Below are positions 1 to 64,000 of a stretch of DNA of 64,000 bases, piece after piece (positions within the stretch are counted from its first letter, which is position 1; the number at the start of each line of letters is the position of its first letter). The DNA is from Escherichia phage ECML-4. Below the pieces are notes generated by a model, which saw nothing but the letters and a program-made list of their open reading frames with translations, did no database searches and had not been told where the DNA came from. Both the position numbers and the translations under genes were made by a program. Location of the stretch: sequence record JX128257, one strand, 5' to 3'.

Positions 1-284
1 GTTTAGCAACTGCGGATGCTGACCTTCTGAGCGCCAAGGGGGATATCTATATCCCTGACAACCAATATCGAAACAAACAAGTTTGTGATGGTATACAGAA
101 AATGATAGACAGCGGAGTCAAAGTCGTTCTGTTCCCACCAGAAATCCCATGGAAGGATATCAACGATATGGTCCATCCGGATAAGGGGAACATCCCTATT
201 CGTGATTTGCTTCAGATCATAGCCAAGAACGTGTATCAGGGGTTGGCAGCGTCCCTGAGGTTTTCAGATTTGAGGAAGATATAA
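1..284 (+). CDS. hypothetical protein, 5'-truncated at window edge (C-terminal fragment only)
   Basis: Frame is open from the window start to the stop at 282-284; the 60 aa ORF in the track is its tail. No confident domain call. Confidence 0.45.
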   Translation, partial: LATADADLLSAKGDIYIPDNQYRNKQVCDGIQKMIDSGVKVVLFPPEIPWKDINDMVHPDKGNIPIRDLLQIIAKNVYQGLAASLRFSDLRKI

Positions 285-389
285 GAACTGACCTAAAACT
301 TTTTAACTCAAAATATTTCCCTCCAGGCCTCGTTCTATGAGGCCTCTTAAAATACTTCAAAAATATTTTAAAATTTTATTGAAAAAGAC

Positions 390-418
390 TTTACTCTTCA
401 ATAATGATGCACTATTAT
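390..418 (+). promoter_or_regulatory. candidate early sigma70-like promoter (TTTACT, 17 bp spacer, TATTAT) with upstream A-tracts
   Basis: Seen in sequence upstream of the 496 gene; shares a TTCAATAA spacer motif with the site at 26943-26971. Confidence 0.35.
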
Positions 419-495
419 AGTTCACATAGGGCGGTACACAACACCCCGCCGAATGAAAAGTGAAACGAACCAACTACATTATGAGGAATTACATC

Positions 496-984
496 ATGGC
501 TACTACCAAAACTCTGATCACCAACGGCACCATCTCTTTTGAACTGAACACTGAAGTTGCAAAAGTTGAAATGTTCCGCATCGCTCAGGCAGCTGGCTTC
601 ACTGGTGGCAAAACTTCCTTCATGAACCTGCTGAACGGCAAAGTCAAAGCGACCAACGGCTTCACCCTGGTTGAGCAGGTTGTGGTTGATAAAGCAGTCG
701 TCGCAAAAACCGCTGACAAAGTTGGCATGCTGAAAGACCTGGGACACGACATCCACGTTGTTGAAGCTACGACCGAAACTTACGGCACCATCACTGTCGG
801 AAAAGGGCGCATCCAGCTGAACCCGCTGAACAACGGAACCTTCTCTGTGATGGTATTCCCGAAAAAAGGTTACGACAACAGCGATATCGTGAAAGCCGCT
901 GGCGGTGAAGCGAAATCCCAGTATGTCAAAATGGGTAAACTGAGCGCAGACGCCGTTGAAACTCTGGTGAGCAAACTGGCATAA
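496..984 (+). CDS. hypothetical small protein, probably highly expressed
   Basis: ATG at 496 with GAGGAA SD 7 nt upstream (track start 460 is an in-frame GTG); strongly biased codon use; hairpin at about 995-1012 after the stop. Confidence 0.7.
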   Translation: MATTKTLITNGTISFELNTEVAKVEMFRIAQAAGFTGGKTSFMNLLNGKVKATNGFTLVEQVVVDKAVVAKTADKVGMLKDLGHDIHVVEATTETYGTITVGKGRIQLNPLNNGTFSVMVFPKKGYDNSDIVKAAGGEAKSQYVKMGKLSADAVETLVSKLA

Positions 985-1038
985 TCCACAAGGGGAGGCA
1001 ACTCCCCTCCTTATTCAGATTTTTGGTAGGAGATTATC

Positions 1039-1227
1039 ATGGGACGTCCGATTATCCACGCTTCAGAAGGTGCTATCTGGGTTATAACCAGAATCCCTGA
1101 AGTTCATTTCCCTCAGTTTCAAGAAGAAATCGAACAAGCAATGCTAACGATCCTGGAAAAATACGGGTACGACACTGAAGTCCGTGAAGCCTTCAACGAA
1201 ATTATGCCTGTGGTGGTTGCGCGATGA
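1039..1227 (+). CDS. hypothetical protein
   Basis: ORF with AGGAG SD; start/stop overlap with the next ORF. Confidence 0.45.
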   Translation: MGRPIIHASEGAIWVITRIPEVHFPQFQEEIEQAMLTILEKYGYDTEVREAFNEIMPVVVAR

Positions 1228-1529
1228 AACTGACCCTCGAACAAATCGGCGAAGCAACATGCCAACTCCTGAAGGAAAAGACAGGCAAGCAGTGGAAGCA
1301 TCAGTTGTTCAAAGATCACCCTGATGGCGTAGGGGCGATCATGATTGATAGCGAAGAGTCAACAGCCGTCCTCTTCTACTGGCAAGGTACTGGCCGCTGG
1401 TCGGCGCAGACTTATGGTGGGAATAAGCAATCTAACTCCGTGCCTTCACCAGTGGAGGCATATGAAAGTCTGAAGAGAGGCATTCAAATGCAGATCGTTA
1501 GTCTGAACACTCTTTTGTCAACTATCTAA
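1224..1529 (+). CDS. hypothetical protein
   Basis: ORF with ATGA start/stop overlap with the preceding gene. Confidence 0.5.
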   Translation: MKLTLEQIGEATCQLLKEKTGKQWKHQLFKDHPDGVGAIMIDSEESTAVLFYWQGTGRWSAQTYGGNKQSNSVPSPVEAYESLKRGIQMQIVSLNTLLSTI

Positions 1530-1561
1530 CATAACAGTTCCTCAAGTCAGTTCACTTTCAC

Positions 1562-1602
1562 TTTAAATACCTCTGCAATCACTGCGGAGGTATTTTCTTA
1601 TG
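1562..1602 (+). promoter_or_regulatory. late-promoter-like motif TTTAAATA overlapping a 13 bp hairpin that sequesters the endolysin SD
   Basis: Inverted repeat AAATACCTCTGCA / TGCGGAGGTATTT (about 1565-1595) contains GGAGG 10 nt before the ATG at 1600. Confidence 0.45.
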
Positions 1603-2394
1603 GCCATTCTAAAACTTGGCAACCGAGGTTCTGAAGTCAAATCACTTCAGCAAAGCCTCAATAAAATCGGGTTCTCTCTTGTAGCTGATGGCATATTTGG
1701 CAAAGCGACCGAGAATGCTGTCAAATCCGTTCAGGCAGGTGCCGGACTGGTGATTGATGGTATTGCAGGTCCAAAAACCTTCTATGCTATCCGTAATGCC
1801 GGAGACGCTCATCAGGAACATCTTACCGAAGCCGACTTAGTTGACGCAGCGCGTGAACTTGGTGTCGAACTGGCCAGCATGAAAGCTGTTAACCAGGTCG
1901 AATCTCGGGGAACGGGTTTCACCAAAACAGGTAAGATCAAAACTCTGTTCGAGCGCCACATCATGTATAAGAAAGTGGCGGCTAAATTCGGACAAGCAAG
2001 AGCCAATGCTCTGTACCAACTTTACCCAACATTGGTTAACCCCAATTCTGGTGGCTATATCGGCGGAGACGCGGAGTTGGAACGCCTTCAGGGTGCAATC
2101 GCCCTTGATGAGGATTGCGCGTACGAGAGTGCGTCCTACGGCTTATTCCAGATCATGGGGTTCAATTGCCAGATATGTGGTTATCCGAACGCCAAAGAAA
2201 TGTTCACAGATTTTCTGACTGGTGAACGCGCACATCTTCTGGCATTTGTGAAATTCATCAAAGCTGACGCCAATATGTGGAAAGCATTGAAGAACAAAAA
2301 TTGGGCTGAGTTCGCCCGTCGGTACAATGGTCCAGCATATGCCAAGAACCAGTATGACACCAAACTAGCGGCGGCATACAAGAGTTTCTGTTAA
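1600..2394 (+). CDS. endolysin: N-terminal peptidoglycan-binding domain plus C-terminal N-acetylmuramidase-like catalytic domain
   Basis: N-terminus matches PG_binding_1 repeat pattern (SEVKSLQQSLNKIGF...DGIFGKATENAV...DGIAGPKT); C-terminus carries GLFQIMG-type muramidase motif. Confidence 0.85.
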   Translation: MAILKLGNRGSEVKSLQQSLNKIGFSLVADGIFGKATENAVKSVQAGAGLVIDGIAGPKTFYAIRNAGDAHQEHLTEADLVDAARELGVELASMKAVNQVESRGTGFTKTGKIKTLFERHIMYKKVAAKFGQARANALYQLYPTLVNPNSGGYIGGDAELERLQGAIALDEDCAYESASYGLFQIMGFNCQICGYPNAKEMFTDFLTGERAHLLAFVKFIKADANMWKALKNKNWAEFARRYNGPAYAKNQYDTKLAAAYKSFC

Positions 2395-2398
2395 CAAA

Positions 2399-2420
2399 AG
2401 GCCGGAAACGGCCTTTTTCT
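2399..2420 (+). terminator. rho-independent terminator after endolysin
   Basis: AGGCCG-GAAA-CGGCCT stem-loop followed by TTTTTCTTT. Confidence 0.7.
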
Positions 2421-2499
2421 TTATCTAACATACAGGTATGCTGGGCACGTCGCTTAATTAAAGGTGTCGACAACCCCTGTAGATATAGGAAGGTTCAAC

Positions 2500-3339
2500 A
2501 TGCAATCTGCGTCTAAAGTTGTATCCATGAAGCCAGCGAAGACAAAATCTGCTCGTAAGAAAGACACCATCCAGAAGGAAGAAGACTGGATGAAGTTTTC
2601 CAAAGGCGATTTCAAAATTGCTCCGTTCAATGGCCTCTCAGAAAATCAGAACCTCGCATATCAATCCGCACTCAATGAACATCTCACTATCGCTATCGGT
2701 CCGGCAGGTACAGGCAAATCCTATTGTGGTGCGTCCGCTGCTGCCAAGCATCTGATTGACAAAACCATCAACAAGATTATCATCACGCGTTCTCCTTTAC
2801 CGACTGGAACCACAGCGGGGTTCCGGCCTGGTGACACATATGAAAAGCTGATGCCTTATTTGATGCCGCTCATACAGACATTCAAAAAGGTTCTCAAAAC
2901 AGATACGGGTTCCGACGGTTTCTTCAACTATCTGTGGGAGAAACGCATCATAGAAATTCAAGACCTTGAAACTGTGAAGGGGATGACTTTCGATGATTGT
3001 TTCCTGATTATCGAAGAGGCGCAGGAATGCGATATGGAGCAACTGAAAAACTTATTGACTCGTGCTTCAGATTCTTCGTACATCTTCGTGAATGGAGATA
3101 TCAAACAGTCTAACAAGCGACTGCGTGATAGTGCGTTACAGACGTATGTGGATTCCTTTAAAGACTTCAACAACAAGCTGGAAACAGGTTCTTTGCAAAT
3201 TGACGGTGTAGAAATCGGAGATGAATATCCTGAGTGGGTTCAGCCATTCAGCATCATCGAATTCGATAAGTCTGATCGTAATGGTCGCGGTAACTTCACC
3301 CGCCTGATGTTAGAAATTAACGACCTGTACAACATTTAA
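2500..3339 (+). CDS. phoH: PhoH-like ATPase
   Basis: Walker A GPAGTGKS and PhoH-family layout; ATG at 2500 with AGGAAGG SD (track start 2464 is GTG). Confidence 0.85.
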   Translation: MQSASKVVSMKPAKTKSARKKDTIQKEEDWMKFSKGDFKIAPFNGLSENQNLAYQSALNEHLTIAIGPAGTGKSYCGASAAAKHLIDKTINKIIITRSPLPTGTTAGFRPGDTYEKLMPYLMPLIQTFKKVLKTDTGSDGFFNYLWEKRIIEIQDLETVKGMTFDDCFLIIEEAQECDMEQLKNLLTRASDSSYIFVNGDIKQSNKRLRDSALQTYVDSFKDFNNKLETGSLQIDGVEIGDEYPEWVQPFSIIEFDKSDRNGRGNFTRLMLEINDLYNI

Positions 3340-3423
3340 ATACCACACGAACTTCCCCGTCGCCTTCAATCCATGGAGGCGACGTATAATAACAGCCTGC
3401 ATTAACACAAACCGAGGATCGCT

Positions 3424-5706
3424 ATGATTAACATCATAAAGCGGGACGGATCTTCTGTCCCCTTTGACATTGAAAAACTCCACACTGTTCTTGAACGTGC
3501 CTGTGAAGGATTAGAAGGAGTTTCGGTGTCTGAGGTGGAAGCAGCATCGAAGATTCAGTTCACAGACAATATGAAAACCGAACGCATTCAGGATATTATC
3601 ATCCAAGCGGCGGCTACATTGATTTCTGTAGAAAAACCCAACTACCAATATGTTGCTGCCCGTCTGAAATCGTATGACCTGCGCAAAGTCGTCTATGGGC
3701 GATACAAGCCACCTCATTTGCTTGATATATTCGCTAAAAACATCAAGCAGGGCGTTTATGATCGTGAATTCCTCGAACTCTATACGAAAGAAGAATTTGA
3801 AGAACTGAACACGGTCATCAATCACAAACGCGACAAGAATTTTACTTGGGCGGCTATGGGCCAGCTCACGCAAAAATATCTTTTGCGCGATCGCTCAGCA
3901 GACAGCAAAGTATATTACGAAACGCCTCAAGTCATGTATATGGCGATCGCGATGGCCCTGTTCTCTGCATGGGATAAAGAAACTCGCCTGACGATGGTGA
4001 AGAAATTTTATGAATACGCCAGTACAGGTAAATTCAGTCTTCCAACACCCATCATGTCCGGCGTTCGTACCCCAACCCGCCAATTCAGTTCTTGTGTTCT
4101 TATCAAAACCGGTGACACTTTGGACTCAATCAATGCTACAGCCAAAAGTATTGTTGATTATGTATCCAAACGCGCTGGGATCGGATTTGATGTCGGAGCA
4201 ATTCGTGGCATCGGTAGCCCTATCCGAAAAGGTGAAATGGTGCACACAGGTCTGGTTCCTTTCATAAAATATCTGACTGGGGCATTAAAGTCTTGCTCTC
4301 AAGGCGGTATTCGTGGCGGATCAGCAACTTGCTATATCCCTATCTGGCATTATCAATTTGATGATGTTGTGGTCCTGAAGAACAACCGTGGTCTTGAAGA
4401 GAACCGTGAACGCCGTATCGACTATGGTATTCAGATCAACCGCGTCATGTTCGAACGTCTGGTGAACAAACAACCCCTGTATTTGTTCGATCCGAAAGAC
4501 AACCGCGATATGTACGAAGCGTTTTTCGCAGATGTCGATAAGTTCCGTACCCTGTACGACAACATGGTCAAAGCTGCTGATGCTGGTTTGGTTCGTGCCA
4601 AGAAGATGAATGCGGAAGAAGTATTCCAGATGTTGTTGGATCAGCGTTCAGATACAGGCCGCATCTACATCGCGTTTGTCGACCACATGAACCAGTACAG
4701 CCCATTCAATCTAGACACAATCTATAGTTCTAATCTGTGTCTGGAGATTGCGCTTCCTACTCGTGAATTCCAACAGTACGACGATGAAGAAGGTCGGATC
4801 GCTCTGTGTACTTTGGCCTCTTTTAACCTGACGGCGTTTGAAGACCCGACAGAAATGGAAGACGTTGCATATGTCTTGGTTTCGGCTTTGGATATGCTGC
4901 TGGAATACCAAGATTATCCAGCACGTCAAGCCCGTCTGGCTGTAGAAGAATATCGTCCTCTGGGTATCGGTGTCGTCAACGTCGCGCATTTCTTCGCCAA
5001 GAACTTCACGGGGTATGGATCTCCTGTTGGGTTAGAACTCCTGGACAAGTGGATGGCGCACCTGCATTTCTATCTGGTAAAGGCTTCGAATCGTCTGGCC
5101 ATGAAGTTTGGGGCATGTAAGAAGGAAACCATTCATCGTTCTGGTAAGATAACAGCCGACCTTCAACCGTTGCCGCTGGATATCCTCCCCAATGGTAAAA
5201 AGCCGGAAGGTATGGCATACGGCCTTGACTGGGACGGTTTGAAAGACTCTCTGCGTTGCCATGGTATCCGCAATGCTACTCTCTTGGCGATAGCACCAAC
5301 TGAAAGCTCCTCTCAGGTGCTGAACGCCACGAATGGTATAGAGCCACCCAAAGGCCTCATCAGTATCAAAGGCAGCAAGGATGGCGTCTACAAGCAGATC
5401 GTTCCGGACGTTGAAACCCTTGGTCCTCTATATGACCTGAAATGGAATCTGTCTTGTATCGACTATTTGAAAACAGCGGCGGTCGCCCAGCGTTGGGTTG
5501 ACCAATCCATCAGCGTTAATACACATTATGATCCAGAGAAATTCCCAGACGGGAAGATCCCGCGCTCTCTCATGATGCAGGATATTCTGTCTTTCTACAT
5601 GTGGGGTGGTAAAACTCTGTATTACAACACCAACAAAGACTCTAAGGAAGATGAAGAGTTGAAACAAATTGAAGATCCGAATCACTGTGACACCTGTGTT
5701 GTCTGA
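3424..5706 (+). CDS. nrdA: ribonucleotide reductase class Ia large subunit
   Basis: 760 aa; N-terminal ATP-cone (MINIIKRDGSSVPFDIEKL) and alpha-chain length and architecture; GAGGA SD. Confidence 0.95.
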   Translation: MINIIKRDGSSVPFDIEKLHTVLERACEGLEGVSVSEVEAASKIQFTDNMKTERIQDIIIQAAATLISVEKPNYQYVAARLKSYDLRKVVYGRYKPPHLLDIFAKNIKQGVYDREFLELYTKEEFEELNTVINHKRDKNFTWAAMGQLTQKYLLRDRSADSKVYYETPQVMYMAIAMALFSAWDKETRLTMVKKFYEYASTGKFSLPTPIMSGVRTPTRQFSSCVLIKTGDTLDSINATAKSIVDYVSKRAGIGFDVGAIRGIGSPIRKGEMVHTGLVPFIKYLTGALKSCSQGGIRGGSATCYIPIWHYQFDDVVVLKNNRGLEENRERRIDYGIQINRVMFERLVNKQPLYLFDPKDNRDMYEAFFADVDKFRTLYDNMVKAADAGLVRAKKMNAEEVFQMLLDQRSDTGRIYIAFVDHMNQYSPFNLDTIYSSNLCLEIALPTREFQQYDDEEGRIALCTLASFNLTAFEDPTEMEDVAYVLVSALDMLLEYQDYPARQARLAVEEYRPLGIGVVNVAHFFAKNFTGYGSPVGLELLDKWMAHLHFYLVKASNRLAMKFGACKKETIHRSGKITADLQPLPLDILPNGKKPEGMAYGLDWDGLKDSLRCHGIRNATLLAIAPTESSSQVLNATNGIEPPKGLISIKGSKDGVYKQIVPDVETLGPLYDLKWNLSCIDYLKTAAVAQRWVDQSISVNTHYDPEKFPDGKIPRSLMMQDILSFYMWGGKTLYYNTNKDSKEDEELKQIEDPNHCDTCVV

Positions 5707-5737
5707 TTAGGTCTATACCACACAATCGTTTAATATC

Positions 5738-5765
5738 AGGGGTGATTCGTCACCCCTTATTCATC
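5738..5765 (+). terminator. intercistronic hairpin between nrdA and nrdB (terminator-like, weak T-run)
   Basis: AGGGGTGA-TTCG-TCACCCCT 8 bp stem directly before the nrdB SD. Confidence 0.5.
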
Positions 5766-5776
5766 AGGAAAGAAAC

Positions 5777-6880
5777 ATGAACGAACAAAAGCAATTCTCA
5801 GTATTCGATCCATCTTCAAATAATACAGGACTGCCATTCTTTGGCGACCCTGTAAGTATCCAGCGTTATGACAAAGTGGCTTGGCCTTTTGTTCAAAAAT
5901 GGTATGAAAAAGGCCTCAGCCAATTCTGGCGTCCGGAAGAAGTGGATGTCACCAAAGACAAAGCGGACTTTGCCACTCTATCCGCTGCGGAACAACACAT
6001 CTACTTCAGCAACCTGAAACGCCAAACCATGCTGGACTCTATTCAGGGCGCTGCTCCGTTCGAAGCGTTTGGCCCGTGGGCATCAACACCAGAAGCGCAA
6101 TTTGCTATTCTGGAATGGACGCGCCAAGAAGCCATCCACTCACTATCTTACACGCATATCCTTCGTAACACAGTGAATGATCCTGGTATCGTTTTTGACC
6201 ATGTTCTGGACGTTCAGGAGATCGTAGATTGCGCCGGACAGATCAGCGTATACTACGACGACATGGTGCGTTACAGCGGGATGCGTATGGCTGGACGCGC
6301 GTTCACCCGTGAAGACATCATGAACGCCAAGCGTGCATTCTGGCGTGCTCTGTTTGCTGCCAACTCCCTCGAAGGCGTCCGTTTCTATGTTTCATTTGCG
6401 TGTTCTTGGGCATTCATGCAATTCCTCAACAAAATGGAAGGCAATGCCAAGATTATTCGCCAGATCGCTCGTGACGAGCAAGATCACCTCATTCTGACAC
6501 AGACTTTCCTGAATCGTCTTCCGTTGTTAGACCCTGATTTTGGTATCATCCGTGAAGAACTGCGTGGCGAAATGACCCAGATGTATGTGGATGTGGTCAA
6601 CCAAGAGAAAGAGTGGGCGAACTATCTGTTCAAAGACGGATCCATGCTGGGTCTGAACGCAAATATCTTACACCAAATGGTTGATTGGCTAGCAACACAT
6701 CGTATGGGCGCGATTGGCCACCCGTACCCTGGGCAAGCCCGTAAAGACAATCCGGTTCCATGGATAAATGAGTGGCTAGATAATAAAACAATGCAATACG
6801 CATTACAGGAAGCGGAAGCCCCTGATTATCTGACTGGTGTCCTTACTGGATCAGTCTCCGACGGTCTGAAATTTGTTTAA
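5777..6880 (+). CDS. nrdB: ribonucleotide reductase class Ia small subunit
   Basis: 367 aa, immediately after nrdA, ferritin-like beta-subunit pattern. Confidence 0.9.
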   Translation: MNEQKQFSVFDPSSNNTGLPFFGDPVSIQRYDKVAWPFVQKWYEKGLSQFWRPEEVDVTKDKADFATLSAAEQHIYFSNLKRQTMLDSIQGAAPFEAFGPWASTPEAQFAILEWTRQEAIHSLSYTHILRNTVNDPGIVFDHVLDVQEIVDCAGQISVYYDDMVRYSGMRMAGRAFTREDIMNAKRAFWRALFAANSLEGVRFYVSFACSWAFMQFLNKMEGNAKIIRQIARDEQDHLILTQTFLNRLPLLDPDFGIIREELRGEMTQMYVDVVNQEKEWANYLFKDGSMLGLNANILHQMVDWLATHRMGAIGHPYPGQARKDNPVPWINEWLDNKTMQYALQEAEAPDYLTGVLTGSVSDGLKFV

Positions 6881-6889
6881 AGGTGAGAA

Positions 6890-7114
6890 ATGATTACGAT
6901 CTATTCCAAACAAGGTTGTGCGCAGTGTTTACAAGCCGAAAACATCTGCCGCATTCGCGGTATTGAACACAAGATTCTGAAACTTGATAAAGATTACAAG
7001 CTGGAAGAATTACAGAAAATCACTGGTAAACAGCGCATGTCTATGCCCGTGATTGTCCTGGCTGATCAAACCGTGACCGATGTTACTGGACTCGCCGCAA
7101 GTTTAAAACGTTGA
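6890..7114 (+). CDS. glutaredoxin-like redoxin (NrdH/NrdC-like)
   Basis: 74 aa with N-terminal CxxC (CAQC) and position directly after nrdB. Confidence 0.7.
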   Translation: MITIYSKQGCAQCLQAENICRIRGIEHKILKLDKDYKLEELQKITGKQRMSMPVIVLADQTVTDVTGLAASLKR

Positions 7115-7120
7115 TATTTC

Positions 7121-7150
7121 AAAGCCCCTGATCCAGGGGCTTTACTTTTG
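7121..7150 (+). terminator. rho-independent terminator after the redoxin gene
   Basis: AGCCCCTG-ATC-CAGGGGCT stem followed by T-rich tract. Confidence 0.65.
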
Positions 7151-7220
7151 AAACCTTCCCGCCTATACTTCCCAATAATTCATTGGCAAACGCCACAAAT
7201 TGAACAGCAGGAACTATATC

Positions 7221-7454
7221 ATGACCAATTCTGAAATATATCATGCTTCTATGCATTATCATGACCTACGCGCCCGTCCAGGACACGCCAAACAAAAAGC
7301 ATTCTGGGTAGCAGAACTCAGATTACGCCGTGCTGTCGTTAACCACCAAATAATCATGAATCGGAAAAACGACAAATCACCGTTGTTGGCAGATTCTTAT
7401 CTTGAACTCCGCACAGCCTATGAACAAGCCAAACAGCACGTAATAGGAGCATAA
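7221..7454 (+). CDS. hypothetical protein
   Basis: ATG at 7221 with AGGA SD (track start 7200 is TTG). Confidence 0.45.
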   Translation: MTNSEIYHASMHYHDLRARPGHAKQKAFWVAELRLRRAVVNHQIIMNRKNDKSPLLADSYLELRTAYEQAKQHVIGA

Positions 7455-7455
7455 T

Positions 7456-7917
7456 ATGTCCAACAAATTACTCACCAACCCCCGCCACAACTTTGGTTAT
7501 ATCCAATTACCAGAAGTGATAGACACGTTGTTTGCTGAAGACAAAGAAGAAGTTTGTTGGGCACCAGCGACCCTTATTGAACGCGAAATTTTCAAATCTG
7601 AAGTAGACGTGATGTTCCGCATCGGTTCATCCGGAGACCTTCATTATTTGGGGAAAGTGACCGAGTTAAAGACCTGCCATGCTCAAAGATTTTTGCGCAT
7701 TGACACCACTCAATGTGAAGACTTTTCATTCAGCATTCTGCGTGAATATGTTCAGGTCAACCGTCCTGTGTATCAACACCGTCCTTATTTGACGTCGATG
7801 CATATAGACAATTATATTTCCGACATTCATTTACGTGCATCAACTATCCATGAAGAAGATTCTGGTATCGCGGTTGATACAGTACTCAATATGATCGTCA
7901 TTACTTTGGTGCCGTGA
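7456..7917 (+). CDS. hypothetical protein
   Basis: ORF with TAGGAG SD. Confidence 0.5.
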   Translation: MSNKLLTNPRHNFGYIQLPEVIDTLFAEDKEEVCWAPATLIEREIFKSEVDVMFRIGSSGDLHYLGKVTELKTCHAQRFLRIDTTQCEDFSFSILREYVQVNRPVYQHRPYLTSMHIDNYISDIHLRASTIHEEDSGIAVDTVLNMIVITLVP

Positions 7918-7918
7918 T

Positions 7919-8257
7919 ATGTACAAATTCCCGATATTAGAAACAGTGTACTCTGTTCACAAAAAGGAAGGTCCATTATTTGAAAATTTGGATATTCTGT
8001 TAAAGGAAAATGTCCGTATCCCTCTGGTTCTAAAGAGAAAGCAAATAGGATATAGCCATGACTGCCAAATAATGCGTTCTGAAGGCACCGACGTCTTACG
8101 CATCCGTCTAACATTTGTGTTGACAGGTAATCTGGACGGTATGGTGGTTAATCTGAAACCAACCACCATAGTCCACAGAACGGGTGGGAAAATATTATAT
8201 CGTTTATTAACTCATTTTGAGTTGGTGACAAAATGCTCTGCCACGGACGTTCTTTAA
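7919..8257 (+). CDS. hypothetical protein
   Basis: ORF abutting the previous stop. Confidence 0.45.
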   Translation: MYKFPILETVYSVHKKEGPLFENLDILLKENVRIPLVLKRKQIGYSHDCQIMRSEGTDVLRIRLTFVLTGNLDGMVVNLKPTTIVHRTGGKILYRLLTHFELVTKCSATDVL

Positions 8258-8638
8258 TCAATTTGTCCGTTTCAACCATATGGTGTCTGTTATCGGCTCT
8301 GGGTTGTTGACCACATAAAAAGTTATGGTTACACCCAGAGAATGATAATCGTCAGACAATGACACATCAACTGATTGTATCTCCGCTCTCGGTTCAAATA
8401 AAGCAATCGCGTCTTCAACTTTGTTTTTAACATCAACCTGAATTGTGGGATTCGTATTTTCCCCCAGCATGGTATACAGCCCAGCCCCGATACTTGGGTA
8501 TGTCGGCCAATCCCCAACTGTTGTCATCACGATATTTCGTACGGATTGCAACACGGCATAGACACCTGTTTTCTTTGTGACATCTTTGGTGACCGGATGC
8601 ATGCCAAACTTCAGGTCAATGTCCTTGTACTCTTTCAT
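8258..8638 (-). CDS. gp25: baseplate wedge protein, gp25-like
   Basis: Size and sequence pattern of the T4 gp25 / GPW family; ATG at 8638 with AAGGGG SD (track start 8671 is GTG). Confidence 0.75.
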   Translation of the reverse strand: MKEYKDIDLKFGMHPVTKDVTKKTGVYAVLQSVRNIVMTTVGDWPTYPSIGAGLYTMLGENTNPTIQVDVKNKVEDAIALFEPRAEIQSVDVSLSDDYHSLGVTITFYVVNNPEPITDTIWLKRTN

Positions 8639-8702
8639 GTTAAACCCCTTTGGATATTGCCTCTCCGGCACGAGAGGGCATTATCTACCCTCGCCAGTGT
8701 AA

Positions 8703-10328
8703 TCATGCGTCTTTACCACCAAAGTTGCCGCCATTATCCTCCAGTTCCGGTTTTATATCAATTGGACCAGGACCAGAAGTAGATACTGGAGTTGCCCCAG
8801 CGCGTGATGCAGCACGACCAGCACCTTCAGCATATTTGATGTTGCCTTCAATAGTCTGAGCCACCGACAACTTATCACAAACTATTTCACTAGCCAGTAT
8901 TTTAGGCACTTTCAAAGTGTTGGAAACTTCCAACATCTCACAGATGATACGCATCACGTTTTGCGCCTGAATTTCGGCCAGCTGTGAAAATTTCATCAAC
9001 GCCGTGCCAGCAACCACATTGGAGTAGTTCGATGAATGTAGATGATAGACCTCACCTGTCTTGCGCTGAACTTCAGTCCCACCAATGGTCAGGTTGTGAT
9101 CACGACCAACATAGTAACGTTTGTCAAACATCGTCAGATCATAATGATCTTTGACTGATTTATTGACCACGTCCCCGTCAGGAAGCATCTGCTTATAAGA
9201 CCCCGAGGAGTGCATCCAATGGAGACGTTCCCCGCCTGGTGTGTCATCAACCTCCATGATATGCCCTGACCGAGATGCCATGACATTGTTGTAAGGATAA
9301 CGAGACCCGCCAGCAGAAGGAACCGACACCTCTCCTGTGTTATCAATATCTTGAACACGCCCAGAAGGGGGCGGAGTTTCCTGAACTTTTGGTGTACGAT
9401 CAGGGATTGGCTCAGACCATTTACCATTTTGTTGCGCAGGAGCCGCCGATGCTGTCGTAGCAGGACCAGGCCAACGATAACCCAACACAGATGAGCGGCT
9501 GAAGCGACTCACCTTCACAGAATCTGATTGGTTGCCTCCAATACACCAAACATAATTGGCATCGAATTTCTGCACGAACGCAACGTGTCCGAATGTTGGG
9601 TTGTTGCCACGCCGGAATACAACAACAGCGCCGTAGCGGGGTTCCGACAAAGGGGAACCCCATTGCAAATATGAACGAGCCAAAGCCGAGCGCGTTGAAG
9701 TGTATCCTGCTTGGATTAACACCCATCCCACAAATGAAGCGCACCAGCTGACTTCATCTTCCGAAGCGCCCAAAGATGTTGTCTTGTGATATTCCAAAAT
9801 CCTTGGGTTATTATTGAATTTGCCAGAATATTCTTTGACACCTAATTCACCACGAGCCACTGTCATCCATTTCTCAGGATCATAACCGTCCACAGGCGGT
9901 TGAGGTTCTGGTTGTGGGTCGTCTTCAATCTTGACAGGAACATTTTCAACGGCGTTATATTTCTGTCTTTCTATAGATTGAACAACCTGGCCCAGCGCCA
10001 ACGGGTTTGTGTCTGAACCATCCGTTGGTGTCGCCGCTGGCCAAACCCAGGCGATACGAATATTTTGGTATGCTTCATCCAAAGCAAATCCCATAACATC
10101 CGACCCGACTGTAATACCCGTTGGAGACCAGCCTAAACCTGCCGAGGAGGCGTTGGATGCTGGCATGAGCATTTTACCCCAAGGCAATAATTCGGTAGGT
10201 AAGAGAGTGGTATCTTCCGTGTGTACACCATAGATGCGCACAGCGACGCGCCCGTTCTGGTCGGGATCATTCACGTCTTCAACGCGCCCGTAAAACCAAC
10301 GCAAGTTGTCTAACATATTGAAACCCAT
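8703..10328 (-). CDS. gp5: baseplate hub / tail-associated cell-wall hydrolase, gp5-like with CHAP (NlpC/P60-type) domain
   Basis: N-terminal gp5-like OB region, central Cys-His hydrolase motifs (SWCASFVGWVL ... GHVAFV), position next to gp25. Confidence 0.75.
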   Translation of the reverse strand: MGFNMLDNLRWFYGRVEDVNDPDQNGRVAVRIYGVHTEDTTLLPTELLPWGKMLMPASNASSAGLGWSPTGITVGSDVMGFALDEAYQNIRIAWVWPAATPTDGSDTNPLALGQVVQSIERQKYNAVENVPVKIEDDPQPEPQPPVDGYDPEKWMTVARGELGVKEYSGKFNNNPRILEYHKTTSLGASEDEVSWCASFVGWVLIQAGYTSTRSALARSYLQWGSPLSEPRYGAVVVFRRGNNPTFGHVAFVQKFDANYVWCIGGNQSDSVKVSRFSRSSVLGYRWPGPATTASAAPAQQNGKWSEPIPDRTPKVQETPPPSGRVQDIDNTGEVSVPSAGGSRYPYNNVMASRSGHIMEVDDTPGGERLHWMHSSGSYKQMLPDGDVVNKSVKDHYDLTMFDKRYYVGRDHNLTIGGTEVQRKTGEVYHLHSSNYSNVVAGTALMKFSQLAEIQAQNVMRIICEMLEVSNTLKVPKILASEIVCDKLSVAQTIEGNIKYAEGAGRAASRAGATPVSTSGPGPIDIKPELEDNGGNFGGKDA

Positions 10329-10342
10329 TAGTCAATTAGAAT

Positions 10343-10352
10343 CATGGGTTAT
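10343..10352 (-). promoter_or_regulatory. near-consensus late promoter (CATAAATA) upstream of gp5-like gene
   Basis: Reverse complement of GTTATTTATG about 20 nt upstream of the ATG at 10328. Confidence 0.35.
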
Positions 10353-10649
10353 TTATGGCGGGGATTTGAAATCTGTCGAATAGTAATATTATAGGAAGCT
10401 CTGCTTCCGTTCAACTTTATTCTTTTCGTTTCTACTCGCTGAAGCTCGTAACACCGCCTTGACAGGCAGTCCCATTCCAATGCCATGGAGGCATAAAGGC
10501 GAGGAAAATACTGTACACCTCAGAACATGCGTAGAAAAGGATTATTTTTGCTTCAAAACAAATTCAAACCCCAATTTACACAACACTTACTTCAGCAACA
10601 ACGGTGTTATAGCAATTTAAGGTTAAACGTTCCTGTCTTAACCTATAAA

Positions 10650-10681
10650 ACAGGTAAGCAAAGAAAACCCCACATTACGTG
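10650..10681 (-). terminator. rho-independent terminator (minus strand)
   Basis: AACCCCAC-ATTAC-GTGGGGTT stem followed on the minus strand by TTTTCTTTGCTT. Confidence 0.7.
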
Positions 10682-10835
10682 GGGTTGGAAGATTTCTTGG
10701 ACAAACGTATCTTTAGTGTCTCTGTTAGCAAATCAAGATGCCAAGGCATCGACTCGCTTATTTCAAATATGCTATAGCCATGTGCCTTTAATTCGTCACA
10801 CATCACAAAGTAGGAGAGTAAATCAATTTCAAAAA

Positions 10836-11639
10836 TTAAATGAAAATTTCAGTGACACTGTTAAATTTGACTTCATGTTCTTTCCCACACGAAGGACATT
10901 TAATTTTCGTCGCGTAACGGATACGAGGAATCTTTTTAAAGAAATCGTCGGATATATCTTGAACAATCTCAGATTCAATATTTTCCCCCACCCATTTAAC
11001 AAATTCATCTTTGACGCGTTGACGTTCTTTAGCAACATCAGGTGCTATGCCAGGCTCTGCCGGATTCTCTACTTTCCAAACCTGACCATCATCGTCATAC
11101 AAACAATCAATAAATGTCGCGATCATTTGCTCCACAGATGATGCTTCGTTGAGCACTGAGGCGTCCGAGAAGGACGGTTGACGCATCTTGATGTGATAGC
11201 CACCAGGGAGGTCAAATGTTTCCCTGAAGCCTTCTGGGGACACGCATTTCACTTGGTTGAGGGGGATCGGTAAAACAAGTTCTTGACCACATTCTTTAAG
11301 GCCAGAAACTGGTTCTTCACCTTCATTTGTGTCGGATGGAACTTTGTTGTTACATTTGTATCGTATCTTCATGACCTCGCCGATAGATATACAGCGCATC
11401 TTTAAAAATACTTCTTCAGTAACACCGATTGGCAGTTTACTAAAGGGAACCCCAGCGTCAACACAACTATCAAACAGTTGCTCCAGCGTCGCCACACGTT
11501 CACTCATAGGAGTGTTCGGATCAGCAACCTGAAGTAACATGGTCTGTTGCCCTGCTGTAAAAGCGCGGTATTTAATCACCGTCGGCCAGAAATCACTTTT
11601 GTGTGTTCTCTCAGTTTTGGGCAATGATGGTAAATTCAT
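10836..11639 (-). CDS. late structural protein with C-terminal zinc ribbon (possible baseplate hub component)
   Basis: ATG at 11639 with GGAG SD and TATAAATA 29 nt upstream; C-terminal CPSCGKEH motif. The longer track ORF start overlaps the divergent gene. Confidence 0.55.
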   Translation of the reverse strand: MNLPSLPKTERTHKSDFWPTVIKYRAFTAGQQTMLLQVADPNTPMSERVATLEQLFDSCVDAGVPFSKLPIGVTEEVFLKMRCISIGEVMKIRYKCNNKVPSDTNEGEEPVSGLKECGQELVLPIPLNQVKCVSPEGFRETFDLPGGYHIKMRQPSFSDASVLNEASSVEQMIATFIDCLYDDDGQVWKVENPAEPGIAPDVAKERQRVKDEFVKWVGENIESEIVQDISDDFFKKIPRIRYATKIKCPSCGKEHEVKFNSVTEIFI

Positions 11640-11667
11640 AATGTATCTCCACGGTATATTGTAACCA

Positions 11668-11675
11668 TATTTATA
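11668..11675 (-). promoter_or_regulatory. T4-type late promoter motif TATAAATA (minus strand)
   Basis: Exact TATAAATA on the minus strand upstream of the start at 11639. Confidence 0.5.
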
Positions 11676-11688
11676 ATGAGGACCGAAA

Positions 11689-12213
11689 ATGCACGCGTTC
11701 TGTTTCAGTAAAGTTGGAGAACAACTTACCATTAATTATCCGGATACAAATACGGATTTCTTTGTATTGCTAACGGATTTCGCAAATAAATTGGGGATCA
11801 AGAATATCGCCATGACTGTGGACGATATGAAATTTGGTCGTCTGGGTGTAAAAGATTTATTGAATTACGGATTCAACGTAATCATCGTCGATCAGACATA
11901 CAGCCCAATTGACGAGGAAGATGTTATTCCAGTTTGGGTTCAACGAGACATAAACACTCTGGATAAACATTATCCCGATTGTGTCATCATTGGCGAATTA
12001 ATACCATATTTTCATAAACGTCGTCGGCTTGAATCAATTAAAAGTTATTTTCAAGATAGCGATGACGGATATAAAATGGATGTCCTTACGAGCGGTTGGG
12101 TTGTGAAGAATACCACAGGCAATGCCGACCGAATTACTTCCCGTCTTTATGAATATGTTAAAGAACGGGATTATGAACTGGAGAACAATAATGCCAAACG
12201 TAGAACGCGCTGA
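11689..12213 (+). CDS. hypothetical protein
   Basis: ORF with GAGGA SD, divergent from the baseplate genes. Confidence 0.5.
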   Translation: MHAFCFSKVGEQLTINYPDTNTDFFVLLTDFANKLGIKNIAMTVDDMKFGRLGVKDLLNYGFNVIIVDQTYSPIDEEDVIPVWVQRDINTLDKHYPDCVIIGELIPYFHKRRRLESIKSYFQDSDDGYKMDVLTSGWVVKNTTGNADRITSRLYEYVKERDYELENNNAKRRTR

Positions 12214-12676
12214 TATTCAGCAGGTACAAGACGTCATCCTTCAACGCCTCCGCGCTGTGATCACAAATGAAAAGGGAGAAATTGCGCCAGGGTTTGAAGG
12301 CGCATTCGACAGTTTCGTTGCCGATGACCAGGGGAACCCCGTTGTACAAACGATCGCTGGCATGATTATGCTGAATAGCGAATTTATGGCCGATGGTAAA
12401 ATCCATTATTCTCCCAATCTCAGTGTTGACGGAGAATCTTTGGCTTCCGAAGTGGTTGATTTAACGGTTGCCGTTGGTGAGTTGGGTTATGTTTTGATGG
12501 TTTGCACCGCGCATTATGTGGACGCCAACGGCCATGTGTCATATGGTGATGAAGCGCGGGGAATCAAACGTCATGTAGATACTGCGGCGGTTCTGCAGCA
12601 GATCCGTCAGATGCAAGACAATATGGATTCCAAACCCCGCCTGATTTTGCCAGATAGTAAAATCGTGACAAGATAA
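12191..12676 (+). CDS. hypothetical protein
   Basis: ATG at 12191 with GGAGAA SD; the track ORF from 12122 would overlap the previous gene heavily. Confidence 0.45.
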   Translation: MPNVERADIQQVQDVILQRLRAVITNEKGEIAPGFEGAFDSFVADDQGNPVVQTIAGMIMLNSEFMADGKIHYSPNLSVDGESLASEVVDLTVAVGELGYVLMVCTAHYVDANGHVSYGDEARGIKRHVDTAAVLQQIRQMQDNMDSKPRLILPDSKIVTR

Positions 12677-12725
12677 TCCGGTCTAAATACCCATAACACA
12701 ATGAAACTTCGTTATGGGTATTTTT

Positions 12726-13325
12726 ATGAAATTTTGCGGAATCGACTATTCTTATGGCTGTCCTGCCATGTGCTTCTGGGATGATAAAGATCCTTTGGAT
12801 TTTGACCATCTTCATTTCTATGCGCATCATACTGTAGAAAAACATTGTCGTCAGGTACGGCATAACATCCTCATTTTACGCCAGCCGAAATATGAATCCC
12901 CAGAAGAACGCTTCTACAATATCTCCAAATGGGCCGAAGCTGTTCTTCTAACCGAGAAGCCTGATTTCATCACCCTTGAGGGGTACGCAATGGGCAACTC
13001 GAAGAATTCCAATAACATATGCCAGACTGCTGAAAATACATCTTTATTGAAGCAAGCAATGCGCCGGAATAATATGGAATTCCAGATCGTCACTCCTTCT
13101 TTCGTTAAAAAGCATTTCTGTGGTAAAGGAAACGCCGATAAATTGGTAATGATCGATCATTTCGAGAAGCTGTTCAACGTTAAGATGCGTGGTATAATGG
13201 ACATGTTGGACGTGAAGGATCCAAAGCCTATCGATGATCTTGTAGACTCATTCGCAAACATGGTGTCTGGACCTTACTTCATAGAAAATTATCCCGATTT
13301 CAATAGAGGTGTAAGAAATGATTAA
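12726..13325 (+). CDS. RuvC-like Holliday junction resolvase (putative)
   Basis: N-terminal GIDYS, internal LEGY and DDLVDSF acidic motifs resembling RuvC/RNase H-fold resolvases; 9 bp hairpin (12689-12719) directly upstream. Confidence 0.5.
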   Translation: MKFCGIDYSYGCPAMCFWDDKDPLDFDHLHFYAHHTVEKHCRQVRHNILILRQPKYESPEERFYNISKWAEAVLLTEKPDFITLEGYAMGNSKNSNNICQTAENTSLLKQAMRRNNMEFQIVTPSFVKKHFCGKGNADKLVMIDHFEKLFNVKMRGIMDMLDVKDPKPIDDLVDSFANMVSGPYFIENYPDFNRGVRND

Positions 13326-13614
13326 TTACTGGCTGTTGGCAGATATACTGCTTTTCGCCTTGCTGTTGATAACGGCATTTATTTGGGTTAAGGGATTTCT
13401 GACATTCCTACACTCGTTGAGTGCCATGATATCTTTCTATGCTGTGTCCCCCCATAGTGACGTCAATGTACGAGCGGCAAATCAATCTGACATGTTGGCT
13501 GAATACGTCATGATGCGTGATAAAGCAACCAGGATCGTCCTGTTTTCTACACTGGCGGGGGCGGTTATTATATTCATACAACACGTCTTGGAGGCAACTC
13601 ATGCCGTTTTATGA
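13318..13614 (+). CDS. hypothetical membrane protein
   Basis: Two hydrophobic segments; GAGGTG SD. Confidence 0.45.
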   Translation: MINYWLLADILLFALLLITAFIWVKGFLTFLHSLSAMISFYAVSPHSDVNVRAANQSDMLAEYVMMRDKATRIVLFSTLAGAVIIFIQHVLEATHAVL

Positions 13615-13846
13615 TTATGCCTGTACAGGTTGTGGTAATTCTTTCAGTACCAGAAGGTCTTGTGCTGAACGCCATACGCCTGAATTAGATCCATGCGCTG
13701 AATGTGGCGGTGAAATCAAAATGGTCATTGGAGCACCAAAGATCGTATCTGGTGTCCGTGGCCCACAATCCGCACCTGATGGCTTCAAAGACGTATTGCG
13801 TCATATTAAGAAGCAGTCTGGGAAGGGGAATACAATCGATGTCTGA
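13601..13846 (+). CDS. FmdB-family zinc-ribbon protein
   Basis: MPFYDYACTGCG ... CAECGG pattern (two CxxC pairs); GGAGG SD. Confidence 0.55.
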   Translation: MPFYDYACTGCGNSFSTRRSCAERHTPELDPCAECGGEIKMVIGAPKIVSGVRGPQSAPDGFKDVLRHIKKQSGKGNTIDV

Positions 13847-14081
13847 CCAACAAATAGCACAAGTCCTTACACCTGATTCATTCTCAGAATTGGTGTTGAT
13901 GCGAGCGAGCCAACGCAAGGAGTCTATTCTTGAAACGATGGCCAGTGTTTGTGAAGAGTACGACATCGAAGAGGCGAAAGTTAAGAAACTGATTACACCA
14001 CCTCTCCTGTCAAGGCTAACAGCTGAATGTTCTGATGCTCGGTTGTTGAAGGGTGAATTGAAATCTAAAAAACTCATTTAA
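13839..14081 (+). CDS. hypothetical protein
   Basis: ORF overlapping the previous stop. Confidence 0.4.
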   Translation: MSDQQIAQVLTPDSFSELVLMRASQRKESILETMASVCEEYDIEEAKVKKLITPPLLSRLTAECSDARLLKGELKSKKLI

Positions 14082-14090
14082 GGTTGTAAC

Positions 14091-14330
14091 ATGAGCAAAG
14101 AGCAAATTTATAAATTGTTGAAGGCGCAAGAGTATCTGCCAGGTTCTATTCGCTGGCGTCATGGTAGCCTCAACGAACATGCTGATGATATGGATCGCGT
14201 TCGTTTCACAACGCCGGAAGGTAAATCCTATGTCATCGAGTACCATACATTCTTGGAAGGCCATAAAACCTTCTCGGATGTGTACGATATTATTGAGATA
14301 GACCCAGCAAAACAAATGATTGCGGGTTAA
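14091..14330 (+). CDS. hypothetical protein
   Basis: ORF with AAGG SD. Confidence 0.45.
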   Translation: MSKEQIYKLLKAQEYLPGSIRWRHGSLNEHADDMDRVRFTTPEGKSYVIEYHTFLEGHKTFSDVYDIIEIDPAKQMIAG

Positions 14331-14334
14331 CTCA

Positions 14335-14425
14335 ATAGCAAAAGGCAGTATAATTACATCGTCGGAATAATAGACAAATACATTTACAGAATAGCCCGAA
14401 GGGGCGGATTATAGAGGAATATAAA
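14335..14425 (+). promoter_or_regulatory. gp32 leader: AU-rich region and small GCCC-GAAG-GGGC hairpin, candidate autoregulatory operator
   Basis: Seen in sequence; function inferred from T4 gene 32 translational autoregulation. Confidence 0.3.
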
Positions 14426-15463
14426 ATGGGTAACTTATTTGATCGTCTTAAACAATCTCGTGGCCAACAAGCCGAAGCTATGCAACAGCGTCTCGCTCAG
14501 CAAGGTCAGCGTGTTGGTGGCGGTCGTGACCCGCGCATCTGGAAGTGGACTTGGAATGAAAAAGGCACTTCCGAAAACATTATTCGTTTCCTGCCTATCC
14601 CTTTAGTGGACATGAAGGCTCAAGAAGAAGGCACCATCCCTGAAGATGCTGTGTTAACTCCATGCGCCATGATCATGAAACACGCTTTCCAGGGTGCTGG
14701 CGGCTGGTATATCGAAAACTCACCTCAGACTTTCGGTAACGATGATCCGGTTCGTGACCACGATCGTCCTCTGTGGGCACAACAGAAAGAAACGAACGAT
14801 GAAAAACTGAAGACAGTCCTGAAAAAACGTCTGCCGGACACCAAATACTACGCCAATATCCTGGTGATCAAAGATGGCAATAATCCGGAAAATAACGGCA
14901 AGGTCTTCTTGCTGGAATTCGGTAATGCCGTCAAGAAAATCCTGGATTCGGCTCAGAATCCTAAGTTCTCAACCGACCCGAAATTCGACCCGTTCGATAT
15001 GTGGGAAGGTGCGAATCTGATTCTGAATCTGTACGGCGAAGAGAAAGAGTTCGGAAACTGGAAAGGCCTGGTTGCCAACTTCACCAACGTGAAGTGGGAT
15101 AGTCCGGCACCGCTCGGAACCGACGAATACATTGAAGAGATCTGGGAAAAAGAGCACAGCTTGTTTGAGTTCTTTAATCCGGCCAACTTCAAATCGTACG
15201 AAGATCTGGAAAAACGTTTGCGCAAAGTTCTGGCCATCCCTGATAATCAGCCTCTGGTTGAAGGTGGTGCTTCTACTATGGCACATGCGCCTACCCAGTC
15301 TCAGGAACCCCAGCGCCCGACAGCGCAGGAAAGTCTGAACCAACAACAATCTCAGCCTTCTAATGCACAGCAATCTGTTCCAGCCAATAATGGTGGTGCG
15401 GGTGCCGATGCGAAACAGACGGCTTCCATTGATGAGTTCGAGCAGTTCCTGAAGCAAGACTAA
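14426..15463 (+). CDS. gp32: single-stranded DNA-binding protein, gp32-like
   Basis: N-terminal similarity to T4 gp32 (NIIRFLP ...), acidic C-terminal tail, strong SD. Confidence 0.9.
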   Translation: MGNLFDRLKQSRGQQAEAMQQRLAQQGQRVGGGRDPRIWKWTWNEKGTSENIIRFLPIPLVDMKAQEEGTIPEDAVLTPCAMIMKHAFQGAGGWYIENSPQTFGNDDPVRDHDRPLWAQQKETNDEKLKTVLKKRLPDTKYYANILVIKDGNNPENNGKVFLLEFGNAVKKILDSAQNPKFSTDPKFDPFDMWEGANLILNLYGEEKEFGNWKGLVANFTNVKWDSPAPLGTDEYIEEIWEKEHSLFEFFNPANFKSYEDLEKRLRKVLAIPDNQPLVEGGASTMAHAPTQSQEPQRPTAQESLNQQQSQPSNAQQSVPANNGGAGADAKQTASIDEFEQFLKQD

Positions 15464-15470
15464 TTTCACT

Positions 15471-15495
15471 AAAGCCCCTTCGGGGGCTTTTTAGT
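15471..15495. terminator. terminator hairpin between convergent genes
   Basis: AAGCCCC-TTCG-GGGGCTT followed by TTTTTAGTTTTT. Confidence 0.75.
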
Positions 15496-16435
15496 TTTTA
15501 ACGACGTCCTGCAACAATCCGAGTAAACTACTCTTCTCGGACGCCGTCAGGTTATCATTGCCTAATATATCCCTCTGGATGCCGATAGAGATCCTTTCGA
15601 AGTCTGCCAGGCTGATACCCGCCAAATTATTTACAAGCTGATCGAGTTGCTTGTAGGCCAGTAGGGCTTCACCTGTAAAGTTCCCTTCCTTAATTTTTTT
15701 ATACAGCTGTCCGGCTTTTGACGCTGCGGTTTCCCAATCTCCGGAAGCAAGAGCATCAGCAATGCCCAAAGGAAGAAAGTCGCTGGCGAGGCTGCGCGTT
15801 TCATATTCAGTCTCCGATAATACTTTATTGTAAGAGAACGATATATTGTACTGGTTAAATTGGTCGGCGGCACTTTTGTCGAGGTCGATGGAACTGAAGT
15901 TAATAGGATGAGCCTCCGTCACATAAACACGGTGCACCACCTGGTCTTCTGTATCCATTTGCTCTATACAAATATCAGTCACGAAATCTTCGTAATAACC
16001 CATCTTGGTCGTATATGGGTCGAATATCAAATTCTTCCATTTATCCATGACCGACTTTTCATAATAGTCGTTGGCAAGGAGAAATGATAACTCCAGATCA
16101 ACGTTTGTTTTGTTGTTCGGCATCTTAATATGGTTGCCGTTATTTGTCATTGGCGTTGTATCAATCCCAGTACCAGGCAAAGAAGCAACCATACACATCA
16201 TTTGTAAGGAACGAGACGTCTGGTTTGTCCCTCCAAAGAAAGCGTTTACAATACGGGCGCTTTGTTTGAACAGATCCCCAAATGATGAAGATGAAGGATA
16301 TGCGTTGCCGTCATTGGATAGAGTCGCATTAGAATCGAAAATACCAGGCGGCAACGGGATTGTAACACGAAATCTGTTCTTGCGGGAAATCCCCCGCTGA
16401 AGCAGTTGCGTTAGAAAATTGCGATAGTCTTCCAC
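15491..16435 (-). CDS. hypothetical late protein (probably virion/structural)
   Basis: Proposed GTG start at 16435 with GGAG SD and TATAAATA about 35 nt upstream; the track ORF to 16630 would overlap the divergent gene. Start uncertain. Confidence 0.5.
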   Translation of the reverse strand: MEDYRNFLTQLLQRGISRKNRFRVTIPLPPGIFDSNATLSNDGNAYPSSSSFGDLFKQSARIVNAFFGGTNQTSRSLQMMCMVASLPGTGIDTTPMTNNGNHIKMPNNKTNVDLELSFLLANDYYEKSVMDKWKNLIFDPYTTKMGYYEDFVTDICIEQMDTEDQVVHRVYVTEAHPINFSSIDLDKSAADQFNQYNISFSYNKVLSETEYETRSLASDFLPLGIADALASGDWETAASKAGQLYKKIKEGNFTGEALLAYKQLDQLVNNLAGISLADFERISIGIQRDILGNDNLTASEKSSLLGLLQDVVKN

Positions 16436-16469
16436 GATGAGGACTCCATTTAAATAATATATCTGCTGA

Positions 16470-16477
16470 TATTTATA
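16470..16477 (-). promoter_or_regulatory. T4-type late promoter motif TATAAATA (minus strand)
   Basis: Exact TATAAATA on the minus strand in the divergent intergenic region. Confidence 0.5.
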
Positions 16478-16489
16478 AGGAGTTGACAA

Positions 16490-17194
16490 ATGGCCAAGAA
16501 CGCTATGGGTGAAGAAGACCCGTTGTTGCTTCCTGCCGAGATGGACGCCCCAGAATTGGTCAAGCGTTACATCCGCAAATATCGTCAACATTTTGGACCA
16601 GAAGCGAAACGTAATATCCGTCGGTCTCACGTGTGGTTTATGGAACGCGTATCGAAAGATGCCAATTTATCCCCCAACCACATGATGAAGGCGTTTGCTG
16701 AAAATAAACGTCCTGTTCAGGGTGTGCGCTATATTGTTGGTCGCATGTACTATTTCAAATATGATGCGCTGACCAAAGATGAACTCCCGTATTGGGATAT
16801 GTATCCTCTTGTATTCTTCTTCAATTTTGTGAAGGGTGACGGGGTAAAATTTGGGGAACGTGGTGTGACCTATCTTTATGGTCTCAACCTTCATTATTTG
16901 CCACCAAAGCTCAGATTATTAGTGTTTGAAGATCTTATCAAGTTGAGGAACGAAAGAGCGTATCGTTCTAAAACTCGTTTGAGACTTACTTGGGATGCCC
17001 TGAAACGGTTCGCCAATCACCCTCTGTACAACCATTGTGTGAAACTGTACCGCGCTGATCAATTTCGTTCACAGCTTTATGAGATTGAGCCTCAATACTG
17101 GGAAGTTGTTTTGTTTATGCGCACTGCTCGATTCCAGAAACAGAGCCAGATGTCTGTTTGGAAAGACGCTCGTCGTAAACACAAAAATGGTTAG
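16490..17194 (+). CDS. hypothetical protein
   Basis: ORF with AAGGAG SD. Confidence 0.55.
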   Translation: MAKNAMGEEDPLLLPAEMDAPELVKRYIRKYRQHFGPEAKRNIRRSHVWFMERVSKDANLSPNHMMKAFAENKRPVQGVRYIVGRMYYFKYDALTKDELPYWDMYPLVFFFNFVKGDGVKFGERGVTYLYGLNLHYLPPKLRLLVFEDLIKLRNERAYRSKTRLRLTWDALKRFANHPLYNHCVKLYRADQFRSQLYEIEPQYWEVVLFMRTARFQKQSQMSVWKDARRKHKNG

Positions 17195-17256
17195 TTCTAA
17201 AAGCCGTTCTATGGGATAATTCGCGAACGGCTTTCTATAAACATGAGGTTCCATAT

Positions 17257-17988
17257 ATGTCATATCTACACAGAATTTTTGGTATTGAATTCAGTTCCAA
17301 CAGCGTTCGTTATGACCGCACTCACAAAGACTCCGGCGGCAAGACTGGTTACGAACTTGGATCTCGTTTGGGGTATACTGAAGAGCGCCGCCTGAGTGAA
17401 CAAACTCTTTTCACAGCTATGGGTATTGAATTTGAATCCGAGGCTGCTTTAGATCTGGGGGATGAGGTTCGTTTTGGTAAGCCTGAAGTCTTAGAATTTG
17501 TTGAAGACTTCGTGACAGGTTATACCCATGCCGCTAACAATCGTCGCGCCGCCAATGATGCTGTTGGTAAATTTCATTTTGCTGTGAAATACCTTGCCGA
17601 CAAGCGTATTCAAATGGAAGCCGAATTCAGTGAAGAAAACTTGAAAGCAGTTTTCGGAGAGACTGGCGATTTCCTATTGACAGAAGAATCCGGTACTTCT
17701 TCCGCTCGTCATTTCTTTAGTCAACCGTTTATCGTGAAGGGATGTAAAATTCTGATTGATGAAGAACATGTTTTTGGTATTCATCCGGATGTTGTATACG
17801 ATGAAGAGACGTGTCTGATCATTTCCAGATTGTTTAACAGCCTGGCGTACACTTCATATTCATTGATCGAACGCTGTATGGAAGAAGAGCATCGCCAAGT
17901 TGTTGTCAACAAAATTCGCTTACATGTTGAGCAGAATTTTAATGGATTCCATTGCGCGTCTGGTGAGATTCCAAACTTCTACATGTAA
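17257..17988 (+). CDS. hypothetical protein
   Basis: ORF with GAGG SD. Confidence 0.5.
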   Translation: MSYLHRIFGIEFSSNSVRYDRTHKDSGGKTGYELGSRLGYTEERRLSEQTLFTAMGIEFESEAALDLGDEVRFGKPEVLEFVEDFVTGYTHAANNRRAANDAVGKFHFAVKYLADKRIQMEAEFSEENLKAVFGETGDFLLTEESGTSSARHFFSQPFIVKGCKILIDEEHVFGIHPDVVYDEETCLIISRLFNSLAYTSYSLIERCMEEEHRQVVVNKIRLHVEQNFNGFHCASGEIPNFYM

Positions 17989-18005
17989 AGATATCAGGGG
18001 GCTGT

Positions 18006-18293
18006 ATGAAGAAATATGTTCGTCTGAACACTGTACTTGAATCAGTTATAGAATATTTCATAATGCAGCACCTCAGAGCAGAAAATGAACACGTGAGCGA
18101 CGCTCTGACTTATGATCACCGGATAGTGGTTCATTCCGTCGAAATAGTGGATGACGAATTGTTGATTGCCAATGTTGAGCATGCTCTCTGGGATGAAGTG
18201 TTAGATCAGTACGTTCAACCGAAGTTCACACAGATCGAGTTATCTGCCATGTGGCCACCTGAAACAGTTTTCAATATTGATATACAAAGTTAA
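18006..18293 (+). CDS. hypothetical protein
   Basis: ORF. Confidence 0.45.
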   Translation: MKKYVRLNTVLESVIEYFIMQHLRAENEHVSDALTYDHRIVVHSVEIVDDELLIANVEHALWDEVLDQYVQPKFTQIELSAMWPPETVFNIDIQS

Positions 18294-18466
18294 TATTCAC
18301 GTCAGTCCGCGCTGTACCAGCGTTCCGTTGTCTAACACAGAAGTGTTAACCAACTTTTCAATAAAAAGTGGTTTACATCTTCTAAAAAGGCAGTATATTA
18401 ATGTTCCAGACGCACAGTTGAACATTAAACTGCCAAAGAAGGTTACTACACAAAAGGGTTTTTATT

Positions 18467-19426
18467 ATGTCCTATATTCTTCATATCGAGTCCGGCCTGA
18501 AATTTGAAATTGATGGTAAAACCGCTGCTGATCTTCAAGCAGAAATCAAAGGTGCAGACCTTATCATCGGCAACGTCACGTTACGCCGTATGATGGAAGG
18601 CGTCCTCCAGTCAGCCAACGGCTTTGAACTCATTGAAGGTCTGAGCCAGGAAGAGAAAGAAGAGACTCTCGAAGCTCTTGACCGCGCTGAAGCCGAAAAA
18701 GTTAAACCGACCGAAGATGCGGGGGTTAAACAGGGCGACGGTGAATCAAATCCGGTGATTGACGCCGAAGAAACGGTTGGGCAACCTGTCGGTGATCAAA
18801 ATTCCCAGACCGTCGAAGACGGTTCTCTTGAAGTCAACAAAGACGGCTCCATTTCCCTGGTAGTTGAAGGCGAAGAAGTTCTTGACGAAGAAGCGCAAGC
18901 CCGTGCTGAAGAAGTTCGCCGTCGTATGCTGGGCACAACCGTTGCTGAAGCAATCGCCGACGTTGAAAATCCGAAGGATGATCAGGCTTTAGCGAACGCG
19001 AAGGCGGTTCTGGCCAAGAAATCTTCTGAAATGCGTCCTGCGTCTTCTACTGAAGAACGCAAGCGTCGTCATAACAAACGTGAAGAAATGGTTGAAGCCG
19101 CTCGTGCTTCTAACTATGGTCCAATCCTGGCGGCGGTTGAAGCAGGGGTTACTCCTGAAGTATATTTGAGTTATGTGAACCCTGATATGCGCTGGTTCCA
19201 GTTCCCTGTCACTGAATTGGCAGACGAAGCCAATCCGCATGCCCGCACTAACACCTATGTTGATCTGGCACCTATCGTTTCCGGCGGCTGGGGTTTCAGT
19301 CTGTATGTGAATGGTAAGTCATTCACCAAGCGTCAGAAAATCAAAGAAACTGACGCTGAATCTCTGGTAAAGGCTATCAACGAATGGCTACCTCAGGCGT
19401 TGGCCGAAGCGAAAGCTGCTGCGTAA
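18467..19426 (+). CDS. hypothetical acidic protein
   Basis: Glu/Asp-rich central region; terminator downstream. Confidence 0.5.
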   Translation: MSYILHIESGLKFEIDGKTAADLQAEIKGADLIIGNVTLRRMMEGVLQSANGFELIEGLSQEEKEETLEALDRAEAEKVKPTEDAGVKQGDGESNPVIDAEETVGQPVGDQNSQTVEDGSLEVNKDGSISLVVEGEEVLDEEAQARAEEVRRRMLGTTVAEAIADVENPKDDQALANAKAVLAKKSSEMRPASSTEERKRRHNKREEMVEAARASNYGPILAAVEAGVTPEVYLSYVNPDMRWFQFPVTELADEANPHARTNTYVDLAPIVSGGWGFSLYVNGKSFTKRQKIKETDAESLVKAINEWLPQALAEAKAAA

Positions 19427-19454
19427 TTTAACTCAGAAGCATTCAATAGATGAA

Positions 19455-19485
19455 GGGGCTGCTATAATAGCAGCTCCTTTTGTTT
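19455..19485 (+). terminator. rho-independent terminator
   Basis: GGGGCTGCT-ATAAT-AGCAGCTCC stem followed by TTTTGTTT. Confidence 0.65.
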
Positions 19486-19498
19486 ATTGGAGCACACC

Positions 19499-20161
19499 AT
19501 GTCGTATTCGCTCAAAGGGTTGTTGAAGCGCCCCGTACATCTGTTTGTAAAACCACCTGCTGTCGAAGGGGAATATCCGGCACGAGGAGAGTTGTATTAC
19601 GTTAAAGGCTCCAACGGTAGCGGCAAGTCCACTGTCCCTTCCTATCTGGCGGAGAATGATCCTCAGGCGTATGTCGTGACCTACAATGGCAAGATCATGC
19701 TCACAGTTTGCCCTTCCTATAACATTATCTGTATTGGTAAATATGACAAGTCTAAGTCTAAAGGTGTTGATTCCCTGAAAGATACCGAGCAGATGTTGTT
19801 CGCCTTGTCCATTGCTGATCAGCCGGAATATCTGAAATATGACGTGTTGTTTGAAGGAATCATCCCTTCAACTTTGCTCAGCTCATGGATTCCCCGCCTG
19901 ACGCGCCCACCGCGCGAATTAGTCGTGCTCTTCATGGACACCCCGCTTGAAACCTGTGTTTCCCGTGTGAAATCACGCAACGGCGGCGCAGACTTCAATG
20001 AAAGCCTGGTTGTCGAAAAGTGGGAGAGAGTTCATGACCACCGCCAACGGCATAAAGGCTTGTTCCCTACCGTTCCCGCAGGTATGATGAAGTCCAATGG
20101 CCTGACTATAGAGCAGGCTGTTTTTGCGTTTCTCAATCGTGATTTTGGGAGTATTGATTGA
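19499..20161 (+). CDS. P-loop kinase (PNK/zeta-like; candidate nucleotide or DNA-base kinase)
   Basis: Walker A GSNGSGKST; ATG at 19499 with GGAG SD; directly upstream of and overlapping the thymidylate-synthase homolog. Confidence 0.6.
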   Translation: MSYSLKGLLKRPVHLFVKPPAVEGEYPARGELYYVKGSNGSGKSTVPSYLAENDPQAYVVTYNGKIMLTVCPSYNIICIGKYDKSKSKGVDSLKDTEQMLFALSIADQPEYLKYDVLFEGIIPSTLLSSWIPRLTRPPRELVVLFMDTPLETCVSRVKSRNGGADFNESLVVEKWERVHDHRQRHKGLFPTVPAGMMKSNGLTIEQAVFAFLNRDFGSID

Positions 20162-21201
20162 TGGAAATTTTTGCTTTAAACAATAATGATATGCTGAAGA
20201 AGGCTGTGTTGGCCATCCGTGAACACGGCATTGAGTCAGATCCTGGCAACGCAGAGATTAACACTGACGGCACTCGTTTCATTGATGGTGTAACAATTAC
20301 AGTATCAGATCCACGTGACCGTTGGCTTTCCGTTGAAGGCCGCAACTCGTCGGCAATTGCTGCCATCGGTGAGACATTCTGGGTGTTGTCCGGACGTAAT
20401 GATATCCGTTTCCTTTCGAAAGTCTTACCCCGCGCCGCCAACTTCTCTGATGACGGTGTAACCTGGCGAGGCGCGTATGGCCCACGTCTGTACAATAATG
20501 GCCAGTTGGATAGTGTCATCAGCCGTCTGCGTAATAATCCCAACACCCGTCAGGCGTATCTCACCATCTATGATCCGGCGCTGGACTCAGATGAAGGTTT
20601 GGCCGCCCATAGTGAAACTGGAGAAGCCAAGACCAAGGACATGATCTGTAATCTTGCTCTATTGTTCAGTATAACAGAAGGGCGATTGAATATCACTGTC
20701 ATTAACCGCAGCCAAGATGTCTTGTGGGGCATGAGTTCAATCAATTTCATTGAATTCTCTATCCTGCAAGAAGTTCTGGCGAAAGTGCTGAATGTCGAAG
20801 TTGGGTATTACAAACTGTTTTCTAACAATCTTCATTATTACAACAATGAAGTTAGTCGGAAACAACTCGGGGGTATCACTAAGAAGACCAAAACTTCTTC
20901 TGGGATGTACAATTCTTTGCTGGAATTCTCTTCAGAAAAAGTGAAGTCCCAAAAAGATATTTGTAATCTATTCCTCGGCGTGTTACATCACTGTGACATC
21001 GGCAGTGATTTTGGTAAAATCAGAGAACATCTGAAAGGATATCAAGCAGACACGGGATTGATGATGGATATGTCATATTGCCTGTGGTGTCGACTCAATG
21101 ATACCAAAATTGACAAACGCCGTATCGCTGATGACGGTCTTCGTACTGCATTACTGCATTCCCCTGTTGATCAGAAATTTATGTGGGGGTATGGCGAATG
21201 A
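20161..21201 (+). CDS. thymidylate synthase family enzyme (divergent; candidate pyrimidine hydroxymethylase)
   Basis: TS-family motifs (ETFWVLSGRND, RQAYLTIYDP, RSQDVLWGMSSINF); Cys-Asn instead of Cys-His at the nucleophile motif; about 80 aa C-terminal extension. Confidence 0.8.
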   Translation: MEIFALNNNDMLKKAVLAIREHGIESDPGNAEINTDGTRFIDGVTITVSDPRDRWLSVEGRNSSAIAAIGETFWVLSGRNDIRFLSKVLPRAANFSDDGVTWRGAYGPRLYNNGQLDSVISRLRNNPNTRQAYLTIYDPALDSDEGLAAHSETGEAKTKDMICNLALLFSITEGRLNITVINRSQDVLWGMSSINFIEFSILQEVLAKVLNVEVGYYKLFSNNLHYYNNEVSRKQLGGITKKTKTSSGMYNSLLEFSSEKVKSQKDICNLFLGVLHHCDIGSDFGKIREHLKGYQADTGLMMDMSYCLWCRLNDTKIDKRRIADDGLRTALLHSPVDQKFMWGYGE

Positions 21202-21767
21202 TGTACCAGAACCTTGAATTCTTCACGGGGCGCAAGCGCTCCGGCAAGGACTTCTGTTTGGAGTCCCTGATCAGTTTTCATCATATTCAGGGTGATAAGG
21301 ATATTCGTCGTCTGTCTTTCTCAGATGAACTGCGACGTGTCGCCAATTTCATCTACCCATGGCTACCAGCGGAGGTGGAGGATGCCGTGAAGGACGTTCC
21401 ATTCGTACACCCTGATAACCCCAAGGGCTTAACCCCACGGCAGATCTGGCTTCATCTGGGCAGCGATACGGGATTGCGTTATGTACAACCAGACCTGTTC
21501 CTGTCATTCTTTAAACGATATCAACTTCCTTTGGTGGAGCAGAACCCACACGTTCATTATATCGTGAGTGATTTGCGCACCCCTCAGGAATATGAATGGG
21601 CGCTGAGCACTAAATGTCCCATCACCCGCATTTCAAAGGCGGATCGCGGTGGTATCATAGAGGATGACATTGAGGCTTTCATTGATAAGATGGAAGTTGA
21701 TTATGAATTTGTCAATCCGTTTGAAGGTTGGCAACCGTTCGTCAAATTTTATAGGGATCGGAAATGA
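21198..21767 (+). CDS. deoxynucleoside monophosphate kinase (T4 gp1-like)
   Basis: GRKRSGKD P-loop variant characteristic of T4 dNMP kinase; ATGA overlap with the previous gene. Confidence 0.7.
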   Translation: MMYQNLEFFTGRKRSGKDFCLESLISFHHIQGDKDIRRLSFSDELRRVANFIYPWLPAEVEDAVKDVPFVHPDNPKGLTPRQIWLHLGSDTGLRYVQPDLFLSFFKRYQLPLVEQNPHVHYIVSDLRTPQEYEWALSTKCPITRISKADRGGIIEDDIEAFIDKMEVDYEFVNPFEGWQPFVKFYRDRK

Positions 21768-22309
21768 TCACAGCAGAGCATATTAAAAGTCTGCTCGAAC
21801 TTCAAAAGGCCACCAACGTGGCCTACTTTGGGGAAGAGTGGCGTAAACATTGGACTGAGGTTGCGGTGGTGAATTCTATCTATCGTGAGTGGGCTGAATT
21901 CCTTGACGAAGTTTCCAGCAGTTGGAAAATCTACGGCAATGACCAGCAATGGCACCAAGTGGATGCGGTGTATGAACTAGTGGACGTGGTTCATTTTATG
22001 TTGTGCGCCGTACTGCAGGAAGAAGAAAAGCCACACGATATCCCAGAAATGGTTCGATTCGTGCAGACACAACCAATCCAAAAACCGCATGACCTCAGGA
22101 AAGTGACTGAACTGTTCACGTACTTCATGTCTCATCCTGAACGTAACGTGTTGGCTACCTTCTTGGCGTGTGCTTGTGGTTATCTAGGACTGGACGCCGA
22201 AACTTACATGCTGGCACACAAACGCAAAAATGATCGCAATCGGCTGCGTGCTGCTGGCGGTGCGAACTACGATAAGTCCGCAGAAACCCCTCTGACCCTG
22301 GAGTTCTAA
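21764..22309 (+). CDS. dimeric all-alpha dUTPase/dCTPase-like NTP pyrophosphatase
   Basis: EWAEFLDE ... WK ... ELVDVVHF pattern of the dimeric dUTPase family. Confidence 0.6.
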   Translation: MITAEHIKSLLELQKATNVAYFGEEWRKHWTEVAVVNSIYREWAEFLDEVSSSWKIYGNDQQWHQVDAVYELVDVVHFMLCAVLQEEEKPHDIPEMVRFVQTQPIQKPHDLRKVTELFTYFMSHPERNVLATFLACACGYLGLDAETYMLAHKRKNDRNRLRAAGGANYDKSAETPLTLEF

Positions 22310-22839
22310 TGTTTACAGTTGTCGTATCATATTATGCGGAACATGCCCCGCGCATGGCAGAGAACTTCGCTGAGTTTATTAAACCAGGCGGTCATGTCGT
22401 TATTGCGACCAATTTCAAGAAAGAGCCAGATGGTGCGGCTACTGTAACACAACATATTACAACCAAAGAGCCGGAAACACTTTTTAAACGCATTGAAGAT
22501 TTTGCTTTTGGCGGGGAAGAAATTCCAGAGTCATTACAGCATATCTATTTTGAAGATGCGATATATTATGTTCATGCTATACCAAAAGATGTTACAACCG
22601 AACAACTAATGTATGTTTTGAATATTGCGTTAAATTTGTCATGTGTCAATAGGGCACAGCATAATCGTCTGCGCAATATGTATTTAACAGAACGCGGGGG
22701 TTCCGGAATCAGTGATGAAAAACTCCCGTCGGTAATGGCAATTCAAGAAGCAATTAACATATTGTCCAAGAAAGTCTTGGGCACCGATTTATTAATCACG
22801 ATCAACAAGCAAGAGGAAACGAAATGGCCGATTCATTGA
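22309..22839 (+). CDS. hypothetical protein
   Basis: ORF with start/stop overlap. Confidence 0.5.
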   Translation: MFTVVVSYYAEHAPRMAENFAEFIKPGGHVVIATNFKKEPDGAATVTQHITTKEPETLFKRIEDFAFGGEEIPESLQHIYFEDAIYYVHAIPKDVTTEQLMYVLNIALNLSCVNRAQHNRLRNMYLTERGGSGISDEKLPSVMAIQEAINILSKKVLGTDLLITINKQEETKWPIH

Positions 22840-23909
22840 TGGCTCGCATGCTCAAGACAGCAAAGAAACTGGACCCGAATGCCGAAGTGCTGTCAAAGAC
22901 CGATGCGTTGAAGCCTGACATTATTTGCAGTACGGGTATTCCTATTCTGAATTTGGCCTGGTCCGGTCGTATTGATGGTGGTCTGATATCAGGCATCAAA
23001 CAGTTGGTGGGGGATTCTCGTACATTCAAAACCATGTTTGGGCTGGTGGATGTTAAGGCTTACATGGATAAATTTCCTGATGCAATTTGTATCTTCGCGG
23101 ATTCCGAAGGCGGTGCGAATGAAAACTACTGGACATCTATGGGTATTGACATGGACCGTGTCTTGTATCTGCCGATTGAAAACGTTGAAAAGACGAAGAT
23201 TAAGCTGACACAGCTTCTGAATGATGCTCAGAAAGGTGACAAGATCATCGTATTCATCGACTCAATCAGCCAGTTGCCGTCTACCAAAGAAGTTGACGAT
23301 GCTATCGCGGGCAAAGACACACAAGATATGACTCGCGCTCGCGCTCTCAATAGTTTTTGGCGTGTTATCACTCCGTTGGTCACTGAAAAGAAATTCGTTT
23401 TGGTATGGATCAACTCGTACTATGATGAAATCGGGAACCAATACGCCGAGCCGAACATCAAAGGCGGTAAACAGGGGTTCCTGTCTTCTAACCAATTGTG
23501 GTTCATCACCCGTTCTCAAGTTAAGGAAGACAAAGATCTTCTGGGTTGGCAATTCACTGTTAACATCATGAAAGGTCGCTTTGTCCGTGAAAAATCCAAG
23601 TTCCCTGTCACTGTGTTGTACGAAGGCGGTATTGACCGTTGGTCCGGTATGTTAGAAATTGCGCGCATGCTGGGGTATGTGGATTTGGTGAGTGGTTCTT
23701 GGTATCAACGTACTGCCAAAGGCGGGTTTGATCCAGAAAAAGAAAAGAAATATCGTAAGGCAGAGCTGGGGGATGACTTCTGGTATCCGTTGCTGGAAAA
23801 CCCAGACTTTGTTGACGATGTGAACAACATGTTCGGTATCTCCCAGAGTTCGGTTATGCCTGCAGATATGCTGGAGCGCCTCGATCATGTCATCAAAACA
23901 ACCGAGTAA
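22824..23909 (+). CDS. uvsX: recombinase UvsX (RecA-like)
   Basis: Colinear similarity to T4 UvsX (ILNLAWSGRIDGG, FIDSISQL, DMTRARAL, KSKFPV); AGAGGAAA SD. Confidence 0.9.
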   Translation: MADSLMARMLKTAKKLDPNAEVLSKTDALKPDIICSTGIPILNLAWSGRIDGGLISGIKQLVGDSRTFKTMFGLVDVKAYMDKFPDAICIFADSEGGANENYWTSMGIDMDRVLYLPIENVEKTKIKLTQLLNDAQKGDKIIVFIDSISQLPSTKEVDDAIAGKDTQDMTRARALNSFWRVITPLVTEKKFVLVWINSYYDEIGNQYAEPNIKGGKQGFLSSNQLWFITRSQVKEDKDLLGWQFTVNIMKGRFVREKSKFPVTVLYEGGIDRWSGMLEIARMLGYVDLVSGSWYQRTAKGGFDPEKEKKYRKAELGDDFWYPLLENPDFVDDVNNMFGISQSSVMPADMLERLDHVIKTTE

Positions 23910-24216
23910 TATTGCAGGGGGAGGAGACTCCCCCGTTAATTACAAAATCATCGACCCTGGTTCTGATCAGTTAGCTATTATCGAAATAACGGAAGGCAAG
24001 TTCCGCGGTGTTCAATTTCGTATAGGAAAAGTGGGTGTCCATGTAGACAATGGAGAACCTCGGTTATCCTTTACGACGGATATATTGAAGAAACCATGGC
24101 GTTTGTTATTTGTTAATTTGAAAGAAAATGACTTGTTCACTGTGGTGTCTGGGGATATCTTAGTTGATCTGATACAGCAAAATGCTCAGGATTACAACAA
24201 AATTTTGGTGGGGTGA
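23887..24216 (+). CDS. hypothetical protein
   Basis: ORF overlapping the uvsX stop. Confidence 0.45.
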   Translation: MSSKQPSNIAGGGDSPVNYKIIDPGSDQLAIIEITEGKFRGVQFRIGKVGVHVDNGEPRLSFTTDILKKPWRLLFVNLKENDLFTVVSGDILVDLIQQNAQDYNKILVG

Positions 24217-24228
24217 GTCTGGAGTCCT

Positions 24229-24711
24229 ATGTTAACACAGCAGTCTCTTAAAGAAATACTACATTATAATGAAGACACTGGTTGGTTTACATGGTTGGTG
24301 GACCGTGGTGGTACTGCTAAAGCCGGAACTCGAGCGGGTTCTTTGAAACCTGACGGATACAGGGCAATAAGAATCGGAGATAAGAAATATTTAGAACATA
24401 GATTAGCATTTCTCTACAAAACTGGTTCTTGGCCGAAGAAATTAGTTGATCACAAAAACCGGATAAGGGACGACAATCGTTGGTTGAACTTGAGAGAATC
24501 CAATAAAAGTCAGAATGCGGTCAACACAGATTTGTACAGCCATAATACCACAGGTGCGAGAGGCGTGTTTCGATACAAGGGTAGGTGGTGCGTGCAAATC
24601 AGAGTTGACGGGAAATATAGATCGTTCGGGTATTACAATGAATTCGAAGAAGCAAAGGAAATGGCAGACAAGGTCTACAAAGATTTGTTCGGAGAATTTT
24701 ATCAAGGCTAG
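24229..24711 (+). CDS. HNH homing endonuclease with AP2-type DNA-binding domain
   Basis: HNH motif (DHKNRIRDDNRWLNLRE) plus AP2-like C-terminal domain; free-standing between uvsX and the helicase. Confidence 0.75.
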   Translation: MLTQQSLKEILHYNEDTGWFTWLVDRGGTAKAGTRAGSLKPDGYRAIRIGDKKYLEHRLAFLYKTGSWPKKLVDHKNRIRDDNRWLNLRESNKSQNAVNTDLYSHNTTGARGVFRYKGRWCVQIRVDGKYRSFGYYNEFEEAKEMADKVYKDLFGEFYQG

Positions 24712-24751
24712 TGATTGTCCTCTGTCAAACCAAATAATTTAGGAACACAAT

Positions 24752-26176
24752 ATGTTACTCGAATCTGTCGTGCTTTCCCAATTAATCTACAATGAAGAAT
24801 ATCAAAGAAAGATCCAGCCGTATTTGAAAGCCGATTATTTCGATAACGAAGGCGAGAAGATTATATTTGGTCTTATAGACCATTACACTTGCGAATATAA
24901 TGCTCGTCCTTCGGTTGAAGCGCTGTCTATTATGCTGGAAAAGACTTCGCTCAATGAACACGTATTTGATCAGGCCATTTCTGCTCTTGAAAATATTAAT
25001 GACAATACTTTTCATCAGGACTGGTTAGTAAAAGAAACAGAAAGTTGGGCGCGTCAAAAAGCTGTTCATAACGCAATTAGACAAGCCGTTAACATATACG
25101 GCGATGAGAAACGCAAAGATGAGATGAACAACATCCCTACTTTGCTGCAAGAAGCCCTGGCGATTCAGTTTGATTCATATCTCGGCCATATCTATTGGGA
25201 AATGGCTGAGCAACAATACGACCACATGAACTCTAATGAAGCGAAGATCCCTTTCGCCGTAGAGATATTCAACAAAGCAACTCGTGGTGGTGTTGGCAAG
25301 AAGACATTGAACATCGTTACAGGCGCAATCAACGCAGGTAAGACAACAACTCTGATTGATTTGGCTGCTGGTTATGCTGAGCAGGGGTTGAATGTATTCG
25401 TATTCACCCTCGAAGTGGCCGAGAACGTCTGGCGTCACCGCCTTGATGCCCGTATGATGCGCAGGGACTTCGAGTCCTTAGAGAAGCTCTCACGGCACGA
25501 GTATATTGCCACCATACAAAAACTGAGAACCCGTCAAGACGGTTCTATGAAGGGTGATATTGTTATCAAGGAATATCCTTCGGGCGCGGGGCATACAGGT
25601 TTATATCGTCGCGATATTCTTGATTATGCGACTGCAACAGGAATTACGCCTGATGTTATCATCATTGACTACCTGGGGGAATCTGCGTCTTCTCGCCTTC
25701 CCGCTCACTTGATGCAAAACACCAACGTGTATTATACATCCGTGGCGCGGGAATTCCGTGCTCTTGGGTTTGAGTTTGATTGCCCTGTTTGGACAGGCAT
25801 GCAGTTTAACCGTGAAAAGCAATCAGCAACTGATGGTGATATCAGTGACTTGGCAGACGCTATCGGTATCCCGAAGGTCGCTGACTTTATCATGGCGTTT
25901 TATGCCCCAGACGAACTGGCGGCTGTTAAGAAAGCCAGAGCATCAATCTTGAAAAATCGTTATGCCAACAAGCAGAAACTCAAATCTTTCTTGTTCGGTA
26001 TGGACCAAGATAAACAGATCTTGTTCGACTTGGACTGGAATGAAGTCAAACGAGACCTGACTGATGAAGAAGCCCGTTATGTTGAAAACGTGCATATCAA
26101 GCATGACTTGAATAAAACGGGGGACTCAAATGATGTTAAAAAAGCCGAGACCGTCAATAGTTGGAATTTCGGTTAA
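24752..26176 (+). CDS. gp41: replicative DNA helicase, DnaB family (T4 gp41-like)
   Basis: 474 aa; Walker A GAINAGKTT and DnaB-like C-terminal ATPase architecture. Confidence 0.85.
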   Translation: MLLESVVLSQLIYNEEYQRKIQPYLKADYFDNEGEKIIFGLIDHYTCEYNARPSVEALSIMLEKTSLNEHVFDQAISALENINDNTFHQDWLVKETESWARQKAVHNAIRQAVNIYGDEKRKDEMNNIPTLLQEALAIQFDSYLGHIYWEMAEQQYDHMNSNEAKIPFAVEIFNKATRGGVGKKTLNIVTGAINAGKTTTLIDLAAGYAEQGLNVFVFTLEVAENVWRHRLDARMMRRDFESLEKLSRHEYIATIQKLRTRQDGSMKGDIVIKEYPSGAGHTGLYRRDILDYATATGITPDVIIIDYLGESASSRLPAHLMQNTNVYYTSVAREFRALGFEFDCPVWTGMQFNREKQSATDGDISDLADAIGIPKVADFIMAFYAPDELAAVKKARASILKNRYANKQKLKSFLFGMDQDKQILFDLDWNEVKRDLTDEEARYVENVHIKHDLNKTGDSNDVKKAETVNSWNFG

Positions 26177-26239
26177 CTTCAATAATGGTGGTCATAGGGT
26201 ATAATCTCTATGATCTGAATATTAACCCAGGAGCACATC

Positions 26240-26572
26240 ATGTCGGATGTTGCATTTATAGCTGACCTGATTCAGGCGGCACAACAGGTGTGCCAGTCTG
26301 GACAAACCAGTCTCAGTCTGTCTACAGAGCAGACATTGGAATTTTACAAGAATCGACGGCATTGGGGTAAGGCTGTTAAGATACATTGCGAACCAGGAGA
26401 ATTGGTTCAGCTCGATCTTCCATCTTTCCCGTTGCCAGTGCAGACCAATACTCAGGAATATTATAAAGTTGAAGGTGTCGACATTATTCCTAAGTTTGGT
26501 TTCCACAGTATCGTTTATTTCTTCCTGCGCCGTTTGGGGACCAGTATTGGCCCACTCGGTTCTCGTCATTAA
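26240..26572 (+). CDS. hypothetical protein
   Basis: ORF with AGGAG SD. Confidence 0.45.
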   Translation: MSDVAFIADLIQAAQQVCQSGQTSLSLSTEQTLEFYKNRRHWGKAVKIHCEPGELVQLDLPSFPLPVQTNTQEYYKVEGVDIIPKFGFHSIVYFFLRRLGTSIGPLGSRH

Positions 26573-26584
26573 TGAGGATATGTT

Positions 26585-26896
26585 ATGTCAGTTGAACAAA
26601 TCGGGTTTTACCAACTTCCTTCTGATCCCAAGCTGCGTCAAAAGATGATGCAGACATTGGAAAATTGCCGCGCCGCCCAGATCCGTATCAAGTCTGAACA
26701 GACATTTGTTACCGAAGCTCTGGCCGAATTGGCAAAAGAAACAGGCATCAAAGCCGTTGATCTGCGCAAAGTCGTTACTGACCGCGCTGGCGGAACATAC
26801 ACCAAGACCATCGAGACCAGCGCCAAATACCAAGATCTCTATGAGTCTCTGTATCCTAATGCAGCGCCTGATCGCGCAGCCGATCCTCAGCCATAA
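26585..26896 (+). CDS. hypothetical protein
   Basis: ORF with GAGGA SD. Confidence 0.45.
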   Translation: MSVEQIGFYQLPSDPKLRQKMMQTLENCRAAQIRIKSEQTFVTEALAELAKETGIKAVDLRKVVTDRAGGTYTKTIETSAKYQDLYESLYPNAAPDRAADPQP

Positions 26897-26906
26897 ATCC
26901 CCCAGA

Positions 26907-26935
26907 AAGCCCAACAATTTGTTGGGCTTTTTATT
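26907..26935 (+). terminator. rho-independent terminator
   Basis: AAGCCCAAC-AATTT-GTTGGGCTT stem followed by TTTTATTT. Confidence 0.75.
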
Positions 26936-26942
26936 TGAAACC

Positions 26943-26971
26943 TTTACTTCAATAAAACATACGGCTATCAT
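26943..26971 (+). promoter_or_regulatory. candidate early promoter (TTTACT, 17 bp spacer, TATCAT)
   Basis: Same layout as the 390-418 site, including the TTCAATAA spacer motif. Confidence 0.35.
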
Positions 26972-27014
26972 TTAACCTACTTTGAAAAGTTTCACTATAT
27001 CATGAGAGGCAAAT

Positions 27015-28208
27015 ATGAAAGCCAAGACCTTCAGTATTCCTATCGACAACATTGGTCGTGTCAAGGAACGTCTGGCCAAACTTGAAAGAACGGCCAAGCG
27101 CCTGAATCTCGAGTTCCCTCTTGTCGAATACAGCGAACCATACAAAACCCAGCATCGCGATTCTATCACTGGTGAAAAATTCTATCGGTGGTGGCAGGAT
27201 TGTACACTCACTGGTGAAGGCATCGACCGCCCTGTTTCCTACGGCGGGTGGAGCATTATTGGACAATTCAATCACCAATATCCAAAAGTCATCTTGAATA
27301 AATTAGCAGATGACATCCACCCTAATTTCATTCAAAGATTCGAAGCCGAAAACGTGTCTTGGTGTGAGCATTGTAATAAATCTGTGCGTCGTCATAACAC
27401 ATATGTTGTTCGTAACGAACAATCCGGCGCTCAAATGTTGGTCGGTAGTAGCTGTATGCACCATTACGTTCCTCATCAGAAATCGCTTGATGCCGTGATG
27501 TCTTATTATATGTCGATACATGAAATGTTCTCACCTGATGAAGATGACCCTGAAGGCATCTATCGAGTGAACGAACCTGATTACGTTGACACTGAAGGTT
27601 ATTTGCGGAATTGCTTTCAGGTTCTGCTGTCTGGTATGAGTATGAAGAGCGATGATTTTGGTCGAGTTCTTGGTCATATTTCTAGCGGGACTCGTCCGGA
27701 GAAAGGTTCTGACATTGAGATATTCTATAACAAGGCAGTTAAAGCCCGTGAAGATGCTCAATCAGAGATGTACCATATGATGCTTTTCATCGCCGCGTTG
27801 TCTGAGAACAATGATTTCAACGTTCGTCTGAAACGTATGTGTGAACCTGGATATCACCTCGTTAAGGACTCCACGACAGTTCGTTGGGGAGCAGCAAAGT
27901 ATTATGATTATATCCACACCCCCCGCCAAATGCGTTCTGTATCAAATTGGGTGGGGGAAGTCGGTGAAATGTTAGAAGTGCAAGTCAAATTCGAAGCAAG
28001 GATTTTCCTGTATTCATCTGATTATGGTGACACGTATCTGTATACTTTCAAAACCAAAGAAGGCAATACCATTACATGGAAGACTTCTTATATGGAAACC
28101 GAATTCCTGGAAGGTGATATGATCATTCGTGGTCGCGTCAAAGAATTGACCGAATTCAAAGATGTTAAACAAACTCAGGTAACAAGGGCAAAACTGAGGA
28201 AATTATGA
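27015..28208 (+). CDS. hypothetical protein (contains a CxxC motif)
   Basis: 397 aa ORF with GAGAGG SD; no confident domain call. Confidence 0.5.
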   Translation: MKAKTFSIPIDNIGRVKERLAKLERTAKRLNLEFPLVEYSEPYKTQHRDSITGEKFYRWWQDCTLTGEGIDRPVSYGGWSIIGQFNHQYPKVILNKLADDIHPNFIQRFEAENVSWCEHCNKSVRRHNTYVVRNEQSGAQMLVGSSCMHHYVPHQKSLDAVMSYYMSIHEMFSPDEDDPEGIYRVNEPDYVDTEGYLRNCFQVLLSGMSMKSDDFGRVLGHISSGTRPEKGSDIEIFYNKAVKAREDAQSEMYHMMLFIAALSENNDFNVRLKRMCEPGYHLVKDSTTVRWGAAKYYDYIHTPRQMRSVSNWVGEVGEMLEVQVKFEARIFLYSSDYGDTYLYTFKTKEGNTITWKTSYMETEFLEGDMIIRGRVKELTEFKDVKQTQVTRAKLRKL

Positions 28209-28321
28209 TTCTTTTACAATTTGTTTTGAAAGCATTTGCATTCGGTCTTATCGCATGCGGAGTGATCACAGCTATGCTGTTAATCATAGCCCTGATCATC
28301 CCCTTTAAGAGGAAGAAATGA

Positions 28322-28522
28322 ATGAAGCGCGAAATTAAGGATGTGTATGATCCTGGATCTTGTTGCCCAGGACACGACAAATATCCTTCAGAAAAATATA
28401 AAAATCGTCGTTCTGTAGCTAAACGTTCCGAGGGGATAAAGAAAGAACATCGTCACGCTCGCCGTGTTAAGCGCCTTGCGTTGAAAATCGATATATTCTA
28501 TTCACCTCAGGAGGATTTTTAA
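28322..28522 (+). CDS. hypothetical small basic protein
   Basis: 66 aa ORF. Confidence 0.4.
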   Translation: MKREIKDVYDPGSCCPGHDKYPSEKYKNRRSVAKRSEGIKKEHRHARRVKRLALKIDIFYSPQEDF

Positions 28523-28731
28523 TGGAATGTTCATGTGGAGGGCAAGGCACAAGTGCATACTTGCCATTTAACACCGTCAAGGAAGCCGAAGACGCTGGAT
28601 ATGCCGTGGACAAGGCTCCCTGTGTAATTGCCATTAAGGATTGTCCGTGCTGTAAGAGGCACTCTCAGAACGTTTGGTATGCCCCAGAAGCAAAGGGCAA
28701 AATTAATTTATTGAATATGATGAGGAAGTAA
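28522..28731 (+). CDS. hypothetical small Cys-rich protein
   Basis: 69 aa ORF with AGGAGG SD and several CxxC-like pairs. Confidence 0.4.
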   Translation: MECSCGGQGTSAYLPFNTVKEAEDAGYAVDKAPCVIAIKDCPCCKRHSQNVWYAPEAKGKINLLNMMRK

Positions 28732-28732
28732 T

Positions 28733-29071
28733 ATGACCACACTCGTAGAAACATTATTCCCAGGATGCACCCTTGGGCGCGGCGGTAGCGAAGCCAACGG
28801 GCTGGCAATTGACGCCGAACCACAGAACTGCGTTGTTATCGACAAATTCCATGACAATCACTATCCTCTGAGCCATCGTCGTGATCATTATCTGGTTTCT
28901 GTGGGCGAAACATTGGTCTCTCTTCGTATTTGTGAAGCAATGCCTGGTTATGGTTATGACGCATTTGCATATATCCATAGCGTTTCCAATGGGGAAATGG
29001 AGAAAGAAACCCTGACTGAACAATTCAAAGGATGGAAAGAATCTTTCACTTCTGTCAAGGAAAGAAGTTAG
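28733..29071 (+). CDS. hypothetical protein
   Basis: ORF with GAGGAAG SD. Confidence 0.45.
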   Translation: MTTLVETLFPGCTLGRGGSEANGLAIDAEPQNCVVIDKFHDNHYPLSHRRDHYLVSVGETLVSLRICEAMPGYGYDAFAYIHSVSNGEMEKETLTEQFKGWKESFTSVKERS

Positions 29072-29129
29072 AATAATTCTATTGAAGTCTCTGGGGTTAT
29101 AATAACAAGACGAATAACCCTGGAGACAC

Positions 29130-30584
29130 ATGATGCTTCCTCTCTTAGAAATAATCCAAAATCTTCGTGATACCAAAGGCACTAATGCTAAGAAAGCCGT
29201 GTTGACCGAAGCGTTCAGGACCAATCCGGAACTGGTTGATTTCCTTCAATACGTTTATGATCCAATGCGTTCTTATTATCGCACCCAATTCAATCTGAAT
29301 GCATTCCCTCGCATGCTTTCGCGCGGCGTTGTCGGTAGCTGGGATCAGGTTTATGACGTTCTTGATATGATGTCAGAACGTCGTATTGGCGGGATGAAGG
29401 CCGACCAAGAACTGGCAAAAGCCGCAACGAATATTCACCCTGATTATCACACCCTCATCCAGATCATTCTCGACCGAGACATTAAAGCGGGGATTGCTGA
29501 GAAAGGTATCAACGCAGCATTCAACGCAGCCGGAGGCACAGGTCGCCTGATTAACATCCTCCCATATCATCGTTATGACAACATGACGATTGATTTGTTG
29601 AAGATGATGGACTTCAAGCGCGGCGTATTCAGTCAGCTGAAGTCTGACGGGATGTTCGCCAACATCATTTGTCGCTATGGAAAAGATCCAGAGATTCGTT
29701 CTCGTTCTGGTTCTTTGATTGCGGGTGGTTCCGTTGATAACCTATCATTGGTTTTCAAAGATATCATCTATGACGCTGGGATTGGGGAAAGCGTTTTTCA
29801 TGGTGAACTCCTTGTTATCGATCTGAAGACGAATACAGTCCTTCCCAGAGCTATCGGTAACGGTAAACTCAACAGCGTCATCCAGACTGGTGAACCTCTG
29901 GAAGATCGTTATCAAGTGATTTATCGTGTATGGGATGTTGTTCCATACGACAAATGGTTCAACGCAGAGCGGGTTGACACCCCGTATGAACGACGCTTCG
30001 ATATTATCCAGCAGCTGTTTGATGAAGACGACGGGTTGGTTCAGGTTCAGGAGACCCGTGTTGTTCACTCGTTTGAAGAGGCGGTTGATCACTTCAAGGA
30101 TGCACTGGCTCGTGGCGAAGAAGGAACGATCTGTAAAGCGGCTGATATGCCATGGGAAGACGGCACTTCCTCTGAAGGTCTGAAATTGAAGATGGAAGTG
30201 GAATGCGACCTTGAAATTGTGGGATTTAACGAAGGGGATAAGAAAGGCAAACATGCCAAGACTTTTGGTTCTCTGTTATGTAAGACTTCCGACGGCCTAT
30301 TAGTCGTTGGCGTCTCTGGGATCTCAGATGAGCTGAGACTCCGGATGTGGGAAAACCAGGGCGACTACATTGGCATGATAGCTGCGGTGCTCTCTAACGG
30401 TGTCCAGGATAAAACAGATGACGCCATGAAGTCCTTGTTCCTCCCGCGACTTGTCGAAGTGCGCACAGACAAGAAAGTTGCCAACACGCTGGCTGAGGTC
30501 TATGCTATCCAGAAAGCGTACATTGAAAACATTCTGGTGTTGCTGGAGGCTGGTATGATGAACAAGGAGCCTGACAATGGGTGA
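29130..30584 (+). CDS. ATP-dependent DNA ligase
   Basis: Nucleotidyltransferase motifs I (KSDG), III (FHGELLV), IV (EGTICK) and V (LKLK). Confidence 0.8.
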   Translation: MMLPLLEIIQNLRDTKGTNAKKAVLTEAFRTNPELVDFLQYVYDPMRSYYRTQFNLNAFPRMLSRGVVGSWDQVYDVLDMMSERRIGGMKADQELAKAATNIHPDYHTLIQIILDRDIKAGIAEKGINAAFNAAGGTGRLINILPYHRYDNMTIDLLKMMDFKRGVFSQLKSDGMFANIICRYGKDPEIRSRSGSLIAGGSVDNLSLVFKDIIYDAGIGESVFHGELLVIDLKTNTVLPRAIGNGKLNSVIQTGEPLEDRYQVIYRVWDVVPYDKWFNAERVDTPYERRFDIIQQLFDEDDGLVQVQETRVVHSFEEAVDHFKDALARGEEGTICKAADMPWEDGTSSEGLKLKMEVECDLEIVGFNEGDKKGKHAKTFGSLLCKTSDGLLVVGVSGISDELRLRMWENQGDYIGMIAAVLSNGVQDKTDDAMKSLFLPRLVEVRTDKKVANTLAEVYAIQKAYIENILVLLEAGMMNKEPDNG

Positions 30585-30825
30585 GTACATGAGTTTCTGG
30601 TGGGCGAAGTTCCTTGTTGAACTTCAAATATCCGGCGCGGTGTTTTTGTTACTGTTCTTGATAGCCATGATACCCGTTACACGGAAAGCGATCAAGCAAT
30701 GGCGTTGCAAGCACCCCACCTATCGTGAGAACTACGCATGCCAAGCCATCTGCACACATTGCGGGAAGGATATGGGCTTCGTCGGTATTATTCGCAAAAT
30801 GAAGAATCACAAAGAGGTGTGGTGA
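30577..30825 (+). CDS. hypothetical membrane protein with C-terminal Cys cluster
   Basis: AAGGAG SD; hydrophobic N-terminal half. Confidence 0.45.
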   Translation: MGEYMSFWWAKFLVELQISGAVFLLLFLIAMIPVTRKAIKQWRCKHPTYRENYACQAICTHCGKDMGFVGIIRKMKNHKEVW

Positions 30826-31031
30826 TGAACCAGATGTGTGAGAGGGTGAAAGAATTCATCCACCGGAACCCCAATTGCTCCTACGCGCAGATCGCTGAAG
30901 GTGCCAATATCCCCATGAGTATGGTCAGTGGTTGCCTTCGCGTTTTGATACGCGATGGTCATGTTGTGAAGTATAACCATAAAGATGCTCAGGGTAAAAC
31001 CCTATCTAATTCGTATGATGTTGTGGGTTAG
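30825..31031 (+). CDS. hypothetical small protein (possible winged-helix DNA-binding)
   Basis: Internal ATG of the track ORF 30738..31031, overlapping the previous stop as TGATG; start inferred. Confidence 0.4.
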   Translation: MNQMCERVKEFIHRNPNCSYAQIAEGANIPMSMVSGCLRVLIRDGHVVKYNHKDAQGKTLSNSYDVVG

Positions 31032-31111
31032 AATTGAATTAAGGGGGTTACACCCCCTTTCAATAAATCTATGACAGTATAATTCCAACACATCATCACA
31101 ACGGTATTGTT

Positions 31112-31375
31112 ATGAAACTTGTTGACAAACAACCAAGAAAGAATAATGACTCATTACATCTCTTAACCATTATGCGGGAGTTGGGAGTTTCTGAATTGCA
31201 AATGATGAAGTTGATGAATTGTTCTGACGTTGTCTATAATTGGACAAACGGTTATCGTCTTATCCCAAAATCATTCCGTCGTTTCATTTTGGCATTGGTG
31301 TTTATTCATCGCCAAGGAAAAACAGAAGAGTTTCAACGTTTCGTTAAATCAGAGGAGAGATCACGTGGTTGGTAA
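31112..31375 (+). CDS. hypothetical protein
   Basis: ORF preceded by a TATAAT-like element. Confidence 0.4.
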   Translation: MKLVDKQPRKNNDSLHLLTIMRELGVSELQMMKLMNCSDVVYNWTNGYRLIPKSFRRFILALVFIHRQGKTEEFQRFVKSEERSRGW

Positions 31376-31518
31376 AAATCCGCCGTCATATGTCAAAATC
31401 GGGATCGCTTTCCGGAACGCCATGCTTTTCATTAAAGAGAAAGGCTTGATGTCGGAGTTCAATCAGTTCTGTTCTGAACGCCACAGATTACAGAAACAGA
31501 AAAGCAGGGAGAAACGCC

Positions 31519-32181
31519 ATGATAACTGAGTGGGAGAAAATGCAATATGAACGTGCATTTAACGTTTATTGCATATATATGGCGATCAAGTTGCATTTCA
31601 CCACCAAAGATTTTGATTATGGTCTATATGGGCCGATGAACAATTACAAGTTTGAAACATTCTATTCTAAACAGGGCGTGGCCAAACAATTTGCTAAACT
31701 TGCTCGTCGGTTTGAATCTTCCCAGGGTGAAGTGGTGGAAAATTATATCATCGCCAACTTTGTTAAATCACCAAAAACATGGGTGACAACATTACTCACC
31801 CGTCAGGCTCAAGAAAATTATAATGAATATCGCCGCCTGTACGATAACTTTTCATATAATTTTCTTGACCATTTTGAACGTTATATGATTCCGGAAATAA
31901 AAGAAAGAGGTGTGAACTTTATCCAGTACATCAAAGGAAATGGGAATGGTCACCCACCGTTGCTGACAGACATTATCATTAAACGTTATCCGATTTGGTT
32001 TTTGGTTGGATTGAATAAAGTGGTGGGATTTATTCATTTATATGATACAATACTCAAGGAAGATATTTATTGGAATTCTGAGTCGTTCTTATTGAAAAAG
32101 ACTAATTCTGTGGTTCCGGATGAAAATACAGAATACACGAAAGGAAAACTCCGTGAGCTAATCCTTGCCCACGGAATTTGA
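31519..32181 (+). CDS. helicase-loading protein, gp59-like (putative)
   Basis: Size and Tyr/Phe-rich pattern resemble T4 gp59; weak, by-eye similarity only. Confidence 0.45.
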   Translation: MITEWEKMQYERAFNVYCIYMAIKLHFTTKDFDYGLYGPMNNYKFETFYSKQGVAKQFAKLARRFESSQGEVVENYIIANFVKSPKTWVTTLLTRQAQENYNEYRRLYDNFSYNFLDHFERYMIPEIKERGVNFIQYIKGNGNGHPPLLTDIIIKRYPIWFLVGLNKVVGFIHLYDTILKEDIYWNSESFLLKKTNSVVPDENTEYTKGKLRELILAHGI

Positions 32182-34122
32182 TTACCAATCCCAAAGAATA
32201 CGACCTGCGTCAGTACGGTTGGACGGCTCCAGTTGTGAACTGTTGAAGTTGTTTGTCGTACTGACTTTCTTCGAGTTATCAACATTTTGTTGTACAGGCA
32301 TTACCACACTGGCTGGTGGGTTGGCGTAGGAAGATTTAACTTCCTCAATGTTGTTAGCCGCTCTCCCCTGAACCGGATATGCCCCACCCAGAGTACCTCC
32401 CCCGATCCCAGCATATGCATCTTTCAATTGAGAAGTGCGATCTGTTACGTTCACAGCATCCGAAGAAACCCCAGAAGGCATTGGAGTCAGCGTGCTGATA
32501 TCTGCATTAGGTTGTGCTGGCGATTGACTGTTCGGTGGTACAGAGGCATTCTCAGGAGCCTTATCGTCTTGGCTTATCAGCATAGACTGTCTTGCTTCCG
32601 CCATCTTATTCCTGGCTGCTTCACCACCCAACGCATCGGGGATAATGCTGACAAACTTATCCACGATATCAAACATCGCATTGGTGATAGCATTCAACAT
32701 GTTGAAGAAAGGTTTCTTCACATTTTCAGCAAATCCTTTCTTCATGTCTTCAACGACTTTGTTTGCAGCCGCCATGCCGTCATCTATCAGGCCAGTTATT
32801 CCACCCGTTACCCAATCAACCAATTTTATCAATTGGCCTTGCAAGTTATCTGCAAGTTTACCAGGTATTTCGGTCAGTGATGTGCTCTTCCCAATACCCG
32901 CAAACAAATCGTTGGTGACCCAATCAACAATCGAGTTCAACCAACGCACGGGCGCTTCGGTCATTTTCAGCACTTGTTCACGGAACGCCTTTCCAAACCC
33001 AGCATTGTTCCATCCGAATATTTCAGCAACCCAATCAGCGAGATCCCCGAAACTACCGACCAGCTCTGTTATCCCTGCCTGAACCCGATCAACGATCGAT
33101 ACTTGCGCTTTACCAAGGATTTCTTTAGCATTAAAGAACCCTTTACCGAATTCAAATACAGATGTTATTAACGCCAGAGGTCCAACTCGAAGCATCTTGG
33201 TTGCTGCTTTCAGGGGCGCAAGCAACCCGCCGATCCCAGCACCAAACCCCATGAATAATTTAATGAAGCCACCAACAAGTTTTAATGGGGACATCAGGAG
33301 TTTTAACGCGCCCAGTCCAAGGAGTGCCCCCAGCGCCGCGCCTAACCCAGAAGATTGACCATCTTGTTTAGGCTCAGACGGAGGGATAGAACCAGCCTCT
33401 GGATTGTTCTTGTTTTCTTTACCTTCTTCACCACGACGGAATTTCTCTTCTTCTCTATATTTTTGATCACTTTCATAGATACGTGTCAGAGTATCATTAA
33501 GATCTTCGTTCATGTATCCCAATTTGTCATCAATGCTGTCGAGGCGGGTAACAGTTTCGTTACTGGCATCTTTATTGAAATCCAGCGTGTCCTTATGCGT
33601 TTGAAGCATTATGTCAGTCAGGTTTACGATCTCCCCTCCGACCAACGCCAGCTTATCCTTTAATCCATCAAGGCGTTCAAGACTATCTTCGTTGGCTGCG
33701 CCCAATTGATCTGATATCATGTCAAGATATTCAACTGACATGTCGTCAACCGGACCATTCGCTGCTTCACCAAATTTTTCGATCTTGGTGGCGATACGCA
33801 TCAGTTCTTCATTGCCATCCTTTGTTAGACTGACGGTGTCTTTCATCCAAGTGCTGTAATCCCTTGTGAAAATAGGACTGACGCGGACGAACCCACCAAC
33901 AATATCATTCACCGATGGGAATTTAATTGGCGGGACTTTCTGCTCCTGATTAGACGCCTGTCGTGTCTTCAGAGATTGCAGTTGTTTGTTGACATCGGCG
34001 AGCTGTTTATTCGTCTCGGATTGGGCGCGCAATTGCTTGCGCTCCATCATTTCTTTTTTGATTTTATCCAAAACCTTGACGATGTCTTGCTGCCCTGGTG
34101 TCGGTTGATTGTTATCTGCCAT
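32182..34122 (-). CDS. tail length determinant / baseplate hub protein (gp29-like tape-measure-type)
   Basis: 646 aa; N-terminal coiled-coil, Gly/Ala/Leu-rich hydrophobic central region, Ser/Asn-rich C-terminus; within the baseplate hub operon. Confidence 0.6.
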   Translation of the reverse strand: MADNNQPTPGQQDIVKVLDKIKKEMMERKQLRAQSETNKQLADVNKQLQSLKTRQASNQEQKVPPIKFPSVNDIVGGFVRVSPIFTRDYSTWMKDTVSLTKDGNEELMRIATKIEKFGEAANGPVDDMSVEYLDMISDQLGAANEDSLERLDGLKDKLALVGGEIVNLTDIMLQTHKDTLDFNKDASNETVTRLDSIDDKLGYMNEDLNDTLTRIYESDQKYREEEKFRRGEEGKENKNNPEAGSIPPSEPKQDGQSSGLGAALGALLGLGALKLLMSPLKLVGGFIKLFMGFGAGIGGLLAPLKAATKMLRVGPLALITSVFEFGKGFFNAKEILGKAQVSIVDRVQAGITELVGSFGDLADWVAEIFGWNNAGFGKAFREQVLKMTEAPVRWLNSIVDWVTNDLFAGIGKSTSLTEIPGKLADNLQGQLIKLVDWVTGGITGLIDDGMAAANKVVEDMKKGFAENVKKPFFNMLNAITNAMFDIVDKFVSIIPDALGGEAARNKMAEARQSMLISQDDKAPENASVPPNSQSPAQPNADISTLTPMPSGVSSDAVNVTDRTSQLKDAYAGIGGGTLGGAYPVQGRAANNIEEVKSSYANPPASVVMPVQQNVDNSKKVSTTNNFNSSQLEPSNRTDAGRILWDW

Positions 34123-34132
34123 TTGTCACCTC

Positions 34133-35521
34133 TCAGACCTTCTGGGCTTGTCCTTTCTCTATTGGCGTCGGAGTTGGTGTAGAAGCCACAGTTTGACCAG
34201 TCTGAGGCGGTAAGACCTTCTGGATCATACTATCTTTGGCAATCTCAGCGACGCATTGATAATCATTTGTCAGGCGTGAAATCTTGTGGCGTATCTTTGT
34301 GACGATATAATGGCCTGTTGATAACTTACTTAACTCGGCAATGTTTTCATTAGATTTCGGGCGGTTCGACAAATCTTCAATATAATAAACCTGCCCAACA
34401 TTCAGACGGTTATCCCCCACGACCAGCAAACGCATAACCGTTGATGCGAGGCTGAATTCTATAACGCGTCGTGCGTAATCTATTTGTTCGGCACCATCCG
34501 GTTGCGCTTCAATGTACCTAACGTTCTCGCGGTCGAATTGATCAGAGAACAAAGGGAACGGATCAAGGTGAGCAGTGCTGTCAAACCATTCTGAATAAAT
34601 GCGTTGGGTCGCTGTCGTGGATTTTGTACTAAAGTCATACACGCGCTCGTTCACTGCCAAGATATCCCGATAATTCGCCATGTACTGATCACGCGCCAGT
34701 TTCTTTTCAGCCTTGATGATCGTCCGCATAAAACGTTCGGAGTTGAAGTTGTTGTCTTGCATCAACGGGGCATCTTGAGGATCACGGAAGAATTTCTTTT
34801 CCGCGCTTGCCTCTTGTTTCTCTTCAGCAGTCATGGACTGATTGCCCTGGTTGAACAATGTCGTCATGCTCTTGAAGTGATAGCCTGTGAAGTCTTCATA
34901 GAAAACAAATGGCATAAACAATTCGTCGTATGCGCGGCTGGCCATATAATCGATGGAACGAAGTACAGGCCAAAGAGGAGTTGCGAATCGTTCTTGCACA
35001 CCATACGACGGATCTATGTCTTCAAATTTGGTTCGAGAATTTAACTGCTCAAAAATCTTGGCCGCCATTTCTGAATAAGAACCGCTCAGACCGATAGACT
35101 TACGCAGCATGCTGTCACGGTACGCATCTGTTGTCACCAAGTGCAGCCAAAATGCTTTTTTAGATGATGAATTGGATTCATCCGCAACTCTGCCCACCCG
35201 ACTCACGCGCAATGAGAGAGTAGTGTAATCAGAAGCCGCTGGTGATTTGAATGACACCACCACTTCTTCACCGCCAAGTATCGGCATTGTGTCCAATATA
35301 TCCCAACCTTCTTTTATCAAGATATTGGCTGTCAGTGAAGGAGAAGCATTACCTTCCAAACCAAGATCTTGGTAGACGTTGAATTCTTGAAATAAAGAAG
35401 ACAGGTCATATGGTCTTGGCGTACCACCTTCTGGAGTATGTGGTAGGATCGCCATATACTTCAAATCAAATGTGGTGGACGGTGTTAAAATACCGTCTTG
35501 AGATTCTTTATTTTCGATCAT
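34133..35521 (-). CDS. baseplate hub-associated structural protein (gp27-like?)
   Basis: Position directly upstream of the tape-measure-like gene in the same operon; no motif-level confirmation. Confidence 0.45.
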   Translation of the reverse strand: MIENKESQDGILTPSTTFDLKYMAILPHTPEGGTPRPYDLSSLFQEFNVYQDLGLEGNASPSLTANILIKEGWDILDTMPILGGEEVVVSFKSPAASDYTTLSLRVSRVGRVADESNSSSKKAFWLHLVTTDAYRDSMLRKSIGLSGSYSEMAAKIFEQLNSRTKFEDIDPSYGVQERFATPLWPVLRSIDYMASRAYDELFMPFVFYEDFTGYHFKSMTTLFNQGNQSMTAEEKQEASAEKKFFRDPQDAPLMQDNNFNSERFMRTIIKAEKKLARDQYMANYRDILAVNERVYDFSTKSTTATQRIYSEWFDSTAHLDPFPLFSDQFDRENVRYIEAQPDGAEQIDYARRVIEFSLASTVMRLLVVGDNRLNVGQVYYIEDLSNRPKSNENIAELSKLSTGHYIVTKIRHKISRLTNDYQCVAEIAKDSMIQKVLPPQTGQTVASTPTPTPIEKGQAQKV

Positions 35522-36075
35522 TTGGTCAGCTCCTGTTCCAGCTGATTAACAAAGGAAGAAACATAATCTGGATCGAGCACTTGGATGTTACGTTTGGCTT
35601 CGTTTTTGTTTATTGCATCATCGTGATATGTAATGCCAGTCAGTCCGTAATTCGCGATGATTGTCGCGTCGTCCATAGCGCCAAGGCCATATGCCAAACG
35701 GATAGCGCGGGGATCTGTTTCATTCCCAAATTCGTCAACGTAGTATTTTACGTCCCACATCCCATCGAGACCATAACGAGCAGTTAGCTCTTCAATGATT
35801 CTGCGTTCTGGTTTTGGCCAGTCTTCTGTGATATCCATGATACCATTGATAAGACATGGTATCCAGAACAACTCGAAGGAACCATAGACCCGTTCCGCAA
35901 AAGACCTTGGGGTTTCCCCATCGAAAACAGTATAAGGCAGGAGAAGCCCTTCTATGTCCCGAATTTTCTTAACAACCATAACCCGTCGTGTCAAGTTTTG
36001 CAACAGGACTTGGTCATTTTCTTTGACACCAATTAGTTGATGCCATACGAGTGGAAATTTCTCAAAATATTTCAT
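35518..36075 (-). CDS. baseplate hub-associated structural protein (gp28-like?)
   Basis: 185 aa; operon context only. Confidence 0.4.
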   Translation of the reverse strand: MKYFEKFPLVWHQLIGVKENDQVLLQNLTRRVMVVKKIRDIEGLLLPYTVFDGETPRSFAERVYGSFELFWIPCLINGIMDITEDWPKPERRIIEELTARYGLDGMWDVKYYVDEFGNETDPRAIRLAYGLGAMDDATIIANYGLTGITYHDDAINKNEAKRNIQVLDPDYVSSFVNQLEQELTK

Positions 36076-36087
36076 GGCATCTTCCCC

Positions 36088-37056
36088 TTAGAAGCTGTCG
36101 CCTTCGGTATCAAAGCGGCCTTTGTGCAACGGTTCCAGTTCAATAAATGTCATGTCAATCTGGGTTGACACGATGCTATCATCTTTGTGGACAGCATATG
36201 AAGAATCCGGCGTCTCGTTGACAAACATGTTTGACAAAACACAAGTCGATATTCGATGTAACCATTTATTGCGTTCCCCCTGCACCATGAACGTGATGTC
36301 AAATGTGGAAGGGTGTAGGTAGAATGCACTGGAATTCTTGTTGTATTTGTATTCAGGGTACATATGCATCTTGAACAGACGAATGATCTCCCTCACCATT
36401 TTCGCCTCTTTTTGAGATCGAGGGGTGAATTTAAAGGTGAATGGAATTTCGCGGTTGCGCACCCCTTGGAATATCATTTCTACATATGGGTTTGTCATTG
36501 TGCCCGTGAACAACTCTAATGTATCGTGAGCATTAATTGTTGGTAAGAACGGAATTGCTTCCGAAGCAGATTGAATCGCCTTTGTGGCAGCAAATCGCCC
36601 CATTTCTTTTCCCACGTTTAATGCATCGCCAAGTTTGAATTGGCTCATATCTTGGGCAGCGCGGGATAAGAATTGGGCACCCATACCAGCTAATCCTAAC
36701 TCAGAGCCGTTCCAACCAACGCCATAGTTGGTTGTAATAGATTCAGGCATGCATAACACTATGGACTCGTTAGAGCGGACATGACGCGCCCAAGCATATT
36801 TGCTGATAGAACCTGATTTAGAACCATAAACCACAGGAGTTTTTCCCAGTGGGTTTTGGATAGGGTTCTCAACGGTTTGAGTCGTTGTGTCGCCGTATGA
36901 CGATCCTGATATGCGGTTAATATTGAATAAAACATAATGACCGAGGGTTTTACCCCCCGTTATATCCAACGGATAGACCAATTGCTTCTGAGACTTGGCC
37001 AAGCCTTTTGTGTTCAGAACTTTGATCTTATCGATGGTCGACTTGAAATTCGCCAT
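36088..37056 (-). CDS. baseplate/tail-tube junction structural protein (gp48/gp54-like?)
   Basis: 322 aa; first gene of the minus-strand hub operon. Confidence 0.4.
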   Translation of the reverse strand: MANFKSTIDKIKVLNTKGLAKSQKQLVYPLDITGGKTLGHYVLFNINRISGSSYGDTTTQTVENPIQNPLGKTPVVYGSKSGSISKYAWARHVRSNESIVLCMPESITTNYGVGWNGSELGLAGMGAQFLSRAAQDMSQFKLGDALNVGKEMGRFAATKAIQSASEAIPFLPTINAHDTLELFTGTMTNPYVEMIFQGVRNREIPFTFKFTPRSQKEAKMVREIIRLFKMHMYPEYKYNKNSSAFYLHPSTFDITFMVQGERNKWLHRISTCVLSNMFVNETPDSSYAVHKDDSIVSTQIDMTFIELEPLHKGRFDTEGDSF

Positions 37057-37108
37057 GGTCTGAAGCCCTTAATTAGAATAGAGTAATGACACTATTTAGG
37101 ACTAGAAT

Positions 37109-37729
37109 ATGGCTATGTATTTGCAGGGGAAGTATGTTCCCGTAAATCCCAAGAAATATAAAGGCGATGTGAACAAAATAGTTTTTCGTTCATCACTAGA
37201 ACTTGTCGCCTTCAAATTCTGTGATATGAATCCTGCTATTGTTTATTGGTCATCCGAAGAAACCGTAATCCCATATATCTCTCCAGTTGATGGTCGCGCC
37301 CACCGCTATTTTATGGATTTGAAAGTATGGACTCGTCGACAAGACTCTGAAGAGTTACAGATAACTCTTATTGAAATAAAACCCAAAGACCAAATTAAAG
37401 AACCCCGAAAAACAAAAACGATGAAGGAATCAACGTTCAATAATTCGATGCGTACATGGCTGGTGAACCAAGCGAAGTGGACCGCCACCAAAGAGCATTG
37501 TGCTAAAGTTGGTTGGAAATTCATTATTTGGACGGAAGAGCATTTGGTACCAGGAGAAGATCCCGAAGTTAAAAAACAATTTGCGCTACGTTCTAAGAAA
37601 AAGCGCGAGGTCGAAATGGAAGATCGACGCCGCGCTCAAAGAATTAATGCGTTGAAAGAGCAGATGAAAAAGGAAACTTCCAACAAACAAACGACAAAAC
37701 CTGAGGATGACGGTTTGTTGTTACCCTGA
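37109..37729 (+). CDS. hypothetical protein with Lys-rich C-terminus (possible head-completion gp4-like protein)
   Basis: AGGA SD; divergent from the baseplate hub operon as T4 gene 4 is; the call is low-confidence inference. Confidence 0.4.
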   Translation: MAMYLQGKYVPVNPKKYKGDVNKIVFRSSLELVAFKFCDMNPAIVYWSSEETVIPYISPVDGRAHRYFMDLKVWTRRQDSEELQITLIEIKPKDQIKEPRKTKTMKESTFNNSMRTWLVNQAKWTATKEHCAKVGWKFIIWTEEHLVPGEDPEVKKQFALRSKKKREVEMEDRRRAQRINALKEQMKKETSNKQTTKPEDDGLLLP

Positions 37730-37939
37730 TTTCCTTGGATGTCCAGGGGCAAAACAAGTTTGTTTGTCCCTGCATATCACCCATCCTTCCGAACGGGCTT
37801 GTCTAGCACAATCAGCCCAAGTTTCACCAGCATAAGACTTCATACCGCATCTTGGGTGGTGCTCTTGCCAAGCCCAATCACAAGATTTGCATTCCACGCA
37901 TTCACAATACAAATCTAATGTGTATCCTGCGGTAATCAT
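37721..37939 (-). CDS. hypothetical small Cys-rich protein
   Basis: 72 aa ORF with multiple Cys residues (CECVECKSC ... CG). Confidence 0.4.
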   Translation of the reverse strand: MITAGYTLDLYCECVECKSCDWAWQEHHPRCGMKSYAGETWADCARQARSEGWVICRDKQTCFAPGHPRKSG

Positions 37940-38347
37940 TTAATCCGCCAGGCGTTCGTAAATTTTTTGACGGAACTCATTCCCTTTTGCACAACCTGTG
38001 GCCAGCAAACGAGTACCGCCTGTCCCGATGACACTGATCGTTGAAAATCTGAGAATACGGCCTGTAATGGACTGATCCACTTTGATGGTCTCAACTTTAC
38101 CCAGGCGAAGTTCATCAGCATCACGGCGGATAAACCCTCGTTTTACGATAACCCGTTTGTTGGTGACTGCGAATTCCGTGGTCATCACATTCAAGATAGT
38201 TGGGATCAGGAATAACAAACTGAAACCAAATGTTGGAATAATCGTTAAAGCGACGAGAACATAAATCCAGAATCCACTCCACCAAGTCGGACGAGTGAAT
38301 GCAACCACATATTCATTTTCGCTCAGCATACGGTCGACGTAACGCAT
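37940..38347 (-). CDS. membrane protein with bacterial PH (bPH_2-like) domain
   Basis: Two N-terminal TM helices followed by a small soluble domain typical of YdbT/bPH_2 proteins. Confidence 0.5.
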   Translation of the reverse strand: MRYVDRMLSENEYVVAFTRPTWWSGFWIYVLVALTIIPTFGFSLLFLIPTILNVMTTEFAVTNKRVIVKRGFIRRDADELRLGKVETIKVDQSITGRILRFSTISVIGTGGTRLLATGCAKGNEFRQKIYERLAD

Positions 38348-38348
38348 T

Positions 38349-38870
38349 TTAATTCCTTACTTTGTCAGGATTAGATAAGATTTGTTCGTATCCGACTTCT
38401 CCTTGATAGTCGAAAACATGCTGAAGAATCGCCATATCTTCTACCATCCGATAAACTTCAATTCCAGCGTTCATCAATTTTTTGATTCCATCCATAATAC
38501 GATATGGCTCACGATAATATACTTTATCGATTTTACCGCTATCTATTATCTTTTGAGTGCAATTAGGGCAAGGACTATGTGTCACAAACATAACCAACCC
38601 TGTGAAATCATCTGCATTTTCGGGGATACGCATTAGAGCATTTTCCTCCGCATGAACGACACACGGGTTTGTAACAATTTGCCCGTGTTGTTCCATCTCA
38701 CAAACATTCGGCATGCCAGGAGGCGTTCCGTTCCATCCTATAGCCACAGGCTGATCAGTTTCAGGGTTTACAATAACACAACCGACTTGCAGACGCCGAG
38801 CATAACTGGTTACACCATATGCTGCAGCTGATCGCATATGAGCAAACATCATACGTGGTTTGATAGCCAT
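38349..38870 (-). CDS. cd: dCMP deaminase
   Basis: Zinc-binding HAEENAL and PCPNC motifs of the cytidine/deoxycytidylate deaminase family. Confidence 0.85.
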   Translation of the reverse strand: MAIKPRMMFAHMRSAAAYGVTSYARRLQVGCVIVNPETDQPVAIGWNGTPPGMPNVCEMEQHGQIVTNPCVVHAEENALMRIPENADDFTGLVMFVTHSPCPNCTQKIIDSGKIDKVYYREPYRIMDGIKKLMNAGIEVYRMVEDMAILQHVFDYQGEVGYEQILSNPDKVRN

Positions 38871-39274
38871 TATTCACCTCTCAGAAGACGAGCGAAGCGT
38901 TCAACAATGCGATTGCGCGGCTTCTCGGGAACGATGTCTTCTACCGTAATGGTCAGTGTGTAGTTTGTAGAAAAATCGCAATCGGACTTTGTGATGATTT
39001 TCCGTTCACCAGGCAGCGGATACATCGTTAAAGCCCTATCGACGGAATCTAGAGAAGAACCGACCAAGTCCACCACCCTTTGGTGCCCGAACGATAATGG
39101 ACCTACGACATCCTTTTCAAAAATTTCAATCACGTCGGTGACTAACACACCCAATGCAAGTCTTAGTCCAAGGTTCTGATTTTTATCCCCTAGTGTGTAC
39201 ACAAACTGCCGACGCCACAACTCTTTCCGGTCTTCAGAACGGACGAGAGAATAATTCAAATGGTATTGTTTCAT
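38870..39274 (-). CDS. hypothetical protein
   Basis: ORF overlapping the next start. Confidence 0.45.
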   Translation of the reverse strand: MKQYHLNYSLVRSEDRKELWRRQFVYTLGDKNQNLGLRLALGVLVTDVIEIFEKDVVGPLSFGHQRVVDLVGSSLDSVDRALTMYPLPGERKIITKSDCDFSTNYTLTITVEDIVPEKPRNRIVERFARLLRGE

Positions 39275-39603
39275 TTCACCAACACCTTTTCCAGGAAGAA
39301 GATCATGTCATCCTGGTCGGCACGGCCAAAGATCTGACCGAGGGACACCATGGAATGAACCTCTTTGACAATCAGGTCTTTGCCTGTTGCACCGCTGTTG
39401 TCCAATTCGAGAATTGTAGACATGCGCTCAACCATATGAGGTGGATGATTGATATAACGTTGAAGATACTTTTCACGCAACGCAATTTTTTCGATAAGAT
39501 CTGACATTTCTGCATTCTCTTCTGAATACAGACGTTCTTTAGATTTCAGTTCTTCGAGGCGTTCGTACATTTCTTTTAATGAAATCATGTTTGTCTCTCC
39601 CAA
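39271..39603 (-). CDS. hypothetical protein
   Basis: ORF with GGGAGAG SD. Confidence 0.45.
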   Translation of the reverse strand: MGETNMISLKEMYERLEELKSKERLYSEENAEMSDLIEKIALREKYLQRYINHPPHMVERMSTILELDNSGATGKDLIVKEVHSMVSLGQIFGRADQDDMIFFLEKVLVK

Positions 39604-39650
39604 TAAATTAAGGGGAAGTATACCTTCCCCTTCTTCAATAAAATAAATTA

Positions 39651-40001
39651 TTATTCAGTACAAGCTCGACCAAGTTCAGTCAGGCGGTAGAATGTTACTT
39701 CTGATTTCGGCCAATGCTTATACTCTTCAGAGTCATCATGAACCATAGTGAACGCAGGTTCGATCAGACCTTTAGATAATAATGATTGCCCTGAACGTGT
39801 ATCCCACGGATCACCTTTTACAGAACGAAACCCACCAGCAATCGGAGGGGCATGGAATGTCCATACTGTCTTGCCCTTTTCATTCGTCCAAGACTTCGGA
39901 TTGAAATACCAATGACAAAGGCGTCGATCATCATGGGTTTCAAAATTCAGCATTCCCAGAAGGACACAGAGTTGATGTCCTGTGATTCTTGGCTTTTTCA
40001 T
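39651..40001 (-). CDS. hypothetical protein
   Basis: ORF. Confidence 0.45.
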   Translation of the reverse strand: MKKPRITGHQLCVLLGMLNFETHDDRRLCHWYFNPKSWTNEKGKTVWTFHAPPIAGGFRSVKGDPWDTRSGQSLLSKGLIEPAFTMVHDDSEEYKHWPKSEVTFYRLTELGRACTE

Positions 40002-40330
40002 AAGATCCCCAAGTCAGTAAGGTAACGATAAGACAGGACTACAGATAGAAATCCAATTAACATCCAAGACGACAGGATAGGCTTGCAATTTAGCGTAGTC
40101 TTTCCATTGGGTATGTTGGGACTTCCAGTAATAACAACCGAATCCGTTTTAGCTCTCAACGTCATGACAGAACCCATGAGAATGATTGGGCGCACATAAT
40201 GTCCGTCGCGATTGCGCTTTACAATACATGGTGAAGAAAATCGCAGGAACGGATCACCGCTTTTATAACCGAACAACTCGACCTTTTCTATTTCTTCGGG
40301 AACCTTTTGTCCAGGAAAGAATATTCTCAT
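39998..40330 (-). CDS. hypothetical protein with C-terminal hydrophobic segment
   Basis: ORF with start/stop overlaps. Confidence 0.45.
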
Positions 40331-40887
40331 AATATGATTCCTAAATTTGTGTATAACAATTCAGCTAGAGTAACAGGTCGTTTGAATTGTTCCCAGCTGC
40401 AGTTCAGATATTCACGTTCTTCGCGGATCTTTTCGTGAAGATGTCCGTGGATATTATACGCCCAACGATCTAATTGATACGGAACGTGTGTAGTCAGAAT
40501 CCGACCGACAGAAGTATCCCGCTCATACATGGCACCAAAGGATGTAATCCAGCCCTCCAGATACAACCGCATTAACATTTTGAAACTGTCGTGGTTGCCC
40601 TGTGCCACCCTGATGATAAAGTTCGGACGCCATTCATCGGGAACGGGGCGGCGCTTGAACTCATCAATGTTCCGCTTGGCTCCTTCGCGCATCAGGCGTA
40701 TGAACCCCTCAGCGCCGATAAAGCAGATGTCCCCCGCCAGTTCAAGGACATCCCGAGATTTCAGCCCTTGGAATATGCTGTCTATAACCGCAGCATCATG
40801 GGATTCTTGAGTATCGAATCCACGAGGTTTAAAGACTTTTTTATGCCCGAGGTGAGTGTCACCAAGGTACTTGACAATTCCTGCCAT
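40327..40887 (-). CDS. calcineurin-like metallophosphoesterase
   Basis: GDTHLGH, GNHD and GHLH metal-binding motifs. Confidence 0.7.
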
Positions 40888-41229
40888 TTATGGCCTCCTC
40901 ATCCATTCTAATATTGGGATGCCTACAAACCCTTTATGCCAGCGGTGGGGTTTATGGCCTCTGTTGTGATCCAACAAACAAGTATCTGGAGGAACACTGA
41001 AATGGATACCATCGATATCGTAATAATTCCCGTCGATAAGAGTATACACATGCCCTTCAATCTGGCTGTAATGAATCTCCGCTTGCGGATAAACGTGTTT
41101 GAGAACCAGGGCGACTTGATAGCACTTCCCGTTCTTTCCCACATACTCAACATCCACCTGTTGTGGGAAAATGTCCTTGATCAGATTTATCAATATGGTG
41201 ATATCATTCACTACAACAGATGGTTTCAT
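40888..41229 (-). CDS. hypothetical protein
   Basis: ORF with GGTGAG SD. Confidence 0.45.
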   Translation of the reverse strand: MKPSVVVNDITILINLIKDIFPQQVDVEYVGKNGKCYQVALVLKHVYPQAEIHYSQIEGHVYTLIDGNYYDIDGIHFSVPPDTCLLDHNRGHKPHRWHKGFVGIPILEWMRRP

Positions 41230-41242
41230 CTTCTCATCTCAC

Positions 41243-41905
41243 CTATGATAACTCATAGCGATGGCGGGTACATGCAGGGCAATTACAGTCTTTTCTCAAA
41301 ATTGGCATTTCACACCACGTCATCAAACCATGTATTGGAGACATATGATGATAAAACCATGATTTTTTGAGACTAATCAAAGGATATAAAATTTCAATTG
41401 GCCTTTCCCCGTCTCTTGTCATCATATTGTATCCTTCGATGACCTTATTGAAAGCTGGGATCCAGTGGATCGCGTCGTCCCCGTTGACATATGCCAATAT
41501 GTATGTGGGAGGCAAACTCCGGCCTTTAAATTGTGTGTTTAATAACCATATCGGGGCTTGTGCTAAACACGCACGAAACCCGCCGTCCGGCACGTGAATG
41601 CTACTAATCGGTTCTTGGTGATGAGTCCAACGATGCATAAGAAGCGGAGCATTCTTGTTGATCCAATTATAAATTTTATTTCGCGCCCAATTCTCACGTT
41701 TGGATTTGAAATTATTATTTTCAAGATGGCAATACACAGTATGAACCGAATAACCTTTCGATAATAACCAAACCAACATGTATGTGCTATCCACGCCGCC
41801 TGACCAAAACAATGTCACTTCTTGATTATTTTCCGGCAAAGGTGCATCCCCTTGAAGGACACGGTACACAAATTCACAATCAGATACAGAGACAGCGATT
41901 TCCAT
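41243..41905 (-). CDS. PP-loop ATP pyrophosphatase, QueC-like (putative)
   Basis: SGGVDS PP-loop near the N-terminus and a C-terminal C-x9-C-x-C-x2-C cluster; TAATG coupling to the upstream ORF. Confidence 0.6.
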   Translation of the reverse strand: MEIAVSVSDCEFVYRVLQGDAPLPENNQEVTLFWSGGVDSTYMLVWLLSKGYSVHTVYCHLENNNFKSKRENWARNKIYNWINKNAPLLMHRWTHHQEPISSIHVPDGGFRACLAQAPIWLLNTQFKGRSLPPTYILAYVNGDDAIHWIPAFNKVIEGYNMMTRDGERPIEILYPLISLKKSWFYHHMSPIHGLMTWCEMPILRKDCNCPACTRHRYELS

Positions 41906-42201
41906 TAAATTATTCCCCTCAAAGAGTCATTGATTCTACGCAATTCATTTTCCACCTTTATCTTCATATTTTTGTCGTCGTTCACGAAAATCATTTTATC
42001 TAAATCTTCGCCATTAATCTTTGTATAAAAATAAATGTCATGCTCAAAGAAAATCGTTTTTCCAACAGAACGCATGGCAAAGAATGTCGCAATAGTTCTC
42101 GATAATGGCTTGAACTTAATAGCATTAAAACGCAAAGCCTGATATAGGGGTTTTAATGTTCCCAATCTGATACAGTGCTGAATGATTTCTTGTTCTTTCA
42201 T
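41905..42201 (-). CDS. hypothetical protein
   Basis: ORF translationally coupled to the PP-loop gene. Confidence 0.45.
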   Translation of the reverse strand: MKEQEIIQHCIRLGTLKPLYQALRFNAIKFKPLSRTIATFFAMRSVGKTIFFEHDIYFYTKINGEDLDKMIFVNDDKNMKIKVENELRRINDSLRGII

Positions 42202-42277
42202 CCCATTGTCCGAGTGACGGGGTTTCCGATGAATCCCCCTATGTTTGTTGGTTAAACAATGATACTTTAGTCAAGAT

Positions 42278-42302
42278 ATAGAAAAGCCCCTTTCGGGGCT
42301 TA
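42278..42302 (-). terminator. rho-independent terminator (minus strand)
   Basis: AAGCCCC-GAAA-GGGGCTT followed by TTTTCTATATC on the minus strand. Confidence 0.7.
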
Positions 42303-42590
42303 TTCTTCATCAGATTTGAAAAGGTTCCATCGGCCTATTCCATACCATTCTCCAATATTGTTGGAGTAGCGGGTTGTCCTAACTCCACCGATTTCGTACC
42401 CCCATTTGAAGAAACTCCATCTTTCCTTTAGGGTGGGTGGTTTATTTCCGGTTGCCAAGGAGCAAGCTGTAAGCCAACGTGCGATACTAATGGCTTGAAA
42501 AATTGGATGAATAAACGAATAATACACAACACCCAGAGTTATAATGACGAAGACGCATGTCGTAATCAACCCGACAATTTCAAAGAACAT
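42300..42590 (-). CDS. hypothetical membrane protein
   Basis: N-terminal TM helix. Confidence 0.45.
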   Translation of the reverse strand: MFFEIVGLITTCVFVIITLGVVYYSFIHPIFQAISIARWLTACSLATGNKPPTLKERWSFFKWGYEIGGVRTTRYSNNIGEWYGIGRWNLFKSDEE

Positions 42591-42664
42591 TTATAACCCC
42601 CAATATTGAACACACACTATGATGAACGTTGTGATCGTGAATACCCAGGAGAAGATAGAAAGTT

Positions 42665-43297
42665 TCATTCTTCTACCTTTAGCCCCATCAGGTCTTCCAT
42701 GGTCTTCTGAATACGAAGCCAATCAAGAGCAGCGTCATAACGAGGATCGTGGTATACCATGCCTTCCAGTTCCCAAGCCTTGATACCAGCATAACGATCC
42801 TGTTGCCCAACGCCTTTCAGCCAGCTCACGATGTCGAAGGTGTGATGGTAATCCCAAGGCTCGTTGGAGTCCTGCTTACATGTCACCTCAATGATATGTT
42901 GGGCCTTGCGGAGATCAAACAAGTTTCGGTCACACCAGTCAACCGAGCGCGGGTCTATCCCAAGACGATGACAACCTTTGCGGATTTCATCGGCCAGCTG
43001 GAAGATAGAGGTGTCCTGATCGGTCGGGTACAGGCTGACAGCGCGAGCAGCATCACACGGGTTTCGCTTACCCGTACCTAACCACCATTCAACAGTCCCC
43101 TGATCCTTGACGCGGCCAAGTTTAGTCTGCTCTTTGACATCCAACTTTATGAACGTCGTTCGCTCTTCAACGAGTTGCTGAAGAGTGTAGCGTTTGGTCA
43201 GGTCGGCGATAGTATGCGCCCAGGATAACATAATAGCATCGTCCCAGCGCCCCAGAGTCTCGCTATCGGCGACAGCCAAGAAATTAGATTTATACAT
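42665..43297 (-). CDS. DEDD-family 3'-5' exonuclease (DexA-like, putative)
   Basis: N-terminal ADSETLG (Exo I DxE) and C-terminal YHDPRYDA (H-x4-D) motifs. Confidence 0.55.
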   Translation of the reverse strand: MYKSNFLAVADSETLGRWDDAIMLSWAHTIADLTKRYTLQQLVEERTTFIKLDVKEQTKLGRVKDQGTVEWWLGTGKRNPCDAARAVSLYPTDQDTSIFQLADEIRKGCHRLGIDPRSVDWCDRNLFDLRKAQHIIEVTCKQDSNEPWDYHHTFDIVSWLKGVGQQDRYAGIKAWELEGMVYHDPRYDAALDWLRIQKTMEDLMGLKVEE

Positions 43298-43634
43298 CGG
43301 TTTCCCCCGCTTTCTCTAAAAGAAGTTTCAAAGGATATGTCCCACAAGCGGTGGCATATTCAACTCTGAAATATGAATTATCGTTCATGGCGAAATTGCG
43401 ATGAGGAAAATATTCACCATCATCAAAACCACCCATCCCTCCACCGACGCGATATTGTTTCAATTCTACTTCGCCACCGTAACGCAGTTGGGCGTAGAGA
43501 CCGATAGGAGCGCGAACATAATGCTCCAACCACACCCAATTACCGTCATGTAGACGGGTGGGTAAAAACGCAAACCGTACCTTGGGATGAAGAACGGCTT
43601 TAGCCAACATTTCTTCCGTCACTTCAGATTTCAT
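43290..43634 (-). CDS. hypothetical protein
   Basis: ORF. Confidence 0.45.
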   Translation of the reverse strand: MKSEVTEEMLAKAVLHPKVRFAFLPTRLHDGNWVWLEHYVRAPIGLYAQLRYGGEVELKQYRVGGGMGGFDDGEYFPHRNFAMNDNSYFRVEYATACGTYPLKLLLEKAGETDV

Positions 43635-44236
43635 CCGATGCTTTCCTCTTCGATGACGTCTTCTTCATTAGGAACAACCGAGATCCCAAAGTCGATCATT
43701 TGAGAGAGTTCTTGTAAATCCTTTTCGAATCCATCCCCTTCCCGAATATAGAATACTGGGACCACGCGACGGCGAGTATCTTCAAAGATGGTTTCGGCGA
43801 TTTTGTTAATCTGGCCCACCACATGTGTGAGATTCAAGCCACCAATACCACAACCGATGGCGGGCAAACCGACATAGACAGTTTCATCAGCTTTGGCTTC
43901 AACGATATCATGAATTTGTTCAAACATGATCTGGACTGAGCTAATGATAGATGGCATGCGAGCATTGGGACCTGGGTAAAATTGAGTATACAAATTGAAT
44001 CCCCAGACACCAGTGTCATGATCAAACGCATAGGACATGTTTCCCAAGCGCTGTTCCGGACCACGTTCATCTAATTGGTCGGCGCGGTAAATCTCTGGGA
44101 AATTCAATCGAACGTGATTGGCGATACCCGCGCCCATTACAGACCAACAATTTGCGCCGTGAGCAAAGGCATTGATAAGATTGAAACTCGTGGCGGCTTT
44201 TAATAAATCGCCATTTGTGATAATATAAGTGGTCAT
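43631..44236 (-). CDS. Macro-domain protein (putative ADP-ribose binding / ADP-ribosyl hydrolase)
   Basis: ITNGDLL ... NAFAHGANCWSVMGAGIAN and LPAIGCGIGGL motifs matching the Macro fold; ATG at 44236 with GGAG SD. Confidence 0.65.
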   Translation of the reverse strand: MTTYIITNGDLLKAATSFNLINAFAHGANCWSVMGAGIANHVRLNFPEIYRADQLDERGPEQRLGNMSYAFDHDTGVWGFNLYTQFYPGPNARMPSIISSVQIMFEQIHDIVEAKADETVYVGLPAIGCGIGGLNLTHVVGQINKIAETIFEDTRRRVVPVFYIREGDGFEKDLQELSQMIDFGISVVPNEEDVIEEESIG

Positions 44237-44469
44237 GCGTAACGTCTCCATTGTATAATTTCGTTGTCGACACAACTGACCTGAATGATACACATATTCT
44301 GGCGATGGTCGGTGAGTGTCATAATAAAACTGTCTGGTTGTGACATGACACGATTAACAGATATCCCGCGCGACATCAAACGAAAGCAAATTTCTTGATA
44401 CAAACGTTGCATATATCCTGAAACAGAAGCCGATTCATATGCGCGTTCAAATTCGTATAATTCGTTCAT
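44233..44469 (-). CDS. hypothetical protein
   Basis: ORF. Confidence 0.4.
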   Translation of the reverse strand: MNELYEFERAYESASVSGYMQRLYQEICFRLMSRGISVNRVMSQPDSFIMTLTDHRQNMCIIQVSCVDNEIIQWRRYA

Positions 44470-44690
44470 TTATTAAGACCATTAATAGCATTTTCAGAGA
44501 TGTATTCGACGAATTGATTGTCAGCCGCCATTTTTAAAAGTTCAAACAATTCAGTTCCAACTGTACTCCCAAACATTCCTTCCAATACTCCTTGGACATC
44601 TTCATCTATTTCTTCGATGATGAGTCCATAAGATTTCAGGCGTCGCGAAATAGCACGGAACTGGGCAATATCTCCAATTTCATTTGCCAT
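44466..44690 (-). CDS. hypothetical protein
   Basis: ORF. Confidence 0.4.
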   Translation of the reverse strand: MANEIGDIAQFRAISRRLKSYGLIIEEIDEDVQGVLEGMFGSTVGTELFELLKMAADNQFVEYISENAINGLNK

Positions 44691-44738
44691 GGTATTATCT
44701 CAATATGGGGTTAGGCGGCAATTATACCGCCATTTTCT

Positions 44739-45152
44739 TCAATAGAGGTCTTCGGAAAAGAGTTCACGGAAAGGAGTGTTCTTCAAACGAACTTGATTGG
44801 TTTGTCCAGCTTCACGGGCTACAATAGCCGCCTCTTCCCTAGACATCCATTGCCCATAGTTATCGATAAACCCTTGTTCACGCGTGCGGGTGTTTTCGAT
44901 AACACCTGCTTCCTTCAATCGTTTCAGTTGCGCATTCATTAATTTGTCGTGGTGACGGGCGCTTACAACGATGACATCACCATATCTGTTGGCAGCGGCC
45001 ACTACGCGGCGGTCAAATTTAGTTGGGTCTGGTATATCCCGAGCATATAGGGCGATATGGGTGTCGTCAACATCCCCTTTGACTTCAGAATATAACTGGC
45101 CACCATTAGGAGATCCAGTGGGTAAAGAACGAAAATAACCGAGTAATTTCAT
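44739..45152 (-). CDS. hypothetical protein
   Basis: ORF. Confidence 0.45.
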   Translation of the reverse strand: MKLLGYFRSLPTGSPNGGQLYSEVKGDVDDTHIALYARDIPDPTKFDRRVVAAANRYGDVIVVSARHHDKLMNAQLKRLKEAGVIENTRTREQGFIDNYGQWMSREEAAIVAREAGQTNQVRLKNTPFRELFSEDLY

Positions 45153-45207
45153 AATCTAGTCTATCCATATTTCAGGTTCGGGGATATCAACCATCTCCAT
45201 TGACATA

Positions 45208-45519
45208 TTACGCCTCCACTTCTTCATCAGGAAAATAAGGGCGTAAATCCCCAATTAATTTAGGGAAGAGGGCAAACCCGAACAGATTAAAAGAACGCAT
45301 GGTCCCAACCATACCAACATCATCCAATTCGGTAACGTCAGAAAGGGCACACAACGGTATCCACACGTCTTCTTGTCCTTCGTAATTTACGAAGGCAACT
45401 TCCTCTTTGATGAATCGAGGACACAGAATATCAAACAGCCAATAGACGTATGCCAGTAATGAGAGACTGCGGAAATATACAAACATGGTGAACCCCTCAC
45501 AGGTTTGGAGGGAATTCAC
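45208..45519 (-). CDS. hypothetical protein
   Basis: ORF. Confidence 0.4.
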   Translation of the reverse strand: MNSLQTCEGFTMFVYFRSLSLLAYVYWLFDILCPRFIKEEVAFVNYEGQEDVWIPLCALSDVTELDDVGMVGTMRSFNLFGFALFPKLIGDLRPYFPDEEVEA

Positions 45520-45528
45520 CCTCCAGAT

Positions 45529-46860
45529 TTATAGGCTTAATGCCTTTTCAAGATCATCTAAATCATCATTGTAGAGATCAATGTCTTGTTTGTTATTTAA
45601 TTCTTCTCTTTGTTCTTCCAGATTCTTTATCTGATTCAACAATCGTTCACGTGCGTCTAACGTGATTGATGATAAAGACATCTTGAATAATTCATCAAGA
45701 TCACCATCAAAATCTGGATAATCCGTTTGAAACAACGCTTTCAGTTCTGTAATGCTGCGACGCATATCCGTAACCACAGCCCAACTGATGAATAATGCAC
45801 GGTTGTTCAGGCGATGAATTTTATCAGTCATCTCCTTTAACAGGTATTGACGACGGTCTTCATAACGGATCAAACGATAGTTGAAGAAGGAAAGCAGCAT
45901 CTCCTTCCACCCAGAATAACGTCGGATGACACCATCTTCATCCCATGCCGTCCAGACGGGTTTGTTCGCAGAGTATAGTTTGAACATCTGCTCGATTTGT
46001 GCATCATCCAGCTTAGACAATTCACCACGTTTGAACACGACAGTAATGTCCCAGCCGTCTTCGGTCGTGTCATTGGCGTATTCAGTGAGCAAACCCGCCT
46101 TATACAACGGCAACAGAACTTTGGTCTCATACGATTTAGCGAACCAACCAATTGGGACCTCGGTGATGTGAAGGGTTGTAGCATTGATGCGTTTGAAGAT
46201 GCCGCGACTGTATGCTCTTCCTTCCTCAGTATAGCCTGTCTCTCCTTTATATCCATTCCAGTACGGTTTTAAGTCCGTAGGGTCTTCGCCACGGAGAAGT
46301 GCTCTCAGAGCGCCGAGGACTGATTTAACGCAATGGCATGGGGTGTCCGTTGAGTACCCAGATCCGATACCATTAATTCCGTTCACCAAGAACATGGGAA
46401 TAACAGGCAAAAAGAACTTTGGTTCCAATTGTTCTTCACCCAAGTAGTTGTAATCCAAAATCCCCTCATCTTCCTTACGGAATATTTTACGGATAACATC
46501 GGATACAGAAACAGAAATGTAACGAGCAGACGATGCATCACGTCCCATGATAGAACCAAATTGACCATCACGGTCAAAGTATGGAATATTGTTCGTACCA
46601 GGAAACGCCTGAGCCATGTTCACAATCGTATTGCCCATGTTCTCACCACCGGACTTGTAGTTGGTACGAGCGGCGGCGAACATACCCAGACGATCAACAA
46701 TCTCTTCCTTGCCATATTCCAATGCAGTGAAAAGAATTTTGCGCTGACTTGGTTTCAAACTGTCAATCAACTGAGGTATTTGACGGATGCTGTTGAACAC
46801 AGAAAATGCCTTGTGATCATTATTGACATAATCCGTGACATTGATACTTTGAGCGACCAT
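45529..46860 (-). CDS. DNA topoisomerase II medium subunit (GyrA-like, T4 gp52-like)
   Basis: Follows the GyrB-like gene with a 1 nt gap; ATG at 46860 (the track ORF start at 46932 would overlap the upstream gene). Confidence 0.75.
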   Translation of the reverse strand: MVAQSINVTDYVNNDHKAFSVFNSIRQIPQLIDSLKPSQRKILFTALEYGKEEIVDRLGMFAAARTNYKSGGENMGNTIVNMAQAFPGTNNIPYFDRDGQFGSIMGRDASSARYISVSVSDVIRKIFRKEDEGILDYNYLGEEQLEPKFFLPVIPMFLVNGINGIGSGYSTDTPCHCVKSVLGALRALLRGEDPTDLKPYWNGYKGETGYTEEGRAYSRGIFKRINATTLHITEVPIGWFAKSYETKVLLPLYKAGLLTEYANDTTEDGWDITVVFKRGELSKLDDAQIEQMFKLYSANKPVWTAWDEDGVIRRYSGWKEMLLSFFNYRLIRYEDRRQYLLKEMTDKIHRLNNRALFISWAVVTDMRRSITELKALFQTDYPDFDGDLDELFKMSLSSITLDARERLLNQIKNLEEQREELNNKQDIDLYNDDLDDLEKALSL

Positions 46861-46861
46861 C

Positions 46862-48772
46862 TTATTCTCCCTCTGTTTCAAACAAACAAACATCACTAAA
46901 CCAGGTTTTGCGGTAATCGGCGGCCTCATCACCGAAGCCGTTCTTCAGTGATTCTTTGTAGTTGTCATCCAACGTGACCGTCGTAGTATACGCATCCAGA
47001 TTGTTTAGAATACGTTTGAAGTCTTCAGTGCTGTTACCACCAAGACCTTTCAGATATTTCTTCTTCGTAATCTTCTTGGCGTCAGGGGTTTTTAAAAATT
47101 CTTCATATTCCGTATTGCTCATAAACTCATACATCGTTTTACCACACCAAATACGCATGTATGGTGTGCGCAGGAGTTTCAGCCTACCCTGACGGACGTA
47201 CTCCGGCCAATATGTGCAATACAGAGTAATCAACAAACCACGGATGTGAATGCCATCATCGTCCGCATCGGTGGCTACAACAGTCTGTGGGTAGCGGGTG
47301 ATATCAATCGGCTGACCTGGGACTGCGCCTCCATGAATCGTGCAAAGATTCTTGAACTCCTCATTATTCATTACCTTTGATCGCGGATTGTTTAAACAAT
47401 TGATGAATTTACCACGCAAAGGGAATAATCCAATCTTTTTAGTATCACGGGCGTTCAGGATAGGATTGGACGCGCTGTCACCTTCAGTCAATAACAGAGA
47501 GCACCCACTGCGATCACCACGGGCGGTCGCCGGATAATACTTCTCTATCTCACGATAATCCCGTTTGCTAATATCCTTCTTGGCCTTTTCAAATTCAGCA
47601 TCATCTTGGTCGTTACGCAAGGCGGCCAATTCTTTGCTCAGGCCAGCTGTGACAAACTCCAGAGCCTTCCGGATTAGTTTATCGCTGGGTTTATAGGTCG
47701 TACCAAACTGGCTAACAGGAGTCGTCATACGCTCCTTGGTTTGGCTATCAAAACGAGGGTTGTTGATATCAGCCGAGATGAAAAGCATCATATGGTTTTT
47801 AATCATAGAAGGCTTCAGATCAGTCTTAAACTTTTTCACCAATTGTGGGCGAATCGCATTCACGATCTGGTCAGCAACGTAATCCACATGAGGACCACCG
47901 ATATGGGTGGCAATGCTGTTCACATATGATGCATGAATAAACGTCCCTTGTGAAGGAGCAACAGCAACAGACCACTCCTCTGTTTCATCAACAGAAGAAC
48001 CTTGGCAAAAGTAATCCACAAAATGGCCAAATCGGTCGATACGGATTTGTTTCCCGTTCAGAATGACTTTCAGGCGCGGGTTACAAGCAGCCACTTCAAA
48101 TGCGCGGCGATAGATCATCAACAAGTTATTTTGATCAAGACCTTTGACACCCAGACGCGCATAATCAGGTATCCATGCGATAGACGTCCCAGGGGCATTC
48201 AAATTACTGATCACCGGATTAGAACGTTTGCTCAAATTGTCTTCAAATGTTTGAGTGTAAGACTTCTTCCCGTCATTTGTCGTGACACGGAACCATTTTG
48301 AAAATACGTTGACCAGTGAAGCCCCTTCACCGTTCTGACCACCTGATTTTTTGTTATTGTATTCTTCATCGTCGTCGTTGAAGTTGCTACCCGCATAGAG
48401 GGAGCCAAATAACATTTCAGGGAGCCATTCCTTTGTCTCCCCGTGTTTAACAACCGGAATACCCCCATTGTCAGCCACGATGATCTGACCATTCATAGGA
48501 GAAACGGTAATGGTGATTTCTGTGAGGCTTTTACCTTCTGGCGTTTTGCTATGATCTACAGAGTTGGTGATAATTTCATCAAACTGTTTAATCAATGCAG
48601 GAGAATATTCAAAATTATCCTTGAATATAACTTGATCTTTTATTGGATCATATATCCAAGTTGTTCCAACGGCTGAACGGATACTACCCAGATGACGCTC
48701 TGGGCGAAGAAGGATATGCTCTATGTGAGTGAGCTTTTTGTATTTTCGTTCAATATCAATCATATTAGACAT
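46862..48772 (-). CDS. DNA topoisomerase II large subunit (GyrB-like ATPase plus TOPRIM; T4 gp39 and gp60 equivalent fused)
   Basis: GHKL ATPase motifs (VADNGGIP, GGQNGEGAS) and TOPRIM motifs (LTEGDSA, DADDDG) in a single 636 aa ORF. Confidence 0.85.
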   Translation of the reverse strand: MSNMIDIERKYKKLTHIEHILLRPERHLGSIRSAVGTTWIYDPIKDQVIFKDNFEYSPALIKQFDEIITNSVDHSKTPEGKSLTEITITVSPMNGQIIVADNGGIPVVKHGETKEWLPEMLFGSLYAGSNFNDDDEEYNNKKSGGQNGEGASLVNVFSKWFRVTTNDGKKSYTQTFEDNLSKRSNPVISNLNAPGTSIAWIPDYARLGVKGLDQNNLLMIYRRAFEVAACNPRLKVILNGKQIRIDRFGHFVDYFCQGSSVDETEEWSVAVAPSQGTFIHASYVNSIATHIGGPHVDYVADQIVNAIRPQLVKKFKTDLKPSMIKNHMMLFISADINNPRFDSQTKERMTTPVSQFGTTYKPSDKLIRKALEFVTAGLSKELAALRNDQDDAEFEKAKKDISKRDYREIEKYYPATARGDRSGCSLLLTEGDSASNPILNARDTKKIGLFPLRGKFINCLNNPRSKVMNNEEFKNLCTIHGGAVPGQPIDITRYPQTVVATDADDDGIHIRGLLITLYCTYWPEYVRQGRLKLLRTPYMRIWCGKTMYEFMSNTEYEEFLKTPDAKKITKKKYLKGLGGNSTEDFKRILNNLDAYTTTVTLDDNYKESLKNGFGDEAADYRKTWFSDVCLFETEGE

Positions 48773-48819
48773 CGGCCTATCCCGTCAATGGTAAACACAA
48801 GATTATGTATGGGGTCGGC

Positions 48820-49398
48820 TTATAGACCAAATTTACCGCGCCATTTCTGTACTTTGTGTTCAACAGCGCGTTCTACGTCAGGGATCGTACTCTTGAGATT
48901 GCAATGGCAGTCACAAGCCAGTTTAGCCGTGTGGCGAATAACACCGTTGATCAGATCAAAGATTTGGTCATTTGAACGCTGCGGCTGGTTCAGAAGTCGG
49001 GTGATGCGGCCTTTGTAATGATTGATCCTAGCCAACTGCCTATCCACCGGATCTACACCACCACAGAACCAGTAATCTTCCAAGGTATGCTCTGATAAGT
49101 TTGTTGTGTGGTTGGCCTGAGCCAACGCATAAATGACAGAATCGAATATTTCTTCTTTTGTCATGGAACCATGTTGTTGGATATGCTGATATTCACAAAC
49201 ATACAACAAATCCAGAGCCGAGATGATAACATCCGCCACTTCCCCATTCAAAGGTTCCGACGCAGCAATCCCGTAGAACACGTCCGATAGTTCACATGTT
49301 TCTTCTACAAGTTTACAGAACACAAATACAGATGGACGATCCGGTTCGTTCTGGCTGAGTTCATAAGATGTTTCTAAGATGCGACGAATAAATTTCAT
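48820..49398 (-). CDS. MazG-like nucleotide pyrophosphohydrolase (putative)
   Basis: EETCELSD and EVADVIISALDL motifs resembling the all-alpha NTP-PPase fold. Confidence 0.5.
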   Translation of the reverse strand: MKFIRRILETSYELSQNEPDRPSVFVFCKLVEETCELSDVFYGIAASEPLNGEVADVIISALDLLYVCEYQHIQQHGSMTKEEIFDSVIYALAQANHTTNLSEHTLEDYWFCGGVDPVDRQLARINHYKGRITRLLNQPQRSNDQIFDLINGVIRHTAKLACDCHCNLKSTIPDVERAVEHKVQKWRGKFGL

Positions 49399-49895
49399 TT
49401 CAAATATCCTTCTAAGCGAAAGCGGTTGATATGTTGTATGATAAAGTCCATAGAGTTTTGAAAACTATATTTCCCCTGATGCTCATATGCATGAATAAGG
49501 GGAAGTCGGCTGTGAGCCAATTGGAATCGCAGTCTTGGTGGCATAGACAACAACTTGGCTGATGTCGCCGCGATAATACGAGAACGCAATATGGGGGAAT
49601 CTGAATCAACGAGAGGGATTTGTATTTTACCCAAATCCAATCCATACTTCTTGGCTTCATAACCACTCAGATGCCGAAGAGCATCATCGCGATATTTTAT
49701 CCAGTACCAATAACCCTCGATAGAATCGAAGTGCCCGTCCAGGGTTTCAATCGGATGATGGGTAAAATGCGATAGGAATTTTCCCAGATCAGTCCGGCTT
49801 TGGCTGTATATGTTGTAATGATTGACACCCTCAGTTATAGGCGTCATCGCTTTCTTTGAAACATTCAGTAATATAAGCATGATATAGAGTCTCAA
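49395..49895 (-). CDS. hypothetical protein
   Basis: ORF. Confidence 0.45.
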   Translation of the reverse strand: MRLYIMLILLNVSKKAMTPITEGVNHYNIYSQSRTDLGKFLSHFTHHPIETLDGHFDSIEGYWYWIKYRDDALRHLSGYEAKKYGLDLGKIQIPLVDSDSPILRSRIIAATSAKLLSMPPRLRFQLAHSRLPLIHAYEHQGKYSFQNSMDFIIQHINRFRLEGYLK

Positions 49896-49920
49896 ATCAA
49901 AATTGCTGTGTGTAATCAGG

Positions 49921-50112
49921 TCAAATCTTTTTATATGCTTTCAGGGTACAGATAATAGAGACGCCGCCAAATAGAACGAGCAATATGAATCGTTCCATCC
50001 TAAAATCAGGAAGGGAAAGCAGTCCCACAAGGCTGTCTAAAGCAATCATGAACGTTACTCCAGTCAGCATGCCCAACTTAAAGGAGTTGGAACCTCTTTT
50101 GCAACGTAGCAT
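49921..50112 (-). CDS. small membrane protein (two hydrophobic segments)
   Basis: 63 aa ORF with strong GGAGGTGA SD. Confidence 0.4.
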   Translation of the reverse strand: MLRCKRGSNSFKLGMLTGVTFMIALDSLVGLLSLPDFRMERFILLVLFGGVSIICTLKAYKKI

Positions 50113-50159
50113 AAATCACCTCCGATTCAAATGGGGAGTTTCCTCCCCATACAAATTAT

Positions 50160-50663
50160 CTAGCCCAGAAACACTACTAAAGTCAAATTTGTAAAGCAGC
50201 TGCGATTATCTTTTAACATTTGATGGGCAGCGGAAAGGCGCTTAGCATCATGCAGAGTATCTGAAAACACGATGATATTGGCCTTGTCGATTTTGGTCCC
50301 CATAAAATTGGCCATGGTCGACGTTTTCTCTTTTCGATCAAATTTTTCATACTGCTCCCCTGTGGTTACATTTTTCGATTGAGTGAAAAACGTATCACGT
50401 TCACGAGCAGTGTGAAATACACCGAATACGTCGATTTCATTTTCAATTTGGAATTTTTCAGAAAGGAGTTTCTTTAACGCCGCAGTGTGACCAGTCTGGC
50501 GAAGCATTCGATAGTAGAGCATGCTCCCACTGCCTGCGGGATCAAGGTCGTAACGAATCCGGCGGTCTTTTTGAATTTCATACGCATCTAGAACCAATTG
50601 TTGTAGCATTTCAATATGCGCATTAAGGGATACTTCTACTTTTCGTTTAACTAAAGATTTCAT
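50160..50663 (-). CDS. hypothetical protein
   Basis: ORF. Confidence 0.45.
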   Translation of the reverse strand: MKSLVKRKVEVSLNAHIEMLQQLVLDAYEIQKDRRIRYDLDPAGSGSMLYYRMLRQTGHTAALKKLLSEKFQIENEIDVFGVFHTARERDTFFTQSKNVTTGEQYEKFDRKEKTSTMANFMGTKIDKANIIVFSDTLHDAKRLSAAHQMLKDNRSCFTNLTLVVFLG

Positions 50664-50730
50664 TGTTGGAGCCTCGAATTTACGTTCCGCTCATGGGGAA
50701 CATAAAAATTATACCCTTAGACACAACAAT

Positions 50731-50753
50731 GAAAAAGAGGCCGAAGCCTCTTT
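50731..50753 (-). terminator. rho-independent terminator (minus strand)
   Basis: GAGGC-CGAA-GCCTC stem followed by a T-run on the minus strand. Confidence 0.65.
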
Positions 50754-50973
50754 AATCGTCATATTTGCCTGTCCTGAAATTCCATTTCCTGGCCTTGGAT
50801 AGGTCAAGATCTTTGAATATATTACCGAAGATCTTTTTAAACCCTGACTCTTCTTCAAGATCTTTCGGTCTCTTGACAGGTTCTTGAACCATACCGCCTT
50901 CGGGTTTCCCCACATCAGCGGTAGTGGTGGCCGGAGCAGAAGAGTCTTCGAGGTAATCCTGGAAGCTCTTCAT
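50752..50973 (-). CDS. hypothetical protein
   Basis: ORF. Confidence 0.4.
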   Translation of the reverse strand: MKSFQDYLEDSSAPATTTADVGKPEGGMVQEPVKRPKDLEEESGFKKIFGNIFKDLDLSKARKWNFRTGKYDD

Positions 50974-50976
50974 AGA

Positions 50977-51786
50977 TTACACCACAGCCAGTTCACAACG
51001 GGCGGAAGTTACAGAATGGCCGTCCGCGTCTTCTACAACACACCAGTACTCACCCTCAGAAGCAGCGGTGACAGCGTGGTTGACCAGAGACGCAGTCGCT
51101 GCTGTTGGGTTAACACCAGCATCAATCACCACACCTTCGCCGCCAGGGGTGTCAGAGTAATACCACGCATAAGAGTACGGCGTGGTGCCGCCAGCAGCAA
51201 CGATAGTGAATGTCGCATCAGCGCCGTCGGCCACGTCCTGAGAAGCAGCCAGATCGGTTGTCAACGACAACAGTCCTGCGATGGTAATGACGGTAGAATC
51301 GGTGTGATTTCCTTCTACAGTAACACCATAAACTGTAACAGAACCAGACTGAAGCAGTTTGAATTTACCACCGCCGATATGGATCGCCTTCGTCAGGTCG
51401 CCAGAATACCAGTTCACTCCTTGATATGTTGCGTTCACAGGAGCAACAGTGGCCAGCAATTCAACGATTTGGCCTATTTCCCCGCTGGCCGTAGCCGGAG
51501 TAATGGTCAGACCTGTGGTAAGAACAGCAGTCGGATCATGGATTTCATAAGAAACCTGGAAACCTACTGGCTTGGTCGGATCAACTTTGGTGACACCGTC
51601 CGCTTGCAGATTACTTTTGGTCAGCAACGCATCAAGACCTTTACATTCGGTCAGGATCTCATCAGGATCTTGATTTAGGCTGGTTTTTTGCCAACCCTTT
51701 GCAACACCCGTCACGACATGATTGCGTTCGGTTTCCGGTTTGTTGCGGACAACTTCCGGCGCGACTAATACTGTGATTGTTGGCAT
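50977..51786 (-). CDS. Ig-like domain protein (possible Hoc-like capsid decoration or adhesin)
   Basis: Thr/Val/Gly/Ala-rich beta-strand repeats with Ig-like signature (YSYAWYYS ... EYWCVVEDADG); ATG at 51786 with GGAGGA SD. Confidence 0.5.
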   Translation of the reverse strand: MPTITVLVAPEVVRNKPETERNHVVTGVAKGWQKTSLNQDPDEILTECKGLDALLTKSNLQADGVTKVDPTKPVGFQVSYEIHDPTAVLTTGLTITPATASGEIGQIVELLATVAPVNATYQGVNWYSGDLTKAIHIGGGKFKLLQSGSVTVYGVTVEGNHTDSTVITIAGLLSLTTDLAASQDVADGADATFTIVAAGGTTPYSYAWYYSDTPGGEGVVIDAGVNPTAATASLVNHAVTAASEGEYWCVVEDADGHSVTSARCELAVV

Positions 51787-52157
51787 GGTTTCCTCCACTC
51801 ATCCAAATCGTTGTTCAGAGCCATCATCAGCTCGTTATCTGGTTCGTATGAACCGGAACATAAATCATCTCTCCAAACTCCTAACGTCAACAGCGCTGCC
51901 TTTAGACGAGGATGTTGGTTCTTATCCGTTTTCAACACCAGCATTCGACACACAGCTTCAGTTTCGAAAGTATTGAAAAGAATAATCAATTGATTGATAA
52001 GCACACGAGGACTTTTCCCTGGCACAAATCTCTTCAATGATTGATTAATTAGCGAAATTCGCTGAATGTCTACCATCAAATCATCCCGTGAGACACCAGC
52101 AGTGATATAGTGTCTCAGGGCATATTCCATCAAATTGCTTTCGTCAACGATAGCCAT
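51765..52157 (-). CDS. hypothetical protein
   Basis: ORF. Confidence 0.45.
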   Translation of the reverse strand: MAIVDESNLMEYALRHYITAGVSRDDLMVDIQRISLINQSLKRFVPGKSPRVLINQLIILFNTFETEAVCRMLVLKTDKNQHPRLKAALLTLGVWRDDLCSGSYEPDNELMMALNNDLDEWRKPCQQSQY

Positions 52158-52189
52158 ATTGAATTATAATCAGCAGTTATACACTGGGA

Positions 52190-52603
52190 TTATTTAATCT
52201 GGAGTTTTTCAGTCAATTGAGCAATAATTTCATTCCGGTCGGTAGAAACAATTCCCAAAGGTTCGGCCAATGTTTTAAGATCATTGATGTCAAGCAAGAG
52301 AAGGACTTCAACCGTAATATCGGTGGATACCACAGTGCCTGGTTTCATAGGCTTACCGAACTTGTCTAACCCATATCGACGTAAAGTACCCGCCAGCCCC
52401 GTAAGTTCCGCGAGAAGCTCCTTCGTGCCGTCTTTGTATTCACAGACCCAACCGTAGTCACCAGCATAAACGACGCCACCGTCGCCCCCCTGAGGGATGT
52501 TATCCACCACACGCTGGAGATAACTTGGGAGTTTGTTTTCTTCCTGGGCGGTGATTTCCTGGGAAGTTTGGGTATTTTCAATTTTCTTTGGTGTCTTCGC
52601 CAT
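52190..52603 (-). CDS. hypothetical protein
   Basis: ATG at 52603 with AGGAGAA SD. Confidence 0.45.
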   Translation of the reverse strand: MAKTPKKIENTQTSQEITAQEENKLPSYLQRVVDNIPQGGDGGVVYAGDYGWVCEYKDGTKELLAELTGLAGTLRRYGLDKFGKPMKPGTVVSTDITVEVLLLLDINDLKTLAEPLGIVSTDRNEIIAQLTEKLQIK

Positions 52604-52877
52604 GATCAGTTCTCCTATAGACTGTAATGTATTTACCACAGCAATTGCAGCAATAAACGTGCATGGAATATCCGTCGTCATTGAAATCACACCCACCACA
52701 ACGACAGAACAATTTCACAAACTGGTCACCACTGACTTCTCTTGGAGGAAAATTCTTAAACGAGTATTCTCTGAGTTCACCCTCAAATTGGAATGAATCA
52801 ACAAGGAACTTTGTTTTTCGGCGCAGTGATCCAAATGCCTGTTGCTCATACACGAAGTAAACATCTCTGGTTTCCAT
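52578..52877 (-). CDS. hypothetical Cys-rich protein
   Basis: ORF with GAGG SD; CRCGGC and CCNCCG clusters. Confidence 0.45.
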   Translation of the reverse strand: METRDVYFVYEQQAFGSLRRKTKFLVDSFQFEGELREYSFKNFPPREVSGDQFVKLFCRCGGCDFNDDGYSMHVYCCNCCGKYITVYRRTDHGEDTKEN

Positions 52878-52885
52878 ATTAACCT

Positions 52886-52912
52886 CAAAGAAAAGGAGGC
52901 CGAAGCCCCCTC
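52886..52912 (-). terminator. rho-independent terminator after rIIB (minus strand)
   Basis: GGGGGC-UUCG-GCCUCC stem (with one G-U pair) followed by UUUUCUUUG on the minus strand. Confidence 0.65.
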
Positions 52913-52930
52913 TTTTATGTCAGTTCGCGG

Positions 52931-54514
52931 TTACTTGTACAGACCGTCAACGTCAATAGATTTATGTTGGCGGTTGTATTCCGTGGTATAGTCATCCAAC
53001 ACGAGATATTCACAGCAGCGGATTTTACTAGAACCGTAATCATCAGTGATAGACACGATGTCTTTCGGGTTCAGTTTACAACGCACAACCCGCTGGCCCA
53101 GGCTACCGAAACATTGTTTCAGATACGCCAGAGAACAAACGTGAAGACCATAGGAGCACAGGTCTTTGTTGTTATCGTTCACGAATGAGCGAGCCATCCG
53201 GACGATAGTGCCAGGTGCGTTGCTGACTTTACCTGTGCGCTTATCCATATAATTTCCGCGAACGGATTTGTATAGAATAATGTCGCCGTCTTCATGAATC
53301 TCAATGTCTGAGTATGCCATGAATTCATAGATCCGACCAGACTGAACCAGAGCAGCGCTCGGGTTTTGGAACATCTTGTCAAGGAAACGGCCCAAGCGTT
53401 CCAAGTTCGGATAATCGCCTTTTAATGCCAAAGCCAAAATGCGTTTGGCAACGGAAGTTCCGGTGATATCATATCCACCCCAGCGAACACGGTTGTCTGA
53501 AAGATCAACCATGCCTGTAGTGAATTGTTTGATGGCTTCACGCGGTTTCATCAGAGTGTAAGCTGTTTTGACGTCACGATTTTTAATCGCTTCAACAATA
53601 CGGTCATACGCCTGGTGGCTCGTTGTGATCGTTTCCGGTTTACCATCGACCACAATCACGATACTTTCCGGCAAAATCATGATCTGGTGTTCGTTCAGGA
53701 ACACAGACAGTTCTTTTTCATTAAATGAATTCTGAGTTTGCTTGTCGCCTGTTTCTTCAACAACTGCAACCGTCTTGACCACGAATAATACGGATGACAA
53801 TGCCAGACGAAGTGTACGGCCTAAAATTGCATCAAAGTAACCCACGCGCCGACGGGCATCAAGGGAACCGCGCATCGGATATGTTTCACCGTCATGCTGT
53901 ACGCTGATTTTCACACCATCATTGACTTTAACCACACCATCAACCAATGCAGTAGCCAGTTCTGCTAACGGCGAAATATTTTCTTCATTGAAGCGGCTTG
54001 ACCGAGTTTCTAACGGTTTCAGTTCTTCGCTTCTGAAAAGTTTGGCCTGAATAGCAGCAGAGCTATCATAACGCATACAGATAAACACTGTTTGGTTTTC
54101 CAGGAAACGGCCAACATACCATTCTTCGTCTTCAGAATCGACAGACACCGAACCTTCCAGAACTTCATAGGTGTCGGGGATTTTCCCTTCTTCAGTCAAT
54201 TCTTTAATTGGCGAAATCACGACCACGTTATTAGATTCTTTGATGATACGAACCATCAGGGCGCGGGCAATTGTTTTGGCACTGACACCATAAACTGATG
54301 CCAGAGAAGAATTGCTTTCACCTTTGCTGCTCTTGGTTTGTATTTCTTGAATCTGTTCAGTGGTCAGAGACTTAATCGAAGCCGGATCCACTCCCAGTTC
54401 TTTATCCGACACGCGTTGTATCATTGAGCGCGGTACGCCCAATTCACTGGCTATTGAACTTTGACTTCTGTTCTCATTCAACAGCTTGAGAATACGTTTT
54501 TCTATAGCATTCAT
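52931..54514 (-). CDS. rIIB: rIIB-like protein
   Basis: Directly downstream of the rIIA-like gene; N-terminal helix-turn-helix-like segments. Assignment is mainly by synteny. Confidence 0.55.
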   Translation of the reverse strand: MNAIEKRILKLLNENRSQSSIASELGVPRSMIQRVSDKELGVDPASIKSLTTEQIQEIQTKSSKGESNSSLASVYGVSAKTIARALMVRIIKESNNVVVISPIKELTEEGKIPDTYEVLEGSVSVDSEDEEWYVGRFLENQTVFICMRYDSSAAIQAKLFRSEELKPLETRSSRFNEENISPLAELATALVDGVVKVNDGVKISVQHDGETYPMRGSLDARRRVGYFDAILGRTLRLALSSVLFVVKTVAVVEETGDKQTQNSFNEKELSVFLNEHQIMILPESIVIVVDGKPETITTSHQAYDRIVEAIKNRDVKTAYTLMKPREAIKQFTTGMVDLSDNRVRWGGYDITGTSVAKRILALALKGDYPNLERLGRFLDKMFQNPSAALVQSGRIYEFMAYSDIEIHEDGDIILYKSVRGNYMDKRTGKVSNAPGTIVRMARSFVNDNNKDLCSYGLHVCSLAYLKQCFGSLGQRVVRCKLNPKDIVSITDDYGSSKIRCCEYLVLDDYTTEYNRQHKSIDVDGLYK

Positions 54515-54546
54515 CTTGTAGTTCTCACTGTGGGGTAATGGGGCTA

Positions 54547-57288
54547 TTATGCCCCGAGAATACGTTTTGAAATAGCCTTCACAAATCTAGTGGCATCTTC
54601 AATCGCATTATGCGCCGTTGGCTGATATTTTGACATCATGAATTTCACCAAACGATGACATTCAACTCGGTATCGGTTTTTGGCCTTTTGCTTTTGAGAT
54701 ATAGTGCTAGTGACCTTTATCTCATCAAATCCTTCAGCAGTTAATTTTTCATTCAATAAATCAACAACTTGAGTTAACTGGTTACAGGCGCGGAAAAATC
54801 TCGTAGTTGAGAAAGGCATTTCTATACGATAATGTAATTCCTCAACAGCCTTGCGGAAATAACCGTACCCCGATCCAGACGGGTTTCGTTTGGCCAGCAT
54901 ACGAACAACCTTCCATTCTTCTTCAGTGATTTGTTGTTTCGCATAACCGATGATTGCTTTTGCCCTGTGTTGATGATGAGCATAGCCATCCGTAACTTCT
55001 CCATGGGAATCAATCAACAGCTTGGCACCATAATCAATGCGATGAGACATGATGTTTATGCCCTTGCGAAGTTTCAGGAGTTTCTTAGATTCAAGCGCCT
55101 GAAATTCATCTTTATAATGCTCAAGCAACATATCAAACACTGCGTCAATGGGGATGAATACTTCTGGGAATTTCTTCATCATCGGAACAGATTTACGACG
55201 CGCAAGAACGATTGTTGGATGCGCTCCCAGCAAATCAAACATGTTTTCGTTTCCATTCTCGCCGAACTTCGTTCTTTCCATCGCTTCACGCAAATGTCCA
55301 GCCGTGGATTGTCGTAAGGTATTACCATGAATTTTATGGATACCTTCTCGGCCAGATACTTCGATATATACGATCTTTTTGCCTGAATCAATAATATCTG
55401 AAACGGTTTTTCCATCCAATTCATAAACGCTGTCGAAGTTAAATGAATTGTAATGGAAACTAAACATCCCAGGATCTTTTTCAACGGTCGGGCGAACATA
55501 TTCCATTTCATGCATGAAATAAACTTCATCCGGATTGAATAAATCGCCAAAAACCTCGATCAGTTTATCGGCAAAGACCAGGTAGTCCGGTGTTGTTTCT
55601 TGTACACCGATCCATGATTCAAAATAAGACTTCAATTCCTCATGGTTGGTGAATGATTCTTTATGTGCCGCCAGCTGATTCCGATTACTGAAATAATTTT
55701 CATTCGGTTTGACGACGATAACGACATTGAAGTTATTACGTGCTGTTTGTATCTTCAGGTTTCGAGCACGATTCGAGTTATCAATAATAACAGCAATTTT
55801 TGATTTAGATTTCAACCAATTTCCGACAGAGTTCACATAAATGCTGTCGTGTACTACACCGTCGTCGTGTACTTCAATTTCGTAAGGACTACCAATAGAC
55901 CGGAAAGGTGCATCCACAGAGTAATCGCGCACGACGTCCGGCGCTCCGATATAACGGAACGTGCCTTTGTAGAAACGGTTATCTGCAGGAAATTCTCGCT
56001 CCACTAATTTACGGAAACCGCTACCGAACATATCGGTCAATTGAGCCTTCTTCATATAAAGCATAAGAGGACCCATAGATTCGGCCTGGCGAAGTTCATA
56101 CATCTTCGCCTGCATAATATTGTCAGCCACATATTTGAACACTCGGTTCAGGCTTTCACGGGTGAACTCGTCATATGACAAGTCTTCACGTGATGGAGGA
56201 ACATTCAATTCTCCAAGTTCAAAGAATGTATAGGAACTCGGGAATTTCTCCAGCACCGAACGTATTTCAGAATCCAATTGCTCAAGATCTATCGGATAAG
56301 AAACCCCGCCCATAACAGCATAGTGGGTATTATCAGAATCAGACTTCGGCTGAATATACGTGTTGCCCACACGGTTTTCAAAATTGATGTCCTGCCAGCG
56401 GAAAGAATAACTGGCATTTTCAACCTTCGGGCGCATTGATGGGCGCATAACTCGACCCAGACGGACCAGTTCTTGTTCAAATGCAGTAAATCGCTGATTC
56501 TTTACAGGCACTTTAACAGTCAGACCATTGAACTCATCAGTGTCTTCTGGTTTCGGATCACGGGTGTCCAAATCCTTGGTGATCAGGTCCACAGTAGGAA
56601 TCCTGTCCGCATTCAGATACATAAGGAAGCGATACAGTTTACCTTCATAACGACTTTCTACAGTAAATGAGTCCGACACTGCAAATGGGGATTTAGAACC
56701 CAGCCCGAACGCGCCGATCTGCCCGTCGTCGTCCTCTTTGGTGCTATGGAAGAGTGTTGTGTACAAACCAGGTCCACGGATGATCTCGCCGTCCTCAGCG
56801 CGGAATACCAACACCCCATTGTAATAACCAGGCGTCCCAATAACAGCAGTGCTGTCAGGGATTTCATCTTCCTTCACAACAATGTTGCCTTCGACAAGCA
56901 CTTCATCTTCCCGCGCTGCGATAGGTTCACCGATAATCATTTCTAACGGAAGGCCAATCCCATAATCCTTGATTTCCAGCCATGGTTCCATAACATCAGG
57001 TAAATGGACCACAACGGGCGTCCCTTTGGGAGCAAGATGCTTGCTGTATCTTTGGGGCATAGGGGTAAGAGGGGCATAATGGGACGGCAACCAACGCTGT
57101 TGGCGATCACGCATATTATGCGAGTCTATACCGTTACATAACGTCTCACGCAAAGATGCGGCCTCTTTATATTTGTAGAGACTTGAGAACAATGTTTCAA
57201 ATAATTTATCCGTCATCTTGACATTAAATGTCTGTCCGACGATAGTGGAAGAAGAGCGCACGAAATGCTCAGACTTGCGCATTTTCAT
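54547..57288 (-). CDS. rIIA: rIIA-like protein with GHKL-type ATPase domain
   Basis: 913 aa; GHKL motifs (DYGIGLP, GAFGLGSKSPF) in the N-terminal third, as in T4 rIIA. Confidence 0.65.
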   Translation of the reverse strand: MKMRKSEHFVRSSSTIVGQTFNVKMTDKLFETLFSSLYKYKEAASLRETLCNGIDSHNMRDRQQRWLPSHYAPLTPMPQRYSKHLAPKGTPVVVHLPDVMEPWLEIKDYGIGLPLEMIIGEPIAAREDEVLVEGNIVVKEDEIPDSTAVIGTPGYYNGVLVFRAEDGEIIRGPGLYTTLFHSTKEDDDGQIGAFGLGSKSPFAVSDSFTVESRYEGKLYRFLMYLNADRIPTVDLITKDLDTRDPKPEDTDEFNGLTVKVPVKNQRFTAFEQELVRLGRVMRPSMRPKVENASYSFRWQDINFENRVGNTYIQPKSDSDNTHYAVMGGVSYPIDLEQLDSEIRSVLEKFPSSYTFFELGELNVPPSREDLSYDEFTRESLNRVFKYVADNIMQAKMYELRQAESMGPLMLYMKKAQLTDMFGSGFRKLVEREFPADNRFYKGTFRYIGAPDVVRDYSVDAPFRSIGSPYEIEVHDDGVVHDSIYVNSVGNWLKSKSKIAVIIDNSNRARNLKIQTARNNFNVVIVVKPNENYFSNRNQLAAHKESFTNHEELKSYFESWIGVQETTPDYLVFADKLIEVFGDLFNPDEVYFMHEMEYVRPTVEKDPGMFSFHYNSFNFDSVYELDGKTVSDIIDSGKKIVYIEVSGREGIHKIHGNTLRQSTAGHLREAMERTKFGENGNENMFDLLGAHPTIVLARRKSVPMMKKFPEVFIPIDAVFDMLLEHYKDEFQALESKKLLKLRKGINIMSHRIDYGAKLLIDSHGEVTDGYAHHQHRAKAIIGYAKQQITEEEWKVVRMLAKRNPSGSGYGYFRKAVEELHYRIEMPFSTTRFFRACNQLTQVVDLLNEKLTAEGFDEIKVTSTISQKQKAKNRYRVECHRLVKFMMSKYQPTAHNAIEDATRFVKAISKRILGA

Positions 57289-57361
57289 AGTATAGAATTC
57301 CTATTCAGTTTCAAAGGGAACACATTATTGGGGTATGGGTATGATACTAGCGGGGGACTCA

Positions 57362-57390
57362 ATAGAAAAAAGCCTCCAAAAGGAGGCTTA
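57362..57390 (-). terminator. rho-independent terminator (minus strand)
   Basis: AGCCTCC-TTTT-GGAGGCT stem followed by TTTTTTCTATT on the minus strand. Confidence 0.7.
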
Positions 57391-57397
57391 ATCAGGT

Positions 57398-57751
57398 TTA
57401 ACTCTGGTCTACATTTACAACGGCAGCGTTAAAGTTGAATGTCGGATGGGTAGCGCCTGGCTCTAACGTTTCTTCCAGATAACCCGCGATATTCCGCACC
57501 ACGGTTTTAGGCTCAGAACGTGAAGGCTTCGTTGCTCCAAGTTCAATGATACTGGAAGTAACTTGTTCGACTTGGGTGTGAGCCACAACAAAATGGTAAC
57601 GACTACCAAACGCCGCCACTTCAACTTCTGTAATTTCCAAACCACTCAATTCAGAGCTGCTCAACTGCTTCACATTCAGTTGTGAACGAAGGTGTTCCAC
57701 AATGTTGCTATAAACATATTGTGGCGTGATCAGCTGTTCAATAGAACTCAT
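57398..57751 (-). CDS. hypothetical protein
   Basis: ORF with ATGA overlap to the upstream ORF. Confidence 0.45.
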   Translation of the reverse strand: MSSIEQLITPQYVYSNIVEHLRSQLNVKQLSSSELSGLEITEVEVAAFGSRYHFVVAHTQVEQVTSSIIELGATKPSRSEPKTVVRNIAGYLEETLEPGATHPTFNFNAAVVNVDQS

Positions 57752-57951
57752 GACATATCCTCATTTCTTTGGGGGTTATTGTTACTTAACCGGACGACCT
57801 CTGCTCGAAGGAAAAGGATTTCATCGGCCATTATCTTTCCCTCTTCAAACATCACATGGCAACGTGATAATCTGGGTTCGCCTTCAGATAATGCGTGAAG
57901 ACGATATTCAGGGATGACATCATTTACGACGTTTCTTTTTGTTCTTTCCAT
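57748..57951 (-). CDS. hypothetical protein (start uncertain)
   Basis: Internal ATG of the track ORF 57748..58038; overlaps the alternative-frame ORF 57920..58126. Confidence 0.3.
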   Translation of the reverse strand: MERTKRNVVNDVIPEYRLHALSEGEPRLSRCHVMFEEGKIMADEILFLRAEVVRLSNNNPQRNEDMS

Positions 57952-58126
57952 GGATCTTGGCCTTTTTAGGACGACTAACGGAAGGACGGGCATGCCCAGG
58001 CTCCCCAGGGGTACAACCTTGGGCATAACGTTGGTCATCCCAGAGGCGTCCTTTGTGAGACATATCTTCAGCCATCGCGGACAAGGCGAGGGTTGCTACA
58101 GCCGCAGCAGATAATGGTTTAGACAT
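57920..58126 (-). CDS. small protein with signal-peptide-like N-terminus and Lys-rich C-terminal tail
   Basis: ATG at 58126 with AGGAGA SD. Confidence 0.35.
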   Translation of the reverse strand: MSKPLSAAAVATLALSAMAEDMSHKGRLWDDQRYAQGCTPGEPGHARPSVSRPKKAKIHGKNKKKRRK

Positions 58127-58565
58127 CTGTTTCTCCTTTTGCTGCATATGCCAGTGCTTTTACAATCATCACGGCCAATCCGATTGGGTCGCACGTACCT
58201 TCGAATTCTTGTTCTAAAATCTCACGTATTTCATCAGAAGATTGTACTTCGGAGCAGTTCTTGCTCTGTCGACGTTGTTCTTGCTCAACGAGGTCTTTGA
58301 ACAGAAGGTCTTTGAAAGAATACTCATCGAAGTTTTCCAGATACTGCTGGATACTTGGTTGTTTCGCATCCATCGTTCTACGCAGATTGCTGATAGTTGT
58401 ACTCGCCTGTTCGCGGTGTTTGTTCATAACGGAAAAGTTCACGGGTTTTCCCCAAGCGTTCGTCACTGTGTTGGAACATACTTGTCCGAAGAGATCTTGG
58501 AAGGCGTCATCCAGATGAATCAGCGCGGCGGCCAGTTCATCATAAGTTGGTTTTTGAGCAGTCAT
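58119..58565 (-). CDS. hypothetical protein
   Basis: ORF. Confidence 0.45.
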   Translation of the reverse strand: MTAQKPTYDELAAALIHLDDAFQDLFGQVCSNTVTNAWGKPVNFSVMNKHREQASTTISNLRRTMDAKQPSIQQYLENFDEYSFKDLLFKDLVEQEQRRQSKNCSEVQSSDEIREILEQEFEGTCDPIGLAVMIVKALAYAAKGETDV

Positions 58566-58945
58566 TTTCGTTTATTCCTATTTTTAGATTTCTTGGCTTG
58601 ACGTTTATGCTGAGCGGCTCCATACAAGCGCGGAGGCTTTTGATAACGCTGTGAGGCAATTATATCCCTGTAGTCGGCTTCGGCTTCACAGCAAGAAACA
58701 TCCGTTCTTCGTAATTGCGCGACCGCTTGTGACACCAGCATTTTACGTTCGCTTTCTACCAGGTCATCACAAATTATCATGCGCTCGCCTGGTTCACAAC
58801 GACGTTTGGGAATGTCGTCAACACTGATGCATTCCACCTCAACGCCTTTCAATTTTTCTTGAAGGATGATGGCCATAGTACGAGCGCCCACCCCTCCTCC
58901 AATAATTGCAATCTTTCTTGGCTTGTCAGACATAATACATTCCAT
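58562..58945 (-). CDS. hypothetical protein with Gly-rich dinucleotide-binding-like motif and basic tail
   Basis: IAIIGGGVGA motif; Lys/Arg-rich C-terminus. Confidence 0.45.
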   Translation of the reverse strand: MECIMSDKPRKIAIIGGGVGARTMAIILQEKLKGVEVECISVDDIPKRRCEPGERMIICDDLVESERKMLVSQAVAQLRRTDVSCCEAEADYRDIIASQRYQKPPRLYGAAQHKRQAKKSKNRNKRK

Positions 58946-58949
58946 AAAA

Positions 58950-58995
58950 AAGAGGATAGAGCAATAATACCCTATCCCCCTTTATTGAAGAACGA
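58950..58995 (-). terminator. terminator-like hairpin within a repeated intergenic element (minus strand)
   Basis: Minus-strand CGTTCTTCAATAAAGGGGGATAGGG-TATTATTGC-TCTATCC then TTTTTT. Confidence 0.55.
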
Positions 58996-59421
58996 TTAGT
59001 CTTTGGATTCTACTTTATCACCACGCAGATCCTGGACGGGTTTGCCATCCGGCGACATGATGTAGATGGTGTTAATTGTTTCAAACCAAGACAGTTCATC
59101 AACTCCTTCAGTGTATGGAGTTACCGGAACTGAAGTTTTGATATGATCACCAACGTTATTTGGGGCACCATCAGACTTCAGCACTGGCTCCAGGAAGGCG
59201 AAACGACCATTTGGATAAATCACCCCGCCTTTGAACATGCGAATCTTCTTGCGAGGGTTGTTAGCCTCACCAAGACACACCACCAGATGATGAATCATCT
59301 CAGGGCGGGTGAGCAACGTGTCGTCACGGATGATCCCCTGTTTGATAGCAGAGATCACCACTTCATCCAACAAAGCCTGTTGCTGTTCCAGAGTCAAAGA
59401 TTCAGTAAGTTTCACGCTCAT
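58996..59421 (-). CDS. hypothetical protein
   Basis: ORF. Confidence 0.45.
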   Translation of the reverse strand: MSVKLTESLTLEQQQALLDEVVISAIKQGIIRDDTLLTRPEMIHHLVVCLGEANNPRKKIRMFKGGVIYPNGRFAFLEPVLKSDGAPNNVGDHIKTSVPVTPYTEGVDELSWFETINTIYIMSPDGKPVQDLRGDKVESKD

Positions 59422-59424
59422 GGT

Positions 59425-59994
59425 CTAACCTTTGAAATTAATTGGGTTCTGAACCCCAGAGTCAAACGCGGCCTGGGTACGGGTATCGCTCACCACCTGA
59501 CAGGTCTTTTCGAGATCGATGCGAGGGTATCCAAAGATGCCAGCAATGACAGATCCAGGGAACTGGCCGAGTTTGGTTTCATAGATAGCACACGCATCTA
59601 ATTTCTTTGTCTGGCTGATACGGAATTCATCACGTCCTGAACTGATGACCACCTGAATTTCTTTGTACAGGCTTGAATCAAACTGGATGTTCTGTTCCTG
59701 GATCCATTGCATAACCGCCTTTGAACCATCAGCACCATAACGACCCTGGAAAGTATCTTTGATCACTTCTTTCAGACCGTCTTTGTACAGGCCAGGTATC
59801 TGAGCCGTCTCTTGTACTTTGTTTGTATAGTTGCTCAGATGGTTTTCAGAATCTTTATTGAACTTTTTGACTTGCTGTTCAATACGATTGAAATCATTGA
59901 AATAACTGACGAAACTACCAACACCGATTACAACAAAAGCCAGAATCGCCAAACCGATGATCCAACCAATTGAAATACCTTTACGCTGCGACAT
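59425..59994 (-). CDS. LemA-family membrane protein (putative)
   Basis: N-terminal TM anchor and C-terminal FPGSVIAGIFGY motif resembling the LemA signature. Confidence 0.5.
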   Translation of the reverse strand: MSQRKGISIGWIIGLAILAFVVIGVGSFVSYFNDFNRIEQQVKKFNKDSENHLSNYTNKVQETAQIPGLYKDGLKEVIKDTFQGRYGADGSKAVMQWIQEQNIQFDSSLYKEIQVVISSGRDEFRISQTKKLDACAIYETKLGQFPGSVIAGIFGYPRIDLEKTCQVVSDTRTQAAFDSGVQNPINFKG

Positions 59995-60009
59995 CTTTAC
60001 TTCCTCTTG

Positions 60010-61119
60010 TTAAAACAAACGTTTGTAAGTGCGACCATTGTACTGCATATGGCCTAATATGAAAATTGCGGTAAACGGAACACAACCTAATAAAACGACG
60101 ATAATCACTTCCCATGTCTTGAGGTCACGCCATTTCAGATACTCCATTTCCTTCATTTCAACACGGTTATAGCCTTTGCTGATATTGACTGCAACTTCTT
60201 GGAATACTGATATCCCCATGGGTTTGCCAGTCAATGAAAGACCGTTTCGGGAATGAAGTTCCATGTTATTCATCCCATCAGCAAATGACGTGGATTTACC
60301 CCAATTGATTTTCATATCCTTCGATATGTCAGTAACCACAATGACATCGTTCTTTTTACCACCAGACCATGCATATAGCAGCCCCTGAAAATATTCCACA
60401 GGCTGGCCAGAAGTCACTACCCACACGATATTGACCTGACGTGATGCCCCCAATGTTTTCAAAGTGTTGTTCAGATAATCATTCCAATAATCAACGGGAA
60501 TATCCATCCCTGACATATTCAGAACACGAGTCACCCGATAATAATCATACACCCTTGGATATGACGGGATATGGTCTTTGAACTTCTCAGCGAATTGTTG
60601 GTCAGATTTGGAGAATAAAGAATCCTTGTTCCCTAGAACATAGTTCATATATGCATGTTCACGCGCTGCAGGTTCTCCGATTTTAACTTGCGCCCAACGC
60701 GGGGGCTCTGTAGTACCCTGACGATCAATACGGTCAATGCTCAGATCACCGACGGATGTTAATACGTCCCAATCAACGTCATAAGAGTGCTCATAGCACG
60801 TGCTGCAATGACGCGTTTGTGTACAAGATCGGTTATTTCCTGAACCAGAGCAAGAAGTTGTGTAATAGCACATACATTCATAAGAATGGCTACAACCCAC
60901 CTTATTTCGTTGCTTGTCAGTAACGTATCCATTCAAAATTTCAACATCTCCCGAACTACCCAGGGAAAATGCAGCGTATGCTCCCGCCTGGATAAGACAG
61001 GATAATACAACCACTATCGCAGTAGCAATTAGCGTTTCTTTTGGTTCATGGGTTTTGCGATGGTAAACCACGAACAATATGGCTAAAATAATAGGGACCA
61101 CAAACAGAAGGTAAATCAT
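60010..61119 (-). CDS. Cys-rich integral membrane protein (two N-terminal TM helices, one C-terminal TM helix)
   Basis: Hydrophobic termini flanking a Cys-rich domain (CSHSYECMCYYTTSCSGSG ... CSTCY). Confidence 0.5.
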   Translation of the reverse strand: MIYLLFVVPIILAILFVVYHRKTHEPKETLIATAIVVVLSCLIQAGAYAAFSLGSSGDVEILNGYVTDKQRNKVGCSHSYECMCYYTTSCSGSGNNRSCTQTRHCSTCYEHSYDVDWDVLTSVGDLSIDRIDRQGTTEPPRWAQVKIGEPAAREHAYMNYVLGNKDSLFSKSDQQFAEKFKDHIPSYPRVYDYYRVTRVLNMSGMDIPVDYWNDYLNNTLKTLGASRQVNIVWVVTSGQPVEYFQGLLYAWSGGKKNDVIVVTDISKDMKINWGKSTSFADGMNNMELHSRNGLSLTGKPMGISVFQEVAVNISKGYNRVEMKEMEYLKWRDLKTWEVIIVVLLGCVPFTAIFILGHMQYNGRTYKRLF

Positions 61120-61502
61120 AACACACCATCCACGAGTTGTTCCTTCGTCATACCAAGAAGTTGATTTTTATGACCTGATTCAGCTCCATTTTTCAACAAC
61201 AGATCCCAACGTTCTTCATGATACTGTGGAGTCATTGCATCGTCAAAAGAAACATGGTGGCGATGCATAATTGTTGCAACGGTATGAAGAACGATTGCTG
61301 TCGCTCTTTTTAAAGCACGTGTATCAGTGATATGGTCTTCATATTCAATACCCATCAAATCGAGTTCTTTCCGAATATATGCAATAGACAAATCACCTTC
61401 AGAATGCAATTTAACAATAGTCGCTTTCTTAGGATGTAACACGCCGTCTGTTTCTTTCATGAACAGATCGTACAAATATTGTTTGTATTCGGGGCGCATC
61501 AT
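61116..61502 (-). CDS. hypothetical protein
   Basis: ORF with start/stop overlap. Confidence 0.45.
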   Translation of the reverse strand: MMRPEYKQYLYDLFMKETDGVLHPKKATIVKLHSEGDLSIAYIRKELDLMGIEYEDHITDTRALKRATAIVLHTVATIMHRHHVSFDDAMTPQYHEERWDLLLKNGAESGHKNQLLGMTKEQLVDGVL

Positions 61503-61738
61503 CTCGTAATCCCTCCGGCACAGATAATATTCAGTTCACCGCGACGGAAACCGCCTTGCCCATCGTCCAACTTAGTCAGAGGTGTATGTGCATCTCGAAC
61601 TTTCTGAGCGAACTCTTCCGACACCACCAGATGACCCATCAGAGGAGTCTTTTCTTGTTTTGGGGTGGATTCAAAATAGTCACCGAACGTCGCTTCCATA
61701 TCCAGCACAGACATATCTTCAATTCGTTGCATTGCCAT
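61499..61738 (-). CDS. hypothetical protein
   Basis: ORF with AGGAAA SD. Confidence 0.45.
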   Translation of the reverse strand: MAMQRIEDMSVLDMEATFGDYFESTPKQEKTPLMGHLVVSEEFAQKVRDAHTPLTKLDDGQGGFRRGELNIICAGGITR

Positions 61739-61744
61739 GATGTA

Positions 61745-61815
61745 TTTCCTTGTAAAAGAAAGGGGAACGGGCTAATAATAACCCATTCCCCTTTATTGAA
61801 GAACGCAATCGCAGT
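61745..61815 (-). terminator. terminator hairpin within a repeated intergenic element (minus strand)
   Basis: Minus-strand CGTTCTTCAATAAAGGGGAATGGG-TTATTATTAG-CCCGTTCCCC then TTTCTTTT. Confidence 0.6.
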
Positions 61816-61819
61816 CAGA

Positions 61820-61987
61820 TTACTTTTTCTTCAGCTCTTCCAGCTTGGCTTCAATTTGGTCCAGAATCTCTTTACCTTTCTGGACGATGGCTTCACCGTC
61901 TTGCGCGTGTTTACGAAAAACCAGAGCGCCAGCAATGAAACCAACAACCACGCCTGGGAGCGCATACACCAACAGATCTTGTAACAT
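61820..61987 (-). CDS. small single-pass membrane protein (55 aa) with its own late promoter
   Basis: ORF below the 60 aa track cutoff; GTGAGGAT SD; TATAAATA 31 nt upstream; one TM helix; terminator downstream. Confidence 0.4.
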   Translation of the reverse strand: MLQDLLVYALPGVVVGFIAGALVFRKHAQDGEAIVQKGKEILDQIEAKLEELKKK

Positions 61988-62017
61988 GATTTATATCCTC
62001 ACTTTTATAAGCAAGGA

Positions 62018-62025
62018 TATTTATA
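62018..62025 (-). promoter_or_regulatory. T4-type late promoter motif TATAAATA (minus strand)
   Basis: Exact TATAAATA upstream of the small ORF starting at 61987. Confidence 0.45.
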
Positions 62026-63261
62026 TCATCGTTTCAACAAAGACATGAGGTTTACACTGGTCGACTTCGGATTGTCATCTATCTTCCGGACGGGCATTTT
62101 CAGATTAGTGTAAACCTCAGATGGTTCCCAACGCGTACCCTGCTGCAGGTGCCAAATATGAAGAGGAACACCCGTCTCAAAGAACACAGGCATCTTCCAC
62201 TTCTGGACGCCAGGAACGTGCCCTGCAGGAGCTTTTTCGCATAACAAGGTATCTGGTAGCCAGAGGGAACGGGCTTCCCATAATGCCTTACAGGAGTACT
62301 CAGGCCAGATGCGTTCCATGTAGTCGATCTCATCCCAAGTACGCTCAGCATCCCACCCGATGTAACGAGTGTTTTTCAGACGGAAGAATTTCTTAAGCCA
62401 ACAAGCACCGGAAGTCTCAAAGTTCAAACGATTGATGAACGTGATGTGACCAAACTCGGCGACACAATCTTTGAATGCCTGTTCAAGATCAGCCTCAAGG
62501 ATGTCGCATTCTTCATCGGTGATAGGACAGCCGTTGATCTTTTTCTTTCCGTGCTTGGTCACCCAGTCGTCACGGTTTGACAAGAATGCCGCGCCGTTGC
62601 GGTTGGACTCACTACCATCACGGTCACGCAACATGAACCCAGGGACGTCGATCTGATACATGTTGCCGAATACCATGTTCAGGGCTTCCAGGAAGTTCCA
62701 GGCGCTCAGGCGACCGAAGTATTTCCATCCCATAGCCGTGTCCCATAGCTTAACGAATTGATCACTTTGCAGTTTAGTCTCCAACAACGGACGGAAAGCA
62801 TCCATCTGAGTACGACCAGCTAGCCAATCAATGTAGGACTGAACACACGGGATCATCTTCGATTTGCGATAGCGGCAATCAGTATCGAATCGCATACGCT
62901 CGAAGTTCAGGTTATACCAATCACAGAATCGCTTGAACTCTTGTGGTGACTGAGGCGGTACAGGAAACTCACTATAAATCGTCCATGGGCCAATCCCATT
63001 ATAACAACAGCCCCAAAGGAACGCCATCCAGATCTTGCGCTCGATCTTCTCAAGCTGTGTAATGCCTTCAGTGACTTCAATCGCATAATCCATCAGACGA
63101 ACTTGTTGGTTGTGTTCTTCCGTATACGACAGCGCCTCCACCCATGCTTTGAGCAGATACATCCGATTCTCTGGCTTACGATAATCGATTGACAAATCAA
63201 TTGGGTACTTCCATTCAGCCGGAGGCGTATAACCTGTCGGCATTTTAGATAGATGCGTCAT
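62026..63261 (-). CDS. hypothetical protein (411 aa, Trp/Cys-rich)
   Basis: Long ORF; no domain assignable by eye. Confidence 0.5.
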   Translation of the reverse strand: MTHLSKMPTGYTPPAEWKYPIDLSIDYRKPENRMYLLKAWVEALSYTEEHNQQVRLMDYAIEVTEGITQLEKIERKIWMAFLWGCCYNGIGPWTIYSEFPVPPQSPQEFKRFCDWYNLNFERMRFDTDCRYRKSKMIPCVQSYIDWLAGRTQMDAFRPLLETKLQSDQFVKLWDTAMGWKYFGRLSAWNFLEALNMVFGNMYQIDVPGFMLRDRDGSESNRNGAAFLSNRDDWVTKHGKKKINGCPITDEECDILEADLEQAFKDCVAEFGHITFINRLNFETSGACWLKKFFRLKNTRYIGWDAERTWDEIDYMERIWPEYSCKALWEARSLWLPDTLLCEKAPAGHVPGVQKWKMPVFFETGVPLHIWHLQQGTRWEPSEVYTNLKMPVRKIDDNPKSTSVNLMSLLKR

Positions 63262-63619
63262 CCTTCACCTCGGCTTCGAGTTGGATATCTTCAGGGTTTA
63301 AAACGGGCTGGCCCAAAGACCAAATTGGAAGGAACCGACGGTCATTGGATACTACCCAGATTTGCTTGGCGGTTTTCGTTTTTTCAGAAATATAATGCTG
63401 GGCATTAACCTGAGTCCGTGCCAGCCCAATTTGCCGCCATGCACCGAAATCTTTAGAAGATGGATTGGTGTTCAGCTGGAATTGGGGAATGATTTTATTC
63501 TGTTCCGGATAATATCGGACAGCGTTAATCATATTGGCATCGCCACGATAGTCAACAGCAATAGCAATGGCATTGCGTGGAATAAGAATTTTCATTTTAA
63601 TTCCTTTTGAAACTTTCAA
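63245..63619 (-). CDS. hypothetical protein
   Basis: ORF. Confidence 0.4.
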   Translation of the reverse strand: MKVSKGIKMKILIPRNAIAIAVDYRGDANMINAVRYYPEQNKIIPQFQLNTNPSSKDFGAWRQIGLARTQVNAQHYISEKTKTAKQIWVVSNDRRFLPIWSLGQPVLNPEDIQLEAEVKDDASI

Positions 63620-63800
63620 TTATGTTGTAAACGAACGGCGTTAATAAAGCAACACCGCCCGAATAATATAACGCGTAAACATTCAATATTTCGGTTGAGT
63701 CTAATTCAACGATGCCCAAATATTTCATAACACCGACAAGCATAGCTGAAAAGCACATCACCAGACCGACGAACACAAAATATTTAGACATCTTTTTCAT
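63597..63800 (-). CDS. small membrane protein
   Basis: 67 aa with two hydrophobic segments. Confidence 0.4.
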   Translation of the reverse strand: MKKMSKYFVFVGLVMCFSAMLVGVMKYLGIVELDSTEILNVYALYYSGGVALLTPFVYNIIESFKRN

Positions 63801-63803
63801 TAT

Positions 63804-63992
63804 CTACGCCTTACGCATTAGCCCCAGAAGGGACACGGATGAGGTCTTTGGTTCTTCCTTGGCGACGGCCTTGTTTTTAGTTTTGGATGCCTTCTGCGGC
63901 TTCTCAGGCACTCTGTGAGCCAAAGGATCCTGACCGCCGACTTCACGCGTCATCGGATTGGTTTCGCAATAGCCGTAGAAGTCTTTCGACAT
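63804..63992 (-). CDS. hypothetical protein
   Basis: ORF near the window end. Confidence 0.35.
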   Translation of the reverse strand: MSKDFYGYCETNPMTREVGGQDPLAHRVPEKPQKASKTKNKAVAKEEPKTSSVSLLGLMRKA

Positions 63993-64000
63993 CAGATTGT

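Follow-up and report, generated by a model that had tools for sequence, protein, structure and literature searches.

The endolysin gene and its leader

The DNA analysed here, hereafter the window, is the whole 64,000-nt stretch taken from the record of Escherichia phage ECML-4 (JX128257). Its first 4 kb are 99.2–99.6% identical to Escherichia phage CBA6 and to the Salmonella phages SeF3a, Maynard and Vi01, all of which belong to the genus Kuttervirus in the family Ackermannviridae, and the window is likewise from a Kuttervirus. The locus around the endolysin gene comprises the following features:

1224–1529, + strand: upstream gene, phrog_10386
1551–1561, + strand: conserved block TTCACTTTCAC, adjoining the 5′ side of the motif below and kept where the upstream gene differs
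1562–1569, + strand: TTTAAATA, putative −10 element of a gp55-type late promoter, with its TAAATA core at 1564–1569 corresponding to −11 to −6
1565–1577, + strand: hairpin 5′ arm AAATACCTCTGCA, holding the anti-Shine-Dalgarno sequence CCTCT
1575–1577, + strand: predicted late start (G1575–A1577), 6–8 nt past the last A of the motif, placed by T4-type geometry
1578–1582, + strand: hairpin loop ATCAC, 5 nt, where the relatives vary more than anywhere else in the element
1583–1595, + strand: hairpin 3′ arm TGCGGAGGTATTT, holding the GGAGG Shine-Dalgarno (SD) sequence at 1586–1590; a ribosome-binding site in the Maynard and May records
1600–2394, + strand: endolysin gene, 264 aa, with PG_binding_1 and N-acetylmuramidase (PF11860, E = 4e-58) domains
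2396–2417, + strand: terminator-like hairpin and T-run directly 3′ of the endolysin stop codon; a terminator in the Maynard record

Endolysin is the name that the annotation of the relatives gives to the product of 1600–2394, and this PG_binding_1 and PF11860 protein is unrelated to T4 lysozyme. The genes upstream of it, at 460–1529, lie on the same strand, and transcripts of the nearest one would enter the endolysin hairpin. A consensus scan for sigma-70 promoters and terminators found sigma-70-like sites at 347–418, no sigma-70 promoter immediately 5′ of the endolysin, and no terminator-like site between 1529 and 1565. Visible in the sequence, though uncalled by the scan, is a terminator-like hairpin at about 990–1012, which may stop much of the upstream read-through into the endolysin. 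The hairpin and T-run at 2396–2417 close what we predict to be a monocistronic endolysin unit.

The interval 1562–1602 reads TTTAAATACCTCTGCAATCACTGCGGAGGTATTTTCTTATG. A preliminary description of this DNA, made from the letters alone, had proposed that an inverted repeat here holds the endolysin SD in its 3′ arm, that RNA reading through from upstream would fold and mask the SD, and that a transcript lacking the 5′ arm would free it. The repeat and the placement of the SD are as described: the two arms form 13 contiguous pairs with one G-U wobble (T1574/G1586), and 9 nt lie between GGAGG and the ATG at 1600. By folding, the hairpin alone has an energy of −17.5 kcal/mol (about −18 for the leader), and its 111-nt context has a z-score of −4.5, with none of 200 shuffles folding as well. 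Three hairpins with a stem of at least 13 bp were found in the window; 30 dinucleotide shuffles of the 64 kb gave 0.17 on average. The proposed masking and release also agree with the computed structures. Read-through RNAs with their 5′ end at 1480 or 1530 keep the whole SD in the helix (P unpaired 0.000). With the 5′ end at 1575–1579 the unpaired probability is 0.34–0.41 for the SD and 0.84–0.93 for the AUG, and the leader energy changes from −18.0 kcal/mol with the full hairpin to −2.8 kcal/mol from the predicted late start. An RNA starting at 1572 retains a 6-bp stem, with the SD 0.25 unpaired. No family threshold was reached in Rfam 15, where the only two hits, both attributable to chance, scored 21.3 bits (threshold 42) and 16.3 bits (threshold 40).

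The GenBank records of Maynard, Mutine and May annotate this hairpin as a terminator overlapping the ribosome-binding site. It could thus be merely a rho-independent, bidirectional-type terminator of the upstream operon, with its promoter likeness (A-tract AAATA, U-tract TATTTTCTT) and its overlap with the ribosome-binding site due to chance in a compact genome, and with the endolysin expressed by read-through. The element does share with such terminators a G+C-rich stem, a short loop, a U-rich tail and a position after a stop codon: an 8-bp G+C-rich core stem and a 5-nt loop are followed by UAUUUUCUU, 36 nt past the upstream stop codon, and AG3 and LIMEstone1 have been reported with 31–40 intergenic terminators. 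The fit of the core and the tail TATTTTCTT holds, however, only when the A/U-rich lower stem is ignored; in the full hairpin the interrupted U-tract is paired with a fixed AAATA word, and the stem holds the SD of the next gene. The consensus scan did not call the endolysin hairpin, and a terminator would leave the expression of a conserved endolysin unexplained, as the SD of the read-through RNA is locked in a −18 kcal/mol helix. Because the gene lies between two terminator-like hairpins and has its SD in this helix, a conserved endolysin needs a transcript that is begun or cut inside the hairpin.

We aligned the element from 16 relatives spanning Kuttervirus, Aglimvirinae (including Agtrevirus AG3) and Taipeivirus; endolysins at the IMG/VR loci were 84–100% identical. 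The arrangement TTCACTTTCAC-TTTAAATA-CCTnnGCA-loop-nGnGGAGGTATTT(T)CTTATG is kept in the aligned relatives, even where the upstream gene is a different one. The motif is invariant bar a single T deletion that yields CTTAAATA, GCA at 1575–1577 is invariant, and substitutions are concentrated in the loop, which reads atcac, tacat, ttcat, aacat or taaat. The 5′-arm variants CCTTCGCA and CCTTAGCA keep their pairing through G-U except in one case; three stem pairs vary between G-C and G-U only, one relative has an A.G mismatch, and another has lost the closing pair. Across the 16 relatives the endolysin hairpin has no two-sided compensatory change, and shuffles were uninformative since only one side varies. 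Given that no change is two-sided, the conservation could reflect separate constraints on a promoter and on the SD, and the aligned sequences of the endolysin element do not by themselves prove selection for pairing. The region is matched by 269 phage records, all covering at least 80% of the query, and pattern scans of IMG/VR and metagenomes for further variants returned the same 19 phage contigs and only 2 metagenome contigs.

TAAATA as a promoter-like sequence class

The motif TTTAAATA at 1562–1569 shares 5 nt with the 5′ arm of the hairpin. In T4-type late promoters TATAAATA occupies positions −13 to −6 (PMC1524935, PMC2988020), and since the 8-bp element spans these positions, +1 at the endolysin would fall at about 1575. 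Counts of TATAAATA, TTTAAATA and CTAAATA in the window reveal no over-representation (TTTAAATA, 3 found against 3.1 expected). Because the bare TTTAAATA is not enriched, the endolysin motif gains meaning only through its position and through the behaviour of TAAATA genome-wide. Two further candidate motifs, TCTAACATAACAG and the adjoining block TTCACTTTCAC, have no repeats within the window. T4 carries TTCACTTTAC about 35 nt upstream of the gene e promoter, within the upstream coding region, and its likeness to TTCACTTTCAC may be a coincidence or the remnant of a shared leader.

To describe TAAATA as a class we used 150 kb of SeF3a (4221–154220), which is 99.4% identical to and collinear with the window. 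On both strands together this DNA holds 60 TAAATA sites, 28–29 of which precede an SD and the start codon of an ORF no shorter than 50 aa, in most cases by 21–40 nt. None of the other A4T2 hexamers, 15 in all, is as rare in SeF3a as TAAATA (60 copies, against 77–165 for the others), and 43% of its copies lie 14–40 nt upstream of a start (SD plus start codon), compared with 4–12% for the other A4T2 hexamers. The rarity suggests selection against stray late-promoter cores, and depletion together with positional enrichment is the pattern expected of a short promoter element. Many TAAATA sites stand ahead of virion genes, and among the genes that follow such sites are those for the scaffold, baseplate hub, gp5, tail-tube cap, gp6 and gp2, and three tail-spike genes. 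At the endolysin the distance from motif to ATG is 30 nt, inside the 21–40-nt range of the class.

Immediately 5′ of the core, most sites have the dinucleotide nC (13 sites) or TA (5 sites), with TT at the endolysin and at a gp2-like gene; T at −12, as in the endolysin motif, occurs in only 3 of the 28 promoter-like sites. Judged from these counts, the preferred element of the family is nCTAAATA, as in Aeromonas phage Aeh1, whose late-promoter consensus is CTAAATA (PMC1524935; PMC2988020), and not an element with T4’s A at −12. The preliminary description had seen a T4-late-promoter-like motif on the 5′ arm. That TTTAAATA overlaps the arm holds, and it belongs to the TAAATA promoter-like class; a correction applies at −12, where the family’s usual base is C rather than the A of T4.

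The 2011 paper on CBA120 stated that the late-promoter sequence of this family was not yet identified (PMC3184105). A passage quoted in PMC7283392 gives ‘CTAAATAcCcc’ as a characteristic regulatory motif of ViI-like phages, and the literature examined presents it without a mechanism. At the endolysin, 1563–1573 reads TTAAATACCTC, which matches CTAAATAcCcc at 9 of 11 positions and has in common with it the TAAATA core and the CC that follows. The window holds four copies of TAAATACC against 1.4 expected, and at TAAATA sites without a hairpin the core is followed by A/T-rich sequence. The published motif, as these sites suggest, may be a composite of the late-promoter core nCTAAATA and the anti-SD strand (CCCC or CCTC) of a hairpin-bearing subclass.

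Several further sites touch on the class. The major capsid, portal and tail-tube genes (SeF3a about 6000–10540) have no exact TAAATA and instead carry CTAAGTA or CTAATTA at the equivalent distance. Since several major late genes show these variants, the promoter model is incomplete, and the fifth position of CTAAATA may be open to change in the consensus. Elsewhere in the window, CATAAATA precedes the gp5 hub/lysozyme gene (10316–10357, − strand), with a short 7-bp helix AACCCAT/ATGGGTT, and TATAAATA precedes the baseplate hub gene (11639–11675, − strand), suggesting that the true start of the latter is ATG 11639 rather than 11732. Two motifs lie divergent and back to back within 29 bp (16449–16477). 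The SeF3a annotated starts of the two genes that they precede reach upstream past the motifs and are probably too long.

16449–16456, + strand: TTTAAATA before the gp2-like DNA end protector gene, a late gene with ATG at 16490; no hairpin
16477–16470, − strand: TATAAATA before a baseplate/tail-tube gene with GTG at 16435

Genes for a T4-type late transcription apparatus are present as well. The SeF3a annotation lists the late sigma factor gp55 as SeF3a_065 and the clamp gp45 as SeF3a_032, and gp55 and gp45 homologues have been reported for CBA120, ViI and AG3 (PMC3184105; PMC3121705). The window adds a coactivator gene:

13704–14081, + strand: gp33-like late-transcription coactivator gene (PF16805, E = 1.6e-18; phrog_254, E = 1.6e-22)

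Hairpin modules at other genes

We next asked of each promoter-like site in SeF3a whether a helix of at least 9 bp can form between the 18 nt from TAAATA and the 24 nt before its own start codon. Nine of the 28 sites pair with their own pre-ATG region in this way, while permuted partners gave a mean of 0.93 and reached nine in 0 of 2000 permutations. The endolysin element is thus not unique and represents one of about nine modules per genome; the others precede three tail-spike genes, an ADP-ribosyltransferase gene and small ORFs, among further genes. The stems differ from module to module (AAATACCCCATA/TATGGGGTATTT, AAATACCCCCA/TGGGGGTATTT, ATATCCTCGC/GTGAGGATAT and others), so that it is complementarity that is kept and not sequence. 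Two aspects of the geometry are constant across the modules: every 3′ arm lies over the SD and stops 2–6 nt short of the ATG, and the hairpin starts within the TAAATA motif rather than 3′ of the predicted start. The window holds three of these modules, at the endolysin and at two other genes:

12682–12728, + strand: second module, before the gene for a RuvC-like Holliday-junction resolvase; motif TCTAAATA at 12682–12689, arms at 12685–12697 and 12711–12723, ATG at 12726
61985–62025, − strand: third module, before the gene for a 55-aa single-transmembrane protein; TATAAATA at 62025–62018, arms at 62020–62009 and 62004–61993, ATG at 61987

In the resolvase module TCTAAATA is followed by AAATACCCATAAC...GTTATGGGTATTT, and the resolvase probably starts at ATG 12726, not at ATG 12714 inside the 3′ arm. 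Here, relatives do differ on both sides of the stem: A-U is replaced by U-A, A-U by G-C, and a G:C pair is inserted, while TAAATA is invariant and the −12 base is C, G or A. MAFFT with RNAalifold misplaced the inserted G:C pair, so we folded the variants one by one, and each folds at −15 to −21 kcal/mol. The third module is a 12-bp hairpin over GAGG in front of the ORF at 61987–61820, whose product has one N-terminal transmembrane helix and a charged C-terminal tail (MLQDLLVYALPGVVVGFIAGALVF...). The CBA120 paper states that these phages have no identified holin (PMC3184105), and a membrane protein of 55 aa with endolysin-like control may be a candidate lysis protein.

Two other hairpins have a related appearance. 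On the + strand of the window at 3335–3384, the 10-mer TTTAAATACC of the endolysin sits on the phoH stop codon and is followed at 3358–3384 by an 11-bp hairpin with GGAGG in its 3′ arm and then TATAAT; this hairpin leaves the ribosome-binding site of nrdA uncovered, because the nrdA ATG is 40 nt further on (3424). At SeF3a 4819–4860, AATAAATA stands before a homing-endonuclease gene that follows the tail-sheath gene, and next comes the hairpin GCCCTCttcgGAGGGC, which covers the SD of the homing-endonuclease gene. Unlike the endolysin hairpin, this one is wholly downstream of the predicted start, so that it would persist in late transcripts.

The sister modules bear on what kind of element the endolysin hairpin is. 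Their 12–13-nt loops suit terminators poorly, and one tail-spike module has a separate canonical terminator ahead of it. Every module builds its lower stem from the specific word TAAATA/TATTT and not from a generic A/T run, and TAAATA also precedes late genes without a hairpin and is depleted elsewhere. With these observations added to the annotations and the terminator-like core weighed above, we think it unlikely that the endolysin hairpin is merely a terminator; termination may nonetheless be a second role of the hairpin, beside timing. We also considered that the inverted repeat acts as DNA, marking the edge of a cassette or a point of recombination where endolysin and tail-spike modules are exchanged, or forming a cruciform that aids opening of the late promoter. 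Conservation begins abruptly about 13–25 nt upstream of the motif, where the upstream genes of the relatives differ, and modules do precede the exchangeable tail-spike genes. Against this, stems tolerate G-U wobbles, which fit pairing in sense-strand RNA and not DNA cruciforms, and the constant position of the 3′ arm over the SD, 2–6 nt from the ATG, points to translation. A role at the DNA level therefore appears to us very improbable.

Timing model and comparison with T4

What was computed directly is a stable and conserved SD-occluding hairpin, an enriched motif class, a recurring module with compensatory changes, and a layout like that of T4 gene e. We consider it fairly likely that the endolysin leader is a timing device of the T4 gene e type, in which a late promoter is combined with an anti-SD hairpin. 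For the late start site, the early read-through and the effect on translation at the endolysin, we infer the following course. Transcripts entering from the upstream same-strand genes would carry both arms of the 13-bp hairpin of about −18 kcal/mol, which would bury the endolysin SD in the read-through RNA so that no endolysin is translated, and the hairpin would probably also terminate part of these transcripts. After the onset of replication, host RNA polymerase with phage gp55, aided by gp33 and the gp45 clamp, would read TAAATA at 1564–1569 and initiate within the 5′ arm, near G1575–A1577, about 6 nt past the element. Late transcripts would then be without the anti-SD strand, the SD would be free, and endolysin would be made only late. 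A literature search for a transcriptome, a start-site map or 5′ ends found none for any Ackermannviridae phage.

Alternatively, all endolysin transcripts might carry the full hairpin, with TAAATA either no promoter or one from which transcripts start further upstream, and the hairpin could then be a constant attenuator or 5′ stabiliser, or be opened by a trans-acting factor, nuclease cleavage or temperature. The T at −12 is unusual for the family, a low level of endolysin is plausible for a holin-gated enzyme, and a start at 1572 would keep the 6-bp stem that leaves the SD only 0.25 unpaired. The spacing of 30 nt between motif and ATG, however, fits the narrow range of the TAAATA class, and the identical 8-mer TTTAAATA precedes gp2 where there is no hairpin. 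In every module the hairpin begins inside the motif, which a simple attenuator does not need, and in the nearly identical T4 leader the mapped late 5′ ends fall inside the hairpin (PMC3014915). A hairpin present in all transcripts is, in our view, quite improbable.

If the timing device operates as proposed, it offers a testable model for delayed endolysin synthesis in phages of the Vi01/CBA120 type. Such phages are in wide use for biocontrol and therapy. The analysis also gives a working late-promoter core for the family, nCTAAATA or TATAAATA with TAAATA invariant, would correct database labels that treat such elements as simply terminators, and helps to fix start codons, the resolvase and the baseplate hub being two cases. 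In phage engineering, the 5′ arm would have to be deleted before a promoter inserted upstream could drive these genes.

A further and more tentative possibility is that the cassette of promoter, anti-SD hairpin and SD is a portable and perhaps ancestral module of T4-related phages, in which the enzyme beneath was swapped for an unrelated muramidase and which was generalised in Ackermannviridae into an insulator before about nine genes. Were this so, the nearly unchanged TAAATACCTyy...GGAGGTATT would have outlasted the replacement of the lysis enzyme, and the published CTAAATAcCcc family motif would be explained. Each of the roughly nine genes, a set that includes three tail-spike genes, the resolvase, the ADP-ribosyltransferase and the small membrane protein, would be translated from its own late promoter only and never from read-through RNA.

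The design itself has been known from T4 since 1986. Early long transcripts of T4 gene e fold into an inhibitory structure, and late ones without its 5′ part are translated well (McPheeters et al. 1986, via PMC3014915); soc, gene 49 (endonuclease VII) and I-TevI are under the same hairpin/late-promoter control (PMC3014915). The preliminary description had compared the endolysin leader with this system, and the comparison gains from the T4 sequence, where the e leader has the same layout and nearly the same letters. Read directly, the T4 gene e leader is TTATAAATACCTTCTATAAATACTTAGGAGGTATTATG. Its 11-bp hairpin pairs AAAUACCUUCU with a 3′ strand containing GGAGGUAUU, and the leader TATAAATACCTTCTATAAATACTTAGGAGGTATTATG folds at −13.3 kcal/mol, or at −2.8 kcal/mol when begun at the predicted late start. 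TAAATACCTyy and GGAGGTATT anchor its alignment with the Kuttervirus leader, so that TATAAATACCTTC...GGAGGTATT in T4 is laid out almost as in the endolysin leader, and the near-identical arrangement of the two can be written TAAATACCTTC...GGAGGTATT. In both, a late-promoter −10 element (putative at the endolysin) overlaps the 5′ arm, the anti-SD CCTYY comes directly after the motif, the predicted late start lies at the end of the 5′ arm, the 3′ arm consists of GGAGG plus TATT just before the ATG, and the regulated gene encodes a lysis enzyme.

The two systems also differ. The enzyme is a PG_binding_1 and PF11860 muramidase here and has the lysozyme fold in T4; the endolysin has one motif where T4 e has two tandem late promoters; and the −12 base is T at the endolysin and A in T4. 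The endolysin stem is longer and more stable (13 bp and −18 kcal/mol, against 11 bp and −13.3 kcal/mol at T4 e), and its U-rich tail gives it a terminator character that T4 e lacks. The resemblance extends to a second gene. By our reading the RuvC-like resolvase is the functional counterpart of T4 endonuclease VII, and its module at 12682–12728 parallels that of gene 49, although the protein family, RuvC-like, is other than that of endonuclease VII. That the resolvase also carries the module indicates that a genome of this kind, like that of T4, employs the device at several genes. What is new, then, is a near-identical leader before a different enzyme and the use of the module genome-wide: the same regulatory design is found at unrelated lysis enzymes in two phage families, and, unlike the set in T4, the modules of these phages also stand before three tail-spike genes, an ADP-ribosyltransferase gene and small ORFs.

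What the first reader, a model, noticed from the sequence alone, without database searches (positions are those of the whole stretch)
8703..10328. gp5-like baseplate hub carrying a CHAP/NlpC-P60-type hydrolase instead of a lysozyme domain
The central region has the Cys and His motifs (SWCASFVGWVL, GHVAFV) of CHAP-type amidases/peptidases embedded in a gp5-like protein. This implies the tail tip uses a cysteine peptidase or amidase rather than the T4-type glycosidase for local peptidoglycan digestion during penetration.
Basis: partly seen in the sequence, partly recalled or inferred. Interest (0 to 1): 0.45.

Follow-up and report, generated by a model that had tools for sequence, protein, structure and literature searches.

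The report
Phage tail spike carrying a peptidase
This gene encodes the tail-tip spike of a Vi01-like Salmonella phage, in which the usual T4-type lysozyme is replaced by an NlpC/P60-type cysteine peptidase; the reading is correct, but the same architecture was published for the sister phage CBA120 in 2011.

The parts
8703..10316 (-). gp5-type baseplate central spike / hub gene. The conserved start is at 10316 (537 aa). The longest ORF starts at 10328 (541 aa). The stop codon is 8703-8705.
   Evidence: 100% aa identity to Vi01 Gp5; start codon
9993..10316 (-). N-terminal OB-fold domain (aa 5-112), homologous to T4 gp5 residues about 6-128
   Evidence: Pfam Gp5_OB; alignments to 1k28, 1wth and 9f4a; pLDDT 80-90 in the model
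9879..9992 (-). Linker 1 (aa 113-150), including a predicted helix and the Pro-rich stretch PQPEPQPP
   Evidence: Low-confidence region of the model; alignment A1
9465..9878 (-). TIGR02594 / NlpC-P60 / CHAP-type papain-like cysteine peptidase domain (aa 151-288), in the place of the T4 lysozyme domain
9741..9743 (-). Codon of the predicted nucleophile Cys196, at the N-terminus of helix 196-206
   Evidence: Present in 29 of 30 aligned sequences; the one exception is a non-gp5 TIR-domain protein
9585..9587 (-). Codon of the predicted general base His248, in strand 247-255
   Evidence: Invariant in 30 of 30 sequences
9528..9533 (-). Codons of Asn266-Gln267 (GGNQ motif), the candidate third polar residue of the triad
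   Evidence: Invariant in 30 of 30 sequences. The Pfam CHAP match ends at residue 266, the last profile position. Geometry was not measured.
9309..9464 (-). Linker 2 (aa 289-340), Ala/Pro-rich. It corresponds in position to the T4 gp5 region that holds the maturation cleavage site.
   Evidence: Whether it is cleaved here was not tested.
8706..9308 (-). C-terminal gp5C-like region (aa 341-541). Aa 341-436 are homologous to T4 gp5 384-477. Aa about 406-505 show an 8-residue periodicity compatible with a trimeric beta-helix.
   Evidence: The monomer model has low confidence here, so the beta-helix is inferred.
10350..10357 (-). CATAAATA, a late-promoter-like box about 30 nt upstream of the gp5 start
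   Evidence: Invariant in three genera. LIMEstone1 annotates a putative late promoter at the same place. ATAAATA occurs only 5 times in 64 kb, and 3 of those lie 30-40 nt upstream of gp5, gp26 and gp54-like starts.
8258..8638 (-). gp25-type baseplate wedge / sheath-initiator gene immediately downstream, probably in the same late transcription unit
   Evidence: Pfam GPW_gp25, PHROG 261/43, Vi01 annotation
10836..11639 (-). gp26-type baseplate hub gene upstream, with an exact TATAAATA 30 nt before its ATG at 11639
   Evidence: Pfam T4_baseplate E 1.9e-51

Best explanation
The gene encodes the baseplate central spike (T4 gp5 homologue) of a Kuttervirus. The N-terminal OB domain and the C-terminal gp5C-like region are homologous to T4 gp5. 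The T4 lysozyme module between them has been exchanged for a TIGR02594-type NlpC/P60-superfamily cysteine peptidase. By analogy with T4, a gp5 trimer sits at the tip of the tail tube. On sheath contraction the spike is driven through the outer membrane, and the three peptidase domains reach the periplasm. There they cut peptide stems or cross-links of the peptidoglycan locally, most likely as a gamma-D-Glu-mDAP D,L-endopeptidase, so that the tube can pass. Shown here: homology of the flanks, family and fold of the centre, conservation of the catalytic residues, and the baseplate gene context. Taken from the literature: presence of the protein in virions. Inferred: trimeric beta-helix, catalytic activity, bond specificity, and its role and timing in infection.
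Against: No enzymatic assay for this protein or for any TIGR02594 member turned up in the searched literature. No solved structure of an Ackermannviridae baseplate was found. The C-terminal half is modelled with low confidence. Bond specificity cannot be read from the fold, because related folds include D,L- and D,D-endopeptidases and amidases. T4's gp5 lysozyme is not strictly required under laboratory conditions (established knowledge), so this domain might also be dispensable.
Confidence: 0.82

Rival explanations
1. The central domain is an N-acetylmuramoyl-L-alanine amidase (CHAP-type) or a D,D-endopeptidase/L,D-carboxypeptidase, not a gamma-D-Glu-mDAP endopeptidase.
Confidence: 0.3
2. The peptidase domain is a catalytically inert structural or peptidoglycan-binding module retained in the spike.
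For: No activity data exist. One distant homologue, P0041, has Cys replaced by Ala, which shows that inactive derivatives occur in this family.
Against: All gp5-type members keep Cys, His and the GGNQ motif, and the domain is the most conserved segment of the protein.
Confidence: 0.07
3. The protein is the phage's endolysin, or a soluble lysin, mis-assigned as a baseplate component.
For: Free-standing TIGR02594 proteins of 150-250 aa are annotated as endolysins in other phages.
Against: The OB and gp5C flanks are homologous to T4 gp5. The gene lies between gp26 and gp25. Orthologues were found in virion proteomes. A separate PG_binding-muramidase endolysin is encoded at 1600..2394.
Confidence: 0.03

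Closest known systems
Gp5 of Salmonella phage Vi01 (CBW37944.1) and of E. coli phage CBA120 (537 aa), described by Kutter et al. 2011, Virol J 8:430
   Same: Identical (Vi01) or near-identical protein. The paper already reports a CHAP/TIGR02594/NlpC-P60 region at aa 150-282, flanked by T4 gp5-like regions 3-109 and 334-437.
   Different: Nothing of substance. This work adds a fold comparison, a check of the catalytic residues and the start-codon correction.
Bacteriophage T4 gp5 (tail-associated lysozyme; PDB 1k28, 1wth)
   Same: N-terminal OB domain, the first part of the C-terminal beta-helix region, the position of an enzymatic module between them, and the baseplate gene context.
   Different: The central module is a GH24 lysozyme (a glycosidase) in T4 and a papain-like cysteine peptidase here. 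In T4 the tail lysozyme is a paralogue of the endolysin. Here the endolysin is an unrelated muramidase.
Hub-hydrolase CD1368 of diffocin (8v3w_H), and the hub protein (Peptidase C51/CHAP) and NlpC/P60 protein of Staphylococcus phage phi812 (9euf, 9eum)
   Different: These machines target Gram-positive cells. Their architecture is not OB-enzyme-beta-helix of the T4 gp5 type, and they show no detectable sequence similarity outside the enzyme fold.
TIGR02594-domain T6SS effectors and free-standing phage endolysin candidates (Stenotrophomonas VgrG4-linked effector; Pseudomonas phage ZC01_075)
   Same: The same TIGR02594 domain is used as a delivered or released cell-wall enzyme.
   Different: They are separate proteins, or LysM fusions, and the domain is not embedded in a spike.
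Short OB-TIGR02594 hub proteins (for example Rhizobium phage RL2RES_241, 288 aa; metagenomic P0028, P0030, P0075, P0079)
   Same: The OB domain is followed by the same peptidase domain.
   Different: They lack the C-terminal beta-helix region.

Membership tests
T4 gp5-type baseplate central spike | N-terminal gp5 OB-fold domain | tested here: met
   Pfam Gp5_OB E 5e-10, 40.2 bits against a cut-off of 25. Aligned to T4 gp5 residues 6-91. Model pLDDT 80-90.
T4 gp5-type baseplate central spike | C-terminal gp5C region forming a trimeric beta-helix | tested here: inconclusive
   Aa 341-436 align with T4 gp5 384-477, and an 8-residue periodicity is visible to about aa 505. The monomer model has low confidence there, and no trimer prediction was possible.
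T4 gp5-type baseplate central spike | Central GH24 lysozyme domain (PF00959) | tested here: not met
   No lysozyme or glycosidase hit at E<=1. The centre does not align with T4 gp5. The protein is therefore a gp5-type spike, but not a 'tail lysozyme' in the enzymatic sense.
T4 gp5-type baseplate central spike | Encoded among baseplate genes and present in the virion | tested here: met
   The gene is flanked by gp26-type and gp25-type genes. Virion presence comes from published proteomes of orthologues and was not tested here.
T4 gp5-type baseplate central spike | Complex with a gp27-type hub trimer | not testable with these tools
   The candidate partner is at 34133..35521 (-) (PHROG 350 'tail protein'). 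It had no Pfam or PDB sequence match.
NlpC/P60-CHAP superfamily (TIGR02594 subfamily) | Profile match above the curated threshold | tested here: met
   TIGR02594 scored 133 bits against 70.55 over 131 of 132 profile positions. CHAP scored 40.7 bits against 26.
NlpC/P60-CHAP superfamily (TIGR02594 subfamily) | Papain-like alpha+beta fold | tested here: met
NlpC/P60-CHAP superfamily (TIGR02594 subfamily) | Catalytic Cys at a helix N-terminus and His in a beta-strand | tested here: met
   Cys196 starts helix 196-206 and His248 lies in strand 247-255. Cys is present in 29 of 30 sequences and His in 30 of 30.
NlpC/P60-CHAP superfamily (TIGR02594 subfamily) | Third polar triad residue correctly placed | tested here: inconclusive
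   Asn266 and Gln267 are invariant and follow the second strand of the hairpin.
NlpC/P60-CHAP superfamily (TIGR02594 subfamily) | Peptidoglycan-cleaving activity and bond specificity | not testable with these tools
   No biochemical data were found for this protein or for this subfamily.

The most novel reading that the evidence does not exclude
The enzyme finding itself is already known. The most novel reading the evidence leaves open concerns the gene's upstream region. About 115-185 nt upstream of gp5 lies a 68-nt element (10432..10499, minus strand). An equivalent copy sits upstream of the gp6 baseplate gene elsewhere in the genome. This could be an undescribed structured RNA family specific to Ackermannviridae, made of an H-type pseudoknot plus two hairpins. 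It might act as a small RNA or as a protein- or ligand-binding regulatory element tied to baseplate gene expression. A secondary possibility is that the gp5 peptidase has a bond specificity or substrate not yet seen for a Gram-negative phage spike.
Probability: 0.3. Interest if true: 0.55.

Novelty: already known. Interest (0 to 1): 0.18.

Why it matters
For annotation, nearly all GenBank records call this protein a 'tail lysozyme', although it has no glycosidase domain. 'Baseplate central spike with NlpC/P60-type peptidase' would be accurate. For biology, it illustrates that the enzymatic module of gp5-type spikes is exchangeable. OB-domain relatives carry M15 peptidase, lysozyme or SLT domains instead. 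In this phage, entry (peptidase) and exit (muramidase) attack different bonds of the wall. For applications, the domain is a candidate virion-associated lysin against Enterobacteriaceae. None of this is surprising to a specialist, and the point was published in 2011.

Tried and rejected
- **Solved structures by sequence.** Searching the PDB with the isolated domain, or with a profile of it, gave only marginal hits: 9eum at E 0.17, 4hpe at 0.07, Tae3 at 0.31. The family assignment rests on the HMMs and the fold comparison instead.
- **AlphaFold database.** The afdb50 fold library was not available.
- **Full-length model.** The monomer model was poor outside the OB and peptidase domains (mean pLDDT 57), so the C-terminal beta-helix could not be confirmed.
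- **ICP1 'Gp5'.** This is a 238-aa protein that matches only the peptidase domain. I did not treat it as a spike.
- **gp27-like partner.** The candidate at 34133..35521 gave no Pfam or PDB match. I left it as a candidate.
- **Upstream element, known families.** Rfam gave nothing and ARAGORN found no tRNA.
- **Upstream element, folding energy.** Single-sequence folding energy was not significant (z -1.09).
- **Upstream element, coding potential.** The 45-aa ORF at 10349..10486 that overlaps it is disrupted by an indel in SKML-39, so I rejected it as a gene.
- **Upstream element, weak model hits.** The two weak hits, L062 and L046, were rejected. L062 lies inside a coding region of a high-GC contig.
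- **Upstream element, pattern-only matches.** About ten pattern-only matches in IMG/VR are at the number I roughly estimated for chance.
- **Transcriptome data.** No Ackermannviridae transcriptome paper was found.

Full report
**What is there**

The window is a Kuttervirus (Ackermannviridae) genome segment. The 1626-nt ORF matches 253 phage records by megablast, the best at 99.9% (Salmonella phage vB_Sen_ST2). Its translation is 100% identical to Gp5 of Salmonella phage Vi01. The ORF at 8703..10328 (-) encodes 541 aa. The conserved start is the ATG at 10316 (Met5). Orthologues begin with MLDN, Marshall is annotated that way, and the upstream ATG is absent in SKML-39.

**Architecture**

- Pfam finds Gp5_OB (aa 39-98) and CHAP (aa 191-266), both above their gathering scores, and nothing resembling a lysozyme.
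- NCBIfam TIGR02594 covers aa 154-286 at 133 bits against a cut-off of 70.55.
- Solved T4-type gp5 chains (1k28, 1wth, 9f4a) align with aa 4-87 and 338-436 only.
- A pairwise comparison with a T4-type gp5 (phage RB6) shows conserved landmarks on both sides: the DTN motif after the OB domain and the YPY...GHI.E.DDTPG.ER block. There is no real alignment in between.

The protein is therefore a gp5-type spike whose central enzymatic module has been replaced.

**The central domain**

- A full-length AlphaFold model is confident only for the OB domain and aa about 150-290.
- A model of the domain alone (aa 140-296) has pLDDT 91.3 and pTM 0.88.
- Foldseek with the full model gives T4 gp5, then MepS and Acd24020. 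No glycosidase fold appears.
- In a 30-sequence alignment, Trp195, His248 and Gly264-Gly265-Asn266-Gln267 are invariant. Cys196 is present in 29 of 30 sequences. The exception is a TIR-domain protein that is not a spike.
- Cys196 opens helix 196-206 and His248 sits in strand 247-255, which is the papain-like arrangement.
- Among 14 full-length orthologues (60-87% identical), the peptidase domain is the best-conserved segment: 0.86 mean identity to the reference against 0.62-0.79 for the other segments. This argues for a functional enzyme.

**Context**

- gp25 lies immediately downstream (8258..8638) and a gp26-type hub gene upstream (10836..11639).
- The gp48, gp53, candidate gp27 and tape-measure-like cluster is at about 32.2-37.1 kb.
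- The endolysin is a separate PG_binding_1 + N-acetylmuramidase protein at 1600..2394. Unlike in T4, the tail enzyme is not a paralogue of the endolysin, and the two attack different bonds.

**Mechanism**

By analogy with T4 (established knowledge), a gp5 trimer tips the tail tube. Contraction drives it through the outer membrane, and the enzymatic domains then digest peptidoglycan locally. Here the enzyme would cut the peptide moiety. On fold similarity I rate a gamma-D-Glu-mDAP endopeptidase most likely (about 0.55). Amidase or D,D-endopeptidase activities are not excluded.

- Shown here: homology, fold, conserved catalytic residues and gene context.
- From the literature: the orthologues are virion proteins in ViI (cited in PMC3184105), LIMEstone and Sajous1.
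- Inferred: catalytic activity, bond specificity, the trimeric beta-helix, any maturation cleavage and the importance of the domain for infection.

**Novelty**

Kutter et al. [quoted passage not shown] They report a CHAP domain of the TIGR02594 family (NlpC_P60 superfamily) at aa 150-282, flanked by regions shared with T4 gp5. NCBI also names some copies 'TIGR02594 family protein'. The architecture is not confined to one family of phages:

- OB-TIGR02594 proteins without the beta-helix occur in Rhizobium phage RL2RES and in metagenomes.
- OB-domain relatives carry M15 peptidase, lysozyme or SLT modules instead.
- The exhaustive search found 11,727 cluster representatives at E<=1e-3. Only one of them (P0021) matched across the whole query, and it stands for the Ackermannviridae-type protein.

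The verdict is that the observation and the interpretation are correct and already known. No biochemical or structural study of this protein was found.

**Seen in passing: the 507-nt gap between gp26 and gp5**

1. A 43-aa ORF at 10675..10806 (-) is conserved in three genera, with 26 invariant residues. It is followed by a terminator-like hairpin at 10686..10666. It is unannotated in Vi01 and Marshall.

2. ATAAATA occurs only 5 times in 64 kb, against 10.5 expected, and always on the minus strand. Three of the five lie 30-40 nt upstream of the gp5, gp26 (exact TATAAATA) and gp54-like starts. This fits a T4-like late promoter.

3. A conserved element at 10432..10499 (-) lies upstream of that promoter box.
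   - Its 49-nt core recurs 47/49 identical in CBA120 about 120 nt upstream of gp6.
   - In IMG/VR it typically appears twice per genome-length (~157-kb) contig.
   - A covariance model finds exactly one copy in the window and one in CBA120 positions 50-150 kb, the part that lies almost wholly outside the window.
   - On 19 distinct copies from four named genera (plus unclassified Klebsiella phages and IMG/VR contigs) and both loci, I tested a structure with an H-type pseudoknot (S1 AUGCC/GGCAU; S2 CCAU/AUGG), a hairpin (CUGCCU/AGGCGG) and a second hairpin with tandem G.A pairs and a variable loop.
   - That structure is kept in 342 of 342 cells. Six of the 18 pairs show changes on both sides. 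Slid controls pair in only 26-51% of cells.
   - G.U pairs fix the strand as that of gp5 and gp6.
   - The two copies within a genome share lineage-specific compensatory changes (Taipeivirus; UViG 3300045988_107072). This suggests gene conversion or a shared binding partner.
   - Rfam has no match.
   - Caveats: there are few independent substitution events; part of the alignment was fitted to the model; folding energy alone is not significant; and because the putative late promoter lies downstream, it is unclear which transcript, if any, contains the element.

Noticed in passing
window 10432..10499 (- strand); second copy in CBA120 NC_016570.1 133195..133276 (L011:33195-33276, -): A conserved 68-nt non-coding element lies about 115-185 nt upstream of gp5. 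It is duplicated about 90-170 nt upstream of the gp6 baseplate wedge gene, typically giving two copies per genome. Covariation supports an H-type pseudoknot plus two hairpins: 342 of 342 cells paired in 19 distinct copies, and 6 of 18 pairs changed on both sides. G.U pairs fix the strand as that of gp5. Rfam has no match. The element lies upstream of the late-promoter-like box, so its transcript is unknown.
   Followed up: yes
window 10675..10806 (- strand): A 43-aa ORF (MMCDELKAHGYSIFEISESMPWHLDLLTETLKIRLSKKSSNPT) lies directly after gp26. It is conserved in Miltonvirus (Kevin) and Agtrevirus (SKML-39), with 26 invariant residues, and is followed by a terminator-like hairpin at 10686..10666. 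It is not annotated in Vi01 or Marshall. Its function is unknown.
   Followed up: partly
window 10350..10357, 11667..11674, 16470..16476 (- strand): (C/T)ATAAATA boxes lie 30-40 nt upstream of the gp5, gp26 and gp54-like start codons. ATAAATA is depleted in the window (5 found, 10.5 expected) and occurs only on the minus strand. This fits a T4-like late promoter, which Kutter et al. 2011 said had not been identified for ViI-like phages. gp6 copies carry CTAAATA instead.
   Followed up: partly
window 10314..10328: The longest-ORF start at 10328 is probably wrong. The conserved start is the ATG at 10316, giving 537 aa as in CBA120 and Marshall. Likewise gp26 probably starts at 11639, not 11732, and gp25 at 8638, not 8671.
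   Followed up: yes
window 1600..2394 (+ strand): The endolysin is a PG_binding_1 + N-acetylmuramidase (PF11860) protein. It is unrelated to the tail enzyme, so entry and exit use different bond specificities.
   Followed up: partly
proteins P0014, P0016, P0019, P0021, P0022 (Serratia phage vB_SmaA_3M, Erwinia phage phiEa2809 and unnamed metagenomic relatives): These gp5 orthologues (605-617 aa) carry an extra C-terminal extension of about 70 aa, ending ...G(S/Q)(K/R)P...(S/D)G..WE.(M/L). Kuttervirus gp5 lacks it. It may be an apex or tip domain.
   Followed up: no
proteins P0041, P0024, P0025 (metagenomic): P0041 combines a TIR domain (PF13676) with a TIGR02594-like domain in which the catalytic Cys is Ala. 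P0024 and P0025 combine a phage lysozyme, LysM and two NlpC/P60-type domains in one protein.
   Followed up: no
window 34133..35521 (- strand): This 462-aa 'tail protein' (PHROG 350) sits next to the gp53 and gp48 homologues and is called a T4 gp27 homologue in the LIMEstone paper. It has no Pfam or PDB sequence match. It is the presumed hub partner of gp5.
   Followed up: partly
CBA120 NC_016570.1 about 90508..91217 (L010:40508-41217): A gap of about 710 nt without annotation lies between gp45 (sliding clamp) and the next helicase gene. It contains a weak hit of the RNA model (17 bits, E 0.004), which is probably chance.
   Followed up: no

Follow-up and report, generated by a model that had tools for sequence, protein, structure and literature searches.

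The question raised by this locus is why a genome whose genes are otherwise closely packed leaves some 500 bp open between two baseplate hub genes, and what that interval contains. The stretch of DNA analyzed, referred to here as the window, comprises 64,000 nucleotides of Escherichia phage ECML-4 (sequence record JX128257), a Kuttervirus genome of the ViI-like group (Ackermannviridae). The 751 bases around the spacer are 100% identical to those of the Salmonella phages Marshall and Maynard and 99.9% identical to those of ViI, whose record (NC_015296) is numbered such that its minus strand is the plus strand of the window. The initial annotation of the locus, made from the letters of the sequence, described an unusually long noncoding spacer with a strong terminator, a palindrome, and promoter-like elements.

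The gap exists, as the gp5-like open reading frame reaches 10328 in its longest form (with an ATG at 10316 that is kept across genera) and the gp26-like gene stops at 10836, yet part of it is coding. Positions 10675-10806 hold a small gene, phrog_9633, which occupies the gp26-proximal 130 nt and reduces the noncoding remainder to about 345 nt. Its product is 43 aa long in the window and 49-51 aa in other genera; the gene is found 3' of gp26 in every member of the Ackermannviridae examined, Vibrio members included, and is already annotated in EP75, SilasIsHot, and LIMEstone1. The accompanying statement that gaps elsewhere measure 10-100 bp is roughly right when judged by the ViI annotation, although larger non-tRNA gaps also occur at loci paralogous to this one: the three largest in that annotation are the loci designated A (the present spacer), B, and C, at 507, 363, and 335 nt. 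At the stop of the small open reading frame lies the strong minus-strand terminator that had been proposed at 10650-10681. It is borne out at a corrected position (Table 1), with a stem of nine pairs, five of them G-C, followed by UUUUCUUU; it is kept in all genera, with compensatory changes between them, and the Maynard and LIMEstone1 annotations place a terminator at the same site. By its sequence and position it is predicted to close the transcription unit of gp26 and the small open reading frame.

The remainder of the spacer is conserved well beyond the genus. A search with the spacer alone matched 276 phage records, and the conservation expected of a functional interval was found, with 10386-10667 retained at 72-76% identity in Limestonevirus, Agtrevirus, Taipeivirus, and one Yersinia phage, genera between which the gp26 protein itself is only 67-72% identical. 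In 50-nt windows the spacer core (10450-10550) reaches 72-88%, equal to or above most windows of the flanking genes. The conserved blocks contain indels of +1, +2, and -1, and the earlier statement that no convincing open reading frame is present holds for the stretch of about 345 nt, where frames on both strands are frameshifted or lose their ATG in other genera and in the paralogue. A protein-coding gene within 10329-10674, which would keep its frame and start codon in relatives, was rejected on these grounds. The sense frame of 45 aa falls to 12 codons in Limestonevirus (by reading of the alignment), lacks its ATG in Taipeivirus, and gives only weak matches to the open reading frames of other genera, and the antisense frame of 53 aa is frameshifted in Taipeivirus.

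What the conserved interval does contain is a structured element of several helices, beginning about 100 nt past the terminator on the same (minus) strand. The features of the locus are collected in Table 1; the motif coordinates first given for the spacer were shifted by 5-8 nt.

Table 1. Features in and around the spacer between the gp26-like and gp5-like genes (positions in the window)
Feature	Position	Strand	Basis or remarks
gp5-like baseplate hub and tail lysozyme gene	8703..10316	-	phrog_430; Pfam Gp5_OB and CHAP
T4-type late-promoter motif CATAAATA of gp5 (predicted)	10350..10357	-	Invariant in five genera
Structured element (type A), ~170 nt	~10385-10550	-	Conserved, covarying helices
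TATAAT	10388..10393	-	Conserved; TATAGT in Limestonevirus and Agtrevirus; directly 3' of hairpin P-d
Hairpin P-d, GGAAGC AGA GCUUCC	10394..10408		A-U to U-A compensatory pair in Taipeivirus
A-rich linker, variable sequence	10409..10431	-	Alignment
Hairpin P-c, UUAC-GA-GC UUCA GC-GA-GUAG	10432..10451	-	Invariant tandem G·A/A·G motif
Hairpin P-b, CUGCCU GUCA AGGCGG	10454..10469	-	100% of cells paired; two compensatory pairs
Stem Y, X-loop CCAU (10485-10488) with AUGG (10472-10475)	10472..10488	-	100% paired
Hairpin X, AUGCC UCCAU GGCAU	10480-10494	-	100% paired; two compensatory pairs (type A vs. type B)
5' domain	10495..10533	-	High sequence conservation
A/U box CAAAAAUAAUCCUUUUC	10534..10550	-	Common to three paralogous loci
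TGnTATAAC, extended -10-like	10606..10614	-	Conserved in alignment
Second conserved hairpin, adjoining the terminator U-tract	10637..10658	-	By eye in alignment
Intrinsic terminator	10658..10686 (stem 10666-10686, U-tract to ~10658)	-	Nine pairs, compensatory changes
Conserved small gene, phrog_9633	10675..10806	-	E = 4e-29
gp26-like baseplate hub gene	10836..11639	-	Pfam T4_baseplate, 1.5e-51

Read in the direction of gp5, the element opens with an A/U box and a 5' domain, in which a GAGG/CCUC pairing is present in Kuttervirus and Limestonevirus and absent in Taipeivirus. Hairpin X and stem Y follow, and because they overlap they would form either an H-type pseudoknot or two alternative states, that is, a switch. 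Were it a pseudoknot, its stems would be of 5 bp and 4 bp, with a first loop of 1 nt, a last loop of 4 nt, and 0 nt between the 5' strand of Y and the 3' strand of X. Stem Y carries one compensatory pair, in Taipeivirus (CCCU/AGGG). In hairpin P-c the pair flanking the tandem G·A motif switches from C-G to U-A, and the loop varies freely (UUCA, GAA, AAC, AUA, GUA). Beyond the linker stands P-d, the perfect palindrome GGAAGC-TCT-GCTTCC that had been noticed at about 10386-10400 and is here confirmed at 10394-10408; it reads GGATGC/GCATCC in Taipeivirus. P-d abuts TATAAT, after which comes the invariant motif CATAAATA. It was considered as an intrinsic terminator on the sense strand and rejected, as its tail UAUAAUAUU is a poor U-tract and the terminator scan reports none on the minus strand there; in other genera it is reported on the antisense strand only, with a terminator-like score.

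The window holds a single copy of the element, and the related copies in the ViI genome place it in a small family. A 49-nt piece (window 10444-10492) recurs at ViI 133,810-133,858 with 47 of 49 positions identical, upstream of gp6 and in the same orientation relative to the gene (type B), and the shared core stands 116 nt from the gp5 open reading frame start (10328) and 117 nt from the start of gp6. In hairpin X the type B sequence is CAGCC/GGCUG, and within the P-c loop it holds an 18-nt hairpin insert. The type C locus, upstream of gp45 (ViI 92,265-92,599), shares with the other loci the A/U box and hairpins built on CGAG...CGAG. A pattern for the box, [TC]AAAAA[TC]N2-4[CT]TTT[CT][CT], has exactly three matches in the 157-kb ViI genome, one per locus, at about 48, 92, and 134 kb. 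All three copies are oriented toward the downstream gene, and types B and C sit at points of transcription divergence, type B heading the gp6 block and type C the gp45-44-62-regA block. Hairpins lie 3' of all three elements and differ in sequence between the paralogues; those of types B and C are followed by the U-rich tails UUUUGAUU and AUUUAUUUAU, and an AT-rich, purine-rich stretch comes after each structured part. Across genera, type B is conserved at 75-83% and type C at 74-81%. Among more distant phages, Erwinia phage phiEa2809 retains the long hairpin of type C, in which many of the changes are paired, Serratia phage KNP4 has G·A hairpins before gp5 with a different core, and Vibrio phage K361 retains only GGGGUGAGCGAAGCGAACCCC, a G·A hairpin within a gp5 5'UTR that shares the 13-mer UGAGCGAAGCGAA with P-c. 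The "middle promoter" annotated for LIMEstone1 in the gp45 paralogue is antisense and lies inside a G·A hairpin. With paralogues before gp6 and gp45, any role of the element would be wider than gp5.

Support for the helices comes from the pattern of substitutions. X, Y, P-b, and P-c were tested on 15 distinct type A and type B cores over 19 pairs; the paired share of the cells is 96.8%, compensatory double changes occur at six of the pairs, and the covariation score was matched by none of 500 shuffles. When the partners were slid by 1-3 columns as a control, at most one compensatory pair was left. RNAalifold, given nine full-length type A sequences, recovered X, P-b, P-c, and P-d unaided. The long hairpin of types B and C adds two invariant tandem G·A motifs, is 100% paired, and contributes four compensatory pairs, for a total of ten base pairs with compensatory double changes in five helices, a total that stands for fewer events than the cell counts suggest, since the sequences come from few lineages and paralogues may exchange sequence. 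Two longer-range pairings were discarded: the helix UUUCUAC/GUAGAAA that would close the Kuttervirus fold is absent from the other genera (sequences compared by reading), and a 4-bp helix proposed by RNAalifold is broken in Kuttervirus. A covariance model of the element matches the window once (10431-10496, 80 bits, E = 2e-21); in ViI it detects two full copies, and the gp45 locus is matched only weakly and in part (about 16 bits).

The same data indicate which strand folds. In P-b a U·G pair is present in 14 of the 15 sequences, which identifies the minus strand as the folded one for this hairpin. Counted over the family there are 22 G-U cells (18 in the core and 4 in the long hairpin), and as these and all the G·A pairs would be mismatched on the other strand, the folded strand is taken to be the gene-sense (minus) strand. 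P-d contains no G-U pairs and therefore gives no verdict. Single-sequence folding energy is unremarkable (z = -1.33 sense, -0.54 antisense). By these comparisons, the spacer holds a strand-specific structured element of RNA type that is supported by covariation.

As to whether the small RNA first suspected here is a known one, Rfam 15 searched over the whole window gave no match at the gathering threshold. Relaxing the limit to E up to 10 over 10200-10950 gave matches at chance level only, and the element at eight loci, from other genera and the paralogues, matched no Rfam family. ARAGORN finds zero tRNA or tmRNA genes in the window. A hammerhead, defined by the core CUGANGA ... GAAA around three stems, was rejected on comparing Limestonevirus UUGAUGAGC GAA GCGAAU with GUUACGAGC UUCA GCGAGU in the window: the would-be N7 and A14 change together, from C-G to U-A, as Watson-Crick partners, and there is no Rfam hammerhead match. 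A kink-turn, with its 3-nt bulge directly 5' of tandem G·A pairs, was likewise rejected, as the motif has no bulge and both its flanks are covarying standard pairs. Outside the phages the element has no counterpart in 5,426 E. coli genomes; a metagenome scan returned 44 pattern matches of which two are true copies, and a protein-anchored search of IMG/VR placed the core in no new lineages. Generic tandem-G·A hairpins are not enriched in ViI (62, vs. about 55 in shuffled sequence). The searchable literature, including the LIMEstone1 and CBA120 genome papers, in which promoters are predicted in silico only, contains neither a description of an RNA or element at this locus nor transcript data. 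The element is an undescribed RNA motif, a compact pseudoknot or switch combined with tandem G·A hairpins, absent from Rfam 15.

Around the element lie several promoter-like motifs of unequal standing. A late-promoter-like motif had been reported at 10343-10350; it is indeed present, slightly further on, as CATAAATA. A T4-type late promoter is taken here as an octamer resembling TATAAATA a few tens of nt upstream of a late gene, and CATAAATA is such an octamer; the gp26-like gene has TATAAATA itself at 11668-11675. Sites of the form [CT]ATAAATA are few in the 64-kb window (four, vs. about eight expected), all four are on the minus strand, and in three cases, gp26 and gp5 among these, an ATG follows at 30-40 nt, so that the late-promoter reading of CATAAATA, made from sequence, is a sound prediction. 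The fourth site is upstream of an apparent GTG start. The LIMEstone1 annotation has a late promoter at the position matching CATAAATA, and ViI-like phages encode homologues of gp55, gp33, and gp45 (PMC3184105). The TATAAT-like element also recognized in the initial annotation is present on the minus strand and may be a -10 element or a portion of the RNA; the promoter scan found no canonical -35 at 16-18 nt from it. The upstream TGnTATAAC is a possible promoter for the structured element, of a motif class without enrichment across the genome. By scan, the sense strand of the spacer has no canonical sigma-70 promoter in three genera, and the candidate promoter motifs GTTTA-N11-TAnnnT and TTG-N1-3-TATAAY show no genome-wide enrichment. 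According to the CBA120 genome paper, ViI-like phages lack MotA, AsiA, Alt, and ModA, and their pre-late promoters, including those at points of divergent transcription, were left unidentified (PMC3184105).

The early suggestion that the spacer encodes a small RNA or a regulatory region controlling the hub gene is upheld in part: it has a covarying, strand-specific structure, it adjoins a real terminator and a predicted late promoter, and its conservation across genera is like that of the flanking genes. Between the two halves of that suggestion we lean, at slightly less than an even chance, toward the regulatory one, in which the element is a cis-acting leader of a pre-late transcript and gates the choice between stopping and read-through. 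The element would be transcribed as the leader of a pre-late transcript running toward gp5; its G·A hairpins and pseudoknot would be the binding site of a factor, from phage or host, or would act directly on RNA polymerase; and the transcript would then either end at the terminal hairpin, which would yield a small RNA, or continue. Late expression of gp5 would start at the late promoter downstream and so bypass the element. The inferred parts of this scheme are the transcript itself, with its promoter and 3' end, the factor, and any effect on gp5. A difficulty is that gp5 and gp6 are late genes, so that a pre-late leader before them has no obvious use. The negative promoter scans and the poor U-tract of P-d also weigh against it, as does the unremarkable folding energy.

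Somewhat unlikely, on our estimate, is that the three copies are stand-alone genes for trans-acting small RNAs, each equipped with a separate promoter close to the A/U box and with a terminal hairpin. Such RNAs might use the G·A hairpins to sequester a protein, as a sponge or decoy, or might serve in anti-defence, and their positions before gp5, gp6, and gp45 would be incidental. Such genes would account for the makeup of every copy (box, structured body, linker, and terminal hairpin), for the U-rich tails behind the terminal hairpins of types B and C, and for the divergence of those hairpins between paralogues, as expected of generic terminators; element A, moreover, is transcriptionally insulated because it lies between a terminator and a late promoter. 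The scans, however, recognize no promoter for them, P-d is not followed by a U-tract, every copy runs in the direction of the gene downstream of it, and a search of the ViI genome found no complementary target. The sole remnant in K361, a G·A hairpin, lies inside the gp5 5'UTR, which points instead to a role in cis.

That the sequences act as DNA is improbable. They would then be origins or sites of primer RNA (R-loops) comparable to T4 oriF and oriG, or single-stranded DNA hairpins comparable to the N4 polymerase promoters, and the spread of three copies around the genome, two of them at transcription divergence points, each with an AT-rich, purine-rich stretch after its structured part, would suit such a role. 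Tandem G·A and GCGAAGC-type hairpins are, furthermore, very stable in DNA also. Against this, the G-U pairs and tandem G·A motifs favor one strand only, which disfavors a duplex or cruciform, and the loops of the G·A hairpins are freely variable, unlike those of fixed-loop hairpin promoters. The known T4 origins, to our knowledge, do not carry conserved folds of several helices with compensatory changes. An origin of the oriF/oriG type, which combines a MotA-dependent middle promoter with a DNA unwinding element, was rejected, since MotA and AsiA are absent from ViI-like phages (PMC3184105).

Decidedly improbable is the proposal that the spacer is a stack of separate signals, in which promoters, terminators, and protein-binding DNA sites serve gp5 and antisense traffic and the helices are by-products. 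The terminator, TATAAT, the late promoter, and TGnTATAAC are all conserved, and P-d scores as an antisense terminator, as such a stack would have it, but the ten compensatory pairs in five helices, the 18-nt hairpin inserted exactly in a loop, and the recurrence of the 49-nt core before gp6 are left unexplained. A micro-protein of 18-21 aa (MPPWHWNG..C..) starting at the invariant type A AUG is scarcely credible: no type A copy departs from the ATG or the first 11 codons, and every genus has an open frame of 18-21 codons, but the frame has no Shine-Dalgarno sequence, its AUG lies inside hairpin X, its C-terminal half is frameshifted between genera by +1 and -1 indels while the nucleotides are still conserved, and type B, which lacks the ATG, preserves the hairpin by means of two compensatory changes.

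Phages of the ViI-like group (Ackermannviridae) are in wide use against Salmonella, E. coli O157, Klebsiella, and Dickeya, and a family of three elements, at two divergence points and a hub gene, offers a testable handle on the control of their pre-late transcription, with helices that can be mutated and restored because they are exactly defined. Should the element be merely a stable by-product RNA, the gain would be a modest one, namely that the spacer, the small gene, and the start of gp5 are now annotated correctly.

Among known systems, the arrangement resembles the put elements of phage HK022. putL and putR are cis-acting RNAs of processive antitermination. The likeness is that each genome carries several near-identical structured elements made of stem-loops, each directed toward a gene block and with a hairpin or terminator behind it, and that a dedicated protein need not be known. 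The likeness noted is one of arrangement, not of sequence or fold; put consists of two stem-loops and has neither a pseudoknot nor the tandem G·A motif, and element A follows a terminator, not a promoter. A put or nut signal would lie just behind a promoter and ahead of terminators that are read through; scans identified no promoter upstream of the elements, and hairpins are present behind all three of them. The nut sites of lambda-type phages, consisting of boxA and a boxB hairpin, are similar as short leader RNA signals that are repeated in the genome and use a hairpin as a platform for protein. In Limestonevirus the single-stranded linker of type A, CGCUCUUA, is what we take to be the lambda boxA octamer; that reading was rejected, as the linker varies between genera (CGCCUUUA in the window, CGCCUUA/UGCCUUA in Taipeivirus). 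The elements differ from nut in having no GNRA-like boxB loop, and we know of no N-like protein in ViI-like phages. On a broader view of the family, the three elements would be pre-late control signals of the ViI-like phages, put- or nut-like in action, that set the timing from early to late expression; as cis-acting RNAs they would modify RNA polymerase, either unaided or by way of a factor on the tandem G·A hairpins, and this modification would govern read-through of the hairpins or terminators behind them. So specific an account is unlikely to be correct as a whole.

Other systems share single aspects. The leader of T4 gene 32 mRNA, from a related phage, combines an H-type pseudoknot with an unstructured A/U-rich tract behind it, and the present element has a comparably compact pseudoknot topology with an A-rich unstructured tract further on. 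It differs in not lying upstream of an ssb gene, in lacking sequence similarity, in having two hairpins between the pseudoknot and the A-rich tract, and in the late promoter predicted between the element and the start codon. Attenuators and riboswitch-like leaders have the same order of structured domain, linker, hairpin, and gene, which is repeated here at three genes; unlike them, the element has no Rfam match, a U-tract is missing behind P-d, and a conserved pairing that would let sensor and hairpin alternate was not found. PeSL cassettes, which like the present family are repeated intergenic regulatory modules in T4-related genomes, are short and mobile, occur in large numbers, and each combine a sigma-70 promoter with a single stem-loop, whereas the ViI-like elements are three, long, multi-helical, and syntenic, with no recognizable sigma-70 promoter. 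Taken by its features, the family is a candidate member of the broad kind of phage regulatory RNAs.

Conservation across the region peaks in the minus-strand interval 10675-10850, which takes in the small phrog_9633 gene and the 3' end of gp26 and retains 86-92% nucleotide identity between genera. The Kuttervirus phrog_9633 ORF has an open frame extending approximately 14 codons 5' of its GTG/ATG, and these codons contain no canonical start; the annotated Limestonevirus ORF, of 49 aa, overlaps the gp26 stop. Unusual initiation or coupling may explain the open upstream frame and the overlap. Directly 3' of the terminator U-tract lies a second hairpin, CUUACCUGUUUUAUAGGUUAAG (10637-10658, minus strand), which is also conserved.

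At the other end of the spacer, the minus-strand ATG at 10316 is the gp5 start that is kept across genera, and the ATG further upstream, at 10328, occurs in Kuttervirus alone. Also in Kuttervirus, ACCCAU (10344-10349) can pair with AUGGGU (10323-10328) on the minus strand, within 10305-10349, immediately past the gp5 late promoter and covering the ribosome-binding region. The late-promoter motif [CT]ATAAATA is under-represented in the window, with four sites present versus about eight expected, all of them on the minus strand.

The spacer element has paralogues at the gp6 and gp45 loci, and among the non-tRNA intergenic gaps of the ViI genome, the three at the gp5, gp6, and gp45 loci are the largest. 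Kuttervirus DNA matching the spacer and its paralogues at 94-98% identity is also found in MN871475 (Pseudomonas phage Pa-sanjiao) and OR844942 (Enterococcus phage Efm 3-10), records whose host labels look doubtful.

Further late-promoter motif sites, paralogous elements outside the window, and the next-largest intergenic gaps (ViI, NC_015296; L005 and L006, stretches covering the ViI loci)
Feature	Window	ViI	Stretch	Strand	Size (nt)
[CT]ATAAATA site	16470-16477			minus	
[CT]ATAAATA site	62018-62025			minus	
Element upstream of gp6		133,694-134,056	L006 33694-34056		
Element upstream of gp45		92,265-92,599	L005 42265-42599		
Intergenic gap	~285-495	58,157-58,369			211
Intergenic gap		83,212-83,480			267

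The LIMEstone1 feature labelled "putative middle promoter" (NC_019925 86,566-86,587; 767-788 of stretch L083) lies antisense within the G·A hairpin of the element upstream of gp45, and it is probably a pattern-match artefact, because MotA is absent from ViI-like phages (PMC3184105). In Vibrio phage K361, the remainder of the element is absent beyond a single hairpin, GGGGUGAGCGAAGCGAACCCC, which is contained in the gp5 5'UTR (approximately 2880-2900 of stretch L048) and has a 13-mer in common with the Limestonevirus counterpart of P-c, the G·A hairpin of the spacer element.

Follow-up and report, generated by a model that had tools for sequence, protein, structure and literature searches.

Octamers matching the T4 late-promoter sequence in a Kuttervirus are best explained as -10-like elements of T4-type late promoters and are one spelling of a broader family motif

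We report that three copies of the octamer TATAAATA in a stretch of 64,000 nucleotides from Escherichia phage ECML-4 (JX128257; the whole stretch is hereafter called the window) are best explained as the -10-like elements of T4-type late promoters, a reading in which we have high confidence. The evidence comes from the placement of the copies upstream of genes, from their conservation among relatives, from the enrichment of a wider motif class to which they belong, and from genes for the corresponding transcription factors.

The window derives from a Kuttervirus (Ackermannviridae), a Vi1-like myovirus that is ~99% identical to the Salmonella phages Maynard and vB_SenM-AKM_ssTn. Identity to Maynard is 99.2% over window bases 8000-28000, and the genome of vB_SenM-AKM_ssTn (OR122688.1; 158,291 bp) contains the whole window contiguously at ~99% identity; it served here as the whole-genome proxy for the window's phage (hereafter the proxy). 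Gene starts were checked against the annotation of Maynard, whose starts a codon-usage gene caller matches almost everywhere. A length-based gene caller mis-called starts, and the ORF that it picked at 61586..61984 was discarded as spurious. Conservation was assessed in seven genomes, namely the window itself, PhiSH19, a Klebsiella Taipeivirus, Shigella phage AG3, Enterobacter phage EspM4VN, Dickeya phage DP23.1 and Serratia phage Kevin.

The only exact copies of TATAAATA in the window are the three on the minus strand that the original prediction had listed (sites 1, 2 and 3; Table 1). Their spacing and the quality of the ribosome-binding sites behind them also proved to be as claimed: the last motif base lies 29, 35 and 31 positions from the start codon at sites 1, 2 and 3, and the three starts carry the Shine-Dalgarno sequences GGAG, GGAG and GAGGA, respectively. 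Near-consensus variants stand, again as claimed, before the gp5-like gene (CATAAATA) and the endolysin gene (TTTAAATA). The octamer is no more frequent than chance would have it, with 3 copies observed and 1.81 expected (at least 3 in 26 of 100 shuffles of the window), and the same holds for one-mismatch matches in the window (51 versus 57 expected). Motif frequency had been proposed as the check that could refute the finding; since both counts are at chance while position is non-random, we rejected frequency as a criterion, as it would wrongly reject a finding whose signal is carried by position. We defined the promoter zone in the window as non-coding sequence 15-50 nt upstream of a same-strand start, which covers 1.1% of positions. 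All three copies of TATAAATA fall within this zone, compared with 13 of 186 (7.0%) other octamers of composition A5T3 (P = 3.4e-4), and the hexamer TAAATA does so in 8 of its 19 occurrences, compared with 27 of 729 (3.7%) for other A4T2 hexamers in the window (Fisher P = 5e-7). The proxy has four exact copies of TATAAATA, all of them 27-34 nt upstream of same-strand starts. Judged from sequence, the three boxes are very probably real, correctly placed and evolutionarily conserved promoters of late genes.

Table 1. Predicted late promoters and associated features, with positions as numbered in the window.
Feature	Position	Strand	Details
Predicted late promoter, site 1: TATAAATA, -10-like, A at -12	11668..11675	-	Exact match; non-coding; 28-29 nt before ATG 11639; predicted start ~11662
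Baseplate hub gene, putative single-gene late unit	10836..11639	-	PF12322 T4_baseplate, 175.6 bits; phrog_150
Intrinsic-terminator-like hairpin ending the hub unit	10666..10686	-	9-bp stem followed by T-run; terminator annotated in Maynard
Predicted late promoter, site 2: TATAAATA	16470..16477	-	Exact match; 34-35 nt before GTG 16435; predicted start ~16464
Baseplate tail-tube initiator gene (T4 gp48/gp54-like)	15491..16435	-	phrog_3629 tail tube protein, E 2e-180
Bidirectional terminator closing the tail-tube unit	15471-15490	both	Terminator-like hairpin
Predicted partner late promoter TTTAAATA for gp2-like DNA end protector gene (16490..17194)	16449..16456	+	33 nt before ATG 16490
Predicted late promoter, site 3: TATAAATA	62018..62025	-	Exact match; immediately follows the 411-aa gene's stop codon; 30-31 nt before ATG 61987; predicted start ~62012
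Predicted 12-bp hairpin ATATCCTTGCTT/AAGTGAGGATAT	61993..62020	-	5' arm starts inside the promoter; 3' arm holds GAGGA
Gene for 55-aa putative single-pass membrane protein	61820..61987	-	Product MLQDLLVYALPGVVVGFIAGALVFRKHAQDGEAIVQKGKEILDQIEAKLEELKKK; phrog_3879, unknown function
Predicted late promoter variant CATAAATA for gp5-like tail lysozyme (8703..10328) and gp25-like (8258..8638) genes	10350..10357	-	Non-coding
Predicted late promoter variant TTTAAATA for endolysin gene (1600..2394)	1562..1569	+	30 nt before start
Predicted late promoter TCTAAATA for RuvC-like Holliday-junction resolvase gene	12682..12689	+	Leader hairpin 12685-12723
Predicted late promoter CCTAAATA for baseplate tail-tube cap, wedge and following genes (36088..37056, on to 32182)	37093..37100	-	Non-coding
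Tentative candidate, -8 variant CTTAATTA, before head-completion gene (37109..37729)	37068..37075	+	33 nt upstream
gp33-type late-transcription co-activator gene	13839..14081	+	PF16805 Trans_coact, 68.5 bits (cut-off 25); phrog_254, E 4e-23

The exact octamer would account for only four promoters, too few for a late programme, so we carried out an unbiased k-mer scan of all 6-mers in the zone from -55 to -18 of the 209 genes of the proxy. The top 6-mer was TAAATA, which precedes 31 genes against 1.45 expected (P 4e-31), and the top 7-mer was CTAAATA, not ATAAATA. Among the 69 copies of TAAATA in the proxy, 29 are positioned, by which we mean that they lie outside coding sequence with a same-strand start 21-49 nt downstream; behind them are genes encoding tailspikes, tail fibre, neck, sheath, scaffold and baseplate proteins, the endolysin, the gp5-like and gp2-like proteins and the RuvC-like resolvase. 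One positioned site, at proxy position 68394, falls within the loop of a terminator and probably represents a false positive. The base at -12 is C at 18 positioned sites, A at 8, T at 3 and G at none, whereas the 40 non-positioned copies have C, A, T and G in 7, 8, 12 and 13 cases; position -13, the first T of the T4 sequence, shows no preference among the 29. Exact TATAAATA makes up 4 of these 29 sites genome-wide. The exact T4 octamer had been treated as the relevant consensus, a view that we replace: the motif of the family is nCTAAATA, the -12 position favouring C over A and A over T and excluding G, and TATAAATA is one of the spellings that N[C>A>T]TAAATA permits and forms no separate 'exact T4' class. 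Variants at -8 (ACTAATTA and ACTAAGTA) precede some abundant late genes and are modestly enriched in the promoter zone, as are TAATTA variants (5 of 42 in the zone). The motif class also emerged from another genus. Over the initial 50 kb of Kevin, a Serratia phage (Miltonvirus, 53% GC), TAAATA stands before 15 genes against 0.44 expected (P 2e-19), and of the 15 copies of CTAAATA, 13 are positioned, before genes for tailspikes, sheath, tube, portal, scaffold and major capsid proteins; neither of the two exact copies of TATAAATA in these 50 kb is positioned.

Sites 1 and 2 would drive single-gene units, encoding the baseplate hub and the tail-tube initiator, each closed by a terminator. Of the seven Ackermannviridae genomes, 6 keep the octamer at site 1, that of the Serratia phage among them (TATAATTA replaces it in AG3), and 5 keep it at site 2 (Dickeya DP23.1 and EspM4VN have TATAAGTA, a -8 variant). 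This conservation is weaker evidence than that at the gp5-like site, since the two intergenic regions are short and, as a whole, conserved; at the gp5-like site CATAAATA is invariant in 7 of 7 genomes, with strongly diverged flanks. The deviant spellings TATAATTA and TATAAGTA are probably still promoters, since the same -8 variants precede other late genes. The original prediction that the genes behind sites 2 and 3 encode late, probably virion-associated proteins stands for site 2: in Vi01 and AG3, the orthologues of the product of 15491..16435 carry the annotation Gp54 baseplate tail tube, and virion mass spectrometry detected tail-tube initiator orthologues in LIMEstone1 and Sajous1. Site 2 is faced by the candidate promoter of the gp2-like gene, at which TTAAATA is kept in 7 of 7 genomes. 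With a predicted start at ~16462, this promoter would interlock face to face with that of site 2.

The phage and its close relative encode the factors that such promoters would call for. The search for gp55 and gp33 homologues, suggested along with the original prediction, returned a gp33-type co-activator gene within the window (Table 1), annotated as 'late promoter transcription factor' in related records, as well as two genes in the proxy: a gp55-family sigma of 256 aa (phrog_234, E 1e-53) and a gp45-type clamp (36465..37133; phrog_223, E 5e-65), the latter scoring 21.2 bits against Pfam gp45-slide_C, below the cut-off of 25. Both of these genes lie outside the window, and their presence rests on the 99%-identical relative. 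The gp55-like protein is assigned to its family by PHROGs and by tblastn, in which its nearest relatives outside the phage family are annotated gp55 proteins, such as those of cyanophages (e.g., S-PM2) and Vibrio phage nt-1, at 24-30% identity. It has no Pfam match and no direct match to the solved T4 gp55 (PDB), and is therefore strongly diverged, a divergence that fits an altered preference at -12. A T4-like late programme dependent on gp55, gp33 and the sliding clamp, as had been proposed, is very likely: the factors are present, and sites 1 and 2 precede baseplate genes.

In the mechanism that we propose, the core of the host RNA polymerase together with the phage gp55-family sigma would read the boxes as -10-like elements, helped by the gp33-type co-activator and the clamp. 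The sigma would need TAAATA at -11 to -6; at -12 it would accept A, T or, most commonly, C, but not G, and at -13 any base. Transcription would start ~6 nt downstream of the motif and yield leaders of 23-29 nt that carry the Shine-Dalgarno sequence. It is improbable that the boxes are instead sigma-70 -10 elements read by the unmodified host polymerase, and thus early or constitutive promoters. TATAAA is one base from TATAAT, and at site 3 the preceding stop codon yields TGaTATAAA, which is like an extended -10; yet none of the three TATAAATA sites has a sigma-70-type -35/-10 pair overlapping the motif, no -35-like hexamer being found at the right spacing at any of them. The phage does also use the sigma-70-like hallmark TTCAAT-N14-TATAAT, and TATAAT was likewise enriched upstream of genes in the scan of the proxy (16 versus 2.1), but this early-type motif of the family is a different, two-box sequence, and the word TAAATA mostly follows C genome-wide, giving CTAAAT, which lacks the first T of TATAAT. 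The baseplate proteins encoded behind sites 1 and 2 also speak against this reading.

Site 3 would drive a gene that lies in a minus-strand block of early-type genes, comprising rIIA, rIIB, topoisomerase II and many small genes. Its 55-aa product contains a single hydrophobic helix that is predicted to span the membrane (mean Kyte-Doolittle value of 2.36 across residues 5-23) and then a charged tail, and is annotated as 'putative membrane protein' in Dickeya phage Ds23CZ; searches gave no Pfam match and no significant NCBIfam match, the sub-threshold hit to ZapG reaching 16 bits against a cut-off of 150. Late expression of this gene is plausible, and we found no support for the virion role that had been ascribed to its product. 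We also considered a role as a holin, for which we found no evidence, and paralogy of the two small membrane proteins encoded behind exact octamers, which was rejected (E 0.16, with only 7 residues aligned). The cassette formed by TGA-TATAAATA and the small gene is kept in Kuttervirus, Agtrevirus and Limestonevirus, and is absent at the corresponding locus in the Klebsiella and Serratia phages. Here a hairpin predicted to mask the ribosome-binding site would overlap the promoter with its 5' arm; four genera retain this hairpin, with a change from C-G to U-G. No terminator-like site was found between the 411-aa gene and site 3, so that read-through RNA is plausible there. Early read-through transcripts would stay untranslated, and only late transcripts starting inside the hairpin would be translated.

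We folded each leader twice, from upstream of the motif and from the predicted start, placed by the T4 rule under which the octamer spans -13 to -6. The folding energy drops in strength from -15.5 kcal/mol in the long RNA to -2.7 in the late RNA at site 3, from -7.0 to -1.7 at site 1, from -9.0 to -4.5 at site 2, and from -18.0 to -4.6 for the endolysin leader. In the predicted endolysin hairpin (1565-1595), the 3' end of the motif and CCUCUGC pair with the Shine-Dalgarno sequence GGAGG, and Maynard's annotation labels the stretch 1568-1592 as a terminator overlapping the ribosome-binding site. The resolvase leader has a consensus stem of 13 bp (-13.4 kcal/mol) with one compensatory pair, found in the Serratia phage; insertions in the AG3 leader are matched on both arms, as judged by eye.

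Such structures could suggest that TAAATA is kept as the A/T-rich base of a hairpin, pairing with TATTTA in a terminator or translational operator, and not as a promoter. AAATA-TATTT pairing does occur at the foot of strong hairpins, some of them followed by a T-run, as in the endolysin and RuvC-like genes, and both the positioned proxy site in a terminator loop and the terminator annotated by Maynard would suit this explanation, which we nevertheless regard as scarcely probable. Structure is weak at site 1 as well as at site 2, and a hairpin is missing altogether from many positioned sites; the motif is also strand-specific, with 8 copies of TAAATA and 2 of TATTTA in the promoter zone of the window. 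Pairing explains neither the preference at -12 nor the fixed distance of 21-49 nt to the start, and a promoter and a hairpin are compatible, as in T4 gene e. Finally, chance occurrence of an A/T-rich word in A/T-rich intergenic DNA, which the unremarkable octamer count and the 7% of same-composition words in the same zone might invite, is a very remote prospect and effectively refuted by the placement of 3 of 3 copies in the window and 4 of 4 in the proxy, the conservation of the sites across genera, and the enrichment of the motif class with its replication in another genus.

Many positioned promoters run into a hairpin in predicted folds, the 5' arm extending from the last bases of TAAATA through a C-rich stretch and the 3' arm holding the G-rich Shine-Dalgarno sequence. 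Pairing of the initiation region with nucleotides upstream of the start has a median score of 6.6 at 29 sites and 2.6 at 77 controls (Mann-Whitney P 0.0016); 17 of the 29 sites, tailspike genes included, and 27 of the 77 controls score at or above the threshold. Some of these hairpins could also act as terminators. The base at -12 appears fixed site by site across genera, being C where abundant virion proteins are encoded and A or T in front of the genes for the baseplate hub, the gp2-like protein and lysis, which suggests classes of promoter strength read by an altered -12 pocket of the sigma. We tentatively advance, as a conjecture that may well prove wrong, that the published family motif CTAAATAcCcc is a fused pair, in which a gp55-type -10 box (nCTAAATA) is joined to an anti-Shine-Dalgarno C-run upstream of the late start, that this pair gates about half of the late genes, and that the -12 base sets strength classes. 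In early read-through RNA, the G-rich ribosome-binding site would be paired with the C-run, which late RNA would lack. If this is true, late transcripts would be the sole templates for translation of about half of the late genes, among them those for tailspikes, endolysin, resolvase and the 55-aa protein, and a device known from four genes of T4 would be at work across the genome.

The T4 genes in question are e, soc, 49 and I-TevI, where a hairpin sequestering the ribosome-binding site carries the late promoter within its 5' strand (Uzan and Miller, 2010; PMC3014915). A resemblance to T4 e, soc and 49 is predicted at about half of the positioned sites, among them site 3 and those of the endolysin and RuvC-like resolvase genes, and the endolysin and resolvase are functional counterparts of e and 49; unlike in the T4 gate genes, the arrangement is a product of structure prediction here, and it appears far more widespread. 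As in T4 late promoters, the element at the focal sites is a single -10-like box without a -35, the octamer at all three is identical to that of T4, genes of the gp55, gp33 and gp45 families are present, and sites 1 and 2, like other positioned sites, stand before virion or lysis genes. T4 gp55 takes up the flipped -12 adenine in a deep pocket, and the -9 and -8 adenines enter further pockets. Unlike in T4, the family consensus has C, not A, at -12, -13 is not conserved, -8 tolerates T or G at some late genes, the sigma of 256 aa is too diverged to match T4 gp55 directly, and the phage is a member of Ackermannviridae, outside the T4 family. A similar consensus is known from Aeromonas phage Aeh1, whose late promoters have CTAAATA from -12 and whose gp55 is substantially diverged (Nolan et al., 2006; PMC1524935). 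The CTAAATA core, C at -12 and a diverged gp55 are shared with Aeh1, but Aeh1 is a T4-related phage of another family, and in the phages studied here A and T are also used at -12 and are conserved site by site.

T4-like late promoters and gp55, gp33 and gp45 in Vi1-like phages have been known since 2011-2012, and the motif is already published. Kutter et al. (2011) described gp55, gp33 and gp45 homologues in CBA120, ViI and AG3 and noted that the late recognition sequence of the ViI family had yet to be found. Allowing one mismatch to TATAAATA, Anany et al. (2011) listed 17 predicted late promoters for AG3, those of the gp2 and gp5 genes among them, and Adriaenssens et al. (2012) predicted 33 in LIMEstone1. 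CTAAATAcCcc and TTCAAT[N14]TATAAT are quoted as the two regulatory motifs of Viunalikevirus/Ackermannviridae phages in a 2020 paper (PMC7283392); the former is traced to Adriaenssens et al. (2012) and is also used in PMC9965104. Our unbiased scan of the proxy and of Kevin recovers this hallmark class, with which the focal sites share the TAAATA core, the strand-specific position 21-49 nt before a start and a -12 base other than G. Unlike the hallmark, the three focal sites (TATAAATAtggt, TATAAATAtcag and TATAAATAtcct) have A at -12 and no C-run, and a literal match to CTAAATAcCcc is absent at all of them. A 2024 review of Ackermannviridae mentions neither promoters nor sigma factors nor transcriptomes, and our literature search found no start-site or RNA-seq study for any phage of this family. 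One late promoter of the family has already been employed to drive a reporter gene.

As given, the finding carries little weight, the kind of element and the family motif being already published; what may be new is the role of the C-run as an anti-Shine-Dalgarno in a widespread late-only gate, and the site-specific conservation of the -12 base. Kutterviruses are widely used in biocontrol and as reporter phages. Late units of Kuttervirus genomes can be annotated by a cleaner rule, N[C>A>T]TAAATA in non-coding sequence with a start codon 21-49 nt downstream. If confirmed, the change from A to C that nature has made at -12, the base flipped by T4 gp55, would offer a ready-made specificity experiment, and the placing of promoters in hairpins would account for the C-run in the family motif and would matter for payload genes inserted behind such promoters.

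The window holds eight positioned copies of TAAATA, before the genes for the endolysin, gp5-like protein, hub, resolvase, gp2-like protein, tail-tube initiator, tail-tube cap and 55-aa protein. The variant at the gp5-like gene stands 21 nt before the first in-frame ATG. The resolvase gene product matches Pfam RuvC at 22.7 bits (cut-off 22.2), and its site keeps TAAATA in 7 of 7 genomes, with C, G or A at -12. Upstream of the tail-tube cap gene, CCTAAATA is found 36 nt before ATG 37056, and the tentative plus-strand candidate CTTAATTA faces it.

At several sites, the late promoter box leads into a predicted hairpin whose 3' arm contains the Shine-Dalgarno sequence, and the late start site, placed by the T4 spacing rule, would fall within the 5' arm of the same hairpin. 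Such arrangements are predicted both in the window and in OR122688.1, the ~99% identical genome of Salmonella phage vB_SenM-AKM_ssTn (see table). Across all positioned sites, the predicted pairing exceeds that of control genes (P 0.0016), and the hairpin of the resolvase leader shows covariation. Four T4 genes (e, soc, 49 and I-TevI) have an arrangement similar to the predicted one. On this prediction, the "cCcc" of CTAAATAcCcc, the motif published for the family, would be accounted for as an anti-Shine-Dalgarno element.

Predicted promoter elements, hairpins and associated genes in the window and in OR122688.1
Feature	Location	Strand	Remark
Predicted promoter-in-hairpin	window 1565-1595	+	
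Predicted promoter-in-hairpin	window 12685-12723	+	resolvase leader
Predicted promoter-in-hairpin	window 61993-62020	-	
Predicted promoter-in-hairpin sites	OR122688.1 58, 2268, 14006, 31068, 34246, 142833, 154661		
Candidate late box, tail tube	OR122688.1 21443		ACTAATTA
Candidate late box, portal	OR122688.1 22044		ACTAATTA
Candidate late box, major capsid	OR122688.1 25918		ACTAAGTA
Candidate late box, tail completion	OR122688.1 32511		ACTAAAAA
Facing late boxes	window 16449-16477		gp2-like / tail-tube initiator
Facing late boxes	window 37068-37100		head completion / tail-tube cap
Hairpin GGAAGC-AGAG-CTTCC plus TATAAT	window 10388-10408	-	conserved; upstream of gp5-like late box
55-aa ORF	window 61820-61987	-	MLQDLLV N-terminus; Kyte-Doolittle mean 2.36
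56-aa ORF	OR122688.1 30896-31066	+	MLQILLV N-terminus; Kyte-Doolittle mean 2.12
ATTAAATA	window 52191-52198	-	overlaps stop codon of gene 52190..52603
TTCAAT-N14-TATAAT	window 3365-3390, 13173-13198	+	
TTCAAT-N14-TATAAT	window 40453-40478, 50708-50733, 58964-58989, 61775-61800	-	

Outside the window, exact TAAATA is absent upstream of the tail tube, portal, major capsid and tail-completion genes of OR122688.1, where -8 variants are found 30-46 nt upstream of the genes; in Serratia phage Kevin, orthologues of the first three carry exact CTAAATA boxes. In T4, a pocket of gp55 binds the promoter base at -8; the variants at these four virion genes suggest that this base is less constrained in the present phage.

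Late boxes face each other in two divergent gene pairs with intergenic regions of 52-54 nt. The start sites would lie at 16462 (+) and 16464 (-) between the gp2-like and tail-tube initiator genes, and at ~37081 (+) and ~37087 (-) between the head completion and tail-tube cap genes, so that each -10 box would sit within the leader of the opposite transcript; two open complexes should be mutually exclusive at each pair. The former pair is kept in all seven genomes compared; the + member of the latter is a candidate -8 variant, CTTAATTA. A tandem arrangement precedes the gp5-like (tail lysozyme) gene in a 507-nt gap without a called gene: a sigma-70-like -10 element, TATAAT, immediately follows a hairpin, with the late box CATAAATA ~33 nt on. 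Most of the seven genomes keep this order.

Exact TATAAATA boxes occur four times in the genome, two of them preceding ORFs for small, predicted single-pass membrane proteins. Paralogy of the two proteins was not demonstrable by pairwise comparison (E 0.16), and a family search returned no family name for either. Kutter et al. reported these phages to lack an identified holin; a lysis role for the two proteins is pure speculation.

A possible ninth late promoter of the window is the minus-strand ATTAAATA, which the non-coding filter left out of the positioned late promoters. The start of gene 51765..52157 is 33 nt on, followed by gene 50977..51786, whose product carries a tail fibre or Ig-domain structural annotation.

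The second published motif of this phage family, TTCAAT-N14-TATAAT, occurs six times in the window with at most one mismatch (0.77 expected), and these copies are probably early promoters. Shortly after the 55-aa gene comes the copy at 61775-61800, which overlaps a terminator-like hairpin.

At ~3340-3423, the window is without the homing endonuclease gene that OR122688.1, the closest complete relative, carries at the counterpart position between the phoH-like gene and nrdA (73649-74311).
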